A stretch of 64,000 nucleotides of DNA. Source: a virus (lineage: Duplodnaviria > Caudoviricetes). The notes beneath the pieces were generated by a model. That model searched no databases. It was not told the origin of the DNA and worked only from the letters and a program-made list of their open reading frames with translations. How positions within the stretch are numbered: the stretch's first letter is position 1; each line of letters opens with the position of its first letter. Shown here one piece after another: positions 1 through 64,000 of the stretch. The DNA is taken from IMG/VR virus record IMGVR_UViG_3300011226_000001, positions 32,001 to 96,000 of that record, one strand, 5' to 3'. The position numbers and the translations under genes were made by a program.

Positions 1-190
1 CTACAGGTTCAGACTGACCGGGCTCGATATAGAAGCAGGTGTTTGCTCCTGTCTTACCGACAATATACATCTGACCTTTGATTTCCACAGAGTAGCGCCA
101 GTCAAACAAAGCACGAACTTCTGGTTCGTGGTTAGCTTCGGTCGACAGCGCTTTCTTCACTTGCTGCTTTAGAATAGAAAACAGGTTCAT
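1..190 (-). CDS. hypothetical protein, 3'-truncated by the window edge
   Basis: ATG at 190 with GAGGA RBS; reads MNLFSILKQQVKKALSTEANHEPEV and stays open to the window edge. Confidence 0.7.
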   Translation of the reverse strand, partial: MNLFSILKQQVKKALSTEANHEPEVRALFDWRYSVEIKGQMYIVGKTGANTCFYIEPGQSEPV

Positions 191-197
191 TTGTTCC

Positions 198-464
198 TCA
201 ATCCGCCAGTACGTAAAGGTCCATCAATTCTGATGCGGTGATCGCGTCGTATTTACCGTTCTCGTTTTTCACTGCGTAGTTGCCAACTGCCACATTCGCC
301 AGAGTCGGCTTACCGAATTGGTCTGTTACACCAATCTGAACATAGCGCCCTACAACGTAACCGCTGCCGTTGAGAAAGTTATTCATCTCCTCAACGTTCT
401 CACCGTTCCACTGACAGGCTTCAATCACTGGAACTCGTTTTAACTGAAAGCGATTAATCATCAT
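198..464 (-). CDS. hypothetical phage protein (88 aa)
   Basis: ORF with GAGG RBS, tightly packed in the operon. Confidence 0.75.
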   Translation of the reverse strand: MMINRFQLKRVPVIEACQWNGENVEEMNNFLNGSGYVVGRYVQIGVTDQFGKPTLANVAVGNYAVKNENGKYDAITASELMDLYVLAD

Positions 465-473
465 ACCCTCGCG

Positions 474-1094
474 TTACTGCTGCTGGCGCTTTTCAAGGAA
501 CTCTCGCACCAGACCTGCATAGTTGTGATAGACGTTGCGCTTCACACCGAGTTTGTGTGCTGCAACGATCATTGACGGACTCGATAAGAACTTAGGCGTG
601 TCGTCCAGTTCTTCACGCGCTCCGTGTTCATCGAACTCAGACCCTGCTGCGAATCGCACAGCCTTGTCTGCTACAATGAACTCGTGGTCGAGGTCGAAGT
701 GCTTCAAACGACCAGCGATGCGCCCGAGTTGTCGTTGCTTCTGATAGACATTTACAGAAATTGAGGAGGCAACGACAGGCGTAGACCCACATTTGAGATC
801 ATCGCAGTAGATGATGTTATGACTCTGACCGCATTGGTCAATCATGTTGCGAGCCACCAGCGAACCTACATAGCTGCTAATCAAGAACAGACCGCGATAC
901 GTGCCGAGCACATTACCGATATGCTTCTCAATCTCTTCGGGAGTAAATCCCATAGACAGCGAAGGATAAGTTGCTGCTACTGCGCGGCGTCGTGGATCAC
1001 TAGGAGCGTGAACACGCGCTTTAATGCCGGACTCTAGCAGATTGTGGAATACGTAGCTTCCGCCTACGCCACCGTCAATGATGTGTACTAACAT
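474..1094 (-). CDS. divergent Asp/Glu racemase (MurI)-fold-like protein
   Basis: Start moved to MLVHIIDGGVGGSYV (GAGG RBS), which resembles the MurI N-terminal motif IGVFDSGVGGLSV; the catalytic Cys motifs are not evident. Confidence 0.5.
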   Translation of the reverse strand: MLVHIIDGGVGGSYVFHNLLESGIKARVHAPSDPRRRAVAATYPSLSMGFTPEEIEKHIGNVLGTYRGLFLISSYVGSLVARNMIDQCGQSHNIIYCDDLKCGSTPVVASSISVNVYQKQRQLGRIAGRLKHFDLDHEFIVADKAVRFAAGSEFDEHGAREELDDTPKFLSSPSMIVAAHKLGVKRNVYHNYAGLVREFLEKRQQQ

Positions 1095-1095
1095 A

Positions 1096-1965
1096 TTAAG
1101 TCCTCGTTGACCAATCACGCGCAAGATCCATAACACGCTTGCGACCGTTGAAGTTGATCTCAGGATTATCCAGTAAGCGTTCGAAGTACGCAGGTACTCC
1201 AGCTTCTGTTTGATAGCCGCGGTGAGGACGATGCCCTACCACAGCGATGTGATCAGCCCATGCTTCTGTAATTGGCATTTTTTGCTTAGGCTGATTTAGT
1301 TCTTGCCACGAACGACCGATGAAGTAGTCATGGACTTTCTTCAACAGCCACGGGTTAACGTGAGTCAGGCCGAAAGTGTCGCACAGCATTTCGTGTTGCA
1401 GCATACCACTTGGGTTATAGCCGTCGACGCCGAGAGACTTCTTACCGTTCTTGAACCACGGAGCCCAGTATTCTTTGCGATACTCGTCGAACTTTTCGAG
1501 TACGCTATGCGGGCCGCTGATTTTTGCGATGTGGGTGTTACGCGCAAAGCAGAAGTAAGCGTCAGCAACAAGGCCGCTGAGAACGTACTTGTAACCTGCT
1601 TCTTTGATTGCCTTGTAGCAATACACCATAGGGTAAGCACACTCATAGTCACGCTTTTTGATACAGCGATACTTGGCGTGAAGTGTGCGCCAACCCTGAG
1701 CGATAGCAGTGTCAGACGTAGGAACTTTCACAAGCGTGAACTCCCAACCCATCTTCTCTGCGACTTTACGCGCGTGTTTGCTGTCGAAACTTTCGTTGTC
1801 GCCCATCTGGAAAGTAAAGGCATGTACCTTCTTTCCTAAGTCATGGGCAGCGAGCCCGCTAACAAGTCCGTCAAGACCACTGGATAGCAGCACTGCCACC
1901 TTGTCGTCTTTGACTTCTGCTTTAACGTGCTGTTCAAACAGCTTGCGCAAAACGTGTTTAGCCAT
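1096..1965 (-). CDS. asparagine-synthetase-like ATP pyrophosphatase (PP-loop amide ligase), no glutaminase domain
   Basis: VAVLLSSGLDG (cf. LSGGLDS) and VLSGLVADAYF (cf. vlsGeGaDElF); 289 aa, synthetase domain only. Confidence 0.75.
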   Translation of the reverse strand: MAKHVLRKLFEQHVKAEVKDDKVAVLLSSGLDGLVSGLAAHDLGKKVHAFTFQMGDNESFDSKHARKVAEKMGWEFTLVKVPTSDTAIAQGWRTLHAKYRCIKKRDYECAYPMVYCYKAIKEAGYKYVLSGLVADAYFCFARNTHIAKISGPHSVLEKFDEYRKEYWAPWFKNGKKSLGVDGYNPSGMLQHEMLCDTFGLTHVNPWLLKKVHDYFIGRSWQELNQPKQKMPITEAWADHIAVVGHRPHRGYQTEAGVPAYFERLLDNPEINFNGRKRVMDLARDWSTRT

Positions 1966-2902
1966 GATTACCCAGCCTTAAAATATTCGCAGTTGTTGTT
2001 CCGTGAAGTTCAGCCAGATAGTCTGCGCGAACGTTAGGACCGAGTAGTTCAATCTCAGAGTCAAACGGTAGCTCAGTATCTGACAATACGAAGGCATGGT
2101 TCATGCTGATTGCGTGGTCAACTCCTGTAAGCAACGTGACTTGCGCATGTGGTGCGTCAGGACAATGCACAGGTGTGTTCTTGGCAGACTGATACAGGTT
2201 ATCGTAGTAACCCACATCAATCGAGTACAGGAACTTGTCTGCGCAGTTAGGTACTAATGCACCGTAACCAAATACTTTACCTGCATCCAGCTTATCGCAG
2301 ATACGAGCAAGCACTGTCTTCGCTACACGCAAATTACCGTTCACAGTTTCATCGCTACTATAACCGGTAAGTGCCATGCCAACACGCGGTTTCAACTTCG
2401 GCGCGTACGGATTAAGCACGTTCATGCTTGAGCCAACAGACAGCATAGACAGCGGTACGTTGTAGCGTTGTGCAATCTCGTTAGCATCGTACTCAGACAC
2501 AGGCACACGGTAATCATCCGAGTGAACAAGAATCAATGCTGGTGGGTGCGTTAAACCTTCAGGCTTGACGTTGATACGACGACAACCCCAATCAGCAAAG
2601 ACAGCGTATCGTCCTTCATACTTGCCTACTTGCTTTGCGTTCAGAACAGGCACTGTATTCCACATGCGCCCGTCTACACCACCGAGAATTAACAGCGTGT
2701 GGTCGAGTTCAAGTTCACGCAGCGCGAGCACGTCACGGTCGCTATGAACAGCGAGCACCTCAAACCCTAAAGAGAATGCTTTCACGCAATCTAAACCATG
2801 CCCGTAGAAATTACCTTTCACAACCGGAATCATGGACGGAGCGAGTGATTTTAAATAGGCCGCATTACTCGCTAACGCGGCATTGTCGATTAAGACTTTC
2901 AT
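1958..2902 (-). CDS. alr: alanine-racemase-like PLP enzyme
   Basis: VVKGNFYGHG (PLP Lys), RVGMALTG, FGYG (catalytic Tyr position), DVGYYD, ISMN. Confidence 0.8.
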   Translation of the reverse strand: MKVLIDNAALASNAAYLKSLAPSMIPVVKGNFYGHGLDCVKAFSLGFEVLAVHSDRDVLALRELELDHTLLILGGVDGRMWNTVPVLNAKQVGKYEGRYAVFADWGCRRINVKPEGLTHPPALILVHSDDYRVPVSEYDANEIAQRYNVPLSMLSVGSSMNVLNPYAPKLKPRVGMALTGYSSDETVNGNLRVAKTVLARICDKLDAGKVFGYGALVPNCADKFLYSIDVGYYDNLYQSAKNTPVHCPDAPHAQVTLLTGVDHAISMNHAFVLSDTELPFDSEIELLGPNVRADYLAELHGTTTANILRLGNHG

Positions 2903-3933
2903 CAGCGTTTCAGCGTCGTGATGTAGTGAGCAACACGGTCGAACTCTTCACCGCCCGCTTGTGGATCAAACGCTACGTAACCACTGCTCTTAGAAAGATT
3001 ACGCAGATACACTTCACGCTCTTTCCTTGTCATCTTCACTTCGCAGAAGTTGATACTGATACCGACAACTTTCGGGTACCAGTCGTGCATTGCGGCAGCA
3101 GCGAGATTGGCAGAGATCTCGTCAACGATGTTGATCTCGCGCTCGGTGTTCATCATGAAGTTGCGACCGACAGTGTGGCAGACAACGATAGCGTCAGGCT
3201 GAGAGCCAGCAATCAGGCTCATGCTACCGCCGGTGTAAGCTGGATGACGCAGCGCACCCTGACCTTCAATCAGATAGATAGCTTCTTCGTCAGCAGGTGA
3301 CAGCCACTCAGCAGCACCGGCAAGGAAGTCAGCGACCACAGTGTCGTTGTTGATGCCACGACCGCTAATCAGAAAACCAGTTTGACCGGTAGCACAGAAC
3401 ACAGCTTTCTGTTTCAGCTCGGTCAGCTTCTTGGTCAGTGCGAGTGCAGTAAATTTCTTACCGCACGAACAGTCAGTACCAACAGTAAGAACACGAACAC
3501 CGGCACGAGGCAGACCAGTGCCCAGAGGATATTGCTCAGGGTGGTGGCGGAAGTCATACAGCGATACTCCATGCTCACGAGCTAAAGCGAAGTATTTAGG
3601 GTTGTCAGACAGCTTGACATGCAGAGCAGCAGCAACGTTCAGGCCTCGCTTCAATGCTTCGCAGATGGCGCGATCAATGTCTTCGTTAATCTGACCGCCA
3701 AATGGTGCAAACCCGATGACCAGAGTTTCTGCATCGGTCTTATCGAGGTCACGAATTTCAACGTGAGGCATTTCAGGGAACAGGTTGTTAGCATCGTCAA
3801 CTACACAGCAGACTTTCTCTGACGCCCACTCAACCATACCGGCAGTGATCTTCGCCATTGCTTTCGTCGTGGCGTTACCACAGAACATCGCGTACGGTTG
3901 CGGAATATTATAGATATCACCAATCACGCTCAT
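2902..3933 (-). CDS. DUF1611 / DgcN-like P-loop protein (D-glutamate N-acetyltransferase family)
   Basis: GTDCSCGKKFTAL, ATGQTG, DFLAGAAE, IEGQGALRHP; start MSVIGDIY overlaps the upstream stop. Confidence 0.8.
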   Translation of the reverse strand: MSVIGDIYNIPQPYAMFCGNATTKAMAKITAGMVEWASEKVCCVVDDANNLFPEMPHVEIRDLDKTDAETLVIGFAPFGGQINEDIDRAICEALKRGLNVAAALHVKLSDNPKYFALAREHGVSLYDFRHHPEQYPLGTGLPRAGVRVLTVGTDCSCGKKFTALALTKKLTELKQKAVFCATGQTGFLISGRGINNDTVVADFLAGAAEWLSPADEEAIYLIEGQGALRHPAYTGGSMSLIAGSQPDAIVVCHTVGRNFMMNTEREINIVDEISANLAAAAMHDWYPKVVGISINFCEVKMTRKEREVYLRNLSKSSGYVAFDPQAGGEEFDRVAHYITTLKR

Positions 3934-5195
3934 TTCTTCTTCCCTTTCGTTTTGATTTTGGTGCCATCGAACGTCAAGCCCATACGAGCATGACACTTGT
4001 GTATAGCTTTTACAGTACGCATTAACGTCTGCGTCTTCGACCAGTCTACTACGCCTTTTTCTTCGAGTTCTTTCGACAGGTCGGTCTTCATAGGCTTGCC
4101 GTCATCAGGCACGACTGCATTCTTCATGAAGTCAGCCCAGCCTTTGTCTACGCTCTTGCACCAGTTTGTCAGCAGCGTAGCGCGTTCAGCTTTCGTCAGG
4201 TACTTCGTGCAAGCCCAGTAAGCAATCTCATTGCCCAGTTCTTCCACCTCTTTCGCAGTCACACGGTCAACAGTGCGAATGTGGATGTGCTTGTTCTCAG
4301 AGCAGAAGCGCGTATAGTCTCGCGCCCAATCGTACTTAGAAGTTTGCACAACGAACGTCGGGCAGTACGGAATAGTCTCACGTACACCGTTAGCGAATGA
4401 CTCTACTTCGGCACATGACAGCGCTACGGTACATTGTCCAATGAACGCCATCTTCTCGTCGCCGGACAGACCGCTAACGACTTGATAATCTTTCACACCT
4501 GCATCAGCAAGCTCTTTCTCCCAGCTTCTGACTTGACGATCAGAGCCGGTCATCACACGAACAGGCAGACCAGATGCAGCAGCAATACGCGCAGCAAACG
4601 CAGGACGCTTAACCTTCTCGTATCGACAGATAATCAGCAGCGAGGGTTTACGTTTCGCAGGAGGATTGTAGTCTGATACACTGAATGCGTTGTACGCAAC
4701 AGCAGCCTCAGTTTTATAAATCTCAGACAGCACACGCGCAGTTGAGTCACAGTTCGCTAAGATACGCAGACCAGTGACAGGCGCTTGCAGCAGCGCACGG
4801 TGCATCTTCTCAGCGCCAAGCCCGTTCAGGTCTTGCGTCAACAGGAAGCTGTTATGTGAACGGTAGTAAACAGGCATAATCTTAGGCAGCCCGAGACCGA
4901 CAGCAGCTTCGACAGCTTCGTAGGTGCTACAAATGATTGCACGGTACGGAGTGCGGTCGAGCGCTTCGAGCAGAGCACTTTGAATGTGACCAACTTTGTA
5001 CCCGTCACTCAGAGTGGTGTCACCGTAGTTAAACCACTGGCTCTTGGTGACAGAGCTGTTTTCACCGTCAGTGATGAAGTCGCAGAAGCCGTACGCTTCG
5101 AGTCCATCAATGTACGCACCTACACCAGACTTGGTTCTGTCCAGAAGAGTCTTGTGAGGCACGATTGCTAAGATACGCCCGTTTACTTTCATCAT
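3930..5195 (-). CDS. glycosyltransferase, GT-B fold (GT4-like)
   Basis: SGVGAY, CRYEKVKRP, SCAEVESFANGVRE (ExF...E signature); start moved to MMKVNG. Confidence 0.7.
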   Translation of the reverse strand: MMKVNGRILAIVPHKTLLDRTKSGVGAYIDGLEAYGFCDFITDGENSSVTKSQWFNYGDTTLSDGYKVGHIQSALLEALDRTPYRAIICSTYEAVEAAVGLGLPKIMPVYYRSHNSFLLTQDLNGLGAEKMHRALLQAPVTGLRILANCDSTARVLSEIYKTEAAVAYNAFSVSDYNPPAKRKPSLLIICRYEKVKRPAFAARIAAASGLPVRVMTGSDRQVRSWEKELADAGVKDYQVVSGLSGDEKMAFIGQCTVALSCAEVESFANGVRETIPYCPTFVVQTSKYDWARDYTRFCSENKHIHIRTVDRVTAKEVEELGNEIAYWACTKYLTKAERATLLTNWCKSVDKGWADFMKNAVVPDDGKPMKTDLSKELEEKGVVDWSKTQTLMRTVKAIHKCHARMGLTFDGTKIKTKGKKK

Positions 5196-5202
5196 ACTTC
5201 CC

Positions 5203-5973
5203 TTACTTAATTGCGATCCATCCAGCGAAGTTAAGATCGCGGTAGAAACATTCAACGCGGTCGAAGCCTGCTTTGCGCAGCAGTTCTTCGTTCCACGCGG
5301 CTTTGACAGGTACGAGTACGCCTTCAAGAGCTTTGCGTTTCGTCGCAATGCTCTCTTGCGAATAACCGTTGTCGCCCTTCATGCCGTAGTAAGTATCCAC
5401 CAGCAGACGGTCGAGGAAGTTGTCGTCACCCAACACTTTCTCAACGAGAATGAACGCACCGCCTTTCTGCAACGAGTCGTACACTTTCTCCAGAATGTGC
5501 TGACGATGTTCTATCGGCGTAAACTGGAGAGTAAGTACCGATAGAATAAGCGAACACTCTACCTGCTCGTCGAAGCGGAACGTGTCTACTTCAACCAGCG
5601 ACTCGCTACTGATTTTCGCTTTAGCCGTTTTCAGCACAGGGTTTTCACGCAGACGCTCAAGCATTGCAGGCGCGACTTCGTAGCAGCAATACATGTTGCC
5701 GACTTCACGATCAGGCTCAGGACGATCAGCAGCGTGGAGATACATGTACTCGCCGAACTCAGCACAGAACGGTTCGATAGCACGTCCAAGTGAAGCACCC
5801 AGATCAACGATAGCTGAACCCGGAGTCACGAACTGGCGACCAAGACGATAGGTCAGATCGCGCATACGATCATAGGAAGGAATTGAGTTTTGCAGCATGT
5901 TATCGAACACAGCAGCAACTGGCTCATTGAACTCCCAGCGACCGACAGGCATTGTTTTATCAACGTTGCTCAT
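5203..5973 (-). CDS. cmoA: CmoA-like SAM-dependent enzyme (carboxy-SAM synthase / methyltransferase)
   Basis: WEFNEPVAAVFDNMLQNSIPSY, DLGASLG, LTLQF, GGAFILVEK, GYSQESIATKRKALE and NFAGWIAIK follow E. coli CmoA motifs. Confidence 0.8.
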   Translation of the reverse strand: MSNVDKTMPVGRWEFNEPVAAVFDNMLQNSIPSYDRMRDLTYRLGRQFVTPGSAIVDLGASLGRAIEPFCAEFGEYMYLHAADRPEPDREVGNMYCCYEVAPAMLERLRENPVLKTAKAKISSESLVEVDTFRFDEQVECSLILSVLTLQFTPIEHRQHILEKVYDSLQKGGAFILVEKVLGDDNFLDRLLVDTYYGMKGDNGYSQESIATKRKALEGVLVPVKAAWNEELLRKAGFDRVECFYRDLNFAGWIAIK

Positions 5974-6023
5974 GTTTAAATTCCGTTATTTGTTTTGACA
6001 GCAGAAATTACCGTTCGCAGATG

Positions 6024-6785
6024 CTAGACGCGAAAACGACGACCGCTAACAGTGCCTCGTGTTTCCGAGGAATCACTAAAGCCGCGCGTCTTATCTGGAG
6101 GCGCAATAGGTCCGTTAAACACAGCAGCCAGATCATTGTACGCACGAGGCTCCGCCAACTTTTTGCCAGCAGCAGCGGCATCAGCTTTTGCTTTCTCACG
6201 CGCTTTCTTTGACGCAACGATACGAGGGTCGGTATATAGAGGCTCGCGTTTCATATCCAGAATGGACATCATGCGATGTGGGTGCGTTTCTGCAATCTGA
6301 CGTATCTTGTCCATCTCACCTTTGCGTACTGCCATGCGCAGGATAGACTGACCTGTTGAGATTTCAGATGTTGTACCGGCGCGGACTAAACGACGACGAC
6401 ACTCACCCAAACCGAACCATGTTCCCGCTGATTTCCACACAGAGTAGTCACCACGAGACAACTGACCGAAGCGTTTAAGCTCAAGGAAACGGAACTGCCA
6501 GTTGCTACCGTAAAGATTAATTGCAGCAGCGATGTAGATAGGTTGAATGTTGAGAGAAAGACCAATCTCTACAGCATTGTACGAAGCAGTACAGAAAGAG
6601 CCGACCTGAGAAAGACAGAACTCGAAATATTCTAACGAGTCGGCACACAGGTCACTCGTAGCTGACTTGCTAAGAATGCGTGTGCGCCCATCTTTCATAA
6701 GTCCCTCAAGCATCTCACGACTAGGCGTGGGCCGAGTATAATCCAGTCTCTTTAAACGGGCTTCAATTTTCTGTACAGTAATCAT
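6024..6785 (-). CDS. hypothetical protein
   Basis: 253-aa ORF coupled to the neighbouring gene. Confidence 0.7.
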   Translation of the reverse strand: MITVQKIEARLKRLDYTRPTPSREMLEGLMKDGRTRILSKSATSDLCADSLEYFEFCLSQVGSFCTASYNAVEIGLSLNIQPIYIAAAINLYGSNWQFRFLELKRFGQLSRGDYSVWKSAGTWFGLGECRRRLVRAGTTSEISTGQSILRMAVRKGEMDKIRQIAETHPHRMMSILDMKREPLYTDPRIVASKKAREKAKADAAAAGKKLAEPRAYNDLAAVFNGPIAPPDKTRGFSDSSETRGTVSGRRFRV

Positions 6786-7126
6786 GGCACGTACTCCGAC
6801 ATCTTATCGTGCGTTGTTACGCCTTCCAGATAGTCACATGCAATGAGCTTTAGACGGAAGGTTGTTTTGTCTTTCGGGAAGACGTTAGCGTCCAGATTGC
6901 GGAACGAGCAACTGTATCGTACTCGGTACAAACCGCCTTCTGTCTGAGCGTACAGGACTTCGTTTTCCTGAATCGCTTGAATTACAGGTACGGCGCATCC
7001 CGGCTTCACTTCTACCTGTATTGATTTCGTCGCTTGCTCAACGACGACACTTAAAATTGAGTGTTGGCCACTATCGGTTCCATCTCCGTAAAAGAGCCAA
7101 TCAAATCCGCGTATTGTATTCATCAA
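6782..7126 (-). CDS. hypothetical protein
   Basis: 114-aa ORF, ATGA overlap. Confidence 0.7.
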   Translation of the reverse strand: MMNTIRGFDWLFYGDGTDSGQHSILSVVVEQATKSIQVEVKPGCAVPVIQAIQENEVLYAQTEGGLYRVRYSCSFRNLDANVFPKDKTTFRLKLIACDYLEGVTTHDKMSEYVP

Positions 7127-7138
7127 TACACCCCAGAG

Positions 7139-7732
7139 TTATTGCGCAACGCCCCGCACAAAGTTAGTGTTGTAGTTGCGTGGAAGATAAGCGTACATGT
7201 TGAACTGATACTTTTCACAAATAGCATCAAGCACTACACATACTTCTTCCCACGAAACCCCGCCGAGTCCGCCATAGAAACGCTGAATAGCGATCTGTCG
7301 GTCAATAGCAATGTTTTGTTTATCGCACTGCTCAAGCAAGTCGTCAAACGCTCGCGTGAGGAACTTCTCACTGAAACGATTGATAGGCTTGTGGAACCCA
7401 GCGGACGAACCGTTGAGACCCAGACCGAAACCGCGCGCAATGTGCATGTTAGCAACAAACAAATTGCGGCGATATTGAGTACCGACACGGACCATGTGCG
7501 TCTTACCGATTGTCAGTTCATGCTCATAGTCGATTGTCTCAACATGACGCAGAACTTCCGGGAAGCGACGTGCAATACTCTTTTGAATAGGACTGCCGTA
7601 AGCACCGCGAGCGTTACACTCAACACCAATAACACGGAACTTACCTTGAATGAAGTCAGTAACGAGATTGCCCTTCTCGACAGGGATTACTCGAAACTGC
7701 TTCGGGGCGTAACCGATAGCAGATAAATCCAT
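7139..7732 (-). CDS. macrodomain protein (Appr-1-p / ADP-ribose-processing family), divergent
   Basis: CNARGAYGSPIQKSIARRFPE, VANMH, RFYGGLGGVSWEEV. Confidence 0.7.
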   Translation of the reverse strand: MDLSAIGYAPKQFRVIPVEKGNLVTDFIQGKFRVIGVECNARGAYGSPIQKSIARRFPEVLRHVETIDYEHELTIGKTHMVRVGTQYRRNLFVANMHIARGFGLGLNGSSAGFHKPINRFSEKFLTRAFDDLLEQCDKQNIAIDRQIAIQRFYGGLGGVSWEEVCVVLDAICEKYQFNMYAYLPRNYNTNFVRGVAQ

Positions 7733-8274
7733 TACTTCTCTCCCGAGCTATACATCTTATTGTACAGGCTATTTACAGTTTCGATATCGTCCACCAGATT
7801 TCCAGTGAGCGCATCGCTGTCCCCTTTCTGAATGCTCCACGTAAGACCGAGAGCATCGTTGGCAGGGAAGCCACTTGGGAGGAAGTTCAGTACCATATCT
7901 TTCAGCGTGTAGCAGCGAGCGAGATACAGGTACGTCATAGCCATAACTGCACTGCCCGGCGTGTCTGACATAAGCGCGATATAGATCTTAACGTCTTCGC
8001 CTACTTTAATGTGCGGGTACAGCTCGGCGTTGAAGCGACGACAGATCAGGTCATACATATCAAGCTCTTTACGCAGGTCTTCAAGGAACTCTGCGATATT
8101 CTGCTTGGCCTGTTCGCGCTCTTTACCTACAGGAGCATCTGCAATCTCTTTGACAAGACGCCCGTAGATAGCGAGCAATATCGCTGCATCTCCATTAGGC
8201 TTCTTGTGTCCCATCTTAAACGCGACTCTCGCCGCGTCATACCATTTCTCCAACTGCGCAATCTTTTCCGTCAT
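7732..8274 (-). CDS. hypothetical protein
   Basis: 180-aa ORF with GAGG RBS. Confidence 0.75.
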   Translation of the reverse strand: MTEKIAQLEKWYDAARVAFKMGHKKPNGDAAILLAIYGRLVKEIADAPVGKEREQAKQNIAEFLEDLRKELDMYDLICRRFNAELYPHIKVGEDVKIYIALMSDTPGSAVMAMTYLYLARCYTLKDMVLNFLPSGFPANDALGLTWSIQKGDSDALTGNLVDDIETVNSLYNKMYSSGEK

Positions 8275-8285
8275 GCTATCCTCTA

Positions 8286-9314
8286 CTAGACGTGTAATAG
8301 TTGAGGCAGAGCCAGGCGCTTCTTAGTAGCTTTCAGCGCTTTTATATCAGGTCTGCTCGGTGCAAACGCTTCGATGTTACGTGGTAACGACGGAACGTTG
8401 CGGTCGATAGTTACAAGCTCCATTTGCAATTCAATATCCATAGCTGGTACTTGCATGGTCAGTGCTTTAGCCCAGCCGGCATTCGATTTGAGTTTACCAC
8501 TCAGCAGAGCGTCACGAATACCAAGTGCGCCTCCCCACTTATTGATAAGCTCAATCGAAGTCTTCTCGCCGAGTCCAGGAATACCAGGCACGTTATCAAC
8601 ACCGTCACCACACAAGGCAAGCATGTCGATAACACGGTCGGCAGGAACACCGAAGAAGCCTTTTGCTGTTTTGTAATCGAAGCGGCGTTCAGCAGCATTC
8701 GACTGCGCTTGCATGATAAGCTCAACGTTCTTGTGGTCAACAAGTTGCACGTAGTCTTTATCACGCGAATACAGCTTGATCAGGTAGTCGTGCTTGAATC
8801 GATCACACAACGTACCAACAAGGTCATCGCACTCGTAAGGCTTTTTAATGCCCACGTAGTAGCCTGCCATTTGCAGAATCTCTCTGGCGAGTGTCATCTG
8901 CGGACCAAGCTCTACGGTCTGAGTACGGTCACGGTTGCCTTTGTAGTCGCTGGACTTCTTGAACACCTGACGAATGTATTTCTTCTTGTGTTCAGCGGCC
9001 CATTGTTGAATCGCTCGATAGCGCCACGTATCGCTCGAACTTGGGTCGAAGCAGAACGCGAGATACGCACCGTTTGGATCTTTCGAGGCAATATCAATCA
9101 GGTCCTTGACCATATACATGAACTGACGCAGACCATAAGTCGGCGTACCGTCTTTTGCATACGTAGGACTTTTCTGCGTGGCGAAGTAAGCACGACACAT
9201 CCAGTTCGACGCATCAACAACGTGAAGCATCGGCTTCTTACCATACTTGATCTTCATCTTTGGCACAGAGCCAGGCGTCGGTGTTTTACCGATACTGGCA
9301 AACGATCTACTCAT
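8286..9314 (-). CDS. 5'-3' exonuclease / flap endonuclease (PolI N-terminal, T5 D15-like)
   Basis: VVDASN, YKGNR, YECDDLVGT, SRDKDYVQL, LCGDGVDNVPGIPGLGEKT (H3TH). Confidence 0.92.
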   Translation of the reverse strand: MSRSFASIGKTPTPGSVPKMKIKYGKKPMLHVVDASNWMCRAYFATQKSPTYAKDGTPTYGLRQFMYMVKDLIDIASKDPNGAYLAFCFDPSSSDTWRYRAIQQWAAEHKKKYIRQVFKKSSDYKGNRDRTQTVELGPQMTLAREILQMAGYYVGIKKPYECDDLVGTLCDRFKHDYLIKLYSRDKDYVQLVDHKNVELIMQAQSNAAERRFDYKTAKGFFGVPADRVIDMLALCGDGVDNVPGIPGLGEKTSIELINKWGGALGIRDALLSGKLKSNAGWAKALTMQVPAMDIELQMELVTIDRNVPSLPRNIEAFAPSRPDIKALKATKKRLALPQLLHV

Positions 9315-9811
9315 TGTTCCTCCGCGAATACGAGAGAACGACCTCGACCTCGCTCACGTAACGCTTTATGAAACCCTAAGCCGCAACAGAACATATCAAT
9401 CGTGTCTGTTTCGACCTGTGCAATCTTCGTCGTCTGAGCAAGCTCATGCAGATAGCTTTCGCCAGCACAGAAGTAGCGAGCCAGTGGGTCAACGACTGCG
9501 CCACCACGAACGAACTGAAAAACGACCTGACCCGTGAACGTGATTGTCCTGAGGTCAAGTTGCGGAGCTTGTGAATAGAGTTTGAAGTTGCGCTTAAAGA
9601 GGCGTTTCAGGGCGTAAGCAGCGCCGAGACCGTCCGTAAACAAAATGATTTGGCAATGTTCAGGAGCAGCCGATAGGAGAACTTTCAGACCTTCTTTGTT
9701 TGAAGAACGAACGAAAGCTGTATCGAAGGGAGGGACTCGTTTCGGCTGCTTGAAGAATATGCGATGCCTTGCGTTATTAGGACTTTCGTCCACTGAATTT
9801 GTTTCCATCAC
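9311..9811 (-). CDS. hypothetical protein
   Basis: ORF with overlapping start/stop coupling. Confidence 0.7.
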   Translation of the reverse strand: MMETNSVDESPNNARHRIFFKQPKRVPPFDTAFVRSSNKEGLKVLLSAAPEHCQIILFTDGLGAAYALKRLFKRNFKLYSQAPQLDLRTITFTGQVVFQFVRGGAVVDPLARYFCAGESYLHELAQTTKIAQVETDTIDMFCCGLGFHKALRERGRGRSLVFAEEQ

Positions 9812-10008
9812 GCCACCAAGAAGTTATAGAGTGATTCTACTTCCTCGTTCTTGAGAGCAGCAAGCAGAGCGCGGGCTTCGTCATCTGTCTTGTTCGTAAG
9901 GAACTTTGCTGCATACGCTGGGTTTACGTCAGTCAAATTCATGAGGACCCGAAGGTCCTCACGACAGACGTTAATCGAAGTCTTCTTCGTCGGCTTCAAC
10001 GGAATCAT
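9808..10008 (-). CDS. hypothetical protein
   Basis: 66-aa ORF coupled to the next gene. Confidence 0.55.
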   Translation of the reverse strand: MIPLKPTKKTSINVCREDLRVLMNLTDVNPAYAAKFLTNKTDDEARALLAALKNEEVESLYNFLVA

Positions 10009-10357
10009 CGTCTTCGTCTTCTTCCTCGTCTTCGAGGTCTTCGCCGGTAAGCATACAGTTAACGATTACCAGACGACCTGCGACAACTACGCTGGTGATT
10101 ACGATCTGATTTGCTTCTTCGCGCTCTGCTTCTTCCAGCAGTTGCGCAACGTCAGCGTAGATCAGTTCGGCTTCTTCCGGGTCTGTCACGTCATCGACGG
10201 TCAGTTCAGAAGGTGCAGTAGGCCACGCTTCTGCGAGGACCTCTTCGACTTCTTTCGCAGCTTCTACCGAGGCAGGATCGTTATCGTCAGCGGGTTGCAC
10301 GATAAAGACGAAACCTTCTTTCTGATCAATAACGCGATGCGGGAATAATACGCTCAC
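9971..10357 (-). CDS. acidic hypothetical protein
   Basis: GTG start with AGGAG RBS; D/E-rich C-terminus. Confidence 0.7.
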   Translation of the reverse strand: MSVLFPHRVIDQKEGFVFIVQPADDNDPASVEAAKEVEEVLAEAWPTAPSELTVDDVTDPEEAELIYADVAQLLEEAEREEANQIVITSVVVAGRLVIVNCMLTGEDLEDEEEDEDDDSVEADEEDFD

Positions 10358-10689
10358 GATGTACTCTCCTGATTTTGATTGTAATAAACGATGCCCCCGT
10401 TATTCGGGAATGAAGCATCTAATGATAGGCTCTCTCTATTTACAGATTCTCGCAGAGTCGCCATGCACGTAAAACACCACAATTGAACATCTAGTGGGGC
10501 GCTGTGATCTGTGATTGTCTCTAACTTAGACTGACCGTCAATTACGCCCGTGACTATGTTGCATTCCACAATAGTCATTTCGCCGCTGCGATCAATCTTT
10601 AAGCCTAACCCGTAATCGGTAAAGATAGGGTGGCGATACACAACCACCTTCTCAGTACCGTCAATTGGACACGTTGACACGTTGTACAT
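10354..10689 (-). CDS. hypothetical protein
   Basis: 111-aa ORF, TAATG coupling to the portal gene. Confidence 0.7.
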   Translation of the reverse strand: MYNVSTCPIDGTEKVVVYRHPIFTDYGLGLKIDRSGEMTIVECNIVTGVIDGQSKLETITDHSAPLDVQLWCFTCMATLRESVNRESLSLDASFPNNGGIVYYNQNQESTS

Positions 10690-12629
10690 TAACGGAGTCT
10701 CGACATTGCACGAAGCTCCTGAGGTGTCGGCTGGAATGATACCTTGCCGTTATCAAGAGGCATCGTTTTGTTTGCTTCGTAGTTCTTCGCCGCTTTCCAG
10801 ATTGCATCGTTCGCTTTGTTGTTAGCGACAGACTGACGGATAACGTGCTTCTTCTTACCGGTCTTACCGATTTCGAAGATTTCAGAACGCTCACCAAAGT
10901 CGCGGTTCAACAGCTTGCGTTGCTCCCCGCCCAGAACAGCAGACGACAGGCCGATACCAGCGATGTGACGACGACGGCGCTTCAAGTCAGCAGACATGCT
11001 ACTAACAGAACTAAAGCTGTCACCATCACCACCACCAGCACCCGGTTCAGGCGGAGCGAACTCGGCGTCGATTTCAGACTGACGTTTGCGATACGCCATC
11101 AGCTTACGACGCATTGCAAGGTCTTCATCCTGATCCATAAGAATCTGGTCGAAGTTGTACCCGCCAGCCGCAGCGATAGCACGTAACGGAACCGGAACAC
11201 CCAGCTCAGTCATCGCACGTAAGTTTTCCATCATCGCTTGGTCAACATCAGGACGCAGTTGCTTAGACCAATGCACGTTCGGAATAAACAGTTTGCTACC
11301 GTCATTCAGTTTGTACATTACTTCGGTCAGACCGCCTTCCATGAGATTGTTCTTCTTGATGATCTTACCGTTACGTTGAACAGCAAGGCCGTTCATCATA
11401 CTGATAAGAGGGAAGACTTTCTCGTAGTAGACTTTGCGCGTCAGATGATCACGGAACGCTCGCATTGCTTCGACGAAAATCGTCAGGCCAGCAGCACCTG
11501 AGTCATAGTTCGCTTCACCGCTGAGGAACGCTTCACTGATACCCATAGCTCGCATTTTGAATTGAGCAGTCTGGTCCCAGATATCCGTAATCTTCCAGAA
11601 GTCACCGCCTTGACGGAACTCACTGATGTTCACGCCCAGACGAGTTGTGATGATAGATCCAATCGGGTCACTATCCGCAGACAGAAGAAGGTCGGTCATA
11701 AAGTCCATTTCTTCTTGCGACGGTTCCCACTGATCACCATCACCCAGCTGGGCATGTAAGATACCGCGTTGACGACGCCCAGACTCAATCAGCGTACCAC
11801 GATACAGGTTCTTTTCGATCAACCAGATTGGTAGCACACGGCGTAACACCGAGATACCTTCACCAAAGCTGAATGTCTTACGTGGAATGTAGATTGTGCC
11901 GATAGGGTCGAGTTCCATCGTCACGTCGTTCATCAACTTATCAACGAAACCAGAACCGAGTTCTTTTTTCAGCGCGTCAATACGTTTACCTTCTTTAGCG
12001 AAAGCAGACTTCACGTACTGAGGAATGCGCAGCTCGAACATCGGGTCTTGACTGATAAACGGCAGTGGCGTTACGTCGATATTGTCGTAACGGTGCGTCA
12101 TCAGGTCGATGAACTTCTTACGGTCTTTGTTGTAGATCATACTGCCGACGAACGCGCCAGTAACCTGAATATCGGTAGTGATGTTCGGCATACTGGTCGT
12201 CAGTGACAGACGTTCGTTCACTTCGTAATACGGCTCAAGCACACTGTCCTTAGCGCCACTGAAACTCACATCTGAGAAGGGCAGCGTTGAGAACAAGTCC
12301 ACGTATGAACCGCAGATTGGGTCGAAGTGATACATATCGCGGTAGACGTTGAATAGCTGTCGGTCGTCAGCATCATAGTCCATACCTTCCATCATCGGCT
12401 CTAAGTCGATATCAAGAGGGACAGTACCAATTTGCATATTACCGGCAGACATTCCTGCGCCACCCGCAGATTGAGATACGAAGTCACTGTGACGACGTGA
12501 ACTCTCACTGCGGATTGCTTTGCCTATCTCGCGTGGTAAAGAGGCTGCTCCGAGAGAACTTTGTTTTTTCTTCTTCGCAGGCTCTTGGGGTTCGGCGCCC
12601 AATTGACGACGACCTACCTGAATACCCAT
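10689..12629 (-). CDS. probable portal protein
   Basis: 646 aa, two genes downstream of terL; RQRGILHAQLGD and MGISEAFL segments recall T4 gp20-like portals; call is largely positional. Confidence 0.6.
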   Translation of the reverse strand: MGIQVGRRQLGAEPQEPAKKKKQSSLGAASLPREIGKAIRSESSRRHSDFVSQSAGGAGMSAGNMQIGTVPLDIDLEPMMEGMDYDADDRQLFNVYRDMYHFDPICGSYVDLFSTLPFSDVSFSGAKDSVLEPYYEVNERLSLTTSMPNITTDIQVTGAFVGSMIYNKDRKKFIDLMTHRYDNIDVTPLPFISQDPMFELRIPQYVKSAFAKEGKRIDALKKELGSGFVDKLMNDVTMELDPIGTIYIPRKTFSFGEGISVLRRVLPIWLIEKNLYRGTLIESGRRQRGILHAQLGDGDQWEPSQEEMDFMTDLLLSADSDPIGSIITTRLGVNISEFRQGGDFWKITDIWDQTAQFKMRAMGISEAFLSGEANYDSGAAGLTIFVEAMRAFRDHLTRKVYYEKVFPLISMMNGLAVQRNGKIIKKNNLMEGGLTEVMYKLNDGSKLFIPNVHWSKQLRPDVDQAMMENLRAMTELGVPVPLRAIAAAGGYNFDQILMDQDEDLAMRRKLMAYRKRQSEIDAEFAPPEPGAGGGDGDSFSSVSSMSADLKRRRRHIAGIGLSSAVLGGEQRKLLNRDFGERSEIFEIGKTGKKKHVIRQSVANNKANDAIWKAAKNYEANKTMPLDNGKVSFQPTPQELRAMSRLR

Positions 12630-12636
12630 CTTTACC

Positions 12637-12852
12637 TCACTTCAAAGGGATTGCGAGACTCACACGGCAGCCAGTGCAGAACATAACACCCTCACCTGAG
12701 AGCAATTGTGTCGGCACTGTAGACGAACCACACTTCGGACACACGTTAGCGCTTTCGACGACGAACGCACCGCTCGTGCTTTCCATTTGTGTGGTCTTCG
12801 ACTCTGACTTTACAGAGTTGTTGTTCAGCAACGGGTTGTAGTGCTTACTCAT
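12637..12852 (-). CDS. small zinc-ribbon protein
   Basis: CPKC...CTGC. Confidence 0.7.
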   Translation of the reverse strand: MSKHYNPLLNNNSVKSESKTTQMESTSGAFVVESANVCPKCGSSTVPTQLLSGEGVMFCTGCRVSLAIPLK

Positions 12853-12896
12853 GATCTTATTCCCTTGTAATAACTAGACTCGTCTAAATTAGCTTT

Positions 12897-15725
12897 TTAT
12901 TTCCGGCCAATCATTCGAGTACGAGCACTACCAAGAACACGACCACTAGGCAGAGCAACGCGCGAGCTACTAGCAGTGCCTGAGTTGAGTCGATGCGCTA
13001 CGCGACCCAAGCGATTCGGGTCACGGTTGATTGATACTTCTGGTGCTTTCGTCAGATACTCGTCGTACTCGCCACACTCGAAGCCATACACCATGAGTGC
13101 CATTGCTCGCCACAGGTCATCGGTTGCCCCTGTGTTCTTGATTACGCTGCGGCCTGTATCTTGCACAGTCTGCAATTGCATGATCAAGTGCTCTGTTGGT
13201 TTGTTCTCGAAGCACTGAGGATATTCGTCACCGTCGTATTTCAACGTGTCAGCAATCTTGTCAGCGTGAGTCATTCGCGGTAGACTAATGCGTGACGGCG
13301 TTGATTCGAACATCGTCTTAACTGTCCACATGTCCTGATACTTCAAGCTGTACTGGTCGGACTCCTCGATGGAATCCACTTTCAGTTTCGCATCCTGCAA
13401 CAACTTGAGTGACTGCCACTGGTCAGCAAGCATTACGCGAACGTTACGCGCTTTGCACAGCGGAATAAGCAGTTCATCAAATATCAAGGTGTAGTTCAGA
13501 GGGATGCCTGGCTTCGGTACGATCTCAACAAGACAATCGACACTGATAATCCCTGCATCGTCGCGTGAGCCTGTAACGAGTGCGAAGCTGTTGTTCGAGA
13601 AGCCTGCGTCAATTGCAAGTATCGACGCTTTGGTTGTCGTTGCCGCTTTGACGAGACTGCCATAGCGCTGGCGTTCACCGTCTTTGTGTCGAATGATGTG
13701 ATGGGCATATGTACACATCGAACGACCTTTCTCACGTATTGCATCCTGAATGAAGGTTGGTTGCGTGATGAATGGGTTAGCAGACAACGGTGCTTCTGCT
13801 CCGTAATCTCGGGCTGCACCTACCGGGTCACGACGAAACGCTTCTACAAGGAACTCAGAGGTACGCGGCATTGTCGGGTTCATCTTCCACGTAGGAGCAT
13901 GAATACCGAGCAGCTTCTCAGAGCCTACTGACATACGAAGCAATTCGTTAATCTTATCACGGGCGTGAACCGGACTACTGATGTTACAGAAATATCCCGT
14001 GAATGCTTCATCATAACCGGATTCGACTTGCCGCATCTCGGCAGAACGAACAGTTGCGAGTGAACGGTCAAGTGCACCGTAGACTGCACCAGCACTGACT
14101 TTGATCTTCTTGGATTGGGCGTCGTTGTCGAAATACGCCACTTCGTCGATTACCGCCAGTACGCGGGTTCGACCACGAAGAATACGACCATCAGGTCCGG
14201 CAGGGTAGATAACGAAGTTCCTGTGTCCGTACAGTACGAACGTGTCACGAATCTTCATCACTTCGATGCCGTAACGGCGCTCGTGTTTGCGAATCAAATC
14301 GTGATAGGCTTGGAACCACGGACTACCCATGATGTAGTTGAAGTACGGAGTCCACAATGTATCAGACGCTTGCTTCTGGGTAAGCGCAACGAACGTACCG
14401 TGCAATACGGTTGTGCTGTCGATGCCCAAGATACCAGTAGGCGACTGCGACATAAGCAGTCTGTGCGTCAGATAGGTAGAGATCATCGCTACTACAACTG
14501 ACTTACCGCTGTTGTGATGCAGAATGCCTGACGCAACGAATTGAGGCAGACCTTCCATCTGCAAGTCATACGTGACCTGCGGAGTACCGTCATCAACGGA
14601 CATTACTTCGATGTGAATCGAACGACACTGAGGCTGCTCAGTCAAGTCATAGACTAAGCTCCACATGCGCGTACCGTGAACGATTTGCGGCAAGTGTCCT
14701 GCGTTGATCAGAATCGACCACACCATTTGAAGTGCGTCAACATCATCGGTAACGTACTGCATCTTTTCGCCCAGAGGCACACTGCGTTCAGCGATATAAC
14801 GCAGCGCTTCTTCACGCGTAGACAGACCAGCATCATAGATACTTACAGGACGCTGTATCTTGCCCCATGAGTTCGTACCGAGTTTGACTTCGATACGCTC
14901 ACCGCCGCGCAGCTTCGACACTTTCTTAAAGCCTTGCTCAGTACGCACAGGGTGCTCATGAGTTGCTTCAATCCACATACCGTTTGCGAGCGTGACGACT
15001 TTGGTAGGCGCTACGTCTGACACATAGACTTGACTGACGTTCTTGATCTCACGGCCGTTGTGCGCGTTGAAGTTACGCTGCGGCTTGTGGAACCCAGGCA
15101 CATCATGACCAATCATCATGTGACCGATAGGCATAACACCACGAGAGGTCAGCACAGGAGTTGAGGCAATCACACAACGCTGTCCGGCGTTCACCGCCAG
15201 TTCGTTGTAGAAGTTCATCTCTTTCTTGCGAATCATCTCAGAACGACGAGAGCCGCAATGGGGGCACACACCATTGTGAAGCAGGTGTAAATGTGTCTCT
15301 ATTGCGGCTGTCGTTTCTTGAGGCTCGTGGTTTTCAGTGTACATCCATTGCAAGTTTGGTGAGCACTTAACGCAGATCTCACCAAACAAGCGCAGACCAA
15401 TCATGGCCTGTTCGAGATAAGGGTCGGCTTTTAAGAAGTCAGGACTCGTACACCACTCAAGGAAATTCTTGGCGCGTGGCATCGCACTATCATCAAACTT
15501 CAAATCGCGTGGCACAAGTGTGCGCTGCTCTAAAGCCCCTTCAACGAGATCGACAATGTTGACCTCGCCCTTTTCGAGAAAGTTAATCCCACTCGAACTA
15601 TTATCCGACAAGAAATCCATATCGGATGAGGCATCCGCCTGAACGTCATCACCAAGTAGTGCATCGAATGCAGCTATTCGCTTAGGACGTATCGTGAATG
15701 CTGGGCCCTTTTTAGGCTTGGCCAT
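12897..15725 (-). CDS. terL: terminase large subunit with intein
   Basis: Walker A AGQR|SGKS split by the intein; LRGRT; Walker B VIDE; ISSP; nuclease motifs AIDAG, DQWQS, TDDLWRA. Confidence 0.9.
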   Translation of the reverse strand: MAKPKKGPAFTIRPKRIAAFDALLGDDVQADASSDMDFLSDNSSSGINFLEKGEVNIVDLVEGALEQRTLVPRDLKFDDSAMPRAKNFLEWCTSPDFLKADPYLEQAMIGLRLFGEICVKCSPNLQWMYTENHEPQETTAAIETHLHLLHNGVCPHCGSRRSEMIRKKEMNFYNELAVNAGQRCVIASTPVLTSRGVMPIGHMMIGHDVPGFHKPQRNFNAHNGREIKNVSQVYVSDVAPTKVVTLANGMWIEATHEHPVRTEQGFKKVSKLRGGERIEVKLGTNSWGKIQRPVSIYDAGLSTREEALRYIAERSVPLGEKMQYVTDDVDALQMVWSILINAGHLPQIVHGTRMWSLVYDLTEQPQCRSIHIEVMSVDDGTPQVTYDLQMEGLPQFVASGILHHNSGKSVVVAMISTYLTHRLLMSQSPTGILGIDSTTVLHGTFVALTQKQASDTLWTPYFNYIMGSPWFQAYHDLIRKHERRYGIEVMKIRDTFVLYGHRNFVIYPAGPDGRILRGRTRVLAVIDEVAYFDNDAQSKKIKVSAGAVYGALDRSLATVRSAEMRQVESGYDEAFTGYFCNISSPVHARDKINELLRMSVGSEKLLGIHAPTWKMNPTMPRTSEFLVEAFRRDPVGAARDYGAEAPLSANPFITQPTFIQDAIREKGRSMCTYAHHIIRHKDGERQRYGSLVKAATTTKASILAIDAGFSNNSFALVTGSRDDAGIISVDCLVEIVPKPGIPLNYTLIFDELLIPLCKARNVRVMLADQWQSLKLLQDAKLKVDSIEESDQYSLKYQDMWTVKTMFESTPSRISLPRMTHADKIADTLKYDGDEYPQCFENKPTEHLIMQLQTVQDTGRSVIKNTGATDDLWRAMALMVYGFECGEYDEYLTKAPEVSINRDPNRLGRVAHRLNSGTASSSRVALPSGRVLGSARTRMIGRK
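14511..15176 (-). mobile_element. cis-splicing intein (222 aa) in the terminase Walker A motif
   Basis: Begins CVIASTPV; block B ATHEHP; block F TYDLQM; ends HHN followed by Ser. Confidence 0.92.
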
Positions 15726-16512
15726 TCTCGTTCTGCTTCTTCCTGTATTCAGTAAACCCGCGCGTTGTTCCTATACCTGTACCTTTAGCAACCAGCTCGT
15801 CGTTACCGTGCATCAAGCGTCGAATCTGGGCACGTAATGAATTGTTCCCTAGCTTCGCTTTGTGCTCTGCTCGCACGTCATCGAACGATTTGATTAACCA
15901 GTCTTTCAGGACGTCTGCACGTACTGATTCAGGTACTGACTGTGACTTCGAAAGCATAACGCCGATGATGTTCGCAAGCCCTACGCGCTCTATATAAGGC
16001 ACAAGCTCACTATCAATCTCTAAGTCTGTTTTGAGACAGTCTTTCGAGATCGCTTCTACTTCACCGGCTGCGATATCAAACCCAAGTATTGGGCTAAACA
16101 CCTGATGCAGCAGATAGTCACGGAATGTTTGCGCGTGTTCGTCAACACTGTCCAGCGTACCGTCAATTACTTCGGCGCTGACTGTGAAGACGTTCTCTGG
16201 ACCAACGTGGTCTTTGTTTTTACGGGAACGGACTTCATTGAGTCGAGGCTTGATAAGAAGTCGGGACTCAGTTTTTGAGATCGCTGCGGCTTCTTCGTCG
16301 AGGTCGAGAGTGTCGTCATCGTGTTCCTCTACAGGTATACTGTGGATTGCATGAATGTCATTCACCATACGCACACGCATAGTGGTGTTTGGCATCTTAT
16401 CAAGTTCCCACGCTTCTACTCGGCGCACCTGCCCATGCTTAACAGGGTACGTCCAGCGAGGAACCATGTGATCAGACTCAACAAGTCCGTATGGGCCTTC
16501 GAACTTAGCCAC
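15712..16512 (-). CDS. hypothetical protein (terminase small subunit candidate by position only)
   Basis: Directly upstream of and overlapping terL. Confidence 0.6.
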   Translation of the reverse strand: MAKFEGPYGLVESDHMVPRWTYPVKHGQVRRVEAWELDKMPNTTMRVRMVNDIHAIHSIPVEEHDDDTLDLDEEAAAISKTESRLLIKPRLNEVRSRKNKDHVGPENVFTVSAEVIDGTLDSVDEHAQTFRDYLLHQVFSPILGFDIAAGEVEAISKDCLKTDLEIDSELVPYIERVGLANIIGVMLSKSQSVPESVRADVLKDWLIKSFDDVRAEHKAKLGNNSLRAQIRRLMHGNDELVAKGTGIGTTRGFTEYRKKQNENGQA

Positions 16513-16747
16513 GGTTGAATACGTACTTATCGGCGTGATCGTCGAACGTCATCTGCACTGCGTAATGAGTAACGTCGCTCATATCAGTACGATTCGGTTC
16601 ACCGGGATTCTGACAGTGGAACCCATTATAGTTCGGGTACATGCCAGAGAGTTCAGCACCCTCCTTGGTGCGAATGTGATAGACATAATCCTTGTCTATG
16701 TTGTTGCGGGCTTCGTCATCAAAGACGAGCCAGTCGATATTGTCCAT
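16505..16747 (-). CDS. hypothetical protein
   Basis: 80-aa ORF with AGGAG RBS. Confidence 0.7.
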   Translation of the reverse strand: MDNIDWLVFDDEARNNIDKDYVYHIRTKEGAELSGMYPNYNGFHCQNPGEPNRTDMSDVTHYAVQMTFDDHADKYVFNRG

Positions 16748-16755
16748 GAAGACTC

Positions 16756-18264
16756 CTAAGCTACGTCATACGATTTACGCTTCTTCTTTTTCTTCGGCAA
16801 ATCGTCATCGTCGTCATCATCGCTATCGTTACCTGAATTGAGGAACGCAGCAGCACCACGACGAGACTTCTTAATCTCAATCTTATCCTTCTTCTTGAAA
16901 TTACCTTTTCCGAATTTCTTCTTGGACGCTCCGCCGCCTTCCATATCATCAGCAGAGATTGCTTTCGACTTCGGAACTTCTGTGCCCTCTTCTGCATCTT
17001 CAACACGCATTTTCTCAAACACGTCTTTCAGAGGCATTTCGAACAGTTCACCATCACGCGCTTTCATTACCTGAACAGGAATGATTTTACCTTCACGCAC
17101 TTCTGGGTCAGAGTAGTTCCATGCCCACACAACGTCGGCGTGCTCACGCATACCTCCAGAGTAACGAATACGTCCAGACTGATCATCAAGCTGACACAGG
17201 ATAACAACAAGCTGACCTGTTGCGGACGCGTGTACTTTCGCTTTACGAACAACGGTAGACAGTTCTCGCCACTGGTTGTCGTTGTCGATACCTTCAAGCA
17301 GACCAACGTAGTCAATGAACGTTACGTGTACGCCATATGGAATCGACATATACAGAACGTCATCAATCGACATGCCCCGCTCAGGTGAAGTGAACGAGTT
17401 ACGTCCCTTCGACTTGCTCATGAGCTTGTCATACTTCTTCGCGGCTTTCAGCAGTTCTTTCTGCTCACGCTGCGAGAGTTTACCCTGCTTGATCTTCCAG
17501 AAGTCGATGCCACTGATCATGGACAGCATACGCTTCATTTCCTGCTCGGCGGTCATTTCGAGAGTGACCTTGAGACAGTGAATGCCATTGATCTTTGCCA
17601 TACGGTCTGCGATGTTCATTGACAACACAGACTTACCGCCGGACGTTGAACCAGCTAACAACACTACACCAGTCGTCGGCCAACCGCCGTTCTTCTTGTC
17701 GTAGCTTGTGAAACCGGTCTTGTACATCACTTCTTTCGGGTTAGTGATTACCTGCTTCGCTAACTTGGTCGCGTTCGACTTCTTGCCACCAAACGTCCAG
17801 ACTTTCTCTGTCGTTCGTGTGCCACGCTGCGCTTGCCCGAGCTTATCTGCCAGCTCTTGCATATACGTCTGCTCGTCGAACTCTTCCGGGTCAGCCTCAC
17901 CGAAGTCTTTGGCAATCATCTTACCCAGGTTCATGATATCACGACGCTGGCGATACTTTTCCAGACTGTCGTAAATCTTATCAAACCCTTTCATGGTCTT
18001 CGCTGGCATTTCCTCTGCTTCACGCAGACTGTCCCTGAACTCCTCGCTCAGGTTAGGATCTTCCAGCAAGTCATCCCATTCAATTATTTCGCTTTTGACT
18101 TCCACCAGCTTAGTTATGCGGCGGAATGCCTTGCGAGTGACTTCCGAACTAAAGTGAGAAACGCCAAGACGGCCCATCATGGCCGTCCTGTATGCTTCCT
18201 TAATCTTTGGGTTCGTGACAGTTCGAATGGCCCTAACTTCAAGGCCAAGCGAAAACATTTCCAT
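16756..18264 (-). CDS. dnaB: DnaB-like replicative helicase
   Basis: LAGSTSGGKS, TLEMTAEQ, FIDYVGLL, LCQL, REHAD, KARDG. Confidence 0.92.
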   Translation of the reverse strand: MEMFSLGLEVRAIRTVTNPKIKEAYRTAMMGRLGVSHFSSEVTRKAFRRITKLVEVKSEIIEWDDLLEDPNLSEEFRDSLREAEEMPAKTMKGFDKIYDSLEKYRQRRDIMNLGKMIAKDFGEADPEEFDEQTYMQELADKLGQAQRGTRTTEKVWTFGGKKSNATKLAKQVITNPKEVMYKTGFTSYDKKNGGWPTTGVVLLAGSTSGGKSVLSMNIADRMAKINGIHCLKVTLEMTAEQEMKRMLSMISGIDFWKIKQGKLSQREQKELLKAAKKYDKLMSKSKGRNSFTSPERGMSIDDVLYMSIPYGVHVTFIDYVGLLEGIDNDNQWRELSTVVRKAKVHASATGQLVVILCQLDDQSGRIRYSGGMREHADVVWAWNYSDPEVREGKIIPVQVMKARDGELFEMPLKDVFEKMRVEDAEEGTEVPKSKAISADDMEGGGASKKKFGKGNFKKKDKIEIKKSRRGAAAFLNSGNDSDDDDDDDLPKKKKKRKSYDVA

Positions 18265-18272
18265 TTACGCCC

Positions 18273-18665
18273 CTACTGCAACAAGCGGGTGATATGAGGT
18301 CGAGTCGATTCTACTTCTGCGATCCAATTATCCATCGCTTCGTTTGAATTAACGCGACATACGCGATTTGCTTTCAAGTCTGCACGAGGCACGAACACAG
18401 AGAGCGAGTTGAATGCTGCCGGTGCTTTGAGCGCACTGATAGCAGACTTCACATCTTCTTTGTTCAGTCCATACTTCTGGCTCAGTTCAAACACCAGACG
18501 ATTAACTTGCATCATGCCATTACGATTTACAGTCTTATACACGAGATACAACACGGTACGCTTATAGTCCTCGTCCAGCTGAGGGCGAGTGAACAGGGCG
18601 AGAGCACAACGCTCTACGTCAGTGTTAATGATTGCAGCTTGCATAACTATATGGTGACCTCTCAT
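18273..18665 (-). CDS. hypothetical protein
   Basis: 130-aa ORF, ATGA overlap. Confidence 0.65.
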   Translation of the reverse strand: MRGHHIVMQAAIINTDVERCALALFTRPQLDEDYKRTVLYLVYKTVNRNGMMQVNRLVFELSQKYGLNKEDVKSAISALKAPAAFNSLSVFVPRADLKANRVCRVNSNEAMDNWIAEVESTRPHITRLLQ

Positions 18666-19801
18666 GCTACCTGTAATGAACTACGTAATGTTTCCAGACC
18701 GCCTGTTACAGCGTCAACGCTAACCTCAAGCCACTTGGCCAGAGTCTTGCGTATGAACTTCGTAGGCTTAGCCATGATCCACTGGGTGGCACATGTCATG
18801 GTCTGTTTCAGCATTCCGTTCTCACGCAGATATTCGGTGAACTCGACACAATCACGACCGAGTACCGTTTGATACAGCTTGTGGCGTTTCGTTCCCTCCG
18901 AATCTTCCAGCAGACGATTGATGGTCAGATTGTTTTCCATCTGCTCGGTGTGTACGCGAGCATCCTCACCCAACATGTCTTCGTAAGTGTTCGCCGAGTC
19001 ATCTTCTGGATTGTGCCACATCTGATTATCAGACATAACGACAATCTCATACTTGTCCTCGCCTACTTTCTTCATACGCTTGCGCTTCTCAGCACCGTAG
19101 TAGTTGTTCATGTTGTTAATGCGGTTCGTCAGTGACGCACGAAGATAGTTAAGCTGGTGGCCCTCGCTAAAGCGATTTGGCAAGGATTGATAATACGACA
19201 ACAACACCTTGCACATAATGTCACACGTCAGGTCTGCCATCGGGATGTTGTGGCTTACTGACACCCACTGCAAATTCTTACGGCATAAACGCTTCGCGCT
19301 GCGGTGAATCTCACCGAACAGGCTTGCGGTTTGATCGAGGCGAAGACGCAACTCACGGCTACTGACCATAGTGATATCAAGACCACCTTTGGACTTCGCT
19401 CGCGCTTTCGCACAACGACGAATCTGTGAGCGTTGCGTGTCGTGCTTGAGAATCAGATTCCACGCCAACACTGCTTCACGCTTTGACAGACCGTATGCTG
19501 CATACTGCTGAATGATATCTCGCGGTGACTTATGTAGACAAACAGCGAGAACAAAGAAACGCATCTTCAACGTGAAACGACAAATCGAAGATAGTTCAAT
19601 ACGCAAGTCAGGTGCAGTAAATTCAAACTGCTTAAAATCGACGGCTGCTTGCAAGTCGCGGTGATAACCCGCGATAGATTTATACCCGCTGCCCACGTAA
19701 CGAATCGTCGCAGCGTATACTCGTTGGAACGCCTCTGAGGTTTCCTCAATACCCAGACGCTGTGCCAGATAAGCATTAAGACCTAATTCTTCTGTGATCA
19801 T
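18662..19801 (-). CDS. possible divergent RNA polymerase sigma-like factor
   Basis: ADLTCDIMCKVLLSYY...NYLRASLTNRINN resembles sigma region 2; C-terminal LAKWLEVSVDAVTGGLETLR resembles a region 4 HTH. Confidence 0.45.
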   Translation of the reverse strand: MITEELGLNAYLAQRLGIEETSEAFQRVYAATIRYVGSGYKSIAGYHRDLQAAVDFKQFEFTAPDLRIELSSICRFTLKMRFFVLAVCLHKSPRDIIQQYAAYGLSKREAVLAWNLILKHDTQRSQIRRCAKARAKSKGGLDITMVSSRELRLRLDQTASLFGEIHRSAKRLCRKNLQWVSVSHNIPMADLTCDIMCKVLLSYYQSLPNRFSEGHQLNYLRASLTNRINNMNNYYGAEKRKRMKKVGEDKYEIVVMSDNQMWHNPEDDSANTYEDMLGEDARVHTEQMENNLTINRLLEDSEGTKRHKLYQTVLGRDCVEFTEYLRENGMLKQTMTCATQWIMAKPTKFIRKTLAKWLEVSVDAVTGGLETLRSSLQVA

Positions 19802-19855
19802 GTTTTCCGAGATCCTGTTCGTATAGTTTGAAGTTATGCTGTGCTTAGATCTTAA

Positions 19856-20728
19856 TTACAGGTCGCCGAGTTCGACAACGCCGTTCTTACCGACACGGAG
19901 TTTCTTCTTCTTATCTTTCGACTTGTAGGAGTTACCACCGAGGCTCATAACACCAGACTCGTCTTGCTCTGCACCCATGTCATGACCGTTCTCGATCATC
20001 GACACGATATCCACCAGCGTCTGAGTCTTACGACCTTTACGCTTACCGCCACGGCCTTTCGTCACATCTTCCATCAGAGGAATTGAGAAGCCATCGAGTG
20101 AACTTGGTGCGGAGAAGTTAACGTTATCTTCTTGCGGAAGATTACGTTTAGCGGTTTTGATCTCTTGCTCAGGGTCGATCAGCTTGCCAGCTTTGATCAT
20201 CTCTGCGCGTAACTTAGCAAATTGCTTCTTCGTATATACGGACGGACCATTGAAGCCGTTGTTCGCATACGTCAGAACGATATCGCCTTTCTCGGAAATA
20301 AGACGAATCGAATCTGCGTCTACGTCAAGCACACGCGCTGCCATGAAGTTGTTCAGGTAGTTGCGTGTCTCACGACCACGATAACGCACAAATACAGCTT
20401 GTCCCATCTTCACGCCATGACGACGTGTTTTAGATTCTGACAGCAACATACCAGCAACGACTCGCAGGTCTTTGTCAGACATTTTACGGAACGTGTTAAA
20501 CAGAGCAACCAGCGTATCACCGTGTTCGGTCATCAACTCAGTCAGCGATTGGCTGTCAGAACGATAGTGTTTGCAGATCTTAGAATCTGCTAACTGACCT
20601 TGTGTAGCACACGGCTTTTCGGCAGTCGGCAACAGAGCATCACGAGTCAGACCTCGGCAGTCACCACAGGTGAGTTCGCTTTTTACGAGTGCTTTGATGT
20701 CCAGAGTGCGTACTTTTTGATTCGCCAT
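19856..20728 (-). CDS. hypothetical protein with N-terminal Cys motifs
   Basis: CGDC...C...C; 290 aa. Confidence 0.7.
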   Translation of the reverse strand: MANQKVRTLDIKALVKSELTCGDCRGLTRDALLPTAEKPCATQGQLADSKICKHYRSDSQSLTELMTEHGDTLVALFNTFRKMSDKDLRVVAGMLLSESKTRRHGVKMGQAVFVRYRGRETRNYLNNFMAARVLDVDADSIRLISEKGDIVLTYANNGFNGPSVYTKKQFAKLRAEMIKAGKLIDPEQEIKTAKRNLPQEDNVNFSAPSSLDGFSIPLMEDVTKGRGGKRKGRKTQTLVDIVSMIENGHDMGAEQDESGVMSLGGNSYKSKDKKKKLRVGKNGVVELGDL

Positions 20729-21203
20729 TTTTTAACCCCTTTGTTTTCAATGTTGTCTCAATGCAGAGGCGTAACACTTGGCTCATATTAGTAATGCCAG
20801 GTGTATCACGCTTCAAGAGTTCGAGAGCATGTCTGGTTTCCATGTCAACTTTAATCATCGGCAACAGCACTTCTTTCTGTCCAGGCTGTACCGGTGGGTT
20901 GAGCATCGCATCTACCAGAATGCTTAGCCATGGTTGTGCTCTATTTTCTGCTTCGGGGTCATCCCAAAACGTACCGATAGGTTGCTTACGGTTACCTGCT
21001 AACTTCGCTACCACTGCTTCGGCTTTTGCGTGAAGCGTTGTGTGGCAGTCACCGTCTATTGGGATTTGAAGCGAAAGCTCGCCTCCCAGTGAGCGGGGCA
21101 CTGTGTGGTGATAGTGAATCGCTCTGCTGAATTTACCGCAGATGATACACTGTGTCAAATCACCTTTCGTAGCCGCCGGCAGTCGGTTTTCGTTGTTAGC
21201 CAT
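20661..21203 (-). CDS. HNH-family endonuclease with possible C-terminal ribbon-helix-helix
   Basis: CIIC...HYHHTVPRSLGG...DCHTTLH; IKVDMETRHALELLK...MSQVLRLCIE. Confidence 0.65.
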   Translation of the reverse strand: MANNENRLPAATKGDLTQCIICGKFSRAIHYHHTVPRSLGGELSLQIPIDGDCHTTLHAKAEAVVAKLAGNRKQPIGTFWDDPEAENRAQPWLSILVDAMLNPPVQPGQKEVLLPMIKVDMETRHALELLKRDTPGITNMSQVLRLCIETTLKTKGLKNGESKSTHSGHQSTRKKRTHLW

Positions 21204-22470
21204 TAGTCCACGGTAGGAACCAGTTCTGCAACTTCACGTCGCCGCCTGTATGGCGCAGCAACAAGTTGATCGCTGATTTCTCCATAAGCCAAGCACAATG
21301 CACGTCACTGTCTTTCATCACGCCACGTAACGGCATCGTGGTGAATAGACCGAGTGTGCTACTGCTTTTCTCGTTGAGCATATCGACAATGGGGTTTAGA
21401 TAGTCAAGCATCGCGTGGTCGTTGCTCGTCTTCATCTGACGGAACACGCGCTCTTTGGAATTGCTCAGACGAACTTTGCTTTCCATCGCTTCCAGCTTCG
21501 CTGTGATTTCGTCAATGTTTTCCTGCGACTCTGCGATCTGTTCGCGGATAGCACGACGAGCTTTAAGCGATTTCGCCTGCTCCAAAAGCTGATTCAGCTT
21601 CTTGAGTTCACGGCGTTCTGTGTTGCGTTCTTTCTGGAGGCGTTTGCGTTCGACGAGAGTACCATCAAGCATCTTGTGATCTTTCACGGCTTCTTCTGCT
21701 ACGCCTTTCGCGTCGGACATGCGGAAGAACAACAGAAGCTGGTTTTCAAAAATGATGCCGAGGTCGGAGCTTGGGGTTGAGTGCAGACCGGCAGTTTCGA
21801 TTTTGAAACCCATGCGTGTTAACGATTCAGGACTCATGGCGAGTGTTCCGAACCGAGCCATCACAGGAAGTTGAACTATCTGAATTGAGTGTTTGAACGT
21901 TCTCGGTACTTTGTGGCTGTACGCGTCCTTGAGTCGCTTGAGTACACGACTGGTCTTCGCAGTCGCTGCGTCTTCGCGTTGCTCACGACGAACAGCTTTG
22001 TCGGTCGATTCCTGCTCGTAGATTTCCTCTGCTACCTTCTGGAATGAATCCAAGTCGGTGCTACCATCTGCGTTCTTCTTCACATCATCGAGCGTTACGA
22101 CTTTGCGAGACTCAGGCAGATAGCCGAGACAGGACTTAGCTAACGATACGTCAGCTTCAAACGACTTCACAATTTCACCGAGCTTTTCCATCAGTTCGCG
22201 GGGCTTGATGCGTTTAGCCACCACTTGTTCTGACAGGCTGAGGCAGGTGGTGCAAGTTGCGCGGACAGAATCACGCAGTTGCAGTACATCTGGGTATGAC
22301 TTATAAGTATTACTCTTTAATGCCTTTGTAAGATCCGCTAAAACAGACGACGGATGTCCTAATGAATCAACAACATGCTGGCGTTTCAAATTGAGACCTG
22401 AACGGAGCTTAGTCAGTGTTCCAATGACCTGCTCTAAACCAGCTTTAAGGTTGCTTACCTGATTTTTCAT
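21196..22470 (-). CDS. hypothetical coiled-coil protein
   Basis: 424-aa ORF with a heptad-rich charged region. Confidence 0.75.
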   Translation of the reverse strand: MKNQVSNLKAGLEQVIGTLTKLRSGLNLKRQHVVDSLGHPSSVLADLTKALKSNTYKSYPDVLQLRDSVRATCTTCLSLSEQVVAKRIKPRELMEKLGEIVKSFEADVSLAKSCLGYLPESRKVVTLDDVKKNADGSTDLDSFQKVAEEIYEQESTDKAVRREQREDAATAKTSRVLKRLKDAYSHKVPRTFKHSIQIVQLPVMARFGTLAMSPESLTRMGFKIETAGLHSTPSSDLGIIFENQLLLFFRMSDAKGVAEEAVKDHKMLDGTLVERKRLQKERNTERRELKKLNQLLEQAKSLKARRAIREQIAESQENIDEITAKLEAMESKVRLSNSKERVFRQMKTSNDHAMLDYLNPIVDMLNEKSSSTLGLFTTMPLRGVMKDSDVHCAWLMEKSAINLLLRHTGGDVKLQNWFLPWTNG

Positions 22471-22750
22471 CTATGGATTTCCAAACTTCACTAAGAGTTG
22501 AGGACCATTGCTGCTGGTCCTAGCGACACTTCGAATGCCAATGTTGCATAAGCATATTAGCATTACGTGGGTCGATTATAGTATAGGTCGAGGGGCTCTC
22601 CCAGAGAATGCCTCGCCAGAATTGGCCTTTTTTAGGCTCAGTTTATTTTACCCTTGAGTTTCCAAATTGCTGCGTTGCGCTACGCTACCCTCCTGTTGTG
22701 TTTCGAGTAGCTCGATAATCTCCCAATTATCGTAGCTACCCATCTAGATC

Positions 22751-22803
22751 ATTATATCATAATCTGCTTTCAAATACAACCGCATTTCGTCCAAGAATAT
22801 GCT
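22751..22803 (-). promoter_or_regulatory. sigma70-like promoter with upstream TGGAC box
   Basis: Minus strand TTGGACGAAA..TTGTAT..TGATATAAT. Confidence 0.7.
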
Positions 22804-22823
22804 GAGTTGTATTTACAGATTTC

Positions 22824-24479
22824 TCAAAGACTTACCGGCAGCTTGTCGTCAGGTGATTTCAGATAAGCCTTAACTTTCGCGGCAGTACCATTAGCAGCAT
22901 ACTTGCCTGGCTCTTTCAGACCACATTTATACTCTGCAATCTCGGCCTTGATTTCTTTAATCTTGGCGACGAGTCCTGCACGTTCGAGTTTAGCCAGCTT
23001 ACGCACTTGACGGTCGAGAATGATCTTCGCATCGTCAACAGGAATCTTGCAGGCTTTCGCAAGAGCAGCATCAGGGTCTGCGGCTACCAGCACTTTAGGC
23101 AGCGCTTTGAGTAACTTGTCCATGTTGTCTACTGCCCACAAGTAAACCTCTTGCAGATGTAGGGCTTTCTCTGCTTTGGCCATCTTGTTTTTGAGCATCG
23201 CTATTTCTAGCTTAATGCGATACGCAACCCACGCTTTGAAGTAGTTCACATACGACAGATACATAAACTTGTTCGAGGCATCAGCACGGCGAACTGTCAC
23301 ACCCAGCGAGTAGTTGATCGCGGAGGTAACTTCACGCTGCACCTTAGTTGCGAGTTCATACAGCACATCGTCACTACCACGACACTTGATAGCGAACGCT
23401 GCGCCCCACGGACCGGCATCTTTGTTCTTCTTCGAGCTGGCGTTTGACGCAGACACAACACCAGGCCACTCTGCAATCTTCTCCAGCTTCTTGGTGATAG
23501 TTGCGTTGTTAGACATACCGCCTGGCACATACGTTTGAATCGTGATCGTCTTCGTCTTCTCGTCGATCTTCATCTGCGGTTCGTATGTGACTTTACCGCG
23601 GCCTGTAGACATGAGCGCGAGGAAGTCTTCATCAGAGCTTACGTCGAGACAGCCATACTCATGATTGACTTTGAGCGTGTCCGCGAGTTTCTTCGCGCTG
23701 TACTCTTTGCCATTGAGCATATCACACACGACTTTCGCAACTGACGTAAAGCTGAACGATGGGTTACCGCACTTAACGCCGTACGCAGGCGCTGGCACAC
23801 TACCGTTGAACAACATGTACGGTAACAGTGCAGGCAGATACAGAGGTATCTTCATATCGTTCGAGAAGTTGTCCACCATCGGTGTTACTTCGAGATAGTC
23901 AGGGTCGAGCAAGAAGCTACCCGCGAACTTACTCATTTTCGCTTCGGTATAACGCATCGCAGCAGCAGGCGCTACAGGGTCACCCCAGTTACCTTGACCC
24001 GCTACAGCAGGAGGCACTGTGTTTGCAATCGTTACCATCGCACCGTAGCAAGCAGCATCGCCGTGTGGGTGATACTTACCTAACGCATCACCAACAGTAC
24101 GCGCAGCTTTCTTGAAAGCACCGCCAGGGCGTAACCCCAAGTCTGACAGCGACCAGAGTAATGCACGGTGAACGGGCTTGAGGCCGTCACGATAGTCAGC
24201 GATAGCACGGTCCTCAACAACGTATGAACCGTACTGGAAGAGAGCGCGTCGCGTGTAGTCAGCAAGGTTCTCGTCACGAATGAGGGACTCGTCTTGACCA
24301 ATCATCGGGTACAGCGAAGTACCTGTAGCAGTCTCAACTACTTCGCCTTTCTTCTTTTTCTTTTTCGGCAAGTCATCGGCAGCTACTGCTTTCGATTTTG
24401 ACTTCAACTTAACCTTTGCAGGTTTCGCTACCGCAGTCGATTTCTTTTCGACTTTAACTTTCTTCGGCTTAACTGCCAT
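22824..24479 (-). CDS. gyrA: type IIA topoisomerase subunit A (GyrA/ParC-like), lacking the C-terminal pinwheel
   Basis: RAIADYRDGLKPVHR, KYHPHGD, GQGNWG, AAMRYTE (catalytic Tyr); start MAVKPKK with GGAGG RBS. Confidence 0.92.
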   Translation of the reverse strand: MAVKPKKVKVEKKSTAVAKPAKVKLKSKSKAVAADDLPKKKKKKGEVVETATGTSLYPMIGQDESLIRDENLADYTRRALFQYGSYVVEDRAIADYRDGLKPVHRALLWSLSDLGLRPGGAFKKAARTVGDALGKYHPHGDAACYGAMVTIANTVPPAVAGQGNWGDPVAPAAAMRYTEAKMSKFAGSFLLDPDYLEVTPMVDNFSNDMKIPLYLPALLPYMLFNGSVPAPAYGVKCGNPSFSFTSVAKVVCDMLNGKEYSAKKLADTLKVNHEYGCLDVSSDEDFLALMSTGRGKVTYEPQMKIDEKTKTITIQTYVPGGMSNNATITKKLEKIAEWPGVVSASNASSKKNKDAGPWGAAFAIKCRGSDDVLYELATKVQREVTSAINYSLGVTVRRADASNKFMYLSYVNYFKAWVAYRIKLEIAMLKNKMAKAEKALHLQEVYLWAVDNMDKLLKALPKVLVAADPDAALAKACKIPVDDAKIILDRQVRKLAKLERAGLVAKIKEIKAEIAEYKCGLKEPGKYAANGTAAKVKAYLKSPDDKLPVSL

Positions 24480-24480
24480 G

Positions 24481-25230
24481 TTATTCCTCCAGACCCAGCA
24501 GACGACGACGATGGACTGCATCTTCTGCAAGTACACCTCGGAAGAAACGCTCCTGCTCAACGCTAGTGAACGGGTTCACGCGAATCAAGCGGCGAGTCTT
24601 CGGATTGAATGAGATCGCTTCGAGCACGTCAGGTTCAACTTCACCCCAACCTTTTGCACGAACGATTTCTTTATCTTTTACAGCAGCAGGAGCTTTCGCT
24701 CGGCATTCTTCAAATGTCATGCCACCGTAGTGAATGCCTTTGTGCATCACGTTATACAGAGGCGCATCGACGATCCACACACGACCCTCTTTCATCAGGT
24801 CAGGCAGCAGTCGATAGATAACGCCGAGGAACAACGTTGCGATGTGGAATCCATCAGGGTCAGCATCCATCAGGAACAACAGGTTGCCGATACGCAGATT
24901 CTTCGTGCTCAACTTCGGCGCTTCTGCTTTCGGGTCTAACGATTTCAGGTCAGCACCCACAGACACTAACATGCCCTGCACTTCTTTGTGCTTGAGTACG
25001 TCAGCGAGACTTGCTTTCAGACCGTTAAGCGGCTTACCACCAGCGAGCATAACTTCCTGATAGTCAGGGTTACGTGCGTGTTTGGCCGTGTTATGCACAA
25101 CGACGCCATTACCTAGCACGAAGTTATGATGCACAGGCATAGTCGCATCGTACACGGGAACTGGTGTGTCTAACTTCACGCGACGGACAGCTTTAACTGT
25201 CAAATTCGTCGTAGTAGAAGATGATTCCAT
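24481..25230 (-). CDS. gyrB: GyrB/ParE C-terminal half fused to the C-intein
   Basis: AAGGAG RBS, then IntC ending VVVHN|TAKHAR; GKPLN, MDADPDGFHI, RAKGWGE. Confidence 0.92.
   Translation of the reverse strand: MESSSTTTNLTVKAVRRVKLDTPVPVYDATMPVHHNFVLGNGVVVHNTAKHARNPDYQEVMLAGGKPLNGLKASLADVLKHKEVQGMLVSVGADLKSLDPKAEAPKLSTKNLRIGNLLFLMDADPDGFHIATLFLGVIYRLLPDLMKEGRVWIVDAPLYNVMHKGIHYGGMTFEECRAKAPAAVKDKEIVRAKGWGEVEPDVLEAISFNPKTRRLIRVNPFTSVEQERFFRGVLAEDAVHRRRLLGLEE
25090..25230 (-). mobile_element. split intein, C-terminal fragment (47 aa)
   Basis: VKAVRRV...VYDATMPVHHNFVLGNGVVVHN, +1 residue Thr. Confidence 0.92.
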
Positions 25231-25279
25231 TTTAGCTGTCTCCTTCGACAACAATGATAATTTAATCACATCAGAATCA

Positions 25280-25441
25280 TTAGTCAGGATTCTGGTTTTG
25301 TTCGTTCATGCGCTCGTTTTCTTCACGCTCGCGTTCATCTTCTTCCTCCTGACGCTCACGATATACTCGTTTGTCAGGGTCTTCGATAGATGGTGATTTG
25401 GTGCTGTCAGTATCGACGCTTAACGAAACATAAATCTTCAT
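25280..25441 (-). CDS. unannotated 53-aa acidic/charged peptide
   Basis: AAGGA RBS; MKIYVSLSVDTDSTKSPSIEDPDKRVYRERQEEEDEREREENERMNEQNQNPD; double stop TAATGA. Confidence 0.6.
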   Translation of the reverse strand: MKIYVSLSVDTDSTKSPSIEDPDKRVYRERQEEEDEREREENERMNEQNQNPD

Positions 25442-25468
25442 AGCTATTCCTTATTTACAGAGGTCTGT

Positions 25469-26677
25469 ATGAGCCTAATAAAAGCACACAAACGCTTGAG
25501 CAAGAAGTTTAGCAAAGAGTTCAAATCCCTAATGCCAATCTTCTTTGAGCAACGCGACAAGAAACAATGCAACGCACTTGTACGCGACTCATACCCAAAA
25601 CTGTTTGACGCTATCGAACAGGCAACAGGTTGCACTGTCTTTAAATTAGACCCAGCAGCGTTTCACACCTTACTTACTGGTGAGGTTGCTGCACAGTGCC
25701 ACAATAAAGGTTGCACGAATATGTGTGGCTACGATAAAGGCAAACGCAAGTACAAAGAGTTTTGCTCCAAGCAATGTGCCAACGCTAGCGGTGCTATCAA
25801 AGAACGGCGCGAAGCAACAATGCTCAAAAAGTACGGCGTTAAAAATGCGTATGCGGCACCAGAGATTCAAGCTAAGATTGCAAGCAAGAATATCGAGAAG
25901 TACGGAACAGCCAACGCATCGTCAAGCGACAAGGTAAAGCAGAAGCGCCGCAAGACTTTTCAAAAACGCTACGGCATCAATTCTCCTATGGAGAGTTCAG
26001 AGTTTCGTGGACGTCTGAAAGATTCCATACGTACTCGCTACGGTGTAGACAACGTAGCACAAAGTCCTGTAGTTCAAGCGAAGACAGAAGCAACGTGTAT
26101 TGAACGTTACGGTGTCTCTCGCGTTATGCACGACCCTGAGATCGCAGCGTACACACATAAGCGGTCAGTAGAAGGCAGCATGATGAAGTACGGTGTACCG
26201 AATGCGATGCTTCATCCAGACGTGCTAGCCAGGTGGCAAGACTCTCTGGGACGCAGAACTGAAATGACAATCTGCGGCAAGACAGTCTACGTTCAGGGCT
26301 ATGAGCGTTTCGTATTCGAACGTCTGCACCAACTCAAACCGTTTAAATCAATTACCACTCGTATGCCGCAGTCAGCAATGGTGCCTTATACTTTCAAAGG
26401 CAAGCAACGCAGATATGTTCCTGACGCTGCAATCAAACTGCCTGACGGCTCAGTACGCGTGGTCGAGGTAAAGAGCTGGTTCACGCTACGCAACGAAGCA
26501 AACGTAGAGAAGTTTAAGGCGGCAACCAAACACTTCAACGCTCGTGGTATAGACTTCGTAGTTATCATAGCGGAACCAGAATACGATTACATTCGCGTAA
26601 TAGTTAACCCGAAGAAAGGGCTCAAGTCACTTGTACGCACGGCACATCTTTTCAGTAGTGGCCGTCGAACTTGGTAA
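25469..26677 (+). CDS. free-standing putative homing endonuclease (Zn motif, 23-aa YG repeats, PD-(D/E)XK domain)
   Basis: GAGG RBS; CHNKGC..FCSKQC; six (K/R)YG repeats; RYVPDAAI..VVEVKS; the only convincing plus-strand gene. Confidence 0.8.
   Translation: MSLIKAHKRLSKKFSKEFKSLMPIFFEQRDKKQCNALVRDSYPKLFDAIEQATGCTVFKLDPAAFHTLLTGEVAAQCHNKGCTNMCGYDKGKRKYKEFCSKQCANASGAIKERREATMLKKYGVKNAYAAPEIQAKIASKNIEKYGTANASSSDKVKQKRRKTFQKRYGINSPMESSEFRGRLKDSIRTRYGVDNVAQSPVVQAKTEATCIERYGVSRVMHDPEIAAYTHKRSVEGSMMKYGVPNAMLHPDVLARWQDSLGRRTEMTICGKTVYVQGYERFVFERLHQLKPFKSITTRMPQSAMVPYTFKGKQRRYVPDAAIKLPDGSVRVVEVKSWFTLRNEANVEKFKAATKHFNARGIDFVVIIAEPEYDYIRVIVNPKKGLKSLVRTAHLFSSGRRTW
25802..26226 (+). repeat. six ~23-aa protein repeats centred on (K/R)YG
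   Basis: KKYGVKN, EKYGTAN, KRYGINS, TRYGVDN, ERYGVSR, MKYGVPN. Confidence 0.8.
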
Positions 26678-28391
26678 GCTGATCACCTGGCTGTAGGTCG
26701 GCGGCTGCAACATAGCGGCTGCCGTCTACTAACCACGGATGGTCTAACGTACATACATAAACAGTACCGTCAGACATTTCAACTTCCACCAGCTCGTCAA
26801 CATATTTGGTCAGACGCGGCTCGTCAAACACATGACGCTCGAACGACTGCTTTTCAATGTTGAAACTAATCCCTTCAAATACTTCACCCTGCTTTGTGCG
26901 CTCGGCAAGTTCTTCGAATGAGAAGACGCTACCATCTGCCAATCGAACAGGCGTGGTACCAATGAAACAACCACCAGCAGAGTCGCCTTCTACAACGATA
27001 AGCTCACGCTCATGAGGCTTACACTTGAGCGCAGAGATCAGGTCAGCAGGGAGTGAGTTGCCTTTCAGCTTCTTCTTCGTGTCTGCCATTGACTTAACAA
27101 CAGCGGACAGTTCTTCACGCCCCTTGTTCATCGCTTCGGCGCGTTTGATGATCGTCGTTGCGACTTTCTTATTGTCCTTGAAGTATTTCACGAATGCTTC
27201 TTTCAGCATCTCGTATACTTCTTTCTCAACACGACTCGCCAGCTTGTCTTTAACCTGTGAGGTGTATTGAGCGCCGTGCATACGCCAGTCGAACATACCT
27301 GTCAGGCCGATAAGCAAATCTTCTTGTTTGAAGTTCTGCTTCTTCTTGCCTTTGCCTTTCGATTCTTTCATGAAAGGTTTGATTGCTTCGAACAGCGCGT
27401 CACGGAAACCTACAACGTGCCACCCGCCGTCAATTGTCGGGCTGGTGTTAACGAAACTGAGGAAGTTGTCAGTGTCAGGATGATCTGTCCACGTCAGCGC
27501 AGCGGTGATGTTGTCGTTCTTGAAGATGAACGGTTTGCCAACTGAACCGAGTTCGCGTTCTTCAACCATCGTCTTAACAACGTGCGCGAGATCTTTCTTG
27601 TTATGGAAAGTGAACTCTTTGCGCTTGCCTTTCTTGATCAACGTCAGGCGAACTTCGAGGCCCGGGTTGAGCATAGACATGTTACGCAGCCAGCGGCCTA
27701 AATGATCAGGAAGCGGAGCGGCGTGACGATAGTTCTTCGGCAGCTTCTTACCACGCATAACGTCAGCAGACACAACAGTCTGGTCGAGCGTCCACGCAAC
27801 AATCGTACCATACTTGGTGTGCTTCTTATCTTTTAAGAGAGCCATAACATCTTTATCGACGCCTTTGACTTTCTTAGGGTCTTTACCAGATTGGGCTTCA
27901 CCTTTCTGCCACATCTGATACGCACAACCGCCTTTATACATTGACCAGACACGAAGTTGGTCAGACACTGCGTTCAATGCTGCAACGCCTACACCGTGAG
28001 TACCAGCAGAGGTCTTATATGCTTTATCATCGAACTTACCGCCGGCGTGTGTGCGACTGAACGCTGCGGTCATGATCGTTTCTTTGGTGCCGTTCTTCAA
28101 TTTCTTGAAGTCTGTCGGGATACCACCAGCATGGTCAGCTACAACGTTCAGGTCGTTGTCGTAGTCGATGACAACTTCGATGACTTTGTTCCTGTTGGCG
28201 ATGTACTCGTCATAGGCGTTATCCACCGCCTCTTTGACTGTACGGTATGCCATATCAGTACCGCGTTCACCTAAGTACATCCCTGGGTTGGCACGAAGTC
28301 CCGATAGGCCTTCATGAATGACGAAGCCTTCCTGCTCACCGCCGTCACCCGTTTTCTTTTTAACTTTTGCAGCTTTTGGCGTCTTAGCCAT
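26652..28391 (-). CDS. gyrB: GyrB/ParE N-terminal half (GHKL ATPase to the start of TOPRIM) fused to the N-intein
   Basis: RANPGMYLG, EAVDNAYDE, DHAGGIP, HAGGKF, GTHGVG, VEGDSAGG|CF. Confidence 0.93.
   Translation of the reverse strand: MAKTPKAAKVKKKTGDGGEQEGFVIHEGLSGLRANPGMYLGERGTDMAYRTVKEAVDNAYDEYIANRNKVIEVVIDYDNDLNVVADHAGGIPTDFKKLKNGTKETIMTAAFSRTHAGGKFDDKAYKTSAGTHGVGVAALNAVSDQLRVWSMYKGGCAYQMWQKGEAQSGKDPKKVKGVDKDVMALLKDKKHTKYGTIVAWTLDQTVVSADVMRGKKLPKNYRHAAPLPDHLGRWLRNMSMLNPGLEVRLTLIKKGKRKEFTFHNKKDLAHVVKTMVEERELGSVGKPFIFKNDNITAALTWTDHPDTDNFLSFVNTSPTIDGGWHVVGFRDALFEAIKPFMKESKGKGKKKQNFKQEDLLIGLTGMFDWRMHGAQYTSQVKDKLASRVEKEVYEMLKEAFVKYFKDNKKVATTIIKRAEAMNKGREELSAVVKSMADTKKKLKGNSLPADLISALKCKPHERELIVVEGDSAGGCFIGTTPVRLADGSVFSFEELAERTKQGEVFEGISFNIEKQSFERHVFDEPRLTKYVDELVEVEMSDGTVYVCTLDHPWLVDGSRYVAAADLQPGDQLTKFDGHY
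26655..26969 (-). mobile_element. split intein, N-terminal fragment (105 aa)
   Basis: CFIGTTPVRLADG (block A), CTLDHPW (block B), AADLQPGDQL, then stop. Confidence 0.92.
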
Positions 28392-28421
28392 TGTAAGTTT
28401 CTCCGAATGAAAACACGATTG

Positions 28422-29420
28422 TTATTTACACTTACGTTTGTCGTAGGCGTCAACAATCTGTTCAACCGTATACTTGCCGTAATAGTCGTCAAATATATCG
28501 CCATGCTTTTTCTCAAACGCTGCAATGCGCTTGAGCAAGTCGTCCAACTCAATATGATTCATACTGTGCTTAATCATATTAGTTCTTGCAGCCATCAATT
28601 TCAAATTGCACGGATGACAAATAACAGACAGAGCTACAGGCTGCTTGCGCGGCACATAGTCTTTTCCGTTGAACTCGTAATAACCGTTCGTCTTCGAGAA
28701 CTGATGATCAAGATGAATGTCTTTCGACTCACCAGACAACCATCTGTCTATACGATGCGTACCCTCAGGGAACAAGTGTGGGAAACGCGATACCACCATG
28801 TACGTGAAGCGGTGAACGATTCGTTTGTATTGAACGAACGTTATACCGCACAGGCTTCGGTCTAAGTTATTCTCCCATGCTTGAATCGCAGTCTTTGAGA
28901 AAAGGATTGTACCTTTCTTTATCTTGTGGCGTCTACCATGCTTCGTTGCTTCGGCTATCGCTTCTGCATGGGTCCGTCGTTCAATGCCGACTGACTCAAA
29001 GTAACGAGACAGCATACAGGTCTTAAACGGAAGCCCTGTCTTCTCACGTATGACCTCTGCTATTGAGCTTCTGGTCATTCCCTTATCCTGATACATGCTC
29101 ACCAGCAATGAGTGGTTCTTCGCACAAAACGCATTGGCGTCTTCGTCACTCATAGTCTTTTTCTTTCGTGTCAGAGAAAACGCGTTAAGAGCTTTCTGCA
29201 CCGACGAGTGAGGTATACCTGTCTTCTCGGTAATCCCTCTAAGAGTCAATTGCTGGTCAACATACAGTTCAGTGAGCAACTGGCGCAAGGCTTTATTCTG
29301 CACCAGTGCCCATCCACCGTTTGTCTGTTTCTTGTAGGTTAGACCTTTCTTTTTGAGAATGTCGCCCACATTACCTACAGACCTCGGAATTGCAACATAC
29401 ATAAAACACCCCGAATACAT
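28422..29420 (-). CDS. putative HNH homing endonuclease with N-terminal HTH repeats
   Basis: LYVDQQLTLRGITEKTGIP and MYQDKGMTRSSIAE HTH-like segments; HLDHQFS..HPCNLKLM..TNMIKH. Confidence 0.65.
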   Translation of the reverse strand: MYSGCFMYVAIPRSVGNVGDILKKKGLTYKKQTNGGWALVQNKALRQLLTELYVDQQLTLRGITEKTGIPHSSVQKALNAFSLTRKKKTMSDEDANAFCAKNHSLLVSMYQDKGMTRSSIAEVIREKTGLPFKTCMLSRYFESVGIERRTHAEAIAEATKHGRRHKIKKGTILFSKTAIQAWENNLDRSLCGITFVQYKRIVHRFTYMVVSRFPHLFPEGTHRIDRWLSGESKDIHLDHQFSKTNGYYEFNGKDYVPRKQPVALSVICHPCNLKLMAARTNMIKHSMNHIELDDLLKRIAAFEKKHGDIFDDYYGKYTVEQIVDAYDKRKCK

Positions 29421-29484
29421 CGTCTGAAATACATACTATAAATTAGTGTATTTTGGCTTTTGTACACGGGTTTTCTCTACAGCT

Positions 29485-29540
29485 ATTATATCACACTTTA
29501 GTATTAGACGCTACCCTCGTTCTGTCCAACAATATGCAGA
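29485..29540 (-). promoter_or_regulatory. sigma70-like promoter with upstream TGGAC box
   Basis: Minus strand TTGGACAGAA..TGTGATATAAT. Confidence 0.65.
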
Positions 29541-29564
29541 GTTCGAGTTAAGTCAACTATAGGG

Positions 29565-29903
29565 CTATTCTTCGTTTCGTGTCAGACTGCGGTACTCTGC
29601 GTACACGTCAGCGTCTTGACGTAGTGGGTATTCAGCTTGCATACCACCAGCAACCCAGTCTTCAACTAGTTTGGTTATCGTGCCATAGCGAACCAGTTCA
29701 TCGCCTGTCAGGCCCTCTAACAGTTTGGTTGGCATCAGACTTTCTTTGTTGACGAGATCGCACATCATAGCCTGATGGCTTGTGCTGAAACTGACAATGC
29801 ACAGGTAGCGATCAGAGATCGGCAGAACGCGAAACAGTTGCTCACGGATTGTTTCCATGAGATTGAAGTAGCGGTGGATTTGTTCAGACAGTTTCTGAGC
29901 CAT
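29565..29903 (-). CDS. hypothetical protein
   Basis: Start MAQKLSE with GGAG RBS. Confidence 0.65.
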   Translation of the reverse strand: MAQKLSEQIHRYFNLMETIREQLFRVLPISDRYLCIVSFSTSHQAMMCDLVNKESLMPTKLLEGLTGDELVRYGTITKLVEDWVAGGMQAEYPLRQDADVYAEYRSLTRNEE

Positions 29904-30378
29904 GATCGCATTCTCCGTTACAGACGTGTTTGTTTTCGAGGTGCAGCACTTGAGGCTGAGTGAGAATCTTGAAGCCGTTACCGTCAGCAATCATGTTGCG
30001 ACACTCACGCTCAAGGGCTTCACGTTGAGCATGTTCCATAACAACAATACGAAACGCTTCGACACATGCAGGGAGATCTTCGCGCATTGTGATTGTAGAC
30101 ACGTCAGTACCGCTTCGGACTGGAACGATACCCATGCAGATATCAGCGAAGTAGCGTTCGGCGATTTCTAGTGCAGCAGCGAGAGAGGTTGGGTTAGAGC
30201 CAGATGCAGGGAGAACGTTAGCGTCGCGCAACGTTTTGAGAGAGCGAGCAAGACGTGCACCAGCTTCTAAGCGCATAGACATTAGCTCATAGTAGCTCGG
30301 CTTATCTTGTTTGGGGGATGTTTTGACAGGGAGAGTATCGTCGGGCAGGTCGTCATTAAGCAGATGTTCGGCGGACAT
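29884..30378 (-). CDS. hypothetical protein
   Basis: Start MSAEHLL with GAGG RBS. Confidence 0.7.
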   Translation of the reverse strand: MSAEHLLNDDLPDDTLPVKTSPKQDKPSYYELMSMRLEAGARLARSLKTLRDANVLPASGSNPTSLAAALEIAERYFADICMGIVPVRSGTDVSTITMREDLPACVEAFRIVVMEHAQREALERECRNMIADGNGFKILTQPQVLHLENKHVCNGECDHGSETV

Positions 30379-30411
30379 AAAGAATACCTCAAAAAATCGT
30401 ATAGATATGAC

Positions 30412-30443
30412 AAAAGGGCAAACGCTCGTCAGCGCTGCCCTTT
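30412..30443 (-). terminator. intrinsic terminator after the H1-like gene
   Basis: AAAGGGCA..TGCCCTTT stem followed by a T-tract. Confidence 0.55.
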
Positions 30444-30476
30444 CGATCAAGTGACCGCTAGTGCGCGATTACTTGC

Positions 30477-31001
30477 TTATTCCATTTCGAAGTCGAAGTC
30501 TTCGGATTCTTTTTTCTGCTTACCAGCTTTCGCTTTTTTGTCGCCTTTCACTTTCTTGGCGGCTTTGTCTGCTTTAGCAGGCTTGGCAGCTTTTTCGCCT
30601 TTAGCTTTTTTATCAGCTTTGGCCGGCTTTTCAGCTTTTGCTTTTTTGTCTGCTTTAGCAGGCTTTTCAGCTTTTGCTTTCTTTTCGCCTTTCTCAGCTT
30701 TAGCAGGTTTTTCTGCTTTAGCTTTCTTGCCAGCTTTTTCAGCTTTGGCCGGCTTTTCAGCTTTTGCTTTTTTGTCTGCTTTAGCAGGCTTTTCAGCTTT
30801 TGCTTTAGCAGCTTTCGGCGCTTTAGCCGGAGCAGCAGTTTCGCCAGACAGCGCTTCAACCTGAGCGGTGATACCTTCGCGGCGTGCAGCCAGGTTAGCT
30901 TTCTCAGCAGTCAGAGATGCGATGGTTTTGTCCAGAGCGTTCTCAGATTTAGAGATGGCTTTAACTTCTTTGTTCAGGCCGCTAATGATTTTCTTAGTCA
31001 T
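30477..31001 (-). CDS. histone H1-like Lys/Ala-rich DNA-binding protein
   Basis: About six KAKAEKPAKA(D/E)K-type repeats after an N-terminal coiled coil. Confidence 0.8.
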   Translation of the reverse strand: MTKKIISGLNKEVKAISKSENALDKTIASLTAEKANLAARREGITAQVEALSGETAAPAKAPKAAKAKAEKPAKADKKAKAEKPAKAEKAGKKAKAEKPAKAEKGEKKAKAEKPAKADKKAKAEKPAKADKKAKGEKAAKPAKADKAAKKVKGDKKAKAGKQKKESEDFDFEME

Positions 31002-31217
31002 GGTAGATCCTTACTTTATATTTGATGCGGCGTTTTCACCGCTGGATGAAAAGATAAATTTGTTCAGGTTTGATTTCCTGTAGACGTACATTATTATAAT
31101 CAACATACGTCTGCAAGAAATTTTGAAACTTTTTACAAAAATATTCGAAAGTTTTTATCGAATATTTGCCCCTCGCTCATTCATCAGAACTAGAGGGGCG
31201 CGCCGGATCAGAAGCTA

Positions 31218-32018
31218 TTACTCGTCGTCTTCGTCTTCGTCTTCATCGTCGAAGTCTTCGTCGTCTTCATCTTCGTCTTCGTCGTCTTCGTCGTCTTCAC
31301 CGCCGAAGTGTTCTTCGCAGAGTTCGCGCAGTTCATCTTCGTCCATTTTCTTCGCCTTTTTAGCGGCGGCCAGCTTGTGTTCGATTACCAGGGCGCGAAG
31401 TTCGTCTTCGTCGAGGGCGTCGAGATCGAGGTCTTCATCATCCTCGTCTTCATCTTCGTCCTCGTCTTCATCTTCGTCTTCGTCGTCCTCTTCTTCATCG
31501 TCGCCGTCTTCGTCGTCTTCGTCGTCCTCTTCTTCATCATCAGAGTCTTCGTCGTCTTCGTCGTCGTCGCCGTCTTCATCTTCGTCGTCGGACTCTTCGT
31601 CCTCGTCTTCGTCCTCTTCTTCTTCGTCTTCGTCCTCTTCGGACTCGCCGCCCAGGTTGTCGTTCAGCAGTTCGCGCAGTTCGTCTTCATCCAGCGCTTT
31701 AGCTTTCTTAGCGGTAGACAGTTTGGCTTTGACAACCGCTTCGCGCAGGGTGTCTTCGTCAACGCCGGAAATGTCCAATTCTTCTTCGTCCTTCACAGCA
31801 GCGACGATTTCAGCGACGGTAGGTGCTTTGGCCTTTTTGCCTTTAGCAGCTTTACCGCCTTTGTCAGCTTTAACAACTTTACCACCAGACACGGTCAGAC
31901 CGGCAGATGCGAGCAGCGCAGCGATTTCTTTGTCGGTTGCGTTCTCTACTACGACACCCAGCATTTTAGCCAGAACCAGAGATGCGGTGTTAACGGTTGC
32001 TTTAGCAGCTTTAGCCAT
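31218..32018 (-). CDS. highly acidic protein with two DEDELRE helical modules
   Basis: Long D/E tracts, strong codon bias. Confidence 0.8.
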   Translation of the reverse strand: MAKAAKATVNTASLVLAKMLGVVVENATDKEIAALLASAGLTVSGGKVVKADKGGKAAKGKKAKAPTVAEIVAAVKDEEELDISGVDEDTLREAVVKAKLSTAKKAKALDEDELRELLNDNLGGESEEDEDEEEEDEDEDEESDDEDEDGDDDEDDEDSDDEEEDDEDDEDGDDEEEDDEDEDEDEDEDEDEDDEDLDLDALDEDELRALVIEHKLAAAKKAKKMDEDELRELCEEHFGGEDDEDDEDEDEDDEDFDDEDEDEDDE

Positions 32019-32064
32019 GATTTGTTTTTCCTGTTTGATTAGAAGCGACGTTGCTTCAATTAAG

Positions 32065-32134
32065 ATTTACAGATTTCGAGAGACAGGCAGCGAGAACATT
32101 TTATCTCGCTGCGTACTTAATATTTACAGATTTC
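32065..32134 (-). promoter_or_regulatory. tandem GAAATCTGTAAAT motifs (candidate late promoter)
   Basis: Two identical 13-mers (32065-32077, 32122-32134) flanking a hairpin; the same 13-mer occurs at 22811. Confidence 0.5.
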
Positions 32135-32167
32135 AGAAAGTCAGTTAAAAGTCTTCGTCAGACTTTA

Positions 32168-32722
32168 TTACTTTTTTGCTTTCTTTACCAGCTTGGCTGG
32201 CTTACCGCCTTTTTCAGCTTTGTCAGCTTTCTTGGCTTTAACCGGAGCGGCAGTGCCGTACTTTTTAGCAGCGGCAGTTTCGTTCACGGTCGGACGAACG
32301 GTGTACCCTGGCAGCGCGGTGTTGATCTGAACAACTTCGCCGGTTTCAACAGAAGTAGCGTGGATGAAGTTACCAACGTACTTAACAGTGAAGCCTTTGT
32401 ACTCACGAATCGGAGCAGAGATCAGAGCAGTAACGCTACCGTGCGTACCGGCTTCACCCAGAACAGACAGAATCTGGTTCGGACCGAAAGTAGAAACGAT
32501 CTGAGCAGAAGAACCGTGACCACGTTTGTGACGAATAGTTACGCTGTTGTCGGTGCGGTCAGTGATAAAACCAATCAGCTCAACGGCGTGGACGCTTTCG
32601 ATCAGGATGTCGTGCGGCAGTTCAGCAGGCTTAACTTTAGAGGTGCTGATAGAACCAGATTTCTTAGCGATACGCTGTGCCAGAGTAGGTACCAGTGAAT
32701 TGCTCTTTGTTGCTTTAGCCAT
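32168..32722 (-). CDS. basic hypothetical protein, probably highly expressed
   Basis: Strong codon bias; Lys/Ala-rich ends around a beta-rich core. Confidence 0.8.
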   Translation of the reverse strand: MAKATKSNSLVPTLAQRIAKKSGSISTSKVKPAELPHDILIESVHAVELIGFITDRTDNSVTIRHKRGHGSSAQIVSTFGPNQILSVLGEAGTHGSVTALISAPIREYKGFTVKYVGNFIHATSVETGEVVQINTALPGYTVRPTVNETAAAKKYGTAAPVKAKKADKAEKGGKPAKLVKKAKK

Positions 32723-32817
32723 TGTAATGCTCCGGGATTTATAAGTGTGAGCTAGTTGCTCGGTTCGAACTTCAATTAGTGTTTACAGTTTCGATTACAG
32801 GTAACTTTTACAGATTT

Positions 32818-33645
32818 CTAAAAGCTATGATTAATCAAATCTAAACAAATCGTGAGAAGCGACTCGCAGAATAATTCTTCGTACTCGTCATCTTCTTCCA
32901 GTGCTTCGATATCATCGACAACTGCAACACGCAGCCAGTCGAATGAGTAGCAGATGTTACGCGCACCACTGCCCATGTGAGCCGCTTTCTTATGCGCTTC
33001 CCACACATGCTTCAACATAGTGCGAGACACTTCGAACTGCGGGTCTTTCAAGAACAGGTTAACGTTCGCTTCGATGTAGGCTTTAAGCGCTTCACGCAGC
33101 GTTTCACCCTTAGGTGTATCTGCGTTAATGGCAGAGCAGTACATTGCGACAGAGCGATACAGCGAAGGCTGTTTAATCACGGTGTCAATCTTGTTCTGCT
33201 CGGCGAGTGCGCGAGCAACCTTGTTCGTTTCACGGTTTACAGTACCGTGTGCGAGTTGCATAACGACATTGTGGTAGTGACTAACACCAGCACACATTAT
33301 CATATGCAGAGCAAACGGAAGCGGGTTCGCTGCTTCGTGCTTACTCTTTACAGATTCGAGTTCAGCTTTCACGGTGCGAAGTTCTTGTGTCTGCTCATTG
33401 CAGAATCCAACAAGTTCTTTGATACGCTCGTCACGTAAAGCAATGGTATCGGTGTGCAGACGGTCTTGACGTTGAAGTGCAACACGCAGGATAGTGTTAC
33501 TGCGTGTCTCATTCTCTAAAACGTTTTCCACGTCTTTCTTATCGCCAACAGCCTCCGCCAGTTCGGCAGTAAGCTCACGAATTTTATCGTCACGGCTACT
33601 AAGCATCTGCGCGATGTTAGCTCCGTGGTCTACTTCTTGTGTCAT
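32818..33645 (-). CDS. hypothetical coiled-coil protein
   Basis: 275-aa ORF. Confidence 0.75.
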   Translation of the reverse strand: MTQEVDHGANIAQMLSSRDDKIRELTAELAEAVGDKKDVENVLENETRSNTILRVALQRQDRLHTDTIALRDERIKELVGFCNEQTQELRTVKAELESVKSKHEAANPLPFALHMIMCAGVSHYHNVVMQLAHGTVNRETNKVARALAEQNKIDTVIKQPSLYRSVAMYCSAINADTPKGETLREALKAYIEANVNLFLKDPQFEVSRTMLKHVWEAHKKAAHMGSGARNICYSFDWLRVAVVDDIEALEEDDEYEELFCESLLTICLDLINHSF

Positions 33646-33662
33646 GTTTACAGATCCCCAGG

Positions 33663-33689
33663 AAAAGTAAGCGGCCCTTTCGAGCCGCT
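33663..33689 (-). terminator. intrinsic terminator
   Basis: AGCGGCTC-GAAA-GGGCCGCT hairpin then TACTTTT. Confidence 0.7.
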
Positions 33690-33702
33690 CAATCAGACGT
33701 TA

Positions 33703-36700
33703 TTACTCGTCTTCGCCGTCTTCGTCTTCGTTCTCTTCGGATTCTTCTTCCTGAGGAGAACACAGTACCAGAACAGTCAAGTCACCGCCATTGTCGAACG
33801 TTGCAGCAGCCAGACCACCAGACAGAATAGACAGCGGCAGGTCGCGGGTGTCGAGAGCACTTGCTACTTCGATCACGTCTTCGGCATCGTCGAAGTTTGC
33901 AGCGTCAGCGGCAGAGTAAGACTGTACGCCTTCCATAGTGCGCAGCGCGGTCAGTGCATCGTACAGGCGGTCGTTGTTCAGCAGTGCTGCGGATTCCAGA
34001 GTGAAGCCTGCGTACACTTTGATACCTTCAACGGTACCGGCCAGAGCGATAACACGATTAACAGCGGCTTGCACCAGCAGAGAAACATCGGAGTCACCCC
34101 AGAAGCCAGGGACAGCAACGTTCATCACAGTGGTGTGCAGCGCGACGTGTGCAGTGTCAACCTGAACAGGACGAACGCGAGACTTAGCGTTGTACAGGCT
34201 TGCAATCGGCAGATGGTCACCCTGCATTTCTGCGAACTGATCTTCGTCGAGATAACCCAGCTCACTCGCTTGCTGCATTTCTTCGTCGTCGATGAAGTCA
34301 CCAACTACGAGACCCGCTTCGCTTGGGTCCATGCCTTCTTCGATACGGCCGGCGTACAGAGAAGCAGAGATTTCTTCTTCCAGAGTTTGCTCAAGGCTTT
34401 CAGCCCAGGCAGCAACGTCGAACGTTTTCGGGTCTGCCATGAAGCGCGTAGTGCTGGTGCGCTCAATGATATCCAGCAGAGACTGCGCTGGCAGGTGCAT
34501 CGCGCCAGGCGCTTTACCAGCTTTGCCCAGGTTGAACGGGTAGCGGTAGTTGAAGCCGTTAATGTCAGACAGTTCGCTTTCAATCGGCGAGTACGTGTTG
34601 CCGTCGGTCAGAGTGAAGTTGATGATCAGCGTCTGGTCCATATCGACAGTCAGCATCGGGCCAACGCGATTTGTGGTGTCAACAGTTTTGACGAATTTCA
34701 GATGATCGTTTTCAGCAACAGCACTAACGTCTGCTTCTTCTGCTTCGTCTTCGCTCTCTTCGGCGTCTTCTTCTTCGTCTTCATCCTGATCGGCAACTTC
34801 GTCGTCGTTCAGGAACGCAGGGAGTACGGCCAGCAGCGCGTCAACAAAGTCCAGGTCTTCACCGTCTGCAACTTCGGACAGGTCGATACCGTAGTTAGTT
34901 GCGATTTCTTCGACAGCAGCAAAGTCGTCTTCGCTACCACCGTTGAGGATCGCTTCGATCATGTCGTCAACAGTTTCGCTTTCGTCAACGAGGATGCCCA
35001 GGCTTTCAGCTACGTGCTGCACGGTCGCTTCGTCGTACTGAGACAGCAGAGCGCGGAGTTCGTCTTCGTTAGAAGTCACGTCAGTGTCTTCTTCAACAGC
35101 GATAGGGCTGGTCTGGCTTTGAATGCGGGTGAACGCTTTCATTACCTGAACGATAGACATTGCAGATACATCTTCGCCCATCGCTTCAACAGCGGCGGCA
35201 CGTTGTTCAGCAGTCAGCACACCGCCGGTGAACTGGAAGTAGTCAAGCGGATCAGTTACTGCATCGATCTGGTCTTGCACTTCGTCGGTTTCTTCTTCGG
35301 ACTCTTCCTCTTCTTCGGAGTCTTCATCTTCCTCCTCAGAATCGTCTTCGTCCTCTTCTTCTTCGCCGTCTTCTTCTTCGTCGGCGTCGTCTTCTTCTTC
35401 GTCTTCATCAGACGGCAGAGCTGCCAGCATGTTCGGGCAGTCGATTTCGTGCTCTTGCAGAGCGCCAACGAAGGTGTTCAGAGTTTCGATCATCTCTTCT
35501 TCGGTCGCACCTTCAACCAGCTCCAGCAGTTTGGCAGTCAGAGTCTCGACAGTATCAGACTTCATGACTTTCAGATCCTGGGTGCGAACAAGAATTTTCA
35601 GACCGGTACGATCCAGTTCTTCGGAGACCAGAACAGAAGCGAGGAATTGAACAGCGTCGAAGCCTTCGCTTTCTTCGTCGTCTTCTTCTTCGTCTTCTGC
35701 GTCATCATCGCTCTGACCGGCATCGCCTTTTTCCAGCCAGATTGCTTGCTCGGTGTCGAACGACTCACGAATACCGTCTTCGTTCATTGCAGTCAGATCA
35801 TAACCAATCGCTTCGAGCGCTTCGGTCATTTGCTCAACAGACAGCGTTTCAGCTTTGTAGCCGAACAGGTCAGTGCCGGTCGCAACTTCTTCTTCGTCAC
35901 CCGCTTCCTGCTGATCAACAACTTCGTCTTCTGCGTCGAAGTCTTCGCTCAGGTTTACAGGCGTTGCGTTGGTAGGTTGTTTCACGTTCAGTTCTCCGTT
36001 ATTTGGAATTGCAGCAACGATCTCGCTGCTAATAGTTTGCATGATGAAAGTACGCACAGCACCAGACAGCACAGTAACAGGGTTAGCTGGCAACGCGCTG
36101 TAGTCAATTACCGCTTTATCGAGAGCACCATCAGTTTCATCAATGCTTGTGATATTTACAGTTTGCAGAGCTTCCACCTGAGCGGCGAGTGCCTGAATGT
36201 AAGTACCTGCTTTGCTTTCTTCAACAATCGAGATTGAGTGAATCCCAAACTCGGCTGCCAAGTCTGACAGATCGCTTTCGCCTGCACTAAACAGTGCGAG
36301 AGACAGACTACCGTGCATCTCAGATACTGCTTTATTTACAGTATATGAAACGATGACAGCATCACCTTCACCCACTTTGATGCGCTCGTCAATGCGAGTC
36401 GGCACACCGTTGTTAGGGTGCAGGATGTAGTACGCGCTGTTCTGATCGGTAGACTGACCAGAGGCACGTTCGATCAGGCTCGGCAGACGATCCATTACCT
36501 TGCCTTCAATCTGCTTTTCGTGCAGTTGCTCGTCGGCGCTCATATACGAGAAGCGACCATGAGCATTCAGTGAAGTCAGGACGACGATTGTGCATTTGTT
36601 CACACGACCGCTTTCGGCAGAATTAGCACGACGCTGTTCGTCGCTGATCTGCTTTTGTGTTTCGGAACCAAATGATGATGCAGCGCCCAGATTGTTATTT

Positions 36701-36705
36701 GACAT
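33703..36705 (-). CDS. 1000-aa extremely acidic protein with several short helical modules
   Basis: AGGAG RBS; D/E tracts separated by ~35-aa helical units. Confidence 0.85.
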   Translation of the reverse strand: MSNNNLGAASSFGSETQKQISDEQRRANSAESGRVNKCTIVVLTSLNAHGRFSYMSADEQLHEKQIEGKVMDRLPSLIERASGQSTDQNSAYYILHPNNGVPTRIDERIKVGEGDAVIVSYTVNKAVSEMHGSLSLALFSAGESDLSDLAAEFGIHSISIVEESKAGTYIQALAAQVEALQTVNITSIDETDGALDKAVIDYSALPANPVTVLSGAVRTFIMQTISSEIVAAIPNNGELNVKQPTNATPVNLSEDFDAEDEVVDQQEAGDEEEVATGTDLFGYKAETLSVEQMTEALEAIGYDLTAMNEDGIRESFDTEQAIWLEKGDAGQSDDDAEDEEEDDEESEGFDAVQFLASVLVSEELDRTGLKILVRTQDLKVMKSDTVETLTAKLLELVEGATEEEMIETLNTFVGALQEHEIDCPNMLAALPSDEDEEEDDADEEEDGEEEEDEDDSEEEDEDSEEEEESEEETDEVQDQIDAVTDPLDYFQFTGGVLTAEQRAAAVEAMGEDVSAMSIVQVMKAFTRIQSQTSPIAVEEDTDVTSNEDELRALLSQYDEATVQHVAESLGILVDESETVDDMIEAILNGGSEDDFAAVEEIATNYGIDLSEVADGEDLDFVDALLAVLPAFLNDDEVADQDEDEEEDAEESEDEAEEADVSAVAENDHLKFVKTVDTTNRVGPMLTVDMDQTLIINFTLTDGNTYSPIESELSDINGFNYRYPFNLGKAGKAPGAMHLPAQSLLDIIERTSTTRFMADPKTFDVAAWAESLEQTLEEEISASLYAGRIEEGMDPSEAGLVVGDFIDDEEMQQASELGYLDEDQFAEMQGDHLPIASLYNAKSRVRPVQVDTAHVALHTTVMNVAVPGFWGDSDVSLLVQAAVNRVIALAGTVEGIKVYAGFTLESAALLNNDRLYDALTALRTMEGVQSYSAADAANFDDAEDVIEVASALDTRDLPLSILSGGLAAATFDNGGDLTVLVLCSPQEEESEENEDEDGEDE

Positions 36706-36732
36706 TTTGCGTTATCTCCTCAGATAAGTGGT

Positions 36733-38013
36733 TTACAGAGACCAGACGCGGCTTGCGTTTTTACGGTCGTATGTAAGGATAGACTTCTTCAAACTAGCAT
36801 TAACAGTATTGACGGTCGTGAATCCCCACGTAGTGAGTATCTTATTCACATCGTCAAGCCCAGACGACACTGACATGTACGTGGTGCGGTCCATGATAGT
36901 GCCACAATCGACAGCAGCAAACAGCGCTTTCGCAGCAGCGAACTTCTTCGCAGCTTTGTGGTTTTCTTTCTTTTCGAACTTGTCGAAGTCGTCCATGAAC
37001 TCTTTGCGCTCTTTGAAGAACGCCTCAGCTTTCTCTAACTTCTCCGCTTGTTCGGGTTTGAGAGTGCGCGTTGTCTTGCCATACTTCGATACGATCTCGT
37101 TCCAGTGTTTCGCTCGCTCGTTCAGTTCAGCACGTTTGTCCAGCAGCTCTTGATACTCAGGTGAGCGGCGGTCTGCGTACTTCTCGTCACTAAGCAGCGT
37201 CAGATACGGGTCGTCGTCGATTGCTTGCAACTCACGGAAGTTTTCAATTGCACTTCCTTCTTCCCAGTAGACAATGCCCATGACCATAGCGTACATGCTT
37301 TTGCCACGCAGCGCTTTCGACTTGAACTCTTTCGGTGCAGCTTTGAACTCAGGTCGTAACGCTACCTGCGCAAACGGCATCGGATAACCGAGCGGGCTTA
37401 TCATGAATGCGTCGCACATCGTGAACGTTGCTTTTTCATGATTCGTGTTCTGGTAGATGAACACGACAGGCACACCTTCAGGAACTTTCAGTTTCTTCGA
37501 GTAGCCTTCTTCTTTCAGATGAATGAAAGATTGCATGTTGAGCATGTTCGCAGTGTACGCAGCGGGCATCAGCCAGCGACTACCGGCGAAGCTATGACGA
37601 TGCTTGCGGTGATATTCGTTAATCAGTTTGCGGATATACTTGATACCCACACCCTTCTTATCGTTCTCACGCGAGTAGTCTTTCAGGTACACTGCGATAT
37701 CGTGTTGCTTCGGCACACCAAGGCCAAGCTCAAACAACGCAGCGAGACTGTCAGACGAACTCTTTGTTGCAGAGTCACGCACATCACGCACAAGGCGCTG
37801 CACAGTCGCAGAATGAATACGCGGTACGAACGCAGTTGTTATCGTACCACTGCGACGTTGCTCACCACGGTTCGTTACAGTGTGGCGAATCTCAATCGCG
37901 TGTTTCGACTTCTTCAAATAATCGGGGCAGTCAAGTCTCACCAAATATTTAGACTCAGCCACTGACAAGAGCAATTGCTTCTCGTCGTGGCTGAATACAT
38001 GATCATAAAACAT
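36733..38013 (-). CDS. hypothetical protein
   Basis: 426-aa ORF. Confidence 0.75.
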   Translation of the reverse strand: MFYDHVFSHDEKQLLLSVAESKYLVRLDCPDYLKKSKHAIEIRHTVTNRGEQRRSGTITTAFVPRIHSATVQRLVRDVRDSATKSSSDSLAALFELGLGVPKQHDIAVYLKDYSRENDKKGVGIKYIRKLINEYHRKHRHSFAGSRWLMPAAYTANMLNMQSFIHLKEEGYSKKLKVPEGVPVVFIYQNTNHEKATFTMCDAFMISPLGYPMPFAQVALRPEFKAAPKEFKSKALRGKSMYAMVMGIVYWEEGSAIENFRELQAIDDDPYLTLLSDEKYADRRSPEYQELLDKRAELNERAKHWNEIVSKYGKTTRTLKPEQAEKLEKAEAFFKERKEFMDDFDKFEKKENHKAAKKFAAAKALFAAVDCGTIMDRTTYMSVSSGLDDVNKILTTWGFTTVNTVNASLKKSILTYDRKNASRVWSL

Positions 38014-38464
38014 TGTATCCCTCTACTGTTTTCGCATCAGTCACAAACTGCGGGTAACCATCTGCTTCAACTGTTTTGAACAGGGAGTCGATGGCCGACT
38101 GGCTCAATGCGTTTTTCTGCACATGCTCCCAAGGAATCGCTACAACCTCGTCGCCAGCATAATCACTAGCAGAAGTATGGGGCATAATTAGTAAACCCAG
38201 CGATATCTTGTGCATTCTACAGAACGCATTAAGTTCTTTTACAGTTTTGTGCAACGCAGCTTGGTTCGCTGCATTTGCTTTGCCAGTGTCTGCGATAGAC
38301 GTCAGGTAATTATAGTTAGCAATGTTCAACAGCATTTGCTGACTGATAACAGTAGGGTCAACGCCGATAGTACCAAGAATAAATTCAGCTATCAGCTTTT
38401 GTGCTTCTTCTTGCGATGACGGCCTGTAGCCGCCGCGACTAATTACTACTTTTGACTTTTTCAT
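38003..38464 (-). CDS. hypothetical protein
   Basis: Start MKKSK with GGAG RBS, ATGA overlap. Confidence 0.7.
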   Translation of the reverse strand: MKKSKVVISRGGYRPSSQEEAQKLIAEFILGTIGVDPTVISQQMLLNIANYNYLTSIADTGKANAANQAALHKTVKELNAFCRMHKISLGLLIMPHTSASDYAGDEVVAIPWEHVQKNALSQSAIDSLFKTVEADGYPQFVTDAKTVEGYNVL

Positions 38465-38844
38465 GATGGCTCCCGAAGATTTGGTGCATAGCTGTTCCAC
38501 ACATTTTCGACGAGTGCTTGCCATTCAGTTTCTGACAAATGCTTGCCCGTGAGCTTGTGGTACTCACGAAAGAATTTCTTAGCGGGCAGTTTACTATCGG
38601 TGGCCCGTGATACATACAGTGCAGCAAGCGGTGGTCTGCCATGCGATATATCGACACGCATGGTTTCGCGCACTAATCCCCACAGCGCATCGTACTGCGC
38701 ACTACTAATCACGGACAGTTGAACGCCGAACACAATCGGCGCTAAGTCAGAGTAGAACACGTGGGTCTTCAATACTGCGGCTGTTAACAGCCGCGCGTAG
38801 AGTTGAGCAAACATGCCTGACAAAAGGATTTCGTTATTTGTCAT
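38461..38844 (-). CDS. hypothetical protein
   Basis: 127-aa coupled ORF. Confidence 0.7.
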   Translation of the reverse strand: MTNNEILLSGMFAQLYARLLTAAVLKTHVFYSDLAPIVFGVQLSVISSAQYDALWGLVRETMRVDISHGRPPLAALYVSRATDSKLPAKKFFREYHKLTGKHLSETEWQALVENVWNSYAPNLREPS

Positions 38845-40076
38845 ACAGCAGCATCCAGTTCAGAGTTAGTACCCAAGGTCAGGTTGAAGGTGTCTTGCAC
38901 GTTGGCATGTGCCATTACGCATTCGCTACCGTCTTTCTCGATGAAGACAGGGCCGGTCATGTCACACGCGACGAACATCAGTTCAACACCGTTCGGTTTA
39001 TAGCAGAGCAGACCACGCTTCACATCAGCAGGTGCAATGCCCAGCTTCTTGGCGATGATTGCTTTCGATTCTTTTATGTGCGCTTTCGCTGCGGCCATTT
39101 CTTTCTTAGGCGGCTTAATGAGTTTGATAGTCATTTTGCGCACACGCTTGGTCTGTTCTTTCTCAGAAGCGTAGGTCGGCACAGCAAGTTTGCGCTTCGC
39201 TTTCTTCTCTTTCACTTTCGGGTTCTCAATAGATTTGTCGAGTGACAGCTTGAGATTACCCAGCAGCGTTTGCATCGCAACGTCGTAGAATTTCACGTCG
39301 AGGTCAAGCGCACTCAGTACGCGCTCAATCTGCGCTTTGTTCAGCGTCAACGCACCGTCTTGAATCAGACGTTTCAGCGCGATAGGCATCTGCTTGATGA
39401 ACGTGTCTTGCGTCACGGTCGCGTTCAGTTTGTTCATGGCAGATTGTGCAGCTTTGCGTCCCATGTGCTTAATCACACCCCTACCGCCATGCTTCTTCAC
39501 ATCTTTCCAGTCCATGTCAAACGCTTCGCTCAACATCTTGCGACGGTCTTTCGTAGTCGCGTCGGCGATGGTTGCGTCGATGATGCCCGCCAGTTCAGCT
39601 TTGCGATCAACTTTATCAGACGGCAGCATGTCGATTTCGTCTTTAGACGCGGCGACTTCTGCTTTACGCTCTTTCTTAGAGCGAGTGTCTTTGTTGCGTT
39701 CGCGTGTCGCTTTCACACCGCCTTTCTGCTTCGCAGCTTTCACAGCAGCAGGCTTGCCTGTCTCAGGGTCGATATACACCAAAGAGCTAAAGTCAGGCTT
39801 GATTGCGTCAAGGTCGATTTCGTTGTTACGCAGATCTTTTTGCAGGCGCTTGTTCAGCTTCACGCTGATACCGTCAATCAGAACGTGCTCAGTTTTCGCA
39901 TACGGCGACTCAATCTCTTTCAGAGTTTTGCCAGCAAGCACAATACGCTTCACTGGAATCTGCGGACCTTTAGCGTCGGTGCTATAACCATTAGCGTTCA
40001 CTTTGTTGATGAAAGTGATAGTACCGTCCAGACGACGAACACGGGCATTCAACAGGTTTGCATTTGCGTTTGACAT
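38841..40076 (-). CDS. basic hypothetical protein, paralogue of 40163..41761
   Basis: GAGGA RBS; N- and C-terminal domains shared with the neighbour. Confidence 0.8.
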   Translation of the reverse strand: MSNANANLLNARVRRLDGTITFINKVNANGYSTDAKGPQIPVKRIVLAGKTLKEIESPYAKTEHVLIDGISVKLNKRLQKDLRNNEIDLDAIKPDFSSLVYIDPETGKPAAVKAAKQKGGVKATRERNKDTRSKKERKAEVAASKDEIDMLPSDKVDRKAELAGIIDATIADATTKDRRKMLSEAFDMDWKDVKKHGGRGVIKHMGRKAAQSAMNKLNATVTQDTFIKQMPIALKRLIQDGALTLNKAQIERVLSALDLDVKFYDVAMQTLLGNLKLSLDKSIENPKVKEKKAKRKLAVPTYASEKEQTKRVRKMTIKLIKPPKKEMAAAKAHIKESKAIIAKKLGIAPADVKRGLLCYKPNGVELMFVACDMTGPVFIEKDGSECVMAHANVQDTFNLTLGTNSELDAAV

Positions 40077-40162
40077 AGTGTGATTCCTCAATCAGCTTAG
40101 TTGTCAGATATGCGGCTCTGTATGAACCGCATCTTGTTTCAGTGTTACAGTGTTACGACAGA

Positions 40163-41761
40163 TTACTTCAGGAGCTTACGCAGCTGGGCAGCAGTCATTT
40201 TGTCTGCTTTGCGCGGCGTAGTCAGACCCGCTTCGACAGCGCGGTCACGCAGTTCGTCTTCGGTCAGGTCTTCGAGGTCTTCGGTTGGTGCGTCGTCAAA
40301 TTCGAAGTCTTCTTCGTCTTCTTCTTCCTCACCGTCTTCGTCTTCGAAGTCAACGTTGTTATCGTCTTCTTCTTCGCCGTCTTCTTCGGCGTCTTCTTCG
40401 CTTTCGCCACTATCGATCACAGGGCTAAAGTCGGTCAGCGTTTTGATATCAGCTTTGCTGTAGACCAGAACGTTGTCGTCTTCGTCTTCTGCGTCAACGT
40501 CGATTACCAGCAGCCCGCCTTTGCTATCGCAGCCCAGGTAAGCAAAAGTCGTATCGCCGTCAGTCAGCATCAGGCCAGGGGCAAGCGCTTCTTCGTCTAC
40601 ACCGAAACGTTCGGCGAGTGCAGCGTGATACTTCGCGGTCACTTTCTTGTTGACCAGTTCGAGTTGTTCCGCTTCGACAGCAACGAACTCGTACTCTTGC
40701 GCATCACCCTCTTCTTCTTCGCCGTCTTCTTCTTCGGCGTCTTCTTCTTCGGCGTCTTCTTCTTCGACTTCTTCCTCTTCTTCTTCTTCGACTTCTTCCT
40801 CTTCTTCTTCGACTTCTTCTTCTTCGCTTTCATCAGCGACGATTTCGAAGTCGGACAGCTTGTCGGCGCCGAATGATTTGAAGCCGTCAGTGTCTGCGCT
40901 ATACATCAGCGCTTTACCTGCGTGTTTCGCAGATTCACCCACGAACACGAACTCAGCATCACCGCTAGTCAATACAGTACCCGGCAACAGGTCGTTCGCA
41001 TCGTCGAGGTCGAACGCAGCTTTGATTGCTTTCGCCAGCACTTTGCCAATCTTCTTAGACGCGAGCTTGGCGGCACGTTTCGCAACAGCTTCGTCCAGCT
41101 CAGGAGCAACAGCAGTGTCTTTCACAGGTTTCGCGTATTGCAGGCTCAACGTGATCTGCATTGTGTTGTTCTCTTCGGCGTATTCAGCACCGTAAGCAAC
41201 AGACACAGCGTTAGCGATCGGCGTTTTGTTGTCTGCGCACACTTTCGCAATTTCGCTGTTTTCAAGCAGCGCCACCAGACGTTTTGCCACAGTATCGGTC
41301 AGCGCTTCGTCTACAGTTTCGATTTCAACTGCGGGTTTAGCTTTGCCGCCTTTGATGATAGCGTGTGCCAGATTCTGATAATCTTCGGACTGTTCTTCGG
41401 AAGATTTACGACGAACTTTCGGTTCTTTCTCTTTCGATACTTTGCCAGCAGTCTTCTTACCAGAAGTCTTAGGCGCTTTCTCTTTCACTGCGTCTTTCTT
41501 GCCGGTAGCTTTCTTGCCGGTAGCTTTCGCTTCTTTCAGCTTAACGTAACCTTCGCCTGTGTCTTCGAGCTGGCTCATGTTCATACGTTCGATCTCACGG
41601 AAGTGAGAACCCTCTTTGATAACGCAGCGGGTTGCGATACGTTTGCTCTGACCTTTCACCTTGTAGCCGGACGCGATAGCATCTTCGATTTTAGATTTGG
41701 TGCCGTTCAGCAGGATGATAGTTTTGCCAACCAGGTTAGAGTTAGTTTCGATACGTGCCAT
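40163..41761 (-). CDS. acidic multidomain hypothetical protein
   Basis: GAGGAG RBS; duplicated internal domain; D/E tracts; C-terminal helical module. Confidence 0.85.
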   Translation of the reverse strand: MARIETNSNLVGKTIILLNGTKSKIEDAIASGYKVKGQSKRIATRCVIKEGSHFREIERMNMSQLEDTGEGYVKLKEAKATGKKATGKKDAVKEKAPKTSGKKTAGKVSKEKEPKVRRKSSEEQSEDYQNLAHAIIKGGKAKPAVEIETVDEALTDTVAKRLVALLENSEIAKVCADNKTPIANAVSVAYGAEYAEENNTMQITLSLQYAKPVKDTAVAPELDEAVAKRAAKLASKKIGKVLAKAIKAAFDLDDANDLLPGTVLTSGDAEFVFVGESAKHAGKALMYSADTDGFKSFGADKLSDFEIVADESEEEEVEEEEEEVEEEEEEEVEEEDAEEEDAEEEDGEEEEGDAQEYEFVAVEAEQLELVNKKVTAKYHAALAERFGVDEEALAPGLMLTDGDTTFAYLGCDSKGGLLVIDVDAEDEDDNVLVYSKADIKTLTDFSPVIDSGESEEDAEEDGEEEDDNNVDFEDEDGEEEEDEEDFEFDDAPTEDLEDLTEDELRDRAVEAGLTTPRKADKMTAAQLRKLLK

Positions 41762-41818
41762 GATTAATACTCCTCAGTATATGTGTTTTGTATGCGACGC
41801 ACTATTGCGTCTGTATCT

Positions 41819-41872
41819 ATTATAGCATAGGTCGCTTTCAGATAGCAACCACGATTTTGTCCAGATTTCTGC
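41819..41872 (-). promoter_or_regulatory. sigma70-like promoter with upstream CTGGACAAAA box
   Basis: CTGGACAAAA..TTGCTA..TGCTATAAT. Confidence 0.75.
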
Positions 41873-41924
41873 ATACTTCGCAGATAGCAGGGCAGCTATA
41901 TTTCACTACCCTGCTCGTTATTGC

Positions 41925-42374
41925 TTAGTGAGTCTCGCCTCTCATGATAGCTCGCACAAGTGACGCTCTATCGTCGAAGCCCTCTTCGTCAGGCTGTAAG
42001 AAGTCGTTACGCTGCGCGAAACCTTGTAGCTCAGGCAACGTCCACGTATCATACTCAGACGTGGGCTCGTCGTTCGGTACAACACGTTTCGCGCTCAGTG
42101 TCGTCCAGTTCTTTGCCACTTCATACGACATGAAGATAAACATGCCAGCGTCATATCGTGCCATCAACCAGTCAATTTGCTGTAGCTCAACGACAAGCTG
42201 TTCGACATAACTTTCAGGCAGCAGACGCGAATGCCCAGATATGCGGCGTATCGCGGTGTCTGACATTTTGAAGCGCGGTAGCGTGTGCTCGTGCGACTTC
42301 TCATGAGAATAAAGAGAAACGTTTTCGATGATCATTGCAGCAGTTTCGGCTGCGGGACGAATTGAAGAGGTCAT
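41925..42374 (-). CDS. hypothetical protein with C-terminal HeH-like module
   Basis: YDTWTLPELQGFAQ..DRASLVRAI. Confidence 0.7.
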   Translation of the reverse strand: MTSSIRPAAETAAMIIENVSLYSHEKSHEHTLPRFKMSDTAIRRISGHSRLLPESYVEQLVVELQQIDWLMARYDAGMFIFMSYEVAKNWTTLSAKRVVPNDEPTSEYDTWTLPELQGFAQRNDFLQPDEEGFDDRASLVRAIMRGETH

Positions 42375-42988
42375 TATTCTTCGCCCTCTTCTTCTACATG
42401 AGATTCGTCTTCGTCGTCATATTCGACGTTCTCAGGAATCTCGTCTACATCGTCGCCGCCGTTATCCAGCAGCACCTCACTTGAGGTTGTTATAGCAGGA
42501 GACGTTGCGCCTGTTCTGTCAACTGAGATATCCGCGCGAAGCACAGGCGTGCTGTTTTCCGGTAGACGCACGAAGATCCAATCTGGACTGTCATGCTCTA
42601 CGTACACCCACTGACCAAACTCGTTCCAGATCTCGTTATACACGAGGACGTCATTAATGAGCGTCGGGATCTTAGTGAAGCGTGTATTCTTGAGGTCACG
42701 CAAGGCACCTTCAATCTTACGACGCGACACTTTGATGATGCCACTAGATGCAGCAGTGTGTTCAGCGTGACCGATATCTGCTTTCCACGCTGAGAGGATT
42801 GCGTGTACGAGATTGTACACACGTTCTTCATCGCGCATCTTCGGCGCCGCGTCACGACGAGCAACCCATTCTTTTTTACTCAGATTCGGTTTCTGAGATT
42901 CTCTTTCGTCACGCTCTTTTGCGGACTTAGGTTTAACAGAAGACGGACCACGCGGAGTACGTTTAGCAGCTACTTTAGTATTTGACAT
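42374..42988 (-). CDS. hypothetical protein (basic N-terminus, acidic C-terminus)
   Basis: AAGGA RBS. Confidence 0.75.
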   Translation of the reverse strand: MSNTKVAAKRTPRGPSSVKPKSAKERDERESQKPNLSKKEWVARRDAAPKMRDEERVYNLVHAILSAWKADIGHAEHTAASSGIIKVSRRKIEGALRDLKNTRFTKIPTLINDVLVYNEIWNEFGQWVYVEHDSPDWIFVRLPENSTPVLRADISVDRTGATSPAITTSSEVLLDNGGDDVDEIPENVEYDDEDESHVEEEGEE

Positions 42989-43193
42989 ATCAATTTCCTT
43001 TGCGGTTTAGCATGAGAGCACACAAGGCGGAAACCGCGTAAAGCCCGGTGCGCTCAAAGGGTATCGAACCCTTTTTAAAGCAGCCTCACAGGAAGCGACT
43101 TTAAAAAGGACCGTGTGTCCGGGAAAACGAAAAACACACGGTCAAGCATTAACAAAGGCATATAGCAGAGAGAACGTGTCTCACTGTCTATAT

Positions 43194-43247
43194 AGTATAG
43201 CTTAGGGTGCTATTCTGATACAACCCTCATTTTGTCCAGATTTTTGC
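43194..43247 (-). promoter_or_regulatory. sigma70-like promoter with upstream CTGGACAAAA box
   Basis: CTGGACAAAA..TTGTAT..TATACT. Confidence 0.75.
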
Positions 43248-43460
43248 TTAGTAGCCGCTCGACATAAGCAGTCTGATACAGTCTTGTCGGCTGTAGTCGT
43301 CTACGTCGTCGTTTTCGACAAAGACTAGACCATTCTCTAACAGTGCATTGCGTAGGTCGTCGTCTGACCAATCGTCATAACGTGCTTCACGCGCATTATA
43401 ACGTTGTTCTTCGGAGGCAGCTATCTGACCGTTGATTTCGTCTTGCGTCGATCTTCCCAT
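43248..43460 (-). CDS. small acidic HeH-like protein
   Basis: Start MGRSTQD (TGATG coupling); YDDWSDDDLRNAL..SRQDCIRLL. Confidence 0.65.
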   Translation of the reverse strand: MGRSTQDEINGQIAASEEQRYNAREARYDDWSDDDLRNALLENGLVFVENDDVDDYSRQDCIRLLMSSGY

Positions 43461-43921
43461 CAGTAGCCTCTGCACTCGCACACTTGCTGGTGACAGTTAC
43501 GACAGACGCCATCTTCATCGAGATTCTGCCACCCATTTTCGTCAGTCTGATCGTCATCGTTCAGATTGCCAGGACGTTCTTCCATAGTGTCGAGATCTTC
43601 GTCGTCATGTTCACATTCACAATCTTCGACACGCTGATCACATTCGGGACATGTACCGAAGTCTTCTGGGTCTTCTTCGAAGTCATCGTCAGGGTCAGCA
43701 GCAATTGTCTGGACAGACGCGACCTCAGCTTCAACTTCTGGCGACATTTCGGTCATCAGAGTACGGAACTCGTCGAACGTCAGACCGACTTGACGCAACG
43801 CAGTTTCAATCAAATGCTTGCCCTCGTCTTCGTCATCATGACCAAAGACTTCAACTACACCCGCGAGTGCGCCACCCATGAGAATGACCTGAGCGTCTTT
43901 GCTTACATCGTTAAACTTCAT
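43460..43921 (-). CDS. acidic protein with two CxxC-x4/5-CxC motifs
   Basis: CPECDQRVEDCEC and CRNCHQQVCEC; AGGAGG RBS. Confidence 0.75.
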   Translation of the reverse strand: MKFNDVSKDAQVILMGGALAGVVEVFGHDDEDEGKHLIETALRQVGLTFDEFRTLMTEMSPEVEAEVASVQTIAADPDDDFEEDPEDFGTCPECDQRVEDCECEHDDEDLDTMEERPGNLNDDDQTDENGWQNLDEDGVCRNCHQQVCECRGY

Positions 43922-44058
43922 AACAGCCTCCTGTTTGTTTTGGGTTCTTTCTGCAACGCACTAAAGGTACGTTCTAAAAAGGACCCGCACCGTCACGCCT
44001 CTGCGAGGGGCGCCTCGTTGGGGTGAGCATTTCTGGACGGGCGAGCCAAACTGGATTG

Positions 44059-44250
44059 TTAGTGCATATTCGTCAACTTGATTGTGATAACGCGGCCGCG
44101 CTTGGTCGTTTCCACTTCCCGCTTCTTGTATGTGAGACACAGACAATCAAGCGTGAACGTTAAGTCGGGCACTACGTCTTTCTGGCGTTCTTCAATAACA
44201 AGCTCGCCGCGTTGTCTCAACTCTTTGATCATTTCGTTTGTGGTTTTCAT
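44059..44250 (-). CDS. hypothetical protein
   Basis: 63-aa coupled ORF. Confidence 0.6.
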   Translation of the reverse strand: MKTTNEMIKELRQRGELVIEERQKDVVPDLTFTLDCLCLTYKKREVETTKRGRVITIKLTNMH

Positions 44251-44936
44251 TAGAAGTATTTGTCCTTCGCATCAGGTGCGAGTGGCAGTTCAATGTCAGA
44301 ATCGACGCCCACTTCAAGGCTATGTACCTCGCTAACTTCTTCGTCTGTCAGCGTCACTGCCCAGTCTTCTGCGCGATACCCCCAACTGCTAATCATCATA
44401 CGGTCAGTAGCAGGGTCGATGGTTTCCAGATCGTGAAACTCGTCGTCGAAGTCTTCATCTTCATCTTCGTCTTCATCGTCCCACTCGTCGTCTTCCATGT
44501 TAGAGTCAGCACACTCGACCACGACTGCTTTAAGCTCACGCACTAGATCAGCAACGATATCACAGTCAATGCGAATCTCGCTAATCATAGGGCCTTCTAC
44601 ATCGAACATGGTGCGAACGTCTACAGGCACAGAGAGACTAACAGCAGCGCCTTGCGCACGTAACATCAGGCACACTGAGTAGTAGTTCATGATTGTGTCC
44701 AGAGACACGAACTTGCGAACGCGATGCACCACCAGATGTTCAACGGTGCGAGTACCATCACGCCACAGCACATCGACTTCTTTCACGTCAGGTGATTTGT
44801 GCGCTTTTTCAAATGCACCATATAACTTGCTTGGCGTGAACTCAGCAAGCAAGTCATCGTCGTACACAAAAGCAAAATGATCAGGATTGACTTTGCTTCG
44901 TTTCAGTAGAGTGTAGTCAGGTTTCATGTTATTCAC
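44250..44936 (-). CDS. hypothetical acidic protein
   Basis: 228-aa ORF. Confidence 0.7.
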   Translation of the reverse strand: MNNMKPDYTLLKRSKVNPDHFAFVYDDDLLAEFTPSKLYGAFEKAHKSPDVKEVDVLWRDGTRTVEHLVVHRVRKFVSLDTIMNYYSVCLMLRAQGAAVSLSVPVDVRTMFDVEGPMISEIRIDCDIVADLVRELKAVVVECADSNMEDDEWDDEDEDEDEDFDDEFHDLETIDPATDRMMISSWGYRAEDWAVTLTDEEVSEVHSLEVGVDSDIELPLAPDAKDKYF

Positions 44937-45390
44937 CTTTAAGGTTCATAGTGTAGTTTTTCTTGCTGTAACGGAAGCAAACTTTATCAACCGTACCAGC
45001 AAGCCCGTCATAACCAATCATGAACAGGCGTCCTGAACAAATCGCTAAGTCCATCAGCGAATGACCTTCTTCGTTCGCTTCGGCGACAGTAAGAATAGCA
45101 TCGCAGATTTCCATCTGCTTTTCTTTGTCGATATCGTTCGCAATGAACTCGCCGCCGTCAGTCGATTCATTCAGGTTGAATGAGATCTTGCATGGCTTGC
45201 TGTTGTGAACGAAACGCATCTCAGGAATCGGGCCACCGAGTTGGTTACACACGGTCAGATACAACCGAAGACCCGCAGCACAAACGTCGATCCATTCAGG
45301 TTTCAGTTCGATAACTTTCTGGACAGCGGCGTCCATCATGCGGTCCTGCAATTCTATATCAGCTAAAGTTGCTTTCGTTTCGTTCAGCAT
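44929..45390 (-). CDS. hypothetical protein
   Basis: GAGGAG RBS downstream of a promoter. Confidence 0.75.
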   Translation of the reverse strand: MLNETKATLADIELQDRMMDAAVQKVIELKPEWIDVCAAGLRLYLTVCNQLGGPIPEMRFVHNSKPCKISFNLNESTDGGEFIANDIDKEKQMEICDAILTVAEANEEGHSLMDLAICSGRLFMIGYDGLAGTVDKVCFRYSKKNYTMNLKGE

Positions 45391-45443
45391 TTTGTTGTCT
45401 CCTCAGACATAAGTTAAAAAAGCGCAGCACAAGCTACGCTTTT

Positions 45444-45497
45444 AGTATATCACAGGGAGGCATCAGATTGATAGCCTCATTTTGTCCAGATTTTTGC
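45444..45497 (-). promoter_or_regulatory. sigma70-like promoter with upstream CTGGACAAAA box
   Basis: CTGGACAAAA..TGTGATATACT. Confidence 0.7.
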
Positions 45498-45526
45498 TTA
45501 CTTGAGCTATATGCGCTTCGTCCACA

Positions 45527-45949
45527 TCACAGCATATCAGCGGGGATTTCAGTGCCAGTGAACGGGAAGTTTGCTTTCACAGGGAAGACAGTCAACTTGA
45601 ATCCGTTCTCTTCGGCGACACGTTTGATTGTGTGCAGATGATTGAGATAGTCGTGGTCTTCGTAGTGATTCAGCACTTCACTGTCAGCAGACGACGAAAT
45701 GACAAACAGACCGCTAATTGAGATAGCACCGTAGTCTGTCCAGAGAAGTTCAGGACGAGCACACGCTTCCGGGTTCTCACTATGTAGAGCGGTCAGAATA
45801 CGCTGCTGGAGTTTTGCCAGAATAACCACAGTTGCATATTGTGCAGCTTCGCGGTTGGCGTTTGCTGCCTCGCCCCATTTTTGAACCAGCGCGTCATCCA
45901 TAATCAGAGCGATGCGATTTAGTACCAGAATGTTTTGTTCGAATTTCAT
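45527..45949 (-). CDS. hypothetical protein
   Basis: 140-aa ORF with AGGGA RBS. Confidence 0.7.
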   Translation of the reverse strand: MKFEQNILVLNRIALIMDDALVQKWGEAANANREAAQYATVVILAKLQQRILTALHSENPEACARPELLWTDYGAISISGLFVISSSADSEVLNHYEDHDYLNHLHTIKRVAEENGFKLTVFPVKANFPFTGTEIPADML

Positions 45950-45984
45950 TTTTGTTCCCTACAATGTTAGGTGTGATTAGACGA

Positions 45985-47580
45985 TTAACGCAGTGCGTGT
46001 TTAATTAGTTCTTTCAGGTACTCGGCGTCACGAGGATAACGATCACCGTCTTTCATTTTGGTCAGAGCACAAGCAAGAGTCTCTAACTGCACCTGAGGCA
46101 AAGTGTTCAGAGCATTGCTGTTAGCAAAATCTTTCAGGCTGCTGATTACTTTCTTACGGGCGGCCGCTCGTGTGGAAACGACACCGGAACGTAACTTGCC
46201 GCTGTACTGAGACATAGGGATTTTGGCGTAAGACAGGACTTTGCGAATAGCCTCGTAAGCTATATTCGCGTCATCGCATACAGCAGGGAATTTGCGTGGC
46301 TCGCGTTCTGCCTCAACCTCTTCTTCTTCCAAATCTTCTGGCCAGTTAGACCCGCAATAGTCAGCACACAGGTCAACCAACGCTGCGTGATCCATTCGCA
46401 GTAACTTCGTCGTGCTCGCTAACTTAAACAGCTTCGCGTAGTGACGTAACTTGGTGTCGCTCAGGCCACCGAGGAAGGTACGCACTTCTGCGGCTTCTTC
46501 TGACATAGACGTATCTTCGTCTTCGTCTTCTTCTACCTCGTCAACCACATCTGTATCTGTTGCAGCAGCAGACTCAGCTTTCAACAAGACTTTACCTTCT
46601 TCGACAACAAACACACTGCCTGGGCGCTCGACTTCGTTTTTCAGTTCTTGCATCAGACGGCGAATCAGAGACTCTTGGTAGTCTCGCGTTTCGTCATTGA
46701 TATGCAACCAGTTCAGGTCTTTTGCTAAGGCGTAGATACCGTTAACAACAAACTGACCATTGTACTTCACAGCATCGAAGCGCTCTTTGGCGTTTGGCCC
46801 GTAGATGAATGCTTGTGCGACACGACGCAGACCTTCATCCCAATCAGGATTCATGTGGTCAAAGTCGTCCGTATCATCAAGCTCAAAGATGCGGACGATG
46901 TTAGCAAGCTCACTCGCCATCATCTCAATCGTTTTGCCTTTGGCCATGTGACGCTGGCGTAACCACTTACCGTGATCGTCATACAGGTCAGCAGGGAGTT
47001 TATCGTCAGGGTCAACACCGCAAGCGTTGTGCGTGTACTTATATTCTTCATCGTGCTTGCGCTGCCAATCTCGGTGAATCTTGATCAGTTCTTCACGATC
47101 TGCACGTTCGATACGCATAGGCCCGTGACCAAGAGCACACAGCAATTCACGCATATGATTCTCTGACATATCGCGGAACCACGTAAGTTTTTCCACAGTA
47201 CGACCGACAGCTTTCTGGTGAATCTTAATCACAGTTCGTTTATGATCGCTGATTTCGAAACCGTTAATGACGTTAAATCCATCGTGACCGATAACCATCT
47301 CAAGAGGCAACAGCGTGTGACAGGTGGCATTCAGAGAAACTGACCACATCAAATCACCGTTATCCGCAAACTCGAAAGTCTCACAGTTTGACTTGTTCGA
47401 GAACCCCCAGTAAGTAGTGACGCCAGACATACGACCTTCGAAATGGCGGTCATAGATCTCTTTGAGTTGATAACCAGGCAGGGTGAAGTCCAGGCCTTCG
47501 GCATTGTAGAAGTTGTAGAATGGTTGGCCGTGAATCAGAGAGCGAACCATGAGTACGTTCTGGCGCATATCGAATGACAT
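45985..47580 (-). CDS. hypothetical multidomain protein with HeH-like modules
   Basis: Start MSFDM with AGGAG RBS; LGGLSDTKLRHYAKLFKL..MDHAALVDLC. Confidence 0.75.
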   Translation of the reverse strand: MSFDMRQNVLMVRSLIHGQPFYNFYNAEGLDFTLPGYQLKEIYDRHFEGRMSGVTTYWGFSNKSNCETFEFADNGDLMWSVSLNATCHTLLPLEMVIGHDGFNVINGFEISDHKRTVIKIHQKAVGRTVEKLTWFRDMSENHMRELLCALGHGPMRIERADREELIKIHRDWQRKHDEEYKYTHNACGVDPDDKLPADLYDDHGKWLRQRHMAKGKTIEMMASELANIVRIFELDDTDDFDHMNPDWDEGLRRVAQAFIYGPNAKERFDAVKYNGQFVVNGIYALAKDLNWLHINDETRDYQESLIRRLMQELKNEVERPGSVFVVEEGKVLLKAESAAATDTDVVDEVEEDEDEDTSMSEEAAEVRTFLGGLSDTKLRHYAKLFKLASTTKLLRMDHAALVDLCADYCGSNWPEDLEEEEVEAEREPRKFPAVCDDANIAYEAIRKVLSYAKIPMSQYSGKLRSGVVSTRAAARKKVISSLKDFANSNALNTLPQVQLETLACALTKMKDGDRYPRDAEYLKELIKHALR

Positions 47581-47628
47581 AATGTTTCTCCTGTGCAGCA
47601 CCCGTGAGCGCTGCTACTATTGGGTAGA

Positions 47629-48204
47629 TTAGATTGTGCGGTAGATGGCGTTTTGTGAGTGTACGCGATACACTTTGCTTTTATTGATGAAGCTCTCAAT
47701 CTCGTTGAGCATCGCCAACGTTTCTTCTGCGGTGACAAGCGGATCACCATTCTCTGCAAACACCAACAAGCGACCATCATATACAGTCGCAACCGTAAAC
47801 AGATGAACAGCATTCATGAAGCCCGACATGAAGTCTTCGAAGTCACGCATGAACAACGCAACCTTCTCAGTGTGATTGTACACATTGATCAGGTACTGCG
47901 GGTCGATGTTGCCCATCTGGCGAACATTGCCTTGTTTCTTGAGCAGACTTTCCTTGAGCTTGTCGTGCGTGACCAACACAAACTCTTGAATCATCACCAG
48001 CTTCTTACGAAACTTCAATTTGCCCGGTACCAGACTTGGGTATTTCTCAAGATACTCTTGGGTAAGTACCGGGTCACCGAACGCGGCGAATACTCGCCTG
48101 TCACACTGCGTAATGTGCGCGGCGGGTAAACGGTCATATTCGAGTTGCGTGTACTCTGAGATCTCATGCGCACCGGCAGTATCAAACAAATCAATCTGAT
48201 CCAT
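47629..48204 (-). CDS. hypothetical protein
   Basis: Start MDQIDLF with GGAG RBS. Confidence 0.7.
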   Translation of the reverse strand: MDQIDLFDTAGAHEISEYTQLEYDRLPAAHITQCDRRVFAAFGDPVLTQEYLEKYPSLVPGKLKFRKKLVMIQEFVLVTHDKLKESLLKKQGNVRQMGNIDPQYLINVYNHTEKVALFMRDFEDFMSGFMNAVHLFTVATVYDGRLLVFAENGDPLVTAEETLAMLNEIESFINKSKVYRVHSQNAIYRTI

Positions 48205-48205
48205 G

Positions 48206-48514
48206 TTACATCTCCAGTTCAACAATGTCTTCGAGGTCAGCAACAGGCTGGAATGCAACCATCAGACCTTTGTTGCTGCTATACACAGTCGCAACGTGTC
48301 GACCGTACATGTTAATATTCACAGGGTCACGCAGCATTACGTTCAGCATCTTCAACTCGCCCTCAAACAAGTTGCGTCCGTCTGAGGCAAACGACGAAGC
48401 AAGAAACGCATAAGTCGTGGGACCTGAATTGTTTTTCGCCGTTTCGTTCCAGCACTTCTCCAGTGCCTGGCGTACTTTGTTTTCGAGTACATCGTTGTGA
48501 TTCATCTCAGCCAT
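48206..48514 (-). CDS. hypothetical protein
   Basis: 102-aa ORF. Confidence 0.65.
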   Translation of the reverse strand: MAEMNHNDVLENKVRQALEKCWNETAKNNSGPTTYAFLASSFASDGRNLFEGELKMLNVMLRDPVNINMYGRHVATVYSSNKGLMVAFQPVADLEDIVELEM

Positions 48515-48519
48515 GATTT

Positions 48520-48750
48520 TTAGTCTCTCAGTTTACGTGGGCGATACCGTGCGCGTTCTTCTGCTTTACGCAAGCGGCGTTTAATCAATTCATGCGGCGT
48601 CTTCACTTTGGCAATCTTCGCCCGTGCTTTCTGCCGCATCTCTTTTATCTTCATCCAGTTCTTCACGAAGCCAACGATATGTGCAAGGAAAGCCATAGCG
48701 CCAAGCAAGTAGAACAGGACAGCACTCACCTTGTATATATCGTGCATCAT
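48520..48750 (-). CDS. small membrane protein
   Basis: One TM segment and a basic tail. Confidence 0.65.
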   Translation of the reverse strand: MMHDIYKVSAVLFYLLGAMAFLAHIVGFVKNWMKIKEMRQKARAKIAKVKTPHELIKRRLRKAEERARYRPRKLRD

Positions 48751-48827
48751 GATTAACTCTCTTTGTTAGTGCGTCTACGCATATTGTAGCATAAACGCAC
48801 TTTAGACAGTACGGCGATTTCAGCCTA

Positions 48828-49790
48828 TTATTTGCGTCTTTCGACTGCTACGCACTTCTCACCGTTGCGCAGATGAAGCGAGTCACCGTCATTGAAATAG
48901 ATGTTGAAGCCAACGCCCATGTCTGTAATGCGCTCGATCAGACGGCGCTTCGTCGTTGCATCTTCTGACGTGTCGATAAACAACACGTCATTCGCTTTCA
49001 ACGCATTTGCGGTGGTAACGTAGAACACAGGGTCATCGCTCACCCACGCCTGCAATTTATCTTCGTGGCCATTGTCGTTGGTCGAAGACAACTCCCAGCC
49101 CATGATTGCTTCGGCTGTCGGCGTATAGATTTCGATAGATAGCAGGAAGTCAATGCGCATTGATGCCCACTGCTCTCGGTCATACTTCAACGTAGAAGTT
49201 TTCGGGCGGCGATTCAGCTCACGGCGAAGCGAAAACATTACATAGTCGATAACATCATCTTGCATACCGTACAGGATATCCGCATCACGGATGCAACGCT
49301 CGATCAGATTCTTCGGCTGGCGGGTGTCCATGTATGGGAATTGAGTGATTTTGATCAACTCAAGAATAATGTCCTGTTGATCGATGATACGCTGATCTTC
49401 GGTATCAGTGAGATACTTCTTGAATGCCTCTTGGGCTACGGCCACGTTCTGCTCGTCGTCAGTTTTACCGAGCGAGTGATTCATGTCGTGGAACATACAC
49501 GCGACTGCCAGAGGTAATGCACCGACGTCATACTGCCATGCTTGCTCTGACTCACGCTCTAACAACCAGAGAGCAATCACTGTTACCTGACGCATGTGCT
49601 CGGTAGAGTGGTAGTGCATCATGGATAGAAGCGCGTCGCCTTCTGGGTCAGGCTTGTTGTTCGCCTTAACGTAGTTCCACGTTTCCATCAGATTCAGTTT
49701 GTTGATACGCAGTGCGAAGTCCATGTTACGATGGTCAGCACTTTTCCACGGGAAGGTAGCAGTCTTAGTCATTGTCATTGTCATTGTCAT
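48828..49790 (-). CDS. HD-domain phosphohydrolase
   Basis: YHSTEH, MFHDMNH, IRDAD. Confidence 0.8.
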   Translation of the reverse strand: MTMTMTMTKTATFPWKSADHRNMDFALRINKLNLMETWNYVKANNKPDPEGDALLSMMHYHSTEHMRQVTVIALWLLERESEQAWQYDVGALPLAVACMFHDMNHSLGKTDDEQNVAVAQEAFKKYLTDTEDQRIIDQQDIILELIKITQFPYMDTRQPKNLIERCIRDADILYGMQDDVIDYVMFSLRRELNRRPKTSTLKYDREQWASMRIDFLLSIEIYTPTAEAIMGWELSSTNDNGHEDKLQAWVSDDPVFYVTTANALKANDVLFIDTSEDATTKRRLIERITDMGVGFNIYFNDGDSLHLRNGEKCVAVERRK

Positions 49791-49815
49791 AGTCTCAAAA
49801 ATTTGCGCAGAAATG

Positions 49816-49846
49816 AAAAACGGGAAACCAGTTAAGGTCTCCCGTC
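49816..49846 (-). terminator. intrinsic terminator
   Basis: ACGGGAGACC..GGTTTCCCGT followed by TTTT. Confidence 0.65.
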
Positions 49847-49850
49847 GAGT

Positions 49851-50537
49851 TTATTGTGCCACTACGTCTAAGCCACGTGCAGGCTTAACGCTACGCAGAC
49901 GAGAGATAAGCTGATTAGCAATCGCTTTAGCTTTCCCACTCGGCTGTAGAGCTTTAGTGAAGTCCAGACTGCCCGAGAACATATTGCTGTCACGCAGCAT
50001 CTCAAACGAGAGCATACGATCATCACGCATGGCCTGTTGTTGTTTTGAAGGACGAACAACCATAGGCAGCACACCGCAGTTGTATGCGTCAAGCATACCA
50101 TCAACAAACTGACCGAGCAGGTACGGCAGAGCATCGTGTACCAGAATCAGTTCGGCGCCTTCGCGCATCAGCAATTCATCAGGCGTTTCACGCATCATTA
50201 CAACGCGGGTCAGTGCCTGATACAGAGAGTCACGCAGTTCTGGTGCTACAACAAGCGCGTGATTCTGAATGCAGAAGATCTCTTCGGTAACTTCGTCCGA
50301 GTTCAACACAGGTACGATGAAAGGTACTGCGTTTTCGTATTGATTAGCAGCAGCAAACGCATCATACAGACGCGCAACGTGCGGATAATCACGAACGATT
50401 ACTTCTGCCAGTGCAGCCACATCACCATCTTTCACGTTGTCGCAGAGCAACACGACGAGCGCATACTCCTGACGTGGCGATAAAGGTTTCAGCAACTGGA
50501 ATTGCATTTTGTACAGTGCGGTGATATTGATGTTCAT
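49851..50537 (-). CDS. hypothetical protein
   Basis: GAGGA RBS. Confidence 0.75.
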   Translation of the reverse strand: MNINITALYKMQFQLLKPLSPRQEYALVVLLCDNVKDGDVAALAEVIVRDYPHVARLYDAFAAANQYENAVPFIVPVLNSDEVTEEIFCIQNHALVVAPELRDSLYQALTRVVMMRETPDELLMREGAELILVHDALPYLLGQFVDGMLDAYNCGVLPMVVRPSKQQQAMRDDRMLSFEMLRDSNMFSGSLDFTKALQPSGKAKAIANQLISRLRSVKPARGLDVVAQ

Positions 50538-50551
50538 TATTATGTCCTCGA

Positions 50552-51229
50552 TTAAGAAGATGGAGTATGCTTGCGGCGATACTCAGTCTGTACTTTAGCT
50601 AAATATTGAGGGGCACGTACCCCTTTCAAATATGCTCCCCAACCAGTGTTGTAACTCTGGATAACGCAAGCGCGTTTCCCACGACACTGCTTGTTTAGTG
50701 ACGCAACAATCTGGGCCGCCTGATCAACATTGACTCGGTAGTCCATAAGTTCCCGTGCAGAACGTCCGTGCATGTTAGGCATGATTTGACATAGACCTGT
50801 AGCACCAGACTTGTTCCTGACCTTTGCACGAAGATGCGACTCGGACACACAGATTGATAGAAGCAGTTTTGCGTCTACATTGTACTTCTCTGCGGCCAAA
50901 TCAATCTGCTTGCCTAAGTCAGACGGATGAGGCAAGTGAGCATAAAGTTGTCGGAGGCGCTCTCTCGTTACATAACGTTTGGGCCTTCGTTCTTCTTTTA
51001 CAGCTACTGCCTTTTCTATCTCCTTGTATTTGGTTGCCACGCGATTGGAGGGATCGAGTGACACGGAAGATGAAAGATCAATGGCGTTGTCAGGGCCTGT
51101 AGACATACTGGCGTTTGCATTGCTCACGATTGCGATGTATACAGCAAACATGATAGCGACACAAAACCATACTGCTACGTTCAGGCGTTTCATTACCTCG
51201 TCGGTACGATTGTTAAGAACAGTTATCAT
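50552..51229 (-). CDS. SLT-family lytic transglycosylase with N-terminal TM/signal anchor
   Basis: CVSES (catalytic Glu), GATGLCQIMP, SYNTGWG. Confidence 0.85.
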   Translation of the reverse strand: MITVLNNRTDEVMKRLNVAVWFCVAIMFAVYIAIVSNANASMSTGPDNAIDLSSSVSLDPSNRVATKYKEIEKAVAVKEERRPKRYVTRERLRQLYAHLPHPSDLGKQIDLAAEKYNVDAKLLLSICVSESHLRAKVRNKSGATGLCQIMPNMHGRSARELMDYRVNVDQAAQIVASLNKQCRGKRACVIQSYNTGWGAYLKGVRAPQYLAKVQTEYRRKHTPSS

Positions 51230-51267
51230 CGGAACATTTCCCCTAGTGTGAAGGCGCTAGGACCTAA

Positions 51268-51582
51268 CTATAAAAGCAGGCCGTAAAGGTTTTTGTACTC
51301 TACTATTCTCCTTTGATGATTGAGAACAAGACAGTCATAGTTGTATGGGTCTATCCAGACAACCGTGTATGCGAGCTTGTTCGATTTCGTATACACTTTG
51401 TAGCCAAAGAGCTTACCCACAAAGAAACGGTCGCGGCGCATTTGAGCCAGACTTGCTTTGCAATACGATTCTAATACTGCGCGATTAGCGTTGGGCTTCC
51501 GGGCGAGAAACGCGAGATAGGCTCGTAAATTCGGCAACGGGCTTGGGCGTTGACTAGGTAGCAGATAAGTTTTCTTTGCCAT
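51268..51582 (-). CDS. hypothetical basic protein
   Basis: 104-aa ORF. Confidence 0.6.
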   Translation of the reverse strand: MAKKTYLLPSQRPSPLPNLRAYLAFLARKPNANRAVLESYCKASLAQMRRDRFFVGKLFGYKVYTKSNKLAYTVVWIDPYNYDCLVLNHQRRIVEYKNLYGLLL

Positions 51583-51639
51583 AGTGTTATATTACGATAA
51601 TGAGGAGCCCACGTAAGGCTCCTAGTGTGAGTGGCATCA

Positions 51640-51855
51640 CTATACGCGAACTATCCAACAAGGAATGTGGATGAATACGACGAACAGTATGACCTTGACC
51701 ATCTCAAAGAGAAGACCGCTATCGGATATATGTTCGAGTTCTCGGTCGAACGCTTTTCTCAATTGCGTATCGTCTGCAACTTCGAGCAGGTCACGAATGA
51801 ATATGATAACGCCTACAATATAGTAGGCGATAAACAATACCCAGAGATTACTCAC
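51640..51855 (-). CDS. small two-TM membrane protein
   Basis: Two hydrophobic segments; probable GTG start overlapping the dut stop. Confidence 0.5.
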   Translation of the reverse strand: MSNLWVLFIAYYIVGVIIFIRDLLEVADDTQLRKAFDRELEHISDSGLLFEMVKVILFVVFIHIPCWIVRV

Positions 51856-52342
51856 TAGGCTTAGTGGTGGAACCGAAACCACCCTCGCCGCGCTCGGTAT
51901 CATCCAGTTCGGTAACCTGAACGACAGGCATCAACGGTACAGGGAAGAACAGCACTTGCGCATACGCTTCGCCTTTCTTGACAACAAGGCGCTGCGTTTC
52001 GCCGTGATTCGGTCGATATGTTTCAGTGCTTTCAACTTTAGTGCCCTTGCCACCCAGATGCAGAGCAGCCATCCACTGACCACGATAGTCACTGTCAATC
52101 ACACCGAGAGTGTTAGACAGTTGGCAGTTGAACTTAGCGCCCAGGCCGCTGCGCGGGAAGATGATACCAACATAACCTTCAGGTACCGCAGCTTTAAAGC
52201 CCAGCTCGAACAGCTGGGTGTTGTTTGTGATTTCCATATCTTCCTGAGCGAACAGGTCAATACCAGCAGCCTGACCAGAAGCGCGTTCAGGCATAATGAA
52301 GTCGGGGAAACGTTCGAGGTCGGGCATTACTTTGAATTGCAT
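51848..52342 (-). CDS. dut: trimeric dUTPase
   Basis: AGIDL, PRSG, GVIDSDYRG, AQ, RGEGGFGST. Confidence 0.95.
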   Translation of the reverse strand: MQFKVMPDLERFPDFIMPERASGQAAGIDLFAQEDMEITNNTQLFELGFKAAVPEGYVGIIFPRSGLGAKFNCQLSNTLGVIDSDYRGQWMAALHLGGKGTKVESTETYRPNHGETQRLVVKKGEAYAQVLFFPVPLMPVVQVTELDDTERGEGGFGSTTKPSE

Positions 52343-52352
52343 TCTTATATCC

Positions 52353-52811
52353 TTAGTTGTCGATTAGTTCTTTTACTGTACGTGGTCGTGGCGCATACTG
52401 ACATTCTTTGCCTGTAACGTAGCGACCAGAGTGCGGGCCCGTAGTAATCAAAATTACCAAGAGCAGATCACGATGCGTCACAACGACGCCCTCGCATTTG
52501 TTCGCCGTGTCATAATCAAACACAACATCGACGAACTGATTTTCGAACTCACCCTTCGCACAGATAGGTGAGTGCTTTGCGTAGTTCTCAAGGAAGTGAC
52601 GCGACACAAACAGGTCTTCATCTTCTTTGAAGTAACGACGCGGAAGATTCTTTGCGTCAATCTTCCATATCTCATTGTATGGTTGATCGTTGTCTTGACG
52701 CACAATCACTGCCGGGTAGATTCCCCAGCGTGACTTGAGAGCAATCTTCTGGCCCTCGTCACGTCCCCTCGAAGGGAACGTGGTTGCTGTTATGCCTTGA
52801 ACAACTCCCAT
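52353..52811 (-). CDS. hypothetical protein
   Basis: AGGAG RBS. Confidence 0.7.
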   Translation of the reverse strand: MGVVQGITATTFPSRGRDEGQKIALKSRWGIYPAVIVRQDNDQPYNEIWKIDAKNLPRRYFKEDEDLFVSRHFLENYAKHSPICAKGEFENQFVDVVFDYDTANKCEGVVVTHRDLLLVILITTGPHSGRYVTGKECQYAPRPRTVKELIDN

Positions 52812-52823
52812 GAGCGTTGTCTC

Positions 52824-53378
52824 CTAAAACAGAGGCAGATGTTTGTACCGCTCAGGAATATCGTTCTTGCCATAAGCCTGAGCAGGGAAGAGACCGTACT
52901 GCCGGGCTGTCTGCGACACTTCACCGTGAGTACACGAATAAGCGAAGCTGGTCAGCTTACCGTCTAAGAATACGGCTTGATCTTCCATGAACATGTGACG
53001 TAAGAAGTACGGTACGTTAAGCGACTCACCGTTGTCGAAGAAACCGAACTGCTCGGTCAGTTGCTCTTTCGTGTACGCAAACGGCACGAAGAAGCGAATG
53101 CCACCTACAATGGATTCGAGTTCCTGATCGTGCAGAGCCTGCACTAACATCATGCGTTGCTCAACAGTCGGGTTAGTGTCAGCAGACTTCGGGTAGAGCG
53201 AGTCAGTGAGATCACGAACGAGCTTTGCAGCACGAGGTTCAGCGTCATGGCAAGTGAAGATAGATGCGCGATTGAACATGTCCAGTTCAACAAGAGCTTT
53301 GAACCCAACTTCCTTGTTGGGTGCATCTACGGCCATAGCGATGTGGTTCAGAATATAAAAGTAACCGTAGCTTTTCAT
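52824..53378 (-). CDS. hypothetical protein
   Basis: AAGGA RBS. Confidence 0.7.
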   Translation of the reverse strand: MKSYGYFYILNHIAMAVDAPNKEVGFKALVELDMFNRASIFTCHDAEPRAAKLVRDLTDSLYPKSADTNPTVEQRMMLVQALHDQELESIVGGIRFFVPFAYTKEQLTEQFGFFDNGESLNVPYFLRHMFMEDQAVFLDGKLTSFAYSCTHGEVSQTARQYGLFPAQAYGKNDIPERYKHLPLF

Positions 53379-53386
53379 TTTTATCC

Positions 53387-53689
53387 TTAAAGGTTACGGA
53401 GCATCTCACGCATTTCGTCGGTCAGTACATCAGCGATTTTCGGATTGTAATCGTTGCTTGTACGACGACGAACCTGGGTAACACGAATAGCCGTGTCGAT
53501 CATATCGTCAACAACTTTGGCAGGGTCTTCGCCGGCCTGAATCTTTGCTACAACCATTTCACGGAACTCGAACAGGTGAGTTGAGTCCATGTCTTCGGCC
53601 AACAGGCGCGGAAGGTATTCAGGATGTTTTGCGTTGTAAGTTGTAGCCATCAGGTTAACTGCTTTCTTGCGTGAAATGGTACGTGACAT
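53387..53689 (-). CDS. hypothetical protein
   Basis: First gene after a promoter. Confidence 0.7.
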   Translation of the reverse strand: MSRTISRKKAVNLMATTYNAKHPEYLPRLLAEDMDSTHLFEFREMVVAKIQAGEDPAKVVDDMIDTAIRVTQVRRRTSNDYNPKIADVLTDEMREMLRNL

Positions 53690-53756
53690 AGTGACGATTC
53701 CCGTTATAAACGTATAGTTAAAAAATGACGTTGAGAGCGATATTGCTCTATCTATG

Positions 53757-53809
53757 ATTATATCATAGAAGCGCCTCAGATAGAAGCGCGAGTTTGTCCA
53801 GTTATTTGC
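53757..53809 (-). promoter_or_regulatory. sigma70-like promoter with upstream CTGGACAAA box
   Basis: CTGGACAAAC..TTCTAT..TGATATAAT. Confidence 0.7.
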
Positions 53810-54992
53810 TTTCTAGCGACGAGATAGCGTATGCAATCGCCAGCGCTTCACGATTCGTTGCTACAGCGCGATTGATACCGCACGTGTGGCGAGATACGAG
53901 AGTGATAGCAAAACGACGATCACCGAACTCATGCTTGCTGTCCAGCTCGTGCCAGATCTGTTGGGCATGAGTGAGAATAACCTGCTTGCGTGGTGCTTTC
54001 GGCATCGCTTTCTTTTGCTTCTTCATGTGCGGGTGTTGAGACTTAGGAATGTCCGGCACAGGCAGACGCACAGTAGGCAGATCGATTTCAACTTCCATAA
54101 GCGAGGTGCCTGTAATCCATTCGGCCTCGTCGTAGTCAACGCCGTCGTCAGGATGACCGTACTTCTGGTAGAACACGTCACGCAATTCATCGTCGTCGTT
54201 ATCGAAGTCCTCACGCGTCATAACCTCGTCACAGTCGCATTCGCAATCAAATTCGTCTTCGTCGCAAGTACAACCACGAGGCGTAGCGTTCGGCCCAATA
54301 AGGTTAAGACGCTCACACAGATCAGCCAGAGTGTCGAAGTCCATATGACGAACGCTATCGTATTCTGCAGGACGGCCTTCAACAAGTTTGCGCTCAAACT
54401 CAGCGCGGTATTCGTCAGACCACATGTTGTTTGTGCTGATACTGCCTGTATCTGCATGTGGGTTGTACAGGCTAAAGTGACGAGCGTACCCTTCGTCTTT
54501 ACCCTCAGTCTGCAACGCAATGATAAACTGAGGCAGACGTGTGTGACTGACAACAGGCGAATCTTTGACGAGAAGATTCTCAAGACCGTGCTGCGCGATC
54601 ACCCAGATAAGTGAACGTGTGATCAGCTCACAGCATTCGTTGTTATGTTTCGGCCAGAAGCCTTTACCAGCAGTGCGTGGGTCAGTGCACCACATAGTCA
54701 GCGCCATGTTAGACACAGCATTGAAGAATGTTCCGCGCCACTTCTTATTCAGCAGATTATCGAACGCGTAAATATCATCGGCAGGAAGCAGCAGCGTACC
54801 GTCACCTGAGAACGTAATCTCGTCCAGAATGCGATACGTTGCCTCTACGCTCGGTTCGCTGTCTTCGTACTGCAACGCCAGACTCGGCGCGAGCACAGTG
54901 TTTGCGATAGCGCGTAAAGCATCACGTACTTCGACACTGCCTTTCTCAAACAGGCGGCGGGCAACGACAGTGATCTCAGTTTGTTCGGTCAT
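53802..54992 (-). CDS. hypothetical protein with Cys-rich acidic insert
   Basis: CTCDEDEFDCECDC. Confidence 0.75.
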   Translation of the reverse strand: MTEQTEITVVARRLFEKGSVEVRDALRAIANTVLAPSLALQYEDSEPSVEATYRILDEITFSGDGTLLLPADDIYAFDNLLNKKWRGTFFNAVSNMALTMWCTDPRTAGKGFWPKHNNECCELITRSLIWVIAQHGLENLLVKDSPVVSHTRLPQFIIALQTEGKDEGYARHFSLYNPHADTGSISTNNMWSDEYRAEFERKLVEGRPAEYDSVRHMDFDTLADLCERLNLIGPNATPRGCTCDEDEFDCECDCDEVMTREDFDNDDDELRDVFYQKYGHPDDGVDYDEAEWITGTSLMEVEIDLPTVRLPVPDIPKSQHPHMKKQKKAMPKAPRKQVILTHAQQIWHELDSKHEFGDRRFAITLVSRHTCGINRAVATNREALAIAYAISSLESK

Positions 54993-55294
54993 TTCTTAGG
55001 TCCTTCCTCAAGGTCAATATAGAGCGCGATCATTTCTTCAAGATTGCGGTTTGCTTTTTTCAACGCCATGAGTTTCAACAGCGTTGCTTTGCAGACGGGT
55101 AGCGGGTACTTATCTTCCGTGTACCAAGTACGTGCAAGATGGCGTACAGCGGCATCTGGGCGAGGCTCAACAGCAACAGCCAGACGCAGATTGAGTAACA
55201 TTTGTTTGAACGTTTCCCAATCTGCGGGAGTTGATGCAGCTTTGTTGATCAGGGTGCGTTGCGCATTGAACGCGGACATATCTTTCTTTGGCAT
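54989..55294 (-). CDS. hypothetical protein
   Basis: Coupled 101-aa ORF. Confidence 0.65.
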   Translation of the reverse strand: MPKKDMSAFNAQRTLINKAASTPADWETFKQMLLNLRLAVAVEPRPDAAVRHLARTWYTEDKYPLPVCKATLLKLMALKKANRNLEEMIALYIDLEEGPKK

Positions 55295-55803
55295 TAGTTC
55301 AACACCGCCATCATATCATCCTGTACGGTCGCTGCGTAGCAATCAAGTAACCAGTCTTTGACAGCAGACTGTTCTTCATAACCCATAGCATTCATATCAC
55401 CGACCTGAACGATCTGATACGCAGGTGCATCGTCTTCGTTCTCGGACTTAACGCGCTGCAACACCATGACGAGCTTAGGCATTGTTGCGTCTTTGTTGAC
55501 GTAAGTGAGCGTCAGGTCGGAGCCCATACGCTCAACACTGATAGACTTAGCTTCAACAGTCGGCGCACAGACCAGAGGCCAAAGTGCGACCGTGTCGATA
55601 GCATCACGCGACACAGCAAAATCAACAACAGCGCTACGCAGGTCATGCGCGTCGGACAGCTTGCTCAGACAGCTATCATCCAGTTTGTCAGAGATGGACA
55701 TGCCTGACGACTGCATACCCGCAGCAGGTGCAGGCGATTTGTAGTTTGCAGCAGACGCGGAAGCAGACATAACCAGTGCGATAGCGATAGAAGTGAATTT
55801 CAT
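55294..55803 (-). CDS. secreted/periplasmic hypothetical protein
   Basis: Sec signal peptide MKFTSIAIALVMSASASAA; GAGG RBS. Confidence 0.7.
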   Translation of the reverse strand: MKFTSIAIALVMSASASAANYKSPAPAAGMQSSGMSISDKLDDSCLSKLSDAHDLRSAVVDFAVSRDAIDTVALWPLVCAPTVEAKSISVERMGSDLTLTYVNKDATMPKLVMVLQRVKSENEDDAPAYQIVQVGDMNAMGYEEQSAVKDWLLDCYAATVQDDMMAVLN

Positions 55804-55880
55804 TTTGAACCTCAATTGATAGTGAATTGTTGTGAAGCCCGTAAGCGCCACGTTAAGAATAGGTGCAGGCGAGGCTGCTA

Positions 55881-56129
55881 TTACTTTACAGACTCGCCGT
55901 GCTCTGTGCGGGTATCGTACATCGCTCTCTCGGAGAAAGCGTTGTAAACGATCCACCCTGTATCGCAAACCTCATGCAGCTTGTCTGCGCATTCCTTTGC
56001 GCTCTCGAAGTCTCTAAACTCGGCGGAAGTAACTTGATGGCCGTTGAGTGCTATCTCTTTCAGCCACGTACCTTCATATGCTTCGCCGTAGTATTTATGG
56101 GCCGCACTAAACACATGATACCGTGCCAT
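55881..56129 (-). CDS. hypothetical protein
   Basis: GGAGG RBS. Confidence 0.65.
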   Translation of the reverse strand: MARYHVFSAAHKYYGEAYEGTWLKEIALNGHQVTSAEFRDFESAKECADKLHEVCDTGWIVYNAFSERAMYDTRTEHGESVK

Positions 56130-56484
56130 GTAAACCTCCGAAGATTGTCTCTACGTATTTCAGACCATTCAGTCTGTACTCGAAGTGCGGATTACGGAAC
56201 GCGATTGTTCCGAATACGCGGCTATTAAACTGAGGACATGCTGCGTTGAGTTCAAACGGTTTAATCTGGGCGAACGCCCGGATCTTAATCACATGCGTTG
56301 CGCCCGTAAGCTCGGGAGCCCAAACAACATCAGATTTGCGTATTACATAGATACTATTGTTCTTGTCGGTCAGGACGATATAGTCAGCACGTAACAACAT
56401 GCGAGTCTTACCAAAAACAAAAGCATCCCCGTGTGCAAGACGATCTGCACAAAACTGTCTTGAAGAGTTACAGATAACGATCAT
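56107..56484 (-). CDS. hypothetical protein
   Basis: Start moved to MIVICNSS. Confidence 0.55.
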   Translation of the reverse strand: MIVICNSSRQFCADRLAHGDAFVFGKTRMLLRADYIVLTDKNNSIYVIRKSDVVWAPELTGATHVIKIRAFAQIKPFELNAACPQFNSRVFGTIAFRNPHFEYRLNGLKYVETIFGGLHGTVSCV

Positions 56485-56560
56485 TTTAAGACACCCCCAC
56501 GATAGGTCAGCGCATGAATTTATTGTTTGGTTTATTCTATGGCTTCTGGTTGTGAGCTTG

Positions 56561-56824
56561 CTAGGGCGCCGTTTTATTCGGTTCGCTCTCCTTGCTGTCA
56601 CGCACTTCGAACGATGATGGTGGCAAATATGTTCCATACACTGCTCGACCAAACTGGTCGTAGCCCACCACCACACGCTCATGGATATCATGTGACAATC
56701 GTTGTAATCTAACCTCCGTTCCATCGACATACTTAGATTCGACAGTACGGAAGCCTCGTTTTTCGACTAACGGCGTATTGGCGTTCGTAGCGCCATACAT
56801 AGCTTCCAGCGGCTGAACTTTCAT
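56561..56824 (-). CDS. hypothetical protein
   Basis: Start MKVQP with GAGG RBS. Confidence 0.6.
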   Translation of the reverse strand: MKVQPLEAMYGATNANTPLVEKRGFRTVESKYVDGTEVRLQRLSHDIHERVVVGYDQFGRAVYGTYLPPSSFEVRDSKESEPNKTAP

Positions 56825-56825
56825 T

Positions 56826-57128
56826 TTAAGCCTCGGTGATAGTTGCAAGAATGCGAACAGCCAGTTCAGGGTTGTTCGGCGCCAGATGTTTGGTAACCAG
56901 ATTCAGAATGTCAGCACGACGACCTTTAAAGCGAACACGCATGTAAGCATCAAGGTCAGTCAAGATTTCATTCGCACGACACCAACGTTTGATAGGAGCG
57001 GGAACTTCCAGAGCACCTGGCCAAACGCAAGCGATACGATTGGTAGGCGTGATGCCCGTGATACCGAAAGAATGGCTGGTGGACGGTGCAGCGGTTGTTT
57101 TCTTTGCGATGGTTGTTGTATTGAACAT
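56826..57128 (-). CDS. hypothetical protein
   Basis: GAGGA RBS, first gene after a promoter. Confidence 0.7.
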   Translation of the reverse strand: MFNTTTIAKKTTAAPSTSHSFGITGITPTNRIACVWPGALEVPAPIKRWCRANEILTDLDAYMRVRFKGRRADILNLVTKHLAPNNPELAVRILATITEA

Positions 57129-57183
57129 GTTTATTTCCTCAGTCTAGTTATATGTGAAAAACGCGATTAAAGTGCTCACTTAC

Positions 57184-57238
57184 ATTGTAGCATAGGGCGA
57201 TCGTCTGAAACAAGCCTTATTTTGTCCAGTTATTTGCA
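57184..57238 (-). promoter_or_regulatory. sigma70-like promoter with upstream CTGGACAAAA box (overlaps the uvsE 3' end)
   Basis: CTGGACAAAA..TTGTTT..TGCTACAAT. Confidence 0.7.
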
Positions 57239-58197
57239 GAGTTCGCACGAAAACATGCCAGTTTTATACGTGCTCTGTTTTTAGCTTTAGACTCGCACAT
57301 AAGGTCAAAATCAGTGAAAGTCAGCGCCCAGTCGTTTACGTCGTCATTGTGATAGTAGTCAGAGTGTGCGCGTAACTGCATACGATTAGCAGCGAGCTTG
57401 TTTTGATCTGGCAGACCACGTGACGGCACGAACTCTGGGCGAGATACAGAGTAATGCGCAACAGGCGTGATGCCTCGCCATGACTCTATGACACGTTGAA
57501 CACGATCATCGTTCGGCTGTATGTACTCGTTTGTCATAACCCAGTGATGATGAATATCGAGGACTATCGGGCATATGTCGGCAAGTTCTAAACAGTCTTC
57601 GATGCTGGATGTGATCTCGTCGTTCTCAACGGTCAACATCTTTCGGCAGTGATCAGAAAGTTTCGAGTGCGCTGCACGAAAGCCTTTTGCACCCAGCTTA
57701 CCGCTTAGGTGAATGTTGATCTTGAAGTCTTGAAAGCGACGACCATACCCCATGTGATAGGCGCAGTACGCATGGTACTCAAGTTCGTTAATCGAGTTAA
57801 GCACAACATCAGGTCGGTCAGACGCAAGTACAGTGAACTGACCTGGGTGGAACGAAAGTCTAACGCCAGACGTCTGAGCTAACGTACCGCACTTCCACAA
57901 CCAGTGTTCAATGTGCGTGGCGAGTTCACGCTCTTGGTAGAGGTGCGTTACCATCGGATGTGTATACAGCGGTAACAGTTCACTGGTGATTCGAAACATG
58001 CGCATATCACGGCGCAACATACTGACGTGGGCGATCATGTCGTACAGCGAAGTCAGATTGACTGTCACAACGTCACGCAACTTTTGGCGTCGCTCGTCGA
58101 GACTGAGCTTTGAGAAGTGAGTGAAACTCAGGCTCTTGTTTGGATAAGGCTGTTTGCCTTTGTCGTCTATTAGCTTGCAGGCGAATCCGAATCTCAT
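57217..58197 (-). CDS. uvsE: UV-damage endonuclease (UvsE/UVDE)
   Basis: RFGFAC, MFRITSELLP, RLSFHPGQF, VENDE, VLDIHHH, AHSDY, MCESKAK. Confidence 0.92.
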   Translation of the reverse strand: MRFGFACKLIDDKGKQPYPNKSLSFTHFSKLSLDERRQKLRDVVTVNLTSLYDMIAHVSMLRRDMRMFRITSELLPLYTHPMVTHLYQERELATHIEHWLWKCGTLAQTSGVRLSFHPGQFTVLASDRPDVVLNSINELEYHAYCAYHMGYGRRFQDFKINIHLSGKLGAKGFRAAHSKLSDHCRKMLTVENDEITSSIEDCLELADICPIVLDIHHHWVMTNEYIQPNDDRVQRVIESWRGITPVAHYSVSRPEFVPSRGLPDQNKLAANRMQLRAHSDYYHNDDVNDWALTFTDFDLMCESKAKNRARIKLACFRANSANNWTK

Positions 58198-58220
58198 GTA
58201 AAATTTGCTCCAGAAATGAC

Positions 58221-58250
58221 TAATGGGAAACCTTGTTAGAGGTTTCCCAT
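58221..58250 (-). terminator. hairpin terminator
   Basis: ATGGGAAACC..GGTTTCCCAT perfect 10-bp stem. Confidence 0.55.
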
Positions 58251-58255
58251 GATTG

Positions 58256-58861
58256 TTACTTGCTCTTACGAGCGTGTAGATAGTTTTCGAGTTGATACAG
58301 GTTGTTTACAACGTAGGGCAGAGCCAGCTTCAACATAGGGTCTGCTTTGATCATTTCTTCCAGAGTGCGGAAGTGCTCAATGCAGATATGCAGATCACCA
58401 TCAGACAGAGGCTGGGAAGAGTTGAAGATCTCAAGCGCTCGCTTGGTCGATTCGACTTTGTTCTGCTTGTGCTCTGCGCGACGAACTTGTAGCGGCGTTG
58501 GTTCTTTCACACAGTTGCGGAACTTCAAGTTCGTTATTGTTTTGAGAATGCTGTCAAGCGTATCACCGCTGATCATACCTACGTTACGCCACGACACTTG
58601 CTTAGAGTTACGCAGCTTCTCACGAGACTTAGTATCAAACTCGGCGTACCAGCCTCCCTGCGTTTCACCGTGATCGTCGGTGTACACAGTCTCATAACCG
58701 ACGTCGCCTTCATTGCAACGCAGACCCACCTGCAACAGTGCATGATTGATCTTCTCAACACCAGCAGCAATCTCTTCCTTGCTCAACACGATCTCATTCT
58801 TTTTCACTGTTATCTCCGTGACGGGGTTTGCATGCCCACGTAGTAAAGAAGTACACAGCAA
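58256..58861 (-). CDS. hypothetical protein (true start probably ~50 nt downstream)
   Basis: ORF track. Confidence 0.65.
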   Translation of the reverse strand: MLCTSLLRGHANPVTEITVKKNEIVLSKEEIAAGVEKINHALLQVGLRCNEGDVGYETVYTDDHGETQGGWYAEFDTKSREKLRNSKQVSWRNVGMISGDTLDSILKTITNLKFRNCVKEPTPLQVRRAEHKQNKVESTKRALEIFNSSQPLSDGDLHICIEHFRTLEEMIKADPMLKLALPYVVNNLYQLENYLHARKSK

Positions 58862-58997
58862 CGATGATAGCCACCAGCATAGTCAGCATTGGGTTGCGTA
58901 CTTCGAAATAAGGTAAAGCGAAAGCAATGACAACAAGCACTGCCAGTATCATTGCTTCGCGCCAGTAACGTTTAAGAGGGAAGCGCGAAGTTTTCAT
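58794..58997 (-). CDS. small two-TM membrane protein
   Basis: From MKTSRFP; two hydrophobic segments. Confidence 0.5.
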   Translation of the reverse strand: MKTSRFPLKRYWREAMILAVLVVIAFALPYFEVRNPMLTMLVAIIVAVYFFTTWACKPRHGDNSEKE

Positions 58998-59745
58998 CGT
59001 CTGCCGCCTGATCGTTCGACCCAAACCATTTCCACTCCGGCATAGATAAGGCCTTGATATAGTGACGCACATGGCCTTGAATTTGTTCCACACTTTGAGA
59101 TGAAGCGAGAATGAGACCGTGTACGCAGTCAATCATTTCTTCCTGAGTCATGTCGTCGTAACGATCATAACAATCAGATCCCAATTTATTGGTCAAACGC
59201 GAGCAAAACGCAAATACTGATGAGGTCTTGGCAGCATTCTGGATATACGCGCGAACACTGTCCGCCAATACCAGATGAGGATTGTTGCTCTCAGTCTCAC
59301 TTAGAACACTGCGGGTCTTACCTAACCCAACGCGTACCGTTACTTCACGCATAGTATTCTGGGTAGTATCGTCAATACTGATCATCGCATCAGCCTGATG
59401 TTGGTGAATGCCTTTCAGGCTAATAGTCTGGCGCGTCAGTTCGATATGCTGTTCAATCAGATCAGCAATCTCAGTCACCATGTTTTCAGTGTCTGCATCG
59501 AAGTAGATTGAAGCGTGACGATATTCTTCGAGACACGTAGCAGGGTGCTCATTCATCAGGTTGCGAAACACAAGCCACGGACCGTGGAAGACGCTTGACT
59601 CGTCTTTGGCTTTCTCGCCAATCGCATCGCGCAGAATAGTATACGCATTAGCGATCAGCACACGAATCTCACACACGCGATCACGCGAATCGAGATCAGA
59701 GAAGCGAACTGTGTTTGGGTGACTGCCTACGAATAACTGTTTCAT
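58972..59745 (-). CDS. hypothetical protein
   Basis: Start MKQLF with AGGGG RBS. Confidence 0.7.
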   Translation of the reverse strand: MKQLFVGSHPNTVRFSDLDSRDRVCEIRVLIANAYTILRDAIGEKAKDESSVFHGPWLVFRNLMNEHPATCLEEYRHASIYFDADTENMVTEIADLIEQHIELTRQTISLKGIHQHQADAMISIDDTTQNTMREVTVRVGLGKTRSVLSETESNNPHLVLADSVRAYIQNAAKTSSVFAFCSRLTNKLGSDCYDRYDDMTQEEMIDCVHGLILASSQSVEQIQGHVRHYIKALSMPEWKWFGSNDQAADDENFALPS

Positions 59746-59746
59746 C

Positions 59747-60118
59747 TTATTTCCCCTTGAGATCGTCGAGTGATGTTGTGCTGCCCATGCGTGGTTGCGT
59801 TTTAGATTCACGTACACGCGCTCGTTGTTGTTTAACCCACGTCTTATACTCACCACGCGTCACGCCTAAGGCAAGCATAGCGTCTACATCAGAGAAGCCA
59901 GCAGCCATTAGAATCTGGATGCCGACTAGATTGGATGTGACAGCATGAGGACCGACAAGAACGACAGTGAACTGTCCATTCTTGTTTGTACCGCGAATCA
60001 ATTTCCACGCACCACGAACCACGGCAGTGTAATCGGTAAGGTTACACGCAGCGGCGTAGTCTTCGATACGCAGTGCCATGTCTTTATCAATTTGCTGGGT
60101 AGGAATTTTCTTGATCAT
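59747..60118 (-). CDS. hypothetical protein
   Basis: GAGGA RBS. Confidence 0.7.
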   Translation of the reverse strand: MIKKIPTQQIDKDMALRIEDYAAACNLTDYTAVVRGAWKLIRGTNKNGQFTVVLVGPHAVTSNLVGIQILMAAGFSDVDAMLALGVTRGEYKTWVKQQRARVRESKTQPRMGSTTSLDDLKGK

Positions 60119-60784
60119 TTATTCTTCCTCGTTCTCGTCTTCGGGTTCTTTACAGATAGCAGGGATGTTCTTTGTTCTTTTAAGATCCACCATAGCGACT
60201 AGCGCACGACTAACAGTGTCGTCGTGTCTGTTTTCAGCAACAGCATACATCTGGCCTATCAGGCGTTTTGAATATGCAAGTTCGGTCATGTTACCTACAA
60301 CGCGAATCAGTTTCTCCATAGAGACTGCGATAGCTTCGAGACTCTCTGTTTCCTTCAAGGCATCTTGCATCGCTGCAAGGTACATAGGAAGTCCCTGCGT
60401 CAGGAAAGTCTCATGCCACTCTTCGGCGGTGAATCGCACAAATACAGCAGATCCCCCAAGTTCGTGTACGTGATGACCGACACGAGTAGCACACTTCGCT
60501 AGATCGAGCAGTCTGCGATCAACAGGTCTGTCCCAGCTAATCTGACCACCACTAACTTCTACTCGCTCACGATTGATGGCGGTAGTGTGCGGGATAAGCA
60601 CAAAACGATGTGGTGGCTTTCCAAGCACAGTATGTTTCGAGGACACGTCAGGTGCGGACTCTCGCTCACGCAAAAGCGTTTCGATCACACGACGTTTGTT
60701 TTCATCGGTAGGGTCAGTGCGATACGCGACGAGTGCTTCTTGTACTTCATCCTCGTCCATGAGGAATTGAATGATGTTCATCAC
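60119..60784 (-). CDS. hypothetical protein
   Basis: Coupled ORF. Confidence 0.7.
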   Translation of the reverse strand: MMNIIQFLMDEDEVQEALVAYRTDPTDENKRRVIETLLRERESAPDVSSKHTVLGKPPHRFVLIPHTTAINRERVEVSGGQISWDRPVDRRLLDLAKCATRVGHHVHELGGSAVFVRFTAEEWHETFLTQGLPMYLAAMQDALKETESLEAIAVSMEKLIRVVGNMTELAYSKRLIGQMYAVAENRHDDTVSRALVAMVDLKRTKNIPAICKEPEDENEEE

Positions 60785-61134
60785 TTAAACCCTTTGTCTA
60801 CCAGTTGATGGAGCGCTGCAAAGTAATTCGGTACTGGACCTACTGCAACACCGTTCTTGTTGAGCAAGCGAATCAAATCACGCTTCGGCCACAGATAGGG
60901 AAGATTATGCTTCACACCACGAGGGCGCTTCAACTCCTGAAAGAAGGAGAGCACCTTGATACAGATGATAGTTCCGTTCTGCATATCACGCTCAGTGAGA
61001 TCTTGCAGAGCTTTGAGCACTTCGGCCTCATGCTCCATAGCAGCGAGTTCACGATTCGCTTTAAGCAGCTTGAAGAAGTGCGTTATCTGTATGCCTGTAA
61101 GCCAGAAGTAACGCGGCAGCTTTGTCAGTTTCAT
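60781..61134 (-). CDS. hypothetical protein
   Basis: Coupled ORF. Confidence 0.65.
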   Translation of the reverse strand: MKLTKLPRYFWLTGIQITHFFKLLKANRELAAMEHEAEVLKALQDLTERDMQNGTIICIKVLSFFQELKRPRGVKHNLPYLWPKRDLIRLLNKNGVAVGPVPNYFAALHQLVDKGFK

Positions 61135-61448
61135 ACGTGGCGCTCCATAGTAGGCGCATCAATTGCAATTGCAGAGAAGCCGTCATCAGCAAAGACGACA
61201 ACACACGGATAATCCATACGCTGCGCTTTTGCTACCACGTCTTCGTGTTTGTGTTTATTGAGCACGGCCAACGATGGGCTAGAGTCTCGGTATTCATGCA
61301 GGTGATGCGTGAATGCCTCTGCGAATCCGGCACGGTCCATAACGCAGTAGCTCTTATAACCAACGCGTGTACATGCCTGTCGTTTACGCATAGCGTCAGC
61401 AACCGTAGGAAATTTGAAGCCTATAGCTACCCAAAGTTTACGCAACAT
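61131..61448 (-). CDS. hypothetical protein
   Basis: GGAG RBS, TAATG coupling. Confidence 0.65.
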   Translation of the reverse strand: MLRKLWVAIGFKFPTVADAMRKRQACTRVGYKSYCVMDRAGFAEAFTHHLHEYRDSSPSLAVLNKHKHEDVVAKAQRMDYPCVVVFADDGFSAIAIDAPTMERHV

Positions 61449-61597
61449 TATGTTGGCTCCCCTTCGTCTTCACGATCAGCGAAGCAGTTCTCACACAGGT
61501 CATCCCACTCGCCGTACACTTCATCTTCTGCTAGAGGTGTACGGCAGTCTTCACAACGTGAGTATGGTTCTTTGTCGCTCACCACATCTCTCCCCAT
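61448..61597 (-). CDS. unannotated ~45-49-aa acidic C4 zinc-finger protein
   Basis: ..SDKEPYSRCEDCRTPLAEDEVYGEWDDLCENCFADREDEGEPT; fills the gap and is coupled to both neighbours. Confidence 0.6.
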   Translation of the reverse strand: MGRDVVSDKEPYSRCEDCRTPLAEDEVYGEWDDLCENCFADREDEGEPT

Positions 61598-62001
61598 AGT
61601 TCTTCAACGGCATCACGCATAACACACACAACACGGAACTTGGTGCCCTTGACGTGTTTGTTTTCAGGCGTGATATTGAGTTGATCGATAAGTTGAGTGA
61701 CAGCTTCTGGGGAAGCGATGCCACTACGAATAACTACCCAGTCGTTAGCGGTCGAGATAAACGCCTCAAGCGAATAAGTCACATCAGGCTGATCGACAGG
61801 TTGTATGTTGTCGTGCGGACCCTTCTGCACGAGGAAAGACATTTCGATCTCAACTTCGATATCGAAGCCTTGCTCATGCAGTGCTACCCAGTTGAGATAC
61901 TCCTGCTCATTGGTGTACGTAGCAGTGAACACGTTATCCGGTTTATCTTTCTGGGTGAACGTTACGTTCCACTTCTTGTTAGTCTGGGTAAGTGTTGCCA
62001 T
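61579..62001 (-). CDS. hypothetical protein
   Basis: GAGG RBS. Confidence 0.7.
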   Translation of the reverse strand: MATLTQTNKKWNVTFTQKDKPDNVFTATYTNEQEYLNWVALHEQGFDIEVEIEMSFLVQKGPHDNIQPVDQPDVTYSLEAFISTANDWVVIRSGIASPEAVTQLIDQLNITPENKHVKGTKFRVVCVMRDAVEELWGEMW

Positions 62002-62006
62002 TGTTG

Positions 62007-62270
62007 CTACCTCAGTTGGGAATCTTTGGAGCCACGACGATTGTAACCGACGTGCGCTGAACCGTCATGACTTGCCTGACAGTTAATGCAGTACCGCGCG
62101 TTCGGCATAGCGAGCTTGCGCATCACAGGAATCTTTGCACCGCAGTCAGGGTTGATGCAGTAATCAGAGCCTGCACCTTGAAGTTCTGAACGAGCACGGT
62201 CAATCTCGTTCATTACGTTTGTTTCGATGGTATCGTTAACGCCATCATCTTTTACGAAGCCTACAGCCAT
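62007..62270 (-). CDS. DksA/TraR C4 zinc-finger protein (YbiI-like)
   Basis: MAVGFVKDDGVND..CINPDC..IP..R..A.P..YCINCQ..YNRRGSKDSQLR, close to the YbiI pattern. Confidence 0.85.
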   Translation of the reverse strand: MAVGFVKDDGVNDTIETNVMNEIDRARSELQGAGSDYCINPDCGAKIPVMRKLAMPNARYCINCQASHDGSAHVGYNRRGSKDSQLR

Positions 62271-62271
62271 T

Positions 62272-62943
62272 TTATTTCTTTTCCTCTCGTTCTTCATCTT
62301 CTGCGGTCAAGCGACACGACAGACACATATATTCATCGTCTACATCAGGGTCACGCTCTGCACCACACTCGGAGCATTTACCCTCTTCAATAAGATCGAG
62401 CTTACGGTCAATCTCGTCACAGGCAGCTTGCTCCTGCATCAGTTCATCGACACTTTCCGCAAGAGAAACTTCCTCATAGCGTCCGATAGTTGCACCGAGA
62501 CCTGAACGCAATTTGCAATACTGCGCTGCACCATACGTCACAAACACGTCAACGCGGTTGTTGTCTGCGTCACGCACTTCAAATTGCAGCGGTTGATTGT
62601 GTCGCTTTGAGTGCGCTTCGGTGTATGCAATACGAATCGCTTTCATGCGAGAAGCACAGGCACGAACGTGTTGTTGCAGTTCGCGTATATCAGGATTACC
62701 GCGAATAAGCATACCAAGACGTTCCCACTCCTCAAACTTGCGTGTCGTATTGACGTTCATGCTGTCACGTCTACGCATAGCACCGATAGCAGTCTGAAAG
62801 TATTTTAGGTCTTTCAGCGTTTCCATACCTTCGAGTTGCAGTTGCTCACACAAATCGCCGTGATACTGCGGGTCATCTTTGCGACGATAGTATTTCTTGC
62901 GGTGTGTATCAGTAAACATGCGAGGCATTAGTCGATACTCCAT
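62272..62943 (-). CDS. hypothetical protein with C-terminal C4 zinc finger
   Basis: CSEC..CLSC. Confidence 0.7.
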   Translation of the reverse strand: MEYRLMPRMFTDTHRKKYYRRKDDPQYHGDLCEQLQLEGMETLKDLKYFQTAIGAMRRRDSMNVNTTRKFEEWERLGMLIRGNPDIRELQQHVRACASRMKAIRIAYTEAHSKRHNQPLQFEVRDADNNRVDVFVTYGAAQYCKLRSGLGATIGRYEEVSLAESVDELMQEQAACDEIDRKLDLIEEGKCSECGAERDPDVDDEYMCLSCRLTAEDEEREEKK

Positions 62944-63284
62944 GTGTTAGTTTTAGGCGGCTTGCGTCCGAACTTCTTTTCATACCAGACTGCGTGTTTG
63001 CGTTCGATCTTATCGAAGTGCAAACTTCCAACAACACTGCTGTTATCTAGAGGACCCATCGCAGCAAGCAGGTAGCTCTCGTAGGACCACATGCGAATAT
63101 AGCAAACGCCACCAACGATACCGAAGATGATACCTGTCCAGAACCACATGTCTTCTACAGCAGGTGCTGAACGTCCGTGCATGATCAGAATGGCAATCAA
63201 CATCACGCCAGTAACTGCAAGGCGTCTGCGCCACACGATAAGCCCGTAGTAGAACGGGCTGTCATAGTAATAGTTTTTACGCAT
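62928..63284 (-). CDS. two-TM membrane protein
   Basis: Start MRKNYYY; two hydrophobic segments. Confidence 0.6.
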   Translation of the reverse strand: MRKNYYYDSPFYYGLIVWRRRLAVTGVMLIAILIMHGRSAPAVEDMWFWTGIIFGIVGGVCYIRMWSYESYLLAAMGPLDNSSVVGSLHFDKIERKHAVWYEKKFGRKPPKTNTWSID

Positions 63285-63300
63285 TATTTCATTTTCCCTG

Positions 63301-64000
63301 TTAGCACATACCGCTACCGAAACCACAACGACCATTACCACCAACATAACCGCAACGCTGGGAGGTGTATTCACAACTATCAGGATAGCCTCTAGGTTCT
63401 TCTTTCTTCGCCTTCTTCACTTTCTTCGCTTTTACCTTCTTGGCTTTCACTTCTGGTACAGGCTCTTTGCGTGACCAGTCGAAGTACAGGTTGCCGTCCA
63501 TGTGGAATACCATTTCGGTGTATTCTTCTTCGTCTTCGTTCGGTTCGTATGAAGACGCTTTCAGATATGCGAAGCTGTTACCGAGGTCGGCGCTGCGATG
63601 CGTGAAGCAAGACGGACAACCAGTAGTAAACGTATCGTCGAAGCCGGGCATAGTCTCGTCGAAAAGGTCATCGTAGTAGCTGCCGTCAAAGATAGAATCA
63701 AACAGCTTGATCAGCTCAGGCTTCTTCTTCAACTTCTTCTCAGCCTCCATAACGTCACGCTGTGAGCCGCGTGTAGCGTTGCGCCACTCTTCATGCGCCA
63801 TGCCATACTTACGCAGTTCTTTGCTCAACTTCTTGTTGTCGTAGTCAACACGGAACACAACGTCGATCCACGGGTTTGCTTTCATCAGTTCGTTCGCCTG
63901 ACGGAACTCCCATTCGATGTTGTCGATGTTCTGTTTGTTGATAACGAAGTTGATATGGAAACTCAGCTTGCGACCTAACTGGCGGCGGAAGCGCACAAGG
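63301..64000 (-). CDS. 5'-truncated protein, possibly the C-terminal part of a radical-SAM-like enzyme
   Basis: FHINFVINKQNIDNI.. and VFHMDGNLY patterns; the CxxxCxxC motif would lie outside the window. Confidence 0.4.
   Translation of the reverse strand, partial: LVRFRRQLGRKLSFHINFVINKQNIDNIEWEFRQANELMKANPWIDVVFRVDYDNKKLSKELRKYGMAHEEWRNATRGSQRDVMEAEKKLKKKPELIKLFDSIFDGSYYDDLFDETMPGFDDTFTTGCPSCFTHRSADLGNSFAYLKASSYEPNEDEEEYTEMVFHMDGNLYFDWSRKEPVPEVKAKKVKAKKVKKAKKEEPRGYPDSCEYTSQRCGYVGGNGRCGFGSGMC

Follow-up and report, generated by a model that had tools for sequence, protein, structure and literature searches.

An expanded CmoA–CmoX–CmoY operon in an Erwinia jumbo phage probably links D-amino-acid enzymes and a glycosyltransferase to cytosine hypermodification

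Introduction

Hypermodifications based on hydroxymethyl-pyrimidines include glucosyl-hmC in phage T4, arabinosyl-5-hydroxycytosine in RB69 and HY126, and the amino-acid and polyamine adducts of 5-hmdU. In these systems a reactive handle at pyrimidine C5 is extended with sugars or amino compounds via GT-B enzymes.

A second route is provided by CmoA, CmoX and CmoY of Synechococcus phage S-B43, which together produce 5-carboxymethylcytosine (5cxmC) and the amide that it forms with glycine, 5-glycylcarboxymethylcytosine (Yang et al., Nat Commun 2025, PMC12783734). This core pathway was published in December 2025 with the structure of CmoX (PDB entry 8YF3), and its authors describe 5cxmC as a carboxylate "handle" and regard many of the associated ligases as probably using unknown amines (PMC12783734). 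A further relevant system, the DgcN–DgcA pathway of marine bacteria (NF041892, PDB entry 7XRJ), serves D-glutamate catabolism and pairs a DUF1611 protein with an enolase-type N-acetyl-D-Glu racemase. No D-amino-acid enzyme was found described as part of a DNA hypermodification pathway in the literature searched.

Here we analyze a 64,000-nucleotide stretch of phage DNA (the window; positions 32,001 to 96,000 of IMG/VR record IMGVR_UViG_3300011226_000001), in which an earlier sequence-only reading had seen a six-gene biosynthetic cluster forming an uncharacterised pathway. That description does not hold for the pathway as a whole, since its CmoA/CmoX/CmoY core is the one already published (PMC12783734). 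Most likely, what is new is the joining of D-amino-acid enzymes and a sugar transferase to this known core.

Results and Discussion

The operon belongs to the 268 kb genome of an Alexandravirus-type Erwinia jumbo phage. Six co-directional genes, with bounds set by annotated orthologues, occupy 474–5973 of the window on the minus strand, and the contiguous run proposed from sequence is borne out by their packing, with overlaps or gaps of no more than 10 nt throughout. The start of the DUF1611 gene overlaps the stop of the glycosyltransferase gene by 4 nt, and the start of the Alr-like gene overlaps the DUF1611 stop. The surroundings are those of DNA metabolism, comprising genes for a 5′–3′ exonuclease, a primase, a Dam-type methyltransferase, a dCMP deaminase and a thymidylate-synthase homologue. 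A portal gene lies approximately 5 kb past the CmoA-like gene.

The operon opens with a predicted carboxy-SAM synthase of 256 residues (5203–5973, minus strand). CmoA is by far its top family (TIGR00740, 146.3 bits, under the NCBIfam equivalog cut-off of 193.3), and the protein matches phrog_4752. Its best solved relatives are the CmoA structures 4GEK, 4IWN, and 1IM8 (E 2e-30 to 1e-26), headed by E. coli CmoA (4GEK, 2e-30), whose Arg199, a contact of the carboxy-SAM carboxylate, aligns with Arg213 here. The assayed S-B43 enzyme (SpCmoA) is 30% identical (E 1e-28). In RefSeq the gene is labelled "tRNA methyltransferase". By homology to the assayed enzyme, the protein would convert SAM and prephenate to carboxy-SAM; a DAHP synthase gene in the related cassette L011 is an indirect hint in the same direction. 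As in S-B43, no CmoB was found in the phage genome.

The CmoX gene sits outside the window (G000, 15049–17202), approximately 15 kb from the operon and behind a ParB-like gene, a neighbor association also noted in PMC12783734. Its closest solved relative is SpCmoX (8YF3, E 3e-52, compared with 1e-14 for M.HaeIII). CmoX proteins have been defined by an SPPC catalytic motif together with an Arg at the position of SpCmoX Arg350 (PMC12783734), and both are present here: ERLGR aligns with ERVGR of 8YF3, placing its Arg at the Arg350 position (motif X), and the catalytic motif is split by an intein into GSPP and CKGFS, the latter supplying the +1 Cys. GSPPC and ER[LIV]GR are retained in every CmoX candidate checked. 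CmoX and CmoA genes share one operon in contigs L015, L020, and L031 and in phages PaBG and S-B43; here they share a genome. On these sequence features, the genome is predicted to encode a CmoX-type cytosine C5-carboxymethyltransferase, which, after removal of the intein at the catalytic cysteine, would transfer the carboxymethyl group to DNA cytosine to give 5cxmC.

The interruption of a catalytic motif, together with several family scores below their cut-offs, could be taken to mean that this phage has a non-functional or partly decayed pathway, owing to a splicing-deficient CmoX intein or to relic accessory genes. This is the least likely reading considered. The intein retains Cys1, the terminal HN and the +1 Cys, and the intein-bearing allele is kept in 46 Erwinia phage records. 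All six operon frames are intact, with protein identities of 82–99% across at least eight isolates (96–99% for the ligase).

The third core enzyme, CmoY, corresponds to an ATP-dependent amide ligase of 289 residues (1096–1965, minus strand). Residues 6–139 match the PP-loop domain of asparagine synthetase (PF00733, 57.8 bits) and, as in the S-B43 enzyme, a Pfam search of the protein identified no glutaminase domain, in agreement with the initial assignment as an Asn-synthetase-like ligase. The assayed S-B43 CmoY (SpCmoY) is 34% identical over 276 residues (E 7e-54), and S-B43 provides the top match beyond the Erwinia/Dickeya group. The window ligase belongs to a tight subtype, termed type i, with clade support of 100/100, members 60–87% identical to one another and a variant PP-loop, SSGLDG. 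SpCmoY falls in a separate clade; an amine other than glycine is therefore plausible for the window ligase. Thus the locus shares the three core enzymes with S-B43 but differs from it in several respects: the S-B43 genes are adjacent and the system adds glycine, whereas here CmoX is distant and intein-bearing, the ligase is of another subtype, and four more genes lie in the operon. Three of these encode GT4-like, DgcN-like, and Alr-like enzymes, which are not mentioned in the text of PMC12783734 or in a portion of its supplements; the fourth encodes a 206-residue protein.

The DUF1611 protein (343 residues; 2902–3933, minus strand) contains both domains of its family (PF17396, 66 bits; PF07755, 166 bits), and its DgcN-like assignment is further upheld by an NF041892 ("N-acetyltransferase DgcN") score of 296.7 bits and by alignment to 7XRJ (E 8e-58). 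It resembles the DgcN–DgcA system in domain composition and in its link to an enzyme that would interconvert amino-acid stereoisomers. However, this DgcN score falls short of the 480-bit equivalog cut-off, the setting is a phage DNA-modification operon rather than a catabolic one, and no enolase-type DgcA partner was found by Pfam within the six-gene cluster, where an Alr-fold gene adjoins DUF1611 instead.

This neighbor encodes a 314-residue PLP enzyme (1958–2902, minus strand) scoring above the cut-off for PF01168 (34.8 bits) and weakly for PF00842. The PLP lysine motif (VVKGNFYGHG) and the GY tyrosine (VGYYD) align with those of alanine racemase 4QHR, so that the Alr-like assignment also stands. 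Lys29 is invariant, and Tyr232, the second catalytic Tyr, is present in five of the six family members and replaced by Asn in L011. The TIGR00492 score (36.3 bits) is far below the equivalog cut-off of 168, and the family therefore does not fix the substrate. Homologues with 38–49% identity occupy the same operon position in L011 and L020, and all those found are on phage-type contigs. Judging from its sequence, the protein is probably an amino-acid racemase. Since the CmoA-, DgcN-, and Alr-like proteins all score under NCBIfam equivalog cut-offs, we infer their activities.

The glycosyltransferase (420 residues; 3930–5192, minus strand) has no Pfam match, including to PF00534, although homologues with 39% and 48% identity match that family weakly (L035, 22.5 bits against a gathering score of 26.4; P0013, also weak). 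Its AlphaFold2 model (pLDDT 78) has a GT-B/GT4 fold at a Foldseek probability of 1.0. The top PDB matches are BshA (3MBO), tetrahydrobiopterin glucosyltransferase (9V0L), and the phage HY126 glycosyltransferase (9IQZ), with E values of approximately 1e-9 and TM scores of approximately 0.55; MshA and SenB are also similar (probability 1.0), and matches in BFVD are phage group-1 glycosyltransferases. A Glu264-x7-Glu272 pair is invariant in the family alignment, which together with the fold confirms the GT4-like assignment. The C-terminus carries a lysine-rich extension of approximately 90 residues. The proximity of 9IQZ recalls the hydroxymethyl-pyrimidine systems, from which this locus differs in that its handle would be a carboxylate derived from carboxy-SAM, not a hydroxyl, with coupling by an ATP-dependent amide ligase.

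GT4 enzymes often modify proteins, lipids, and small molecules, and virion proteins, the host envelope, and tRNA had been raised as alternative targets from sequence; these are unlikely. Specifically, the cluster might decorate virion proteins or host surface polymers by glycosylation or aminoacylation, with CmoA acting independently, either to supply carboxy-SAM to host CmoB for tRNA cmo5U or to drain SAM against SAM-dependent defences. The RefSeq label on CmoA would fit the former, and SAM depletion is raised as a possibility in PMC12783734. We nevertheless consider this account very improbable, given that the phage lacks CmoB and its genome has a CmoX with the carboxy-SAM arginine, that these genes share operons with CmoX in other phages, and that the gene surroundings, albeit with the portal gene nearby, are those of DNA metabolism.

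The final gene of the operon encodes the 206-residue protein, which has no assigned function (474–1094, minus strand). It has no match in Pfam (E up to 10), NCBIfam, or PHROG, and only five cluster representatives among 1.8 billion proteins. The gene is located 3′ of the CmoA/CmoY pair in all three contigs with enough context, directly after CmoY in two of them. It had been read as MurI-like, and Glu/Asp racemases do rank first in two structure searches, albeit weakly (Foldseek E 0.04–0.1; VIA Z 6.3–7.5) and from a poor model (pLDDT 65); an atlas structure search gave inconsistent results. MurI is expected to have two catalytic cysteines, whereas the six-member family alignment contains no invariant Cys, its invariant residues being Asp7, Ser74, Ser78, Asp86, Ser91, Lys131, Ser172, and Tyr192. 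With no Pfam match in addition, the MurI-like identity is not supported.

Accessory genes (DUF1611, Alr-like, glycosyltransferase) adjoin CmoY in five types of metagenomic phage contig, with CmoA in the same operon in four of the five and CmoX in three. The gene orders are CmoX-GT-DUF1611-CmoY-CmoA (L014–L016), CmoX-DUF1611-Alr-CmoY-CmoA (L020/L021), CmoX-DUF1611-CmoY-CmoA (L031), CmoA-84aa-GT-DUF1611-Alr-CmoY-DAHP synthase (L011), and GT-DUF1611-CmoY-123aa-GNAT (L035). DUF1611 accompanies type i CmoY in 6/6 tabulated cases and additionally in L035 (66% identity); in L031 it is paired with a type ii CmoY. The recurrence of the same genes together in several divergent phage lineages indicates that their clustering is beyond chance.

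It could be argued that only CmoA and the ligase modify DNA, so that the product is a plain 5cxmC amide like that of S-B43, and that the glycosyltransferase, DUF1611, Alr-like, and 206-residue proteins form a separate auxiliary module sharing the operon, for example in synthesis or detoxification of D-amino-acid derivatives or in reshaping host peptidoglycan precursors. Bacterial DgcN uses free D-glutamate (NCBIfam name; PMC12363236), free amino acids are the substrates of Alr-fold enzymes, and some related phages (cassette D, below) manage without all three accessory enzymes. We regard such a module as unlikely: the accessory genes adjoin CmoY in five divergent contig types, are placed between CmoX and CmoY/CmoA in L015, L020, and L031, with frequent stop–start codon overlaps, and include a DUF1611 partner for every type i CmoY examined, while Alr-like homologues were found only on phage-type contigs.

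The operon is thus probably an expanded CmoA–CmoX–CmoY pathway for hypermodifying cytosine C5 in phage DNA. The DNA base hypermodification favored by the sequence-only reading remains the best-supported interpretation, given the CmoX in the genome, the CmoY homologue and the accessory genes inside CmoX–CmoA operons; the chemistry of the adduct is more conjectural. By homology to the assayed enzyme, type i CmoY would adenylate the 5cxmC carboxylate and then form an amide bond to an amine. In the window cassette this amine may be a D-amino acid made by the Alr-like PLP enzyme, and in phages that lack the Alr-like gene the host pool of D-Ala or D-Glu could be the source. The DgcN-like protein, whose family N-acetylates free D-glutamate, might acylate a leftover amino group or aid delivery of the D-amino acid, although the step has no clean chemical rationale because N-acetylation of the alpha-amine would block the amine that CmoY needs. 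The GT4-like enzyme might use an NDP-sugar as donor to glycosylate an adduct hydroxyl; an acceptor is not obvious unless the amino acid bears a hydroxyl. The product could act as a shield, protecting phage DNA against restriction enzymes and other DNA-reading nucleases.

It is tempting to speculate, with less than even confidence, that the adduct is a previously undescribed one, 5cxmC amide-linked to a D-amino acid and further acylated and/or glycosylated, that DgcN-family and Alr-fold enzymes have been newly recruited to DNA modification, and that interchangeable cassettes produce different adducts. Counterpoints to an expanded pathway are the location of CmoX outside the cluster here, the L011 Alr-like protein without the second Tyr, the type ii CmoY of L031, and the extra GNAT of L035. 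If true, the proposal would give the poorly understood DUF1611/DgcN family a second biological role and help to explain differing evasion of host defences among fire-blight biocontrol phages. In any case, the cassette offers concrete candidates, a D-amino-acid branch and a sugar, for what the 5cxmC handle carries, and might be a source of novel enzymes for site-specific DNA functionalisation.

For these Erwinia and Dickeya phages, the literature searched contained neither chemical nor restriction data. Related phages carry different versions of the cassette, exchanged at the operon locus: cassette D comprises CmoA-CmoY, with no glycosyltransferase, DUF1611, or Alr-like gene; cassette B has DUF1611 in addition; cassette C adds the glycosyltransferase; and cassette A, carried for example by pEa_SNUABM_17, _1 and _3, adds Alr. 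Such swapping might diversify the shield. Cultured phages of Erwinia amylovora and Dickeya solani with sequenced genomes carry cassettes D, B, C, and A, which can naturally be compared as a series. In an earlier comparison, a C5-methyltransferase, an Asn synthase, and a methyltransferase were listed as shared by AD1 and Y3 and missing from JA11 (Day et al., PMC6143709). tblastn searches with CmoY and with CmoX returned equal counts of jumbo-phage records: 46 from Erwinia, two each from Dickeya and Pseudomonas, and one from Yersinia.

Cluster organization

The source genome is a 268,224 bp phage genome with direct terminal repeats, of which the window spans bases 32001-96000. At the DNA level, 474-5973 shares 93% identity with Erwinia phage pEa_SNUABM_17 (genus Alexandravirus), and 33 Erwinia and Dickeya jumbo-phage records match this stretch. 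With bounds adopted from annotated orthologues, the genes of this stretch all lie on the minus strand and encode a CmoA-like protein (5203-5973), a 420-residue GT-B/GT4-like glycosyltransferase (GT, 3930-5192), a DUF1611 protein (2902-3933), an Alr-like protein (1958-2902), an Asn-synthetase-like ligase (1096-1965), and a 206-residue protein (474-1094). Gene junctions either overlap or leave gaps of at most 10 nt. Scans for consensus promoters and terminators over 1-7200 returned sites no more frequently than in shuffled sequence, and therefore do not inform operon boundaries.

A probable CmoA-CmoX-CmoY core

The sequence-only reading proposed an uncharacterised pathway for DNA base hypermodification. 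Hypermodification is largely supported, and the best-supported reading of the cluster is an expanded CmoA-CmoX-CmoY pathway; the core of that pathway, however, has already been published. In Synechococcus phage S-B43, CmoA produces carboxy-SAM, CmoX, a C5-methyltransferase homologue with a diagnostic SPPC motif and Arg350, writes 5-carboxymethylcytosine into DNA, and glycine is attached to this base by CmoY, a ligase resembling Asn synthetase (PMC12783734).

The CmoA-like assignment holds: the closest solved relatives are CmoA structures (E 2e-30), the TIGR00740 model scores 146 bits (below its cut-off of 193), and Arg213 aligns with Arg199 of Escherichia coli CmoA. Identity to S-B43 CmoA is 30%. 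CmoB, DAHP synthase, and chorismate mutase were not found in the phage genome. The ligase contains an Asn-synthase PP-loop domain (residues 6-139) and lacks a glutaminase domain. It is 34% identical to S-B43 CmoY (E 7e-54), and S-B43 provides its top match beyond the Erwinia/Dickeya group.

A candidate CmoX, a 717-residue C5-methyltransferase homologue, is encoded approximately 15 kb before the window (genome positions 15049-17202). Its closest solved relative is S-B43 CmoX (8YF3, E 3e-52, vs. 1e-14 for M.HaeIII), and the Arg of its ERLGR motif aligns with Arg350. GSPPC and ER[LIV]GR motifs are present in all CmoX candidates checked. The gene upstream of CmoX is labelled ParB-like on the basis of its RefSeq annotation and 43% identity to an annotated ParB-like protein of phage PaBG, and a Pfam search gave no ParBc match; this neighbor parallels the ParBc association reported for CmoX (PMC12783734). 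Searches by tblastn with CmoY and with CmoX agreed in how many jumbo-phage records they recovered for Erwinia, Dickeya, Pseudomonas, and Yersinia. Day et al. described a cytosine methyltransferase, an Asn synthase, and a methyltransferase common to phages AD1 and Y3 and missing from JA11 (PMC6143709).

An intein of approximately 357 residues splits CmoX (positions 3049-5202 of L005, the genome stretch before the window). Its insertion point falls precisely between GSPP and the catalytic Cys that completes the SPPC motif, and it retains Cys1, the terminal HN, and a +1 Cys. A distant metagenomic phage, L014, carries a CmoX intein at the identical site (L014:7783-10014), while the CmoX alleles of metagenomic contigs L016 (near-identical to L014), L020, and L031 are intein-free. 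It looks like a homing intein aimed at the CmoX active site. The IMG/VR contig L031 has, just 3′ of its cassette, a 491-residue ORF with an intein splicing domain (L031:11064-12539).

Cassette versions and ligase clades

Erwinia and Dickeya relatives carry at least four versions of the cassette between conserved flanks: CmoA-GT-DUF1611-Alr-CmoY-206 aa (the window), CmoA-DUF1611-CmoY-206 aa (AD1, Alexandra), CmoA-GT-DUF1611-CmoY-84 aa (pEa_SNUABM_7), and CmoA followed by a divergent CmoY and a 206-aa-like protein (pEa_SNUABM_2 and _5). The DUF1611 proteins of the window and AD1 (L002:7485-8540) are 58% identical, far more diverged than CmoA (97%) and CmoY (85%), so that the cassettes appear mosaic and recombinant. 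The DUF1611 protein of the unrelated phage L020 is about as near to that of the window (56%).

CmoY ligases split into two clades. Type i ligases have an SSGLDG PP-loop (clade support 100/100) and are mutually 60-87% identical, even with GTs at just 36-39%. Type ii ligases have SGGVDS-like loops and share 24-29% identity with type i. In a midpoint-rooted tree, S-B43 CmoY is the sister of type i. A DUF1611 gene is found with every type i ligase examined, but exclusive pairing is ruled out by L031, in which DUF1611 accompanies a type ii ligase. A metagenome scan with a type i CmoY profile returned three loci only, too few to estimate prevalence.

Accessory enzymes and conserved synteny

Three further assignments of the sequence-only reading were borne out. 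The DUF1611/DgcN-like protein contains both Pfam domains and matches 7XRJ (E 8e-58), scoring 297 bits against the DgcN model (cut-off 480). The Alr-like protein scores above the PF01168 cut-off, and its VVKGNFYGHG lysine motif and GY tyrosine align with alanine racemase; across the family, Lys29 is invariant and Tyr232 is found in five of six members. The 420-residue protein has no Pfam match, and its GT4 assignment comes from an AlphaFold2 model (pLDDT 78) that matches GT-B/GT4 enzymes, namely BshA, tetrahydrobiopterin glucosyltransferase, the GT of phage HY126, SenB, and MshA (E ~1e-9, probability 1.0), as well as phage group-1 glycosyltransferases. An E-x7-E pair is invariant in this GT family. 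HY126 DNA carries arabinosylated 5-hydroxycytosine (PMC13326640).

These genes keep company with CmoY in divergent metagenomic phages (percentages are protein identities to the window orthologues). The order is CmoX-GT (39%)-DUF1611-CmoY-CmoA in L014-L016, where CmoX may or may not carry the same intein; CmoX-DUF1611-Alr-like (49%)-CmoY-CmoA in L020/L021, which represent a different phage that also encodes DnaG, RecA, and Acb1; CmoX-DUF1611-CmoY-CmoA in L031 (216 kb); CmoA-84 aa-GT (36%)-DUF1611-Alr-like (38%)-CmoY-DAHP synthase in L011; and GT (48%)-DUF1611-CmoY-123 aa-GNAT in L035. Restriction of the Alr-like gene to cassettes with a GT is ruled out by L020, which has the former and lacks the latter. 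Judged by this conserved synteny, the answer to whether the accessory genes belong to the CmoA-CmoX-CmoY pathway would be yes.

The core pathway is known, and the accessory enzymes are not part of its published description. The text of PMC12783734 does not mention a racemase, DUF1611, glycosyltransferase, Erwinia, Dickeya, or jumbo, and related terms including "glycosyl" are absent from those of its supplements that were searched. In the literature searched, CmoX in the carboxymethyltransferase sense was not found elsewhere, nor were relevant data on the restriction or modification of Y3, PaBG, AD1, or any Alexandravirus phage. The chemistry of the cassette is open to immediate testing in cultured phages.

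The L020 operon has an Acb1 (anti-CBASS phosphodiesterase) homologue three genes downstream (L020:11495-12004), thus clustering DNA modification and anti-signalling counter-defence genes.

Proposed chemistry

By homology to the assayed enzymes, CmoA would make carboxy-SAM, CmoX would carboxymethylate cytosine C5, and CmoY would form an amide in an ATP-dependent reaction. Beyond these steps, we infer the D-amino-acid component and the sugar. Co-occurrence of an Alr fold with DgcN, both families tied to D-amino acids, points to the former. Since the Alr-like gene is optional among cassettes, its product may simply boost supply, as the DAHP synthase at the end of the L011 cassette could do by raising shikimate-pathway flux to prephenate, the CmoA co-substrate. 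That DAHP synthase (L011:14162-15025) scores 180 bits against TIGR00034, above the cut-off, with the first ~46 profile positions missing. The GT would attach a sugar to a hydroxyl, for which D-Ser or D-Thr fits better than D-Ala or D-Glu. This is in tension with the substrates known for DgcN, namely acidic D-amino acids and the corresponding amides (PMC12363236).

Two genes after GT-DUF1611-CmoY, L035 encodes a 302-residue GNAT acetyltransferase (L035:8523-9431). Its presence suggests that some versions of the cassette perform a further acylation, and casts doubt on DUF1611 as the acetyltransferase of the pathway.

The 206-residue protein and neighboring genes

The MurI-like label given to the last gene of the cluster is not supported. 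Glu/Asp racemases top two structure searches at non-significant levels, using a poor model (pLDDT 65), and an atlas fold search disagrees with this ranking, returning unrelated families (TM <0.5). The family has no invariant Cys, which excludes a two-thiol racemase. No match came from NCBIfam, PHROGs, or Pfam, the last searched up to E 10, and only five relatives were found among 1.8 billion cluster representatives. The 203-residue gene after CmoY in PaBG was considered as a relative and is unrelated (hhalign probability 0.3). A hydrolase or a transferase would also be compatible with the invariant Ser, Asp, and Lys of the family. ESM-atlas features lean weakly toward small α/β hydrolases (scores 0.88-0.93), and are leads only.

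The protein encoded at 7139-7732 had no Pfam match at E 0.01; its AD1 and pEa_SNUABM_5 orthologues are annotated as O-acetyl-ADP-ribose deacetylase/Appr-1-p processing (macro domain) proteins. Before the window, a GIY-YIG/NUMOD3/I-TevI-type homing endonuclease adjoins a 253-residue thymidylate-synthase homologue (L005:8377-9327 and L005:9396-10157). The latter matches profile positions 1-168 of 266 only, and may be a split gene, an atypical gene, or a pyrimidine hydroxymethylase-like enzyme.

Follow-up and report, generated by a model that had tools for sequence, protein, structure and literature searches.

A phage topoisomerase II gene broken by a mobile cassette and probably rejoined by a naturally split intein

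How can a phage make a continuous enzyme subunit from a gene that lies in two pieces? This question is raised by a 268-kb jumbo phage in which the GyrB-like large subunit of topoisomerase II is encoded by two genes on the minus strand, each carrying one half of an intein, with a nuclease gene antisense between them. The window analyzed here comprises 64,000 nucleotides (positions 32,001 to 96,000 of IMG/VR record IMGVR_UViG_3300011226_000001), and all coordinates refer to it. A first-pass annotation of the locus had proposed a naturally split intein with predicted protein trans-splicing. Our analysis supports that proposal: the halves are most likely joined after translation, and trans-splicing is strongly predicted from the sequence.

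Anatomy of the interrupted gene

The N-half ORF (26652..28391, minus strand) encodes 579 aa, in which ...VVEGDSAGG is followed by CFIGTTPV...CTLDHPW...GDQLTKFDGHY and a stop codon. Its N-extein of 474 aa (26970..28391, minus strand) contains the ATPase and transducer domains and the first TOPRIM strand, and ends at the catalytic-Glu motif EGDSAGG. This part matches the Pfam domains DNA_gyraseB (3e-27) and HATPase_c, and shares 90.5% amino acid identity with the intact protein of Erwinia phage pEa_SNUABM_1. The remainder is IntN, 105 aa and a stop codon (26652..26969, minus strand; residues 26969..26655), which opens with Cys1, carries block B as T74-x-x-H77 (CTLDH), and terminates 5 residues past block N4 (GDQLT).

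The IntC start lies 1421 nt beyond the IntN stop. The ATG of the C-half gene, at 25230, stands nine nt past an AAGGAG Shine-Dalgarno sequence (25245-25240). IntC (25230..25090, minus strand; 47 aa) consists of a basic first strand (TVKAVRRVKL), block F (VPVYDATMPVHHNF), and block G (GNGVVVHN), with a penultimate His and a terminal Asn (VVVHN) followed by TAKHARN of the C-extein. The C-extein (24481..25089, minus strand; 202 aa and a stop codon) begins with Thr+1 and supplies the remaining TOPRIM sequence with the DxDxD metal site (LMDADPDG), along with the GyrB C-terminal domain. It matches the Pfam domains Toprim and DNA_gyraseB_C, and is 99.5% identical at the amino acid level to pEa_SNUABM_1. 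The TOPRIM domain is thereby divided, with its catalytic Glu in the N-half and DxDxD in the C-half, and is whole in neither. Both ORFs are free of frameshifts and internal stops. Directly downstream of the C-half, outside the insert, lies the gene for the GyrA-like partner, the topoisomerase II medium subunit (22824..24479, minus strand; Pfam DNA_topoisoIV 8.9e-57), an order common to all related loci.

Because EGDSAGG runs directly into TAK at the insertion site of intact Alexandravirus relatives, the insert can be delimited as exactly 1880 bp (25090-26969), and the nucleotide alignment with pEa_SNUABM_1 breaks precisely at 25089/26970. The rejoined exteins read EGDSAGG-TAK and match the uninterrupted 675-aa pEa_SNUABM_1 protein residue for residue. 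This split-gene anatomy is far beyond what chance would produce. The first-pass annotation had described the same N-half with its 105-aa IntN, a downstream gene about 1.4 kb away with its own ribosome-binding site and a 47-aa IntC, and the restored junction; its coordinates and residues agree with ours.

Class and fold of the intein

Every class-1 intein block is found here and is invariant among 17 inteins of the GyrB site, including C1, T74, and H77 (TLDH) of IntN. The block F Asp, the block G His-Asn, and Thr+1 are likewise in place (VYDAT...HHNF...VVVHN followed by T) and conserved in nine split loci. IntC exceeds the cut-off of TIGR01443 intein_Cterm (24.5 bits, cut-off 15.6), whereas IntN scored 23.9 bits against 24.5 for TIGR01445 intein_Nterm, and the C-half 23.1 bits against 35.8 for Pfam Intein_splicing (PF14890; 6.9e-5); these shortfalls count somewhat against the assignment, but low scores are expected of half-domain queries.

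A contiguous relative, P0006:475-627 (153 aa), is 60-72% identical to the halves in the window. Its model (pLDDT 88) best matched the NrdJ-1 split intein (TM 0.76), in addition to about 50 other inteins, and Foldseek returned NrdJ-1, RecA, DnaB, and DnaE inteins with E-values of 5e-8 to 1e-5. Judged by this modeled relative, the inteins of this site are predicted to adopt the HINT fold. The split point in the window corresponds to model residues about 111-117, the loop of lowest pLDDT between blocks N4 and F. This is the canonical endonuclease-insertion site: IntN ends after N4, and IntC starts ahead of the long block F strand. As in known fractured genes, the ORFs form a co-oriented pair, IntN closes with a stop and IntC opens at a start codon of its own, and the exteins rejoin to an intact homolog. 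However, the endonuclease gene, which in Dassa et al. overlaps the IntC gene and is thereby implied to be co-oriented, lies here on the opposite strand, as in seven further loci.

The charge difference between the halves, noted in the first pass, was borne out by recounting: IntN holds 20 D/E and 9 K/R (net charge -11), while IntC has a net charge of +1 and the patch KAVRRVK. The pattern recurs in all nine split loci, with IntN at -6 to -13 and IntC at 0 to +3. Charge complementarity would equally serve simple docking, in which the two proteins come together noncovalently, by way of their intein parts or of other contacts, and function unspliced, as in T4 gp39/gp60 or the split NrdA of Aeh1. 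In T4, mobA broke the same kind of gene and the enzyme is active as separate subunits; since gp39/gp60 assemble noncovalently, a split enzyme of this type does not strictly need to be joined covalently (PMC2988022). Nonetheless, none of the split loci departs from Cys1, TxxH, the block F Asp, His-Asn, or Thr/Ser+1, and the dN/dS of IntC against the sister contig L021 is 0.02. Docking alone does not need these nucleophiles, and an unspliced complex would hold about 150 foreign residues within the TOPRIM active site. We therefore regard purely noncovalent assembly as unlikely.

Relatives, selection, and lateral transfer

The split gene with an antisense endonuclease gene was found in at least 7 further loci (L003/L004, L007, L010, L011, L012, L013, and L021). 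In 3 split loci (L006, L008, and L015), the endonuclease gene is lost or decayed, with an antisense remnant in L008 that matches endonuclease residues 3-77 (E 1.6e-11), and 3 loci (L005, L016, and L018) carry a contiguous mini-intein. With the intact Alexandravirus genes, the comparison suggested in the first pass thus yielded intact, contiguous, and split forms. All cassette-carrying relatives are metagenomic jumbo-phage contigs; the insert was found in 0 of 51 related GenBank phage records, and 50,697 GenBank phage records held no close intein relatives (best match 37% identity).

Widely diverged phages maintain the split arrangement, some of them without the endonuclease, and this persistence of split forms after endonuclease loss also favors the split-intein reading. 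In the comparison with L021, the dN/dS of IntN was 0.07, and strong purifying selection acts on the two exteins as well as on the two parts of the intein (dS 0.3-0.6). These findings bear on the possibility that a selfish insertion broke the gene, which is now decaying while the phage relies on the gyrase or topoisomerase IV of its host. T4 topoisomerase mutants are viable, with a DNA-delay phenotype, which would be in line with such dispensability, as would the lack of the cassette in the GenBank relatives. A decaying gene is contradicted, however, by the purifying selection, by the undamaged reading frames, and by a layout maintained in diverged phages even where the endonuclease is gone, making this scenario very improbable.

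We give almost no weight to a third alternative, in which the interruption is removed as an RNA intron or is an assembly artifact, leaving a contiguous cis-intein or an intact gene to be translated; no observation in its favor was found. Numerous samples from ENA, Logan, JGI, and IMG/VR independently gave the same layout on assembly, which speaks against an artifact. The intervening ORF is intact and antisense, a stop closes IntN, and IntC brings a Shine-Dalgarno sequence and an ATG of its own, all of which argue against an intron. An RNA intron was rejected as a candidate, as an Rfam search of 24300-28600 gave no match at E≤1.

Compared with L010, the N-extein is 48% identical at the amino acid level, while identity reaches 97% for IntN and 95% for the endonuclease (about 93% in nucleotides), with the high identity beginning 29 nt before the Cys codon. 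The cassette is 93% identical in nucleotides between phages whose exteins are 52% identical. The disparity between IntN and the N-extein indicates that the cassette recently moved laterally between phages.

The antisense endonuclease gene

The 1.4-kb gap and the split of the gene are explained by an opposite-strand gene that fills the gap: an intact, free-standing gene for a predicted homing endonuclease of 402 aa (25469..26677, plus strand), of which the last 26 nt overlap the 3′ end of IntN convergently. The first-pass annotation of the split intein had left this gene out. The protein consists of a helical N-terminus, a 4-Cys zinc ribbon, DUF7487 helical repeats ("YGV.N"), and a C-terminal TnsA-like PD-(D/E)xK domain. 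It matches DUF7487 (8.9e-37) and Tn7_TnsA-like_N (PF08722; 37.4 bits, above the cut-off of 26.5) in Pfam, as well as homing endonuclease families in PHROG, while a sequence search of the PDB gave no match. Residues E279, D319, E333, and K335 (E/D/ExK) are invariant in 17 homologs. The model (pLDDT 88) resembles TnsA, Hjc, and other PD-(D/E)xK nucleases: Foldseek matches to the whole 402-aa model were weak, but all were PD-(D/E)xK nucleases, and those to TnsA (1t0f/1f1z) had a probability of 1.0 with weak E-values of 0.02-0.06. By its profile match and catalytic residues, the endonuclease is assigned to the TnsA N-terminal-like PD-(D/E)xK nucleases. An EDxHD/Vsr-like homing endonuclease of the I-Bth0305I type was ruled out by the E/D/ExK residues, the lack of an invariant His, and the lack of a Vsr match in Pfam, where DUF559 was not matched either. 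In DUF7487 relatives of the window enzyme at other places, the fusion partner is a Vsr, DUF559, or MTES nuclease domain.

The dN/dS of the endonuclease gene was 0.09-0.12. Its product would act by homing, cutting the element-less allele and so driving its own copying, for which the near-identity of the cassette in phages with diverged exteins gives indirect support. An unannotated example of the inverted cassette architecture and nuclease family was also seen in the helicase gene of a cultured Vibrio phage.

Signals between the endonuclease and IntC genes

Two small features occupy the stretch that separates the start of the endonuclease gene from that of IntC. The first is an acidic ORF of 53 aa (25280..25441, minus strand), which is present in L021 (87% amino acid identity, dN/dS 0.16) and missing in L003, whose intergenic gap measures 64 nt. 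A family search with this ORF gave no match. The second is a set of cassette-borne expression signals for the C-half gene (25238..25265, minus strand), in which a TTAAATTA box (25265-25258) is followed by 18 nt (25255-25238, minus strand) that mimic the end of the N-extein in a copy-like manner and include the Shine-Dalgarno sequence. The mimic is real: it is identical to 26999-26982 at 15 of 18 nt, a match reached by 0 of 500 shuffles. The upstream motif is kept in L003, L006, L007, L008, L011, and L012.

TAAATTA was dismissed as a phage-wide promoter, as it is not enriched elsewhere in the window. A locus-specific duplication of the extein end was dismissed as the origin of the mimic, since matches between loci equal those within loci. 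Scans of the locus for sigma-70 promoters and intrinsic terminators found no more than in shuffles.

Rather than a passive insertion, the cassette could be a self-contained, self-regulating mobile unit, with the halves timed by separate expression, a speculation that we consider rather doubtful. The TAAATTA box would then be the cassette's own promoter-like element, and the mimic, which resembles the IVVEGD codons of the extein target and sits in the divergent region separating the endonuclease and IntC genes, would double as Shine-Dalgarno sequence and endonuclease-bound operator, by analogy with I-TevI, which binds at its own promoter. Topoisomerase read-through would silence the inverted endonuclease gene by antisense RNA, and separate expression of the halves would time the assembly of active topoisomerase II. 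Under the same speculation, Cys1/Thr+1 could also turn out to be a rapid split intein, orthogonal to the ones now employed.

Predicted trans-splicing and its implications

We estimate the probability that this is a fractured gene with a naturally split intein, rejoined by protein trans-splicing, at roughly 85%. It is underpinned by intact catalytic blocks, a canonical split site, and purifying selection. On this reading, the 1880-bp mobile cassette, comprising the IntN tail, the inverted endonuclease gene, putative promoter and Shine-Dalgarno signals, and IntC, sits in TOPRIM between EGDSAGG and T. Two polypeptides would be made: the ATPase, transducer, and catalytic Glu with the acidic IntN, and a basic-leading IntC with the DxDxD and C-terminal domain. 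IntN and IntC would pair electrostatically and fold into a HINT domain, followed by class-1 trans-splicing, in which a Cys1 thioester is attacked by Thr+1 and Asn47 cyclizes, restoring a continuous EGDSAGG-TAK protein. The PD-(D/E)xK endonuclease may cut intein-less alleles of co-infecting phages, whereupon the whole cassette would be copied in, an insertion that the intein would make harmless. The anatomy and exact boundaries of the locus, the conservation of its catalytic residues, the purifying selection on it, the lateral transfer of the cassette, and the survival of split forms once the endonuclease is lost are all shown by the data.

If correct, a replication enzyme, the topoisomerase II large subunit of a phage, joins the hosts of naturally split inteins, at a GyrB TOPRIM site previously listed with only cis inteins and engineered splits. 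A natural series would exist at one site: empty, occupied by a contiguous mini-intein, or split, with the endonuclease of the split forms present, decayed, or gone. Together with the recent lateral transfer, this series would open the life cycle of fractured genes to direct testing. It would also add a second, inverted cassette architecture and a new nuclease family (DUF7487 with TnsA-like PD-(D/E)xK). The at least 9 diverged IntN/IntC pairs with Thr/Ser+1 form a screening set for protein-ligation tools. The first-pass description of the subunit as essential was an overstatement. The first-pass view of Cys1/Thr+1 as unusual did not hold, as 12% of inteins have that pair (PMC11766414), and the naturally split Neq Pol intein has Thr+1 too.

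Comparison with known systems

No report of a split intein in phage GyrB, gyrase, or topoisomerase II, nor of the inverted orientation, was found in open-access papers and preprints. Bacterial cis-splicing GyrB inteins such as Ssp GyrB share the insertion point, between EGDSAGG and (S/T)AK in TOPRIM, and are homologous to the window intein (36-47% identity to IntN). However, they are contiguous with Ser+1, whereas the window intein is split with Thr+1, and the only Ssp GyrB entries in a review table are split variants made by engineering (PMC11766414). [quoted passage not shown] In the Pseudomonas jumbo phage MIJ3, a split intein in PolB is accompanied by an HNH endonuclease ORF (PMC6892783); the case differs in host gene, in its Ser1 intein, and in endonuclease family. 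Like the I-Bth0305I/EDxHD family, which is associated with fractured genes (PMC3239194), the window endonuclease places N-terminal DNA-binding repeats before a C-terminal nuclease of restriction-enzyme fold. In contrast to I-Bth0305I, it carries a TnsA/Hjc-like E...D...ExK motif instead of EDxHD, and the I-Bth0305I structure was not matched by sequence.

The closest parallel is formed by the fractured genes of marine metagenomes with the split inteins gp41-1, gp41-8, NrdJ-1, IMPDH-1, NrdA-2, and DnaE (Dassa et al. 2009; PMC2677866). There too, a gene is broken into a co-oriented pair at one locus and split between N4 and F, the cassette supplies the stop codon, start codon, and expression signals, and the halves are charge-complementary. 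Those genes are also mainly from phages, endonuclease-less derivatives are known, and the NrdJ-1 structure is our top fold match. A GyrB-like topoisomerase II large subunit is, however, absent from their 26 loci. Their endonucleases are GIY-YIG or Vsr-like (EDxHD), as opposed to DUF7487 with a TnsA-like PD-(D/E)xK domain, and the text of that paper has the endonuclease genes overlapping the IntC gene that follows, implying co-orientation with the host gene, whereas here the gene is inverted, with its 3′ end convergent with IntN. The principle of the fractured gene is thus already known, and the locus extends it to a new host gene, a new nuclease family, and an inverted nuclease gene.

Boundaries of the insert in the topoisomerase gene

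The cassette interrupting the GyrB-like topoisomerase II gene of this phage is a real, well-bounded and mobile split-intein unit. The window covers bases 32001-96000 of a 268,224-bp record with direct terminal repeats, and its topoisomerase genes share 85-92% DNA identity with those of Erwinia and Dickeya jumbo phages (genus Alexandravirus). The N-half ORF (26652..28391, minus strand) encodes 474 residues of the large subunit, recognized by Pfam as DNA_gyraseB and HATPase_c, and then IntN, the N-terminal part of the intein: the N-extein end VVEGDSAGG continues directly into 105 residues running from CFIGTT to FDGHY and a stop codon. The C-half gene starts at an ATG at 25230 (minus strand), with AAGGAG nine bases ahead of the start codon, and encodes the 47-residue IntC, ending in VVVHN, followed by TAKHARN, the remaining part of TOPRIM (LMDADPDG), and the GyrB C-terminal domain.

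The Erwinia phage pEa_SNUABM_1 has an intact 675-aa protein reading EGDSAGG-TAKHARN across the junction, and its intein-less site has the sequence around GTAGAAGGTGACTCTGCTGGTGGT/ACTGCGAAA. In the nucleotide alignment, this sequence is unbroken in the phage and interrupted in the window at 25089/26970. The alignment break and the uninterrupted phage protein together place both ends, so that the insert spans 25090..26969 (1880 bp): it opens exactly with the Cys codon and closes exactly with the Asn codon, both included in full. The inserted half of the query was covered by none of the 51 related GenBank records.

Identity of the intein

The first-pass annotation had proposed a split intein breaking a phage gyrB; this reading is supported, with splicing itself a prediction. 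Its counts of 20 acidic and 9 basic residues in IntN (D/E vs K/R) and its KAVRRVK patch in IntC were exact. IntC passes TIGR01443, and IntN falls 0.6 bits short of TIGR01445. Across 17 inteins of this GyrB position, Cys1, the block B T-x-x-H motif, the block F Asp, the His-Asn end, and a Thr or Ser at +1 are invariant. Non-covalent assembly of the halves, without splicing, has a precedent in the same enzyme, T4 gp39/gp60 after insertion of mobA (PMC2988022), but would leave the invariance of the nucleophiles unexplained.

A contiguous relative, the 153-aa mini-intein P0006, whose host topoisomerase is 81-87% identical to that of the window, was predicted to adopt a fold (pLDDT 88) best matching the NrdJ-1 split intein (TM 0.76), followed by the RecA, DnaB, DnaE, and RadA inteins. 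The split point corresponds to residues ~111-117 of this model, the least confident loop, which connects N4 to the long block-F strand. This loop is the canonical location of endonuclease domains in inteins. Every one of the 9 complete split loci pairs an acidic IntN (net -6 to -13) with an IntC that ranges from neutral to basic and opens with a basic strand. The pairing of Cys1 with Thr+1, initially thought unusual, is not, since it occurs in 12% of inteins and the naturally split Neq Pol intein also has Thr+1 (2025 review, PMC11766414).

An antisense gene for a predicted endonuclease within the cassette

Between the two halves lies an intact gene for a predicted 402-aa endonuclease (25469..26677, plus strand), which matched Pfam DUF7487 (8.9e-37), Tn7_TnsA-like_N over the cut-off, and homing endonuclease families in PHROGs. 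Its final 26 nt also encode, on the opposite strand, the end of IntN; KFDGHY, the tail of IntN past block N4, is the antisense reading of the endonuclease tail SSGRRTW. In alignments of 6 and of 17 homologs, four Cys residues (C77, C82, C99, and C103), the Gly and Asn of the YGV.N repeat motifs, and E279, D319, E333, and K335, a canonical PD-(D/E)xK set, were invariant. The AlphaFold model (pLDDT 88) has four parts: the N-terminus is helical, next come a small ribbon and a series of helical repeats, and the last is an alpha/beta nuclease domain. The best fold matches of this domain, with weak E-values, were TnsA, Hjc, and other PD-(D/E)xK nucleases. Elsewhere, DUF7487 relatives occur as fusions with a Vsr, DUF559, or MTES nuclease domain, so the DNA-binding module is common to this protein and the Vsr-type phage endonucleases; its catalytic domain is a different one.

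The stretch separating the endonuclease start from the IntC gene contains a very acidic 53-aa ORF (25280-25441, minus strand). This ORF is kept in the sister contig L021 (87% amino acid identity, dN/dS 0.16) and absent from the related locus L003; its start region (AAGGAATAGCTATG) is similar to the start region of the L003 IntC.

Relatives at the same site, mobility, and selection

A search with the IntN region yielded phage topoisomerase N-halves ending in IntN as well as contiguous forms, and ten IMG/VR loci were added. L003/L004, L007, L010 (partial), L011, L012, L013, and L021 carry a split intein together with an antisense DUF7487/TnsA-like gene that overlaps IntN at its 3' end. The split lacks an endonuclease in L006 (51-nt gap), L008 (306 nt), and L015 (176 nt), whereas L005, L016, and L018 carry contiguous mini-inteins; bacterial inteins of this same site are cis with Ser+1. 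In L008, residues 3-77 of the endonuclease can still be traced as an antisense remnant within the 306-nt gap (E 1.6e-11); here the split intein persisted while the endonuclease decayed. The relatives display a whole life cycle at a single site. Removal of the interruption as RNA, an alternative raised in the first pass, or an assembly artefact is contradicted by three observations: an Rfam search of the locus gave no match, an intact antisense gene occupies the gap, and many samples independently yielded this layout.

In two further loci (L009, 1392-5760; L014, 1088-7164), the IntN reading frame continues into an HNH-type region, and the next gene, in another frame with an 8-48 nt overlap, has a leader of 40-90 residues ahead of IntC. 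These may be intermediates with the endonuclease domain still attached to IntN. The L009 N-half also has a second, contiguous intein within its ATPase domain, and the GyrA-like partner subunit in L008 (4556-7015) has a contiguous intein of its own (Pfam Intein_splicing between two DNA_topoisoIV segments).

The N-exteins of L010 and the window share only 48% protein identity (52% DNA), whereas their IntN sequences are 97% identical (92.7% DNA) and the overlapping part of the endonuclease 95%; the block of high identity begins 29 nt ahead of the Cys codon. The arrangement is not a one-off assembly, as cluster P0001, from the IntN-region search, has 30 member sequences. Conversely, L005 is the closest intein-bearing relative by extein, yet its intein is only 60-72% identical to that of the window. 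Relative to L021 (87.6% nucleotide identity over 4.5 kb), dN/dS was 0.07 for IntN, 0.02 for IntC, and 0.12 for the endonuclease, no higher than the extein values. Combined, these identity contrasts and dN/dS values indicate that the cassette moves between distant phage topoisomerase genes, and that both intein halves and the nuclease are kept functional. That the topoisomerase gene is simply decaying is contradicted by the selection data.

Signals preceding the IntC gene

Of the 18 nt preceding the IntC start codon (25255-25238, minus strand), 15 are identical to the codons that close the N-extein (IVVEGD), a score equaled by none of 500 shuffles. This mimic contains the Shine-Dalgarno sequence of the IntC gene and is preceded by a conserved TAAATTA box, the two together spanning 25238-25265 (minus strand). 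The mimic recurs in L003, L007, L011, and L012, as well as in two loci lacking the endonuclease (L006 and L008), and can be read in frame in L007 (FILEGDS-M) and L011 (YLVEGDL-M). A locus-specific copy was rejected as its origin: the match, though beyond shuffles, is not locus-specific. The mimic may be a relic of the origin of the split, a ribosome-binding site only, or an endonuclease operator. The C-half may have its own transcript start near TTAAATTA.

Proposed mechanism

The N-half and C-half would be translated as separate polypeptides, after which the acidic IntN would pair with the basic leading strand of IntC and fold. Class-1 trans-splicing would then link EGDSAGG to TAK and complete TOPRIM, a domain with its catalytic Glu on one half and its DxDxD site on the other. 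The endonuclease would cleave empty sites in co-infecting relatives, with repair copying the cassette in, and the intein would cancel the cost of insertion. More speculatively, with the endonuclease gene inverted, transcription reading through from the host gene might produce antisense RNA that lowers endonuclease expression.

Other intein-like and endonuclease elements

Adjoining the topoisomerase gene on its upstream side is a 332-aa ORF (28422-29420, minus strand) that, given a weak PHROG HNH-endonuclease match (1e-7), probably encodes a second free-standing homing endonuclease. This ORF is an insertion relative to pEa_SNUABM_1 (~1090 bp vs 68 bp), and L021 has a 249-aa ORF at this position. 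The terminase large subunit (PHROG 17415, E=0; 12897-15725, minus strand) has a contiguous intein-like insert (Pfam Intein_splicing, residues 226-405), with QRC/VIAST at its start and LHHN/S at residues 404-406. Beyond the window there is a third intein-like match (G000:C1:15820-15945).

In the cultured Vibrio phage vB_VcorM_GR11A (MT366761, 1476-5655), a ResIII/Helicase_C helicase gene carries one contiguous and a second, split intein, the latter with junctions VIVDE/CFPAGT and ILVHN/CHK. A 271-aa ORF lies on the opposite strand between the halves and overlaps the end of IntN. Their annotation, for each of the three genes, reads either hypothetical or helicase fragment.

Comparison with known systems

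In open-access papers and preprints, we found no report of a phage topoisomerase or GyrB gene carrying a split intein; for Ssp GyrB, the 2025 review lists an artificially split form only (PMC11766414), and Pseudomonas jumbo phage MIJ3 has been described as having a putative split PolB intein accompanied by an HNH ORF (PMC6892783). Fractured genes were defined by Dassa et al. 2009, among whose 26 loci there is no gyrase or topoisomerase and whose endonucleases are GIY-YIG or Vsr-like (PMC2677866). In their text, the 3' end of the endonuclease gene overlaps the downstream IntC gene (PMC2677866), which implies co-orientation with the host gene. The principle of fractured genes is not new; what is new here is the endonuclease family and its orientation, which, together with a natural evolutionary series and candidate ligation tools, make up the value of this locus.

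Follow-up and report, generated by a model that had tools for sequence, protein, structure and literature searches.

The 64,000-nucleotide stretch of giant Erwinia-type phage DNA analysed here (hereafter the window) carries on its minus strand a topoisomerase II large-subunit gene that is broken into two open reading frames (ORFs). One encodes the N-half ending in an N-terminal intein half (IntN; 26652..28391) and the other a C-terminal intein half leading into the C-half (IntC; 24481..25230), while a free-standing gene for a homing endonuclease (HEG) runs between them on the plus strand. Two self-splicing intein halves with the gene of a DNA-cutting enzyme lying backwards between them make up a conserved but unusual fractured-gene layout (Table 1).

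Table 1. Features of the interrupted topoisomerase gene and of the cassette inserted in it (window positions)
Feature	Position	Strand	Remarks
Whole inserted cassette (IntC, leader, 53-aa ORF, HEG, IntN)	25090..26969		1,880 bp; boundaries from protein alignment to the uninterrupted orthologue and coordinate arithmetic
N-extein, topoisomerase II large subunit residues 1-474	26970..28391	-	GHKL ATPase and transducer; Toprim motif EGDSAGG at the end
IntN, 105 aa and stop	26652..26969	-	Cys1 (CFIGTTPV), block B TLDH; last residues LTKFDGHY, then stop
Free-standing homing-endonuclease gene (HEG), 402 aa	25469..26677	+	N-terminal helical domain 1-70; 4-Cys knuckle 77-103; six DUF7487 repeats ~101-262; TnsA-like PD-(D/E)xK domain 262-393
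Convergent overlap, 26 nt	26652..26677		HEG 3' end (GRRTW, stop) over IntN 3' end (TKFDGHY, stop)
Acidic 53-aa ORF in the cassette	25280..25441	-	Between HEG start and IntC leader
CTGTAAAT motif, candidate phage promoter element	25453..25460	-	Coding strand; lies just within the cassette
IntC gene leader, conserved	25231..25279	-	AAATTATCATTGTTGTCGAAGGAGACAGCTAAA ahead of ATG; strong Shine-Dalgarno
IntC, 47 aa	25090..25230	-	MESSSTTTNLTVKAVRRVKL...VYDATMPVHHNFVLGNGVVVHN, then Thr+1
C-extein, topoisomerase II large subunit residues 475-676 and stop	24481..25089	-	TAKHARN...; remaining Toprim with DADPDG; GyrB C-terminal domain

The broken gene encodes the phage's own topoisomerase II large subunit, a GyrB homologue, and is not a bacterial gyrB. 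Its N-extein matches the Pfam families DNA_gyraseB and HATPase_c as well as PHROG 543 (E 2e-97), and its C-extein matches Toprim, DNA_gyraseB_C and the same PHROG. The complete 268-kb genome holds a single GyrB-like gene, the interrupted one, and no spare copy. Erwinia phage pEa_SNUABM_1 has an uninterrupted orthologue of 675 aa, with which both halves line up collinearly in their original order and orientation, and in protein alignment EGDSAGG-TAKHARN is continuous in that orthologue. The window's junctions are in frame and read EGDSAGG/CFIGTT and VVVHN/TAKHARN. Compared with locus L001, the last 300 residues of the N-extein are 94% and the C-extein 100% identical in amino acids. The intein insertion thus falls exactly at EGDSAGG/TAK of a protein whose uninterrupted orthologue is 94-100% identical.

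The intein halves carry the class 1 (HINT) signature, with C1, T-L-D-H, block F VYDATMPVHHNF and the ending VVVHN/T, which is conserved in eight loci and in a contiguous mini-intein taken up below. The splicing residues themselves (Cys1, TxxH, block F, terminal HN and Thr/Ser+1) are found in 8/8 loci. Intein profile scores stay below the curated cut-off because the halves are too short alone: IntC reaches 23.1 bits against Pfam Intein_splicing (E 6.9e-5; cut-off 35.8) and 28.4 bits in the genome scan, and among PDB sequences IntN weakly matches two inteins, Pho RadA and NrdJ-1 (E 0.01-0.04). Locus L005 has a cassette of equal length that is 90% identical to the window's in nucleotides, and comparison with it gives dN/dS values of 0.07 for IntN and 0.12 for HEG; that of IntC is 0.02. 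Both intein halves and the HEG are under purifying selection. IntN and IntC are predicted to trans-splice and so to yield a joined topoisomerase. Peptides spanning the predicted spliced junction would contain EGDSAGGTAKHAR.

The HEG is a real ORF, which begins with ATG and has GAGG 7 nt upstream. An earlier note, made from the sequence alone, had described in its product a Zn motif, six 23-aa (K/R)YG repeats and a C-terminal PD-(D/E)XK-like motif instead of LAGLIDADG, and had proposed profile searches and structure prediction of the C-terminal domain and repeats. These bear the description out. None of the four cysteines of the Zn motif (C77, C82, C99 and C103) varies among 20 homologues. The (K/R)YG triplets stand at residues 122, 145, 168, 191, 214 and 241, with spacings of 23, 23, 23, 23 and 27, each repeat unit being modelled as a single long helix and a turn, and the array matches Pfam DUF7487 (PF24308; 127.6 bits against a cut-off of 27, E 8.9e-37). 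The nuclease motif reads QGYE(279)...VPD(319)...E(333)VK(335)S, and across 20 sequences its residues E279, D319, E333 and K335 do not vary. Pfam Tn7_TnsA-like_N (PF08722) matches residues 304-366 with 37.4 bits (cut-off 26.5), or 39.1 bits for the isolated domain, while LAGLIDADG finds no match in the HEG protein. PHROGs 3339 and 12131, both annotated as 'homing endonuclease', are also matched.

Structure modelling (pLDDT 88.9) agrees with these assignments. In VIA-align, the top match of the nuclease domain is TnsA (1t0f_A; Z 8.9, rmsd 4.0 Å over 123 residues), and Hjc scores Z 6.6. The catalytic domain has a restriction-endonuclease fold with E...D...(D/E)xK residues and is a predicted metal-dependent DNA nuclease. 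As to a Vsr-like (EDxHD) kinship, the isolated domain has no Vsr/DUF559 match in Pfam at E up to 10, and its structural scores of Z 5.0-5.7 (3r3p_B, 5.0; Vsr 1cw0_A, 5.7; against 8.9 for TnsA) indicate no more than a common superfold. Vsr or DUF559 domains do occur in other proteins with DUF7487. A comparison of the three parts of the protein with Pfam, at E up to 10, brought up neither NUMOD nor HTH nor Vsr families and left the N-terminal 99 aa without a match. The whole model returned nothing from the PDB at E <= 0.001 in Foldseek, where the best entries were PD-(D/E)xK proteins (E ~0.01-0.1) and TnsA took first rank only with VIA-align, and the sequence gave chance-level matches to PDB sequences (E > 0.3). 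The repeat array alone (model residues 70-262; pLDDT 88.8, pTM 0.50) had no structural match in the PDB set searched (pdb_via_wide), the best being coiled coils at Z 3.5. Since the model strings the units out like beads, this null result says little. For lack of such a match, the DNA-binding role that the array may have is suggested by analogy and by its fusion to several different nuclease domains. Distant members of the HEG family are free-standing genes beside capsid or tail genes, which is the typical setting of phage homing-endonuclease genes.

The earlier note had also called the HEG the only convincing plus-strand gene and had it overlap the 3' end of IntN by 26 nt. The overlap agrees with our coordinates. 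Other long plus-strand ORFs that were tested (31123..32148, 33625..36237 and 8424..9371) have no PHROG match and are shadow frames, since the minus-strand ORFs overlapping them match PHROGs strongly.

Candidate expression signals lie within the cassette itself. The window contains the motif CTGTAAAT 10 times, always on the minus strand, against 2.1 expected, with the extended consensus (G)AAAtCTGTAAATA, and a copy is found at the equivalent place in L008. The leader block AAATTAT..GAAGGAGA..ATG is recognizable in the window, L005, L006, L008 and L009 and partly in L011 and L012; it persists despite 40-60% protein divergence, and L013 keeps only its GAAGGGGA part. A scan of 24400-28700 for sigma-70 promoters and intrinsic terminators gave nothing above shuffled expectation, and no plus-strand promoter for the HEG was found in it. 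The acidic ORF is an extra insert of ~175 nt, present only in the window and L005 among the loci compared, with a dN/dS of 0.16 between the two and no PHROG match.

The insertion site occurs in three allele states. It is empty, without the cassette, in the nearest named relatives (Erwinia Alexandravirus), and empty alleles are found in 51 related phage records. One related phage contig (P0126/L014) has at the same site a contiguous 153-aa mini-intein, whose 12-residue linker marks the exact spot where IntN ends and IntC begins in the window. Cellular GyrB proteins, too, have inteins at this site (P0128, for example). The third state, a split intein with an antisense HEG, is that of 8/8 HEG-bearing loci examined (the window counted), and the tail-to-tail overlap of HEG and IntN, 24-36 nt long, is kept in 7/8. 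The HEG accordingly sits where the earlier note had it, in the place of an intein's endonuclease domain: between blocks B/N4 and F, the canonical position, and at the linker of the mini-intein. The note had further proposed looking for co-occurrence with the split intein, and had named homologues mostly unlinked to conserved host genes as the outcome that would speak against it. The co-occurrence holds: in 7/7 homologue contexts examined, where the HEGs range in identity between 92% and 29%, the HEG lies antisense inside a split-intein GyrB-like gene; in L013 it is enlarged to 489 aa. Distant family members were screened by regex, at 80 IMG/VR loci, for IntC-like starts of neighbouring ORFs. 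This gave three matches, namely L018, which is of the known type, L094, which is a real same-strand fractured gyrB-like gene, and L031 (FtsK-like), which was not confirmed as a fractured gene, the ORF on its far side showing no IntN.

The order in which these states arose can be read either way: the HEG invaded a mini-intein, or the mini-intein formed after HEG loss. The second history, in which the split intein with its HEG is older and the mini-intein of L014 arose later by HEG loss and in-frame fusion of IntN to IntC, is somewhat improbable. Eight split loci with a HEG, spread across deep host divergence (exteins down to ~40% identity), stand beside a single mini-intein allele, whose long branch moreover falls within the intein tree and not outside it. 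The T4 MobA cassette, which interrupts the same host gene, offers a documented case of endonuclease loss followed by re-fusion (bioRxiv 10.1101/2022.08.31.505936). On the other hand, an antisense gene is not removable by simple decay, so that a precise, frame-restoring deletion of ~1.4 kb would be needed. The intein tree (145 columns only, poorly resolved) is too low in resolution to root, and the search for contiguous forms covered proteins of 318-1014 aa. Were this history true, the present function of the element would be unchanged, and the only error would be the earlier note's statement that a mini-intein was invaded and split by the HEG.

Whichever came first, the cassette and its host gene have different relationships. 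Between the window and L006, the exteins are 49/60% identical, and IntN (77%), IntC (85%) and HEG (66%) are all more conserved than the host gene. Between the window and L014, which has no HEG, the exteins are 82/87% identical, IntN 63% and IntC 70%. That the window's intein is closer to that of L006 than to the mini-intein is identity evidence only, because the intein data do not reject a (window, L005, L014) clade (p-AU 0.485). In the extein tree, the window clade and L013 come together (95/91), a grouping that is rejected by the HEG data (p-AU 0.011) and the intein data (p-AU 0.0145), where the rejected clades involve L013, a long branch, and were named after the identity matrix was known. 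Together, the greater likeness of the cassette between phages and the conflict between trees require horizontal movement, and the sequences point to a horizontal spread of intein and HEG.

These comparisons also bear on whether the nuclease is still a homing enzyme. It is highly improbable that it no longer homes and that the cassette is inherited vertically, the protein being kept, for example, for degrading or excluding competitor or host DNA or for phage DNA processing. Such an account could draw on the structural and packaging roles of TnsA-like nucleases in large phages, such as the T4 gp4-type head completion protein (PMC7824862), and on a weak match of the HEG to PHROG 218 'head closure' (E 1.2e-6). 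Purifying selection on the HEG shows use, not purpose, and no co-conversion tract is visible in the flanks when the window is compared with an empty allele in 60-nt bins. It sits poorly, however, with the horizontal movement just described, with relatives that have the empty site and manage without the HEG at 88% nucleotide identity, and with the 402-aa subfamily being found, among the loci examined, only inside this split intein. Presence and absence at a fixed site, together with the tree conflict with the host gene, uphold the composite mobile element proposed earlier, and that reading of the locus is supported as far as computation goes. The 1,880-bp cassette is probably a selfish element of composite make-up, lodged in the Toprim motif of the one topoisomerase II large-subunit gene that the phage has.

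Such an element could work as follows. In a mixed infection, the endonuclease would use its Zn knuckle together with the six helix-(K/R)YG repeats to bind an uninterrupted allele, and its TnsA-like PD-(D/E)xK domain would cut at or near the EGDSAGG/TAK codons. Recombinational repair would then copy the whole cassette into the break, and since this insertion destroys the target, the carrier would be immune. The host gene would thereafter be expressed as two proteins, the C-half using the cassette's own translation signals and probably also a promoter carried by it. IntN and IntC would associate, trans-splice and rebuild the 676-aa enzyme, so that the insertion would cost the phage little.

The position of the cut deserves separate consideration. 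Free-standing phage homing endonucleases such as SegF and MobE often cut outside their own insertion site, and the free-standing Seg and Mob enzymes of T4 behave in this way. By analogy, the HEG could home by cutting away from the insertion point, in flanking topoisomerase sequence or a neighbouring gene, with long repair tracts dragging the cassette in. We consider this improbable, although the HEG family is otherwise intergenic and MobA nicks within the region replaced by its cassette (bioRxiv 10.1101/2022.08.31.505936). When the ~500 nt to either side of the junction are divided into 60-nt bins, the window's flanks are 93-100% identical in nucleotides to the empty allele in most of them, and within 30 nt either side there are three differences from empty alleles, all synonymous. 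With flanks so nearly identical, a one-sided site would also be cut in the carrier, whereas a site that spans the junction and is interrupted by the insertion is the simplest source of immunity. In addition, I-Bth0305I, of a related enzyme class, cuts beside its own insertion site (PMC3239194).

A wider reading can also be sketched, one rather unlikely to hold. The antisense arrangement would be no accident but a working design, in which the obligate 3' overlap and convergent transcription throttle the HEG by antisense RNA or transcriptional collision, and the cassette supplies the promoter and ribosome binding site of the C-half. This self-regulating module would move whole between distantly related jumbo phages, and the DUF7487 array would read a long target and so constitute a new, programmable-looking DNA-recognition module.

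The locus provides a type of evidence so far lacking for the fractured-gene model of endonuclease entry into inteins and of the origin of split inteins. It also widens what counts as a fractured gene: host gene and endonuclease may lie on different strands, which does away with any need for in-frame compatibility. An antisense HEG raises questions about antisense regulation as well. From an applied perspective, this Cys1/Thr+1 intein, split by nature into 105 + 47 aa, and its several diverged orthologues are a source of candidate orthogonal protein-ligation tools. The predicted combination of a Zn knuckle with six 23-aa repeats and a nuclease domain of the TnsA-like kind is an uncharacterized homing-endonuclease architecture and, alongside the T4 MobA/gene 60 cassette, the locus confirms the Toprim region of phage topoisomerase II as a repeated target of selfish elements.

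Our literature searches, whose coverage was incomplete, returned nothing relevant on an antisense endonuclease gene in a split intein, nor on DUF7487. Several known systems share parts of the layout. TnsA of Tn7 (1t0f, 1f1z) is the best structural and Pfam match and has the same E...D...ExK pattern, yet it is a transposase subunit acting with TnsB and TnsC, whereas the domain in the HEG protein is joined to a Zn knuckle and a repeat array and has no transposon partners nearby. I-Ssp6803I (2ost) is a homing endonuclease with a PD-(D/E)xK superfamily fold, but the match is weak (Z 5.3, rmsd 5.0), and it is a small, tetrameric, intron-encoded enzyme without a repeat array. Vsr-like (EDxHD) homing endonucleases occur in phage introns, in fractured genes and free-standing, and I-Bth0305I joins a restriction-endonuclease-fold domain to N-terminal modular DNA-binding repeats (PMC3239194). 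The present enzyme differs from that type in having a catalytic domain that matches the TnsA-like Pfam family and not Vsr, and in having DUF7487 repeats in place of NUMOD3. PolB of the Pseudomonas jumbo phage MIJ3 is likewise a fractured essential replication gene, here of a jumbo phage grown in culture, and its split intein has the identified blocks A, B, F and G; there the host gene is PolB, the endonuclease is of the HNH type, and an antisense layout is not described in the passages of PMC6892783 consulted.

The closest parallel in host gene is the T4 MobA/gene 60 cassette (Bonocora et al. 2011, as cited in bioRxiv 10.1101/2022.08.31.505936). There too, a topoisomerase II large-subunit gene is interrupted in its Toprim domain, its two metal-binding motifs are separated and the gene is left in two ORFs, and the insertions are recurrent, recent and independent, with close empty alleles. 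MobA, by contrast, is an HNH enzyme encoded on the same strand as its host gene. The T4 case has no intein, the halves associating non-covalently with the help of added tails and a 50-nt translational bypass. The same preprint also mentions one metagenomic Topo2L split by Hint/VSR/HintC.

In overall organization, the locus belongs with the fractured genes described by Dassa, London, Stoddard, Schueler-Furman & Pietrokovski (2009, PMC2677866), which are found mainly in phages, are split between blocks N4 and C2 and have insert-borne control elements. Common to both are an enzyme gene broken at one locus, in-frame split-intein halves and a free-standing endonuclease gene between them. In the 2009 cases, however, all three ORFs are on one strand, the nucleases are GIY-YIG or Vsr-like and the eight host enzymes do not include a topoisomerase. 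Here, the host is the topoisomerase II large subunit, the HEG is antisense with a 24-36 nt 3' overlap, and its protein combines DUF7487 with a TnsA-like PD-(D/E)xK domain. The window's locus is thus a fractured gene that departs from those of Dassa 2009 in strand and in nuclease family.

The window carries a single convincing plus-strand gene, a 402-aa open reading frame (ORF) predicted to be a homing-endonuclease gene (HEG). It lies between the N- and C-terminal halves (IntN and IntC) of a split intein, convergent with the minus-strand ORF that ends in IntN and overlapping it. An earlier note, made from the sequence alone, had described this antisense placement, the overlap and the gene's singularity, and all three are confirmed. 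The minus strand holds nearly all genes in the window, and the other long plus-strand ORFs that we tested are shadow frames, since they have no PHROG match while the minus-strand ORFs overlapping them match strongly. Upstream of the HEG start, on the minus strand, lie a 53-aa ORF and then an ORF whose real start is an ATG at 25230.

By Pfam and PHROG, the two minus-strand ORFs are halves of a topoisomerase II large subunit (GyrB homologue), with the GHKL ATPase and transducer in one half and the Toprim and GyrB C-terminal domains in the other. Protein alignment to the uninterrupted 675-aa protein of Erwinia phage pEa_SNUABM_1 gives an exact break. The relative reads EGDSAGG-TAKHARN, the window EGDSAGG/CFIGTT...(105 aa)...DGHY-stop on the N side and M...(47 aa)...VVVHN/TAKHARN on the C side, which therefore delimits the inserted cassette (see table). 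The complete virus record to which the window belongs is 268 kb long, has direct terminal repeats and encodes no second GyrB-like gene. Among named phages, the closest are Erwinia and Dickeya jumbo phages in the genus Alexandravirus (82-89% nt identity in the topoisomerase region).

Coordinates of the cassette and of associated features (window positions unless another record is named)
Feature	Position	Strand	Remarks
Whole cassette	25090..26969		1,880 bp; exact break against uninterrupted orthologue
53-aa ORF	25280..25441	-	highly acidic; AAGGA ribosome-binding site; within cassette
Predicted HEG	25469..26677	+	402 aa
ORF ending in IntN	26652..28391	-	26-nt overlap with HEG
332-aa ORF	28422..29420	-	directly upstream of topoisomerase gene
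942-aa ORF	12897..15725	-	weak Intein_splicing match
(G)AAAtCTGTAAATA copies	756, 7777, 10444, 18531, 22817, 25459, 32071, 32128, 36160, 36340	-	window scan
Octamer copy in cassette	25453-25460	-	just within cassette
One-piece topoisomerase P0126	L014:2334-4826	+	830 aa; mini-intein
85-aa ORF, Erwinia phage pEa_SNUABM_3	L002:3077-3334	-	between large and medium topoisomerase subunit genes
Fractured GyrB-like gene	L094:591-4441	+	split after Toprim
Same cassette, 286-kb contig	L011:1-9354
Weak Intein_splicing match outside window	G000:C1:15820-15945

The topoisomerase locus varies in other ways. The extra 85-aa ORF is present in some Alexandravirus relatives and absent from others, another small indel polymorphism. 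The 332-aa ORF has no counterpart in these relatives, where an unrelated 247-aa gene occupies the same place. It matches an HNH-endonuclease PHROG weakly (phrog_8446, E 1e-7), lacks a Pfam match and has a sole phage-database relative in Burkholderia phage BcepSaruman (27% identity). It may be another free-standing mobile nuclease next to this host gene.

The splicing residues of the intein are present in the window (Cys1, block B T-L-D-H, block F VYDATMPVHHNF, the terminal His-Asn and the Thr+1 nucleophile) and are kept in seven further loci and one contiguous relative. Profile matches of IntN and IntC fall under curated thresholds because each half is short. Between the window and L005, its closest relative, IntN has a dN/dS of 0.07 and IntC one of 0.02. 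A cellular GyrB fragment (P0128) has an intein at the same EGDSAGG/S site, with a large insert at the position of the split, so the HEG occupies the usual place of a nested endonuclease domain, as the earlier note had proposed. Another gene of this phage may contain a contiguous intein, as the Intein_splicing profile weakly matches residues 226-405 of the 942-aa ORF (E 3e-4, under cut-off). A third match, again weak, falls beyond the window.

The HEG product matches DUF7487 (E 8.9e-37), Tn7_TnsA-like_N (37.4 bits against a cut-off of 26.5) and two PHROG 'homing endonuclease' families. An AlphaFold model built on 20 homologues (mean pLDDT 88.9) bears out the zinc motif, the six (K/R)YG repeats and the C-terminal PD-(D/E)XK-like motif read earlier from the sequence. 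In particular, it comprises an N domain of five helices (1-70), a small beta knuckle in which four cysteines (C77, C82, C99, C103) are invariant, six units that each consist of a long helix and a (K/R)YG-x-N turn (YG at 122, 145, 168, 191, 214 and 241), and a restriction-endonuclease fold (262-393) with E279, D319, E333 and K335 invariant. The top structural match of the nuclease domain is TnsA (Z 8.9, rmsd 4.0 A, 123 residues), ranked above Hjc, tRNA-splicing endonucleases, Vsr (5.7), I-Ssp6803I (5.3) and I-Bth0305I (5.0). The repeat array found no structural match. In other proteins, the DUF7487 array is joined to Vsr, DUF559, MTES_1575 or further domains. Such modularity would be expected of the DNA-binding part of homing endonucleases, and we infer this role for it. 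The HEG has a dN/dS of 0.12 against L005.

A search of 5.8 billion proteins returned 16 full-length HEG relatives. In all seven whose genomic context was inspected (92, 66, 58, 52, 44, 40 and 29% identity), the HEG is antisense, with a GyrB-like N-half that ends in IntN on one side and an IntC-C-half on the other, and the site is identical (DSAGG/C ... VVHN/T or S). Of the eight loci compared, seven have a 3' overlap of 24-36 nt between HEG and IntN; the eighth, L012, instead has an intervening 50-aa ORF. More distant family members are free-standing genes adjoining capsid, tail or other conserved genes. One of these distant members, in another phage contig (L094), shares the strand of the GyrB-like gene that encloses it and that is split at a different site. 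There, the split intein comes with a same-strand DUF7487 and MTES_1575-type nuclease gene, so DUF7487 repeats are found in classical Dassa-type fractured topoisomerase genes too. At L011, a locus with the same cassette, the N-half has a second, contiguous intein with an HNH domain and the topoisomerase A-subunit gene a LAGLIDADG intein, so that a single enzyme has three inteins.

The 51 related phage records that were recovered have empty sites. Compared with pEa_SNUABM_1, the window's N-extein is 94% identical over its last 300 aa and its C-extein 100%. Nucleotide identity of the flanks to empty alleles is 93-100% in most bins of 60 nt out to about 500 nt from the junction, and three synonymous differences lie no more than 30 nt from it; no co-conversion tract is visible in these bins. 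Searching with the IntN region recovered P0126, which has a 153-aa mini-intein at the same EGDSAGG/T site. Its linker (...ILTQ-RGVYGGFEATSW-VHEVRTVKL...) spans the exact point of the IntN stop and IntC start in the window, and its gene is the un-split counterpart of the window element. Identities of extein and element are discordant: against L014, the contig encoding P0126, they are 82-87% (extein) and 63-70% (IntN/IntC), with no HEG, and against L006, an HEG-bearing locus, 49-60%, 77-85% and 66% (HEG). Likewise, the extein maximum-likelihood tree joins the window clade with L013 (95/91), and the HEG tree joins window and L005 with L006 (100/98). HEG data reject a window-L005-L013 clade (p-AU 0.011) and intein data the corresponding extein clade (p-AU 0.0145); these tests involve a long branch (L013), a short intein alignment and groups named after the identity tables were seen. 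Taken together, empty sites, mini-intein, discordant identities and tree conflict indicate that the cassette has moved between phage lineages, intein and endonuclease together. With the sevenfold linkage, they support the composite mobile element proposed in the earlier note.

The cassette may also bring its own expression signals. Consensus sigma-70 promoter and terminator scans were uninformative. Most compared loci share a recognisable minus-strand leader before the IntC gene (AAATTAT...GTCGAAGGAGA...ATG), despite deep protein divergence. The octamer CTGTAAAT has 10 copies in the window, all on the minus strand (2.1 expected). Its extended consensus, (G)AAAtCTGTAAATA, is often intergenic, about fivefold enriched and strictly strand-specific, and is a candidate phage promoter element, which we take to resemble T4 late promoters. 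One copy lies just within the cassette, and L008, another HEG-bearing locus, has one at the equivalent place. We infer that the cassette supplies its own signals for the C-half of the topoisomerase gene. In the window and L005 only, an additional ~175 nt separate the CTGTAAATA motif from the conserved IntC leader; they contain the 53-aa ORF (dN/dS 0.16), which has no PHROG family match.

The layout is that of the 'fractured gene' of Dassa et al. 2009 (PMC2677866), whose loci were likewise noted to bring their own signals. There, all three coding regions share a strand, the nucleases are GIY-YIG and Vsr-like, and topoisomerase is absent from the host genes. Another published case is the PolB gene of a jumbo phage, which is fractured by a split intein with an HNH gene (PMC6892783). 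The T4 MobA/gene 60 cassette targets the same host gene and domain, in a preprint that also mentions one metagenomic Topo2L split by Hint/VSR/HintC (bioRxiv 10.1101/2022.08.31.505936). Our literature search, of incomplete coverage, turned up neither a description of an endonuclease gene placed antisense within a split intein nor any mention of DUF7487. The cassette is kept as a unit across diverged jumbo phages, yet is polymorphic among close relatives. Unlike the loci of Dassa et al., the window's locus is a fractured topoisomerase gene with an opposite-strand, 3'-overlapping, DUF7487/TnsA-like predicted homing endonuclease.
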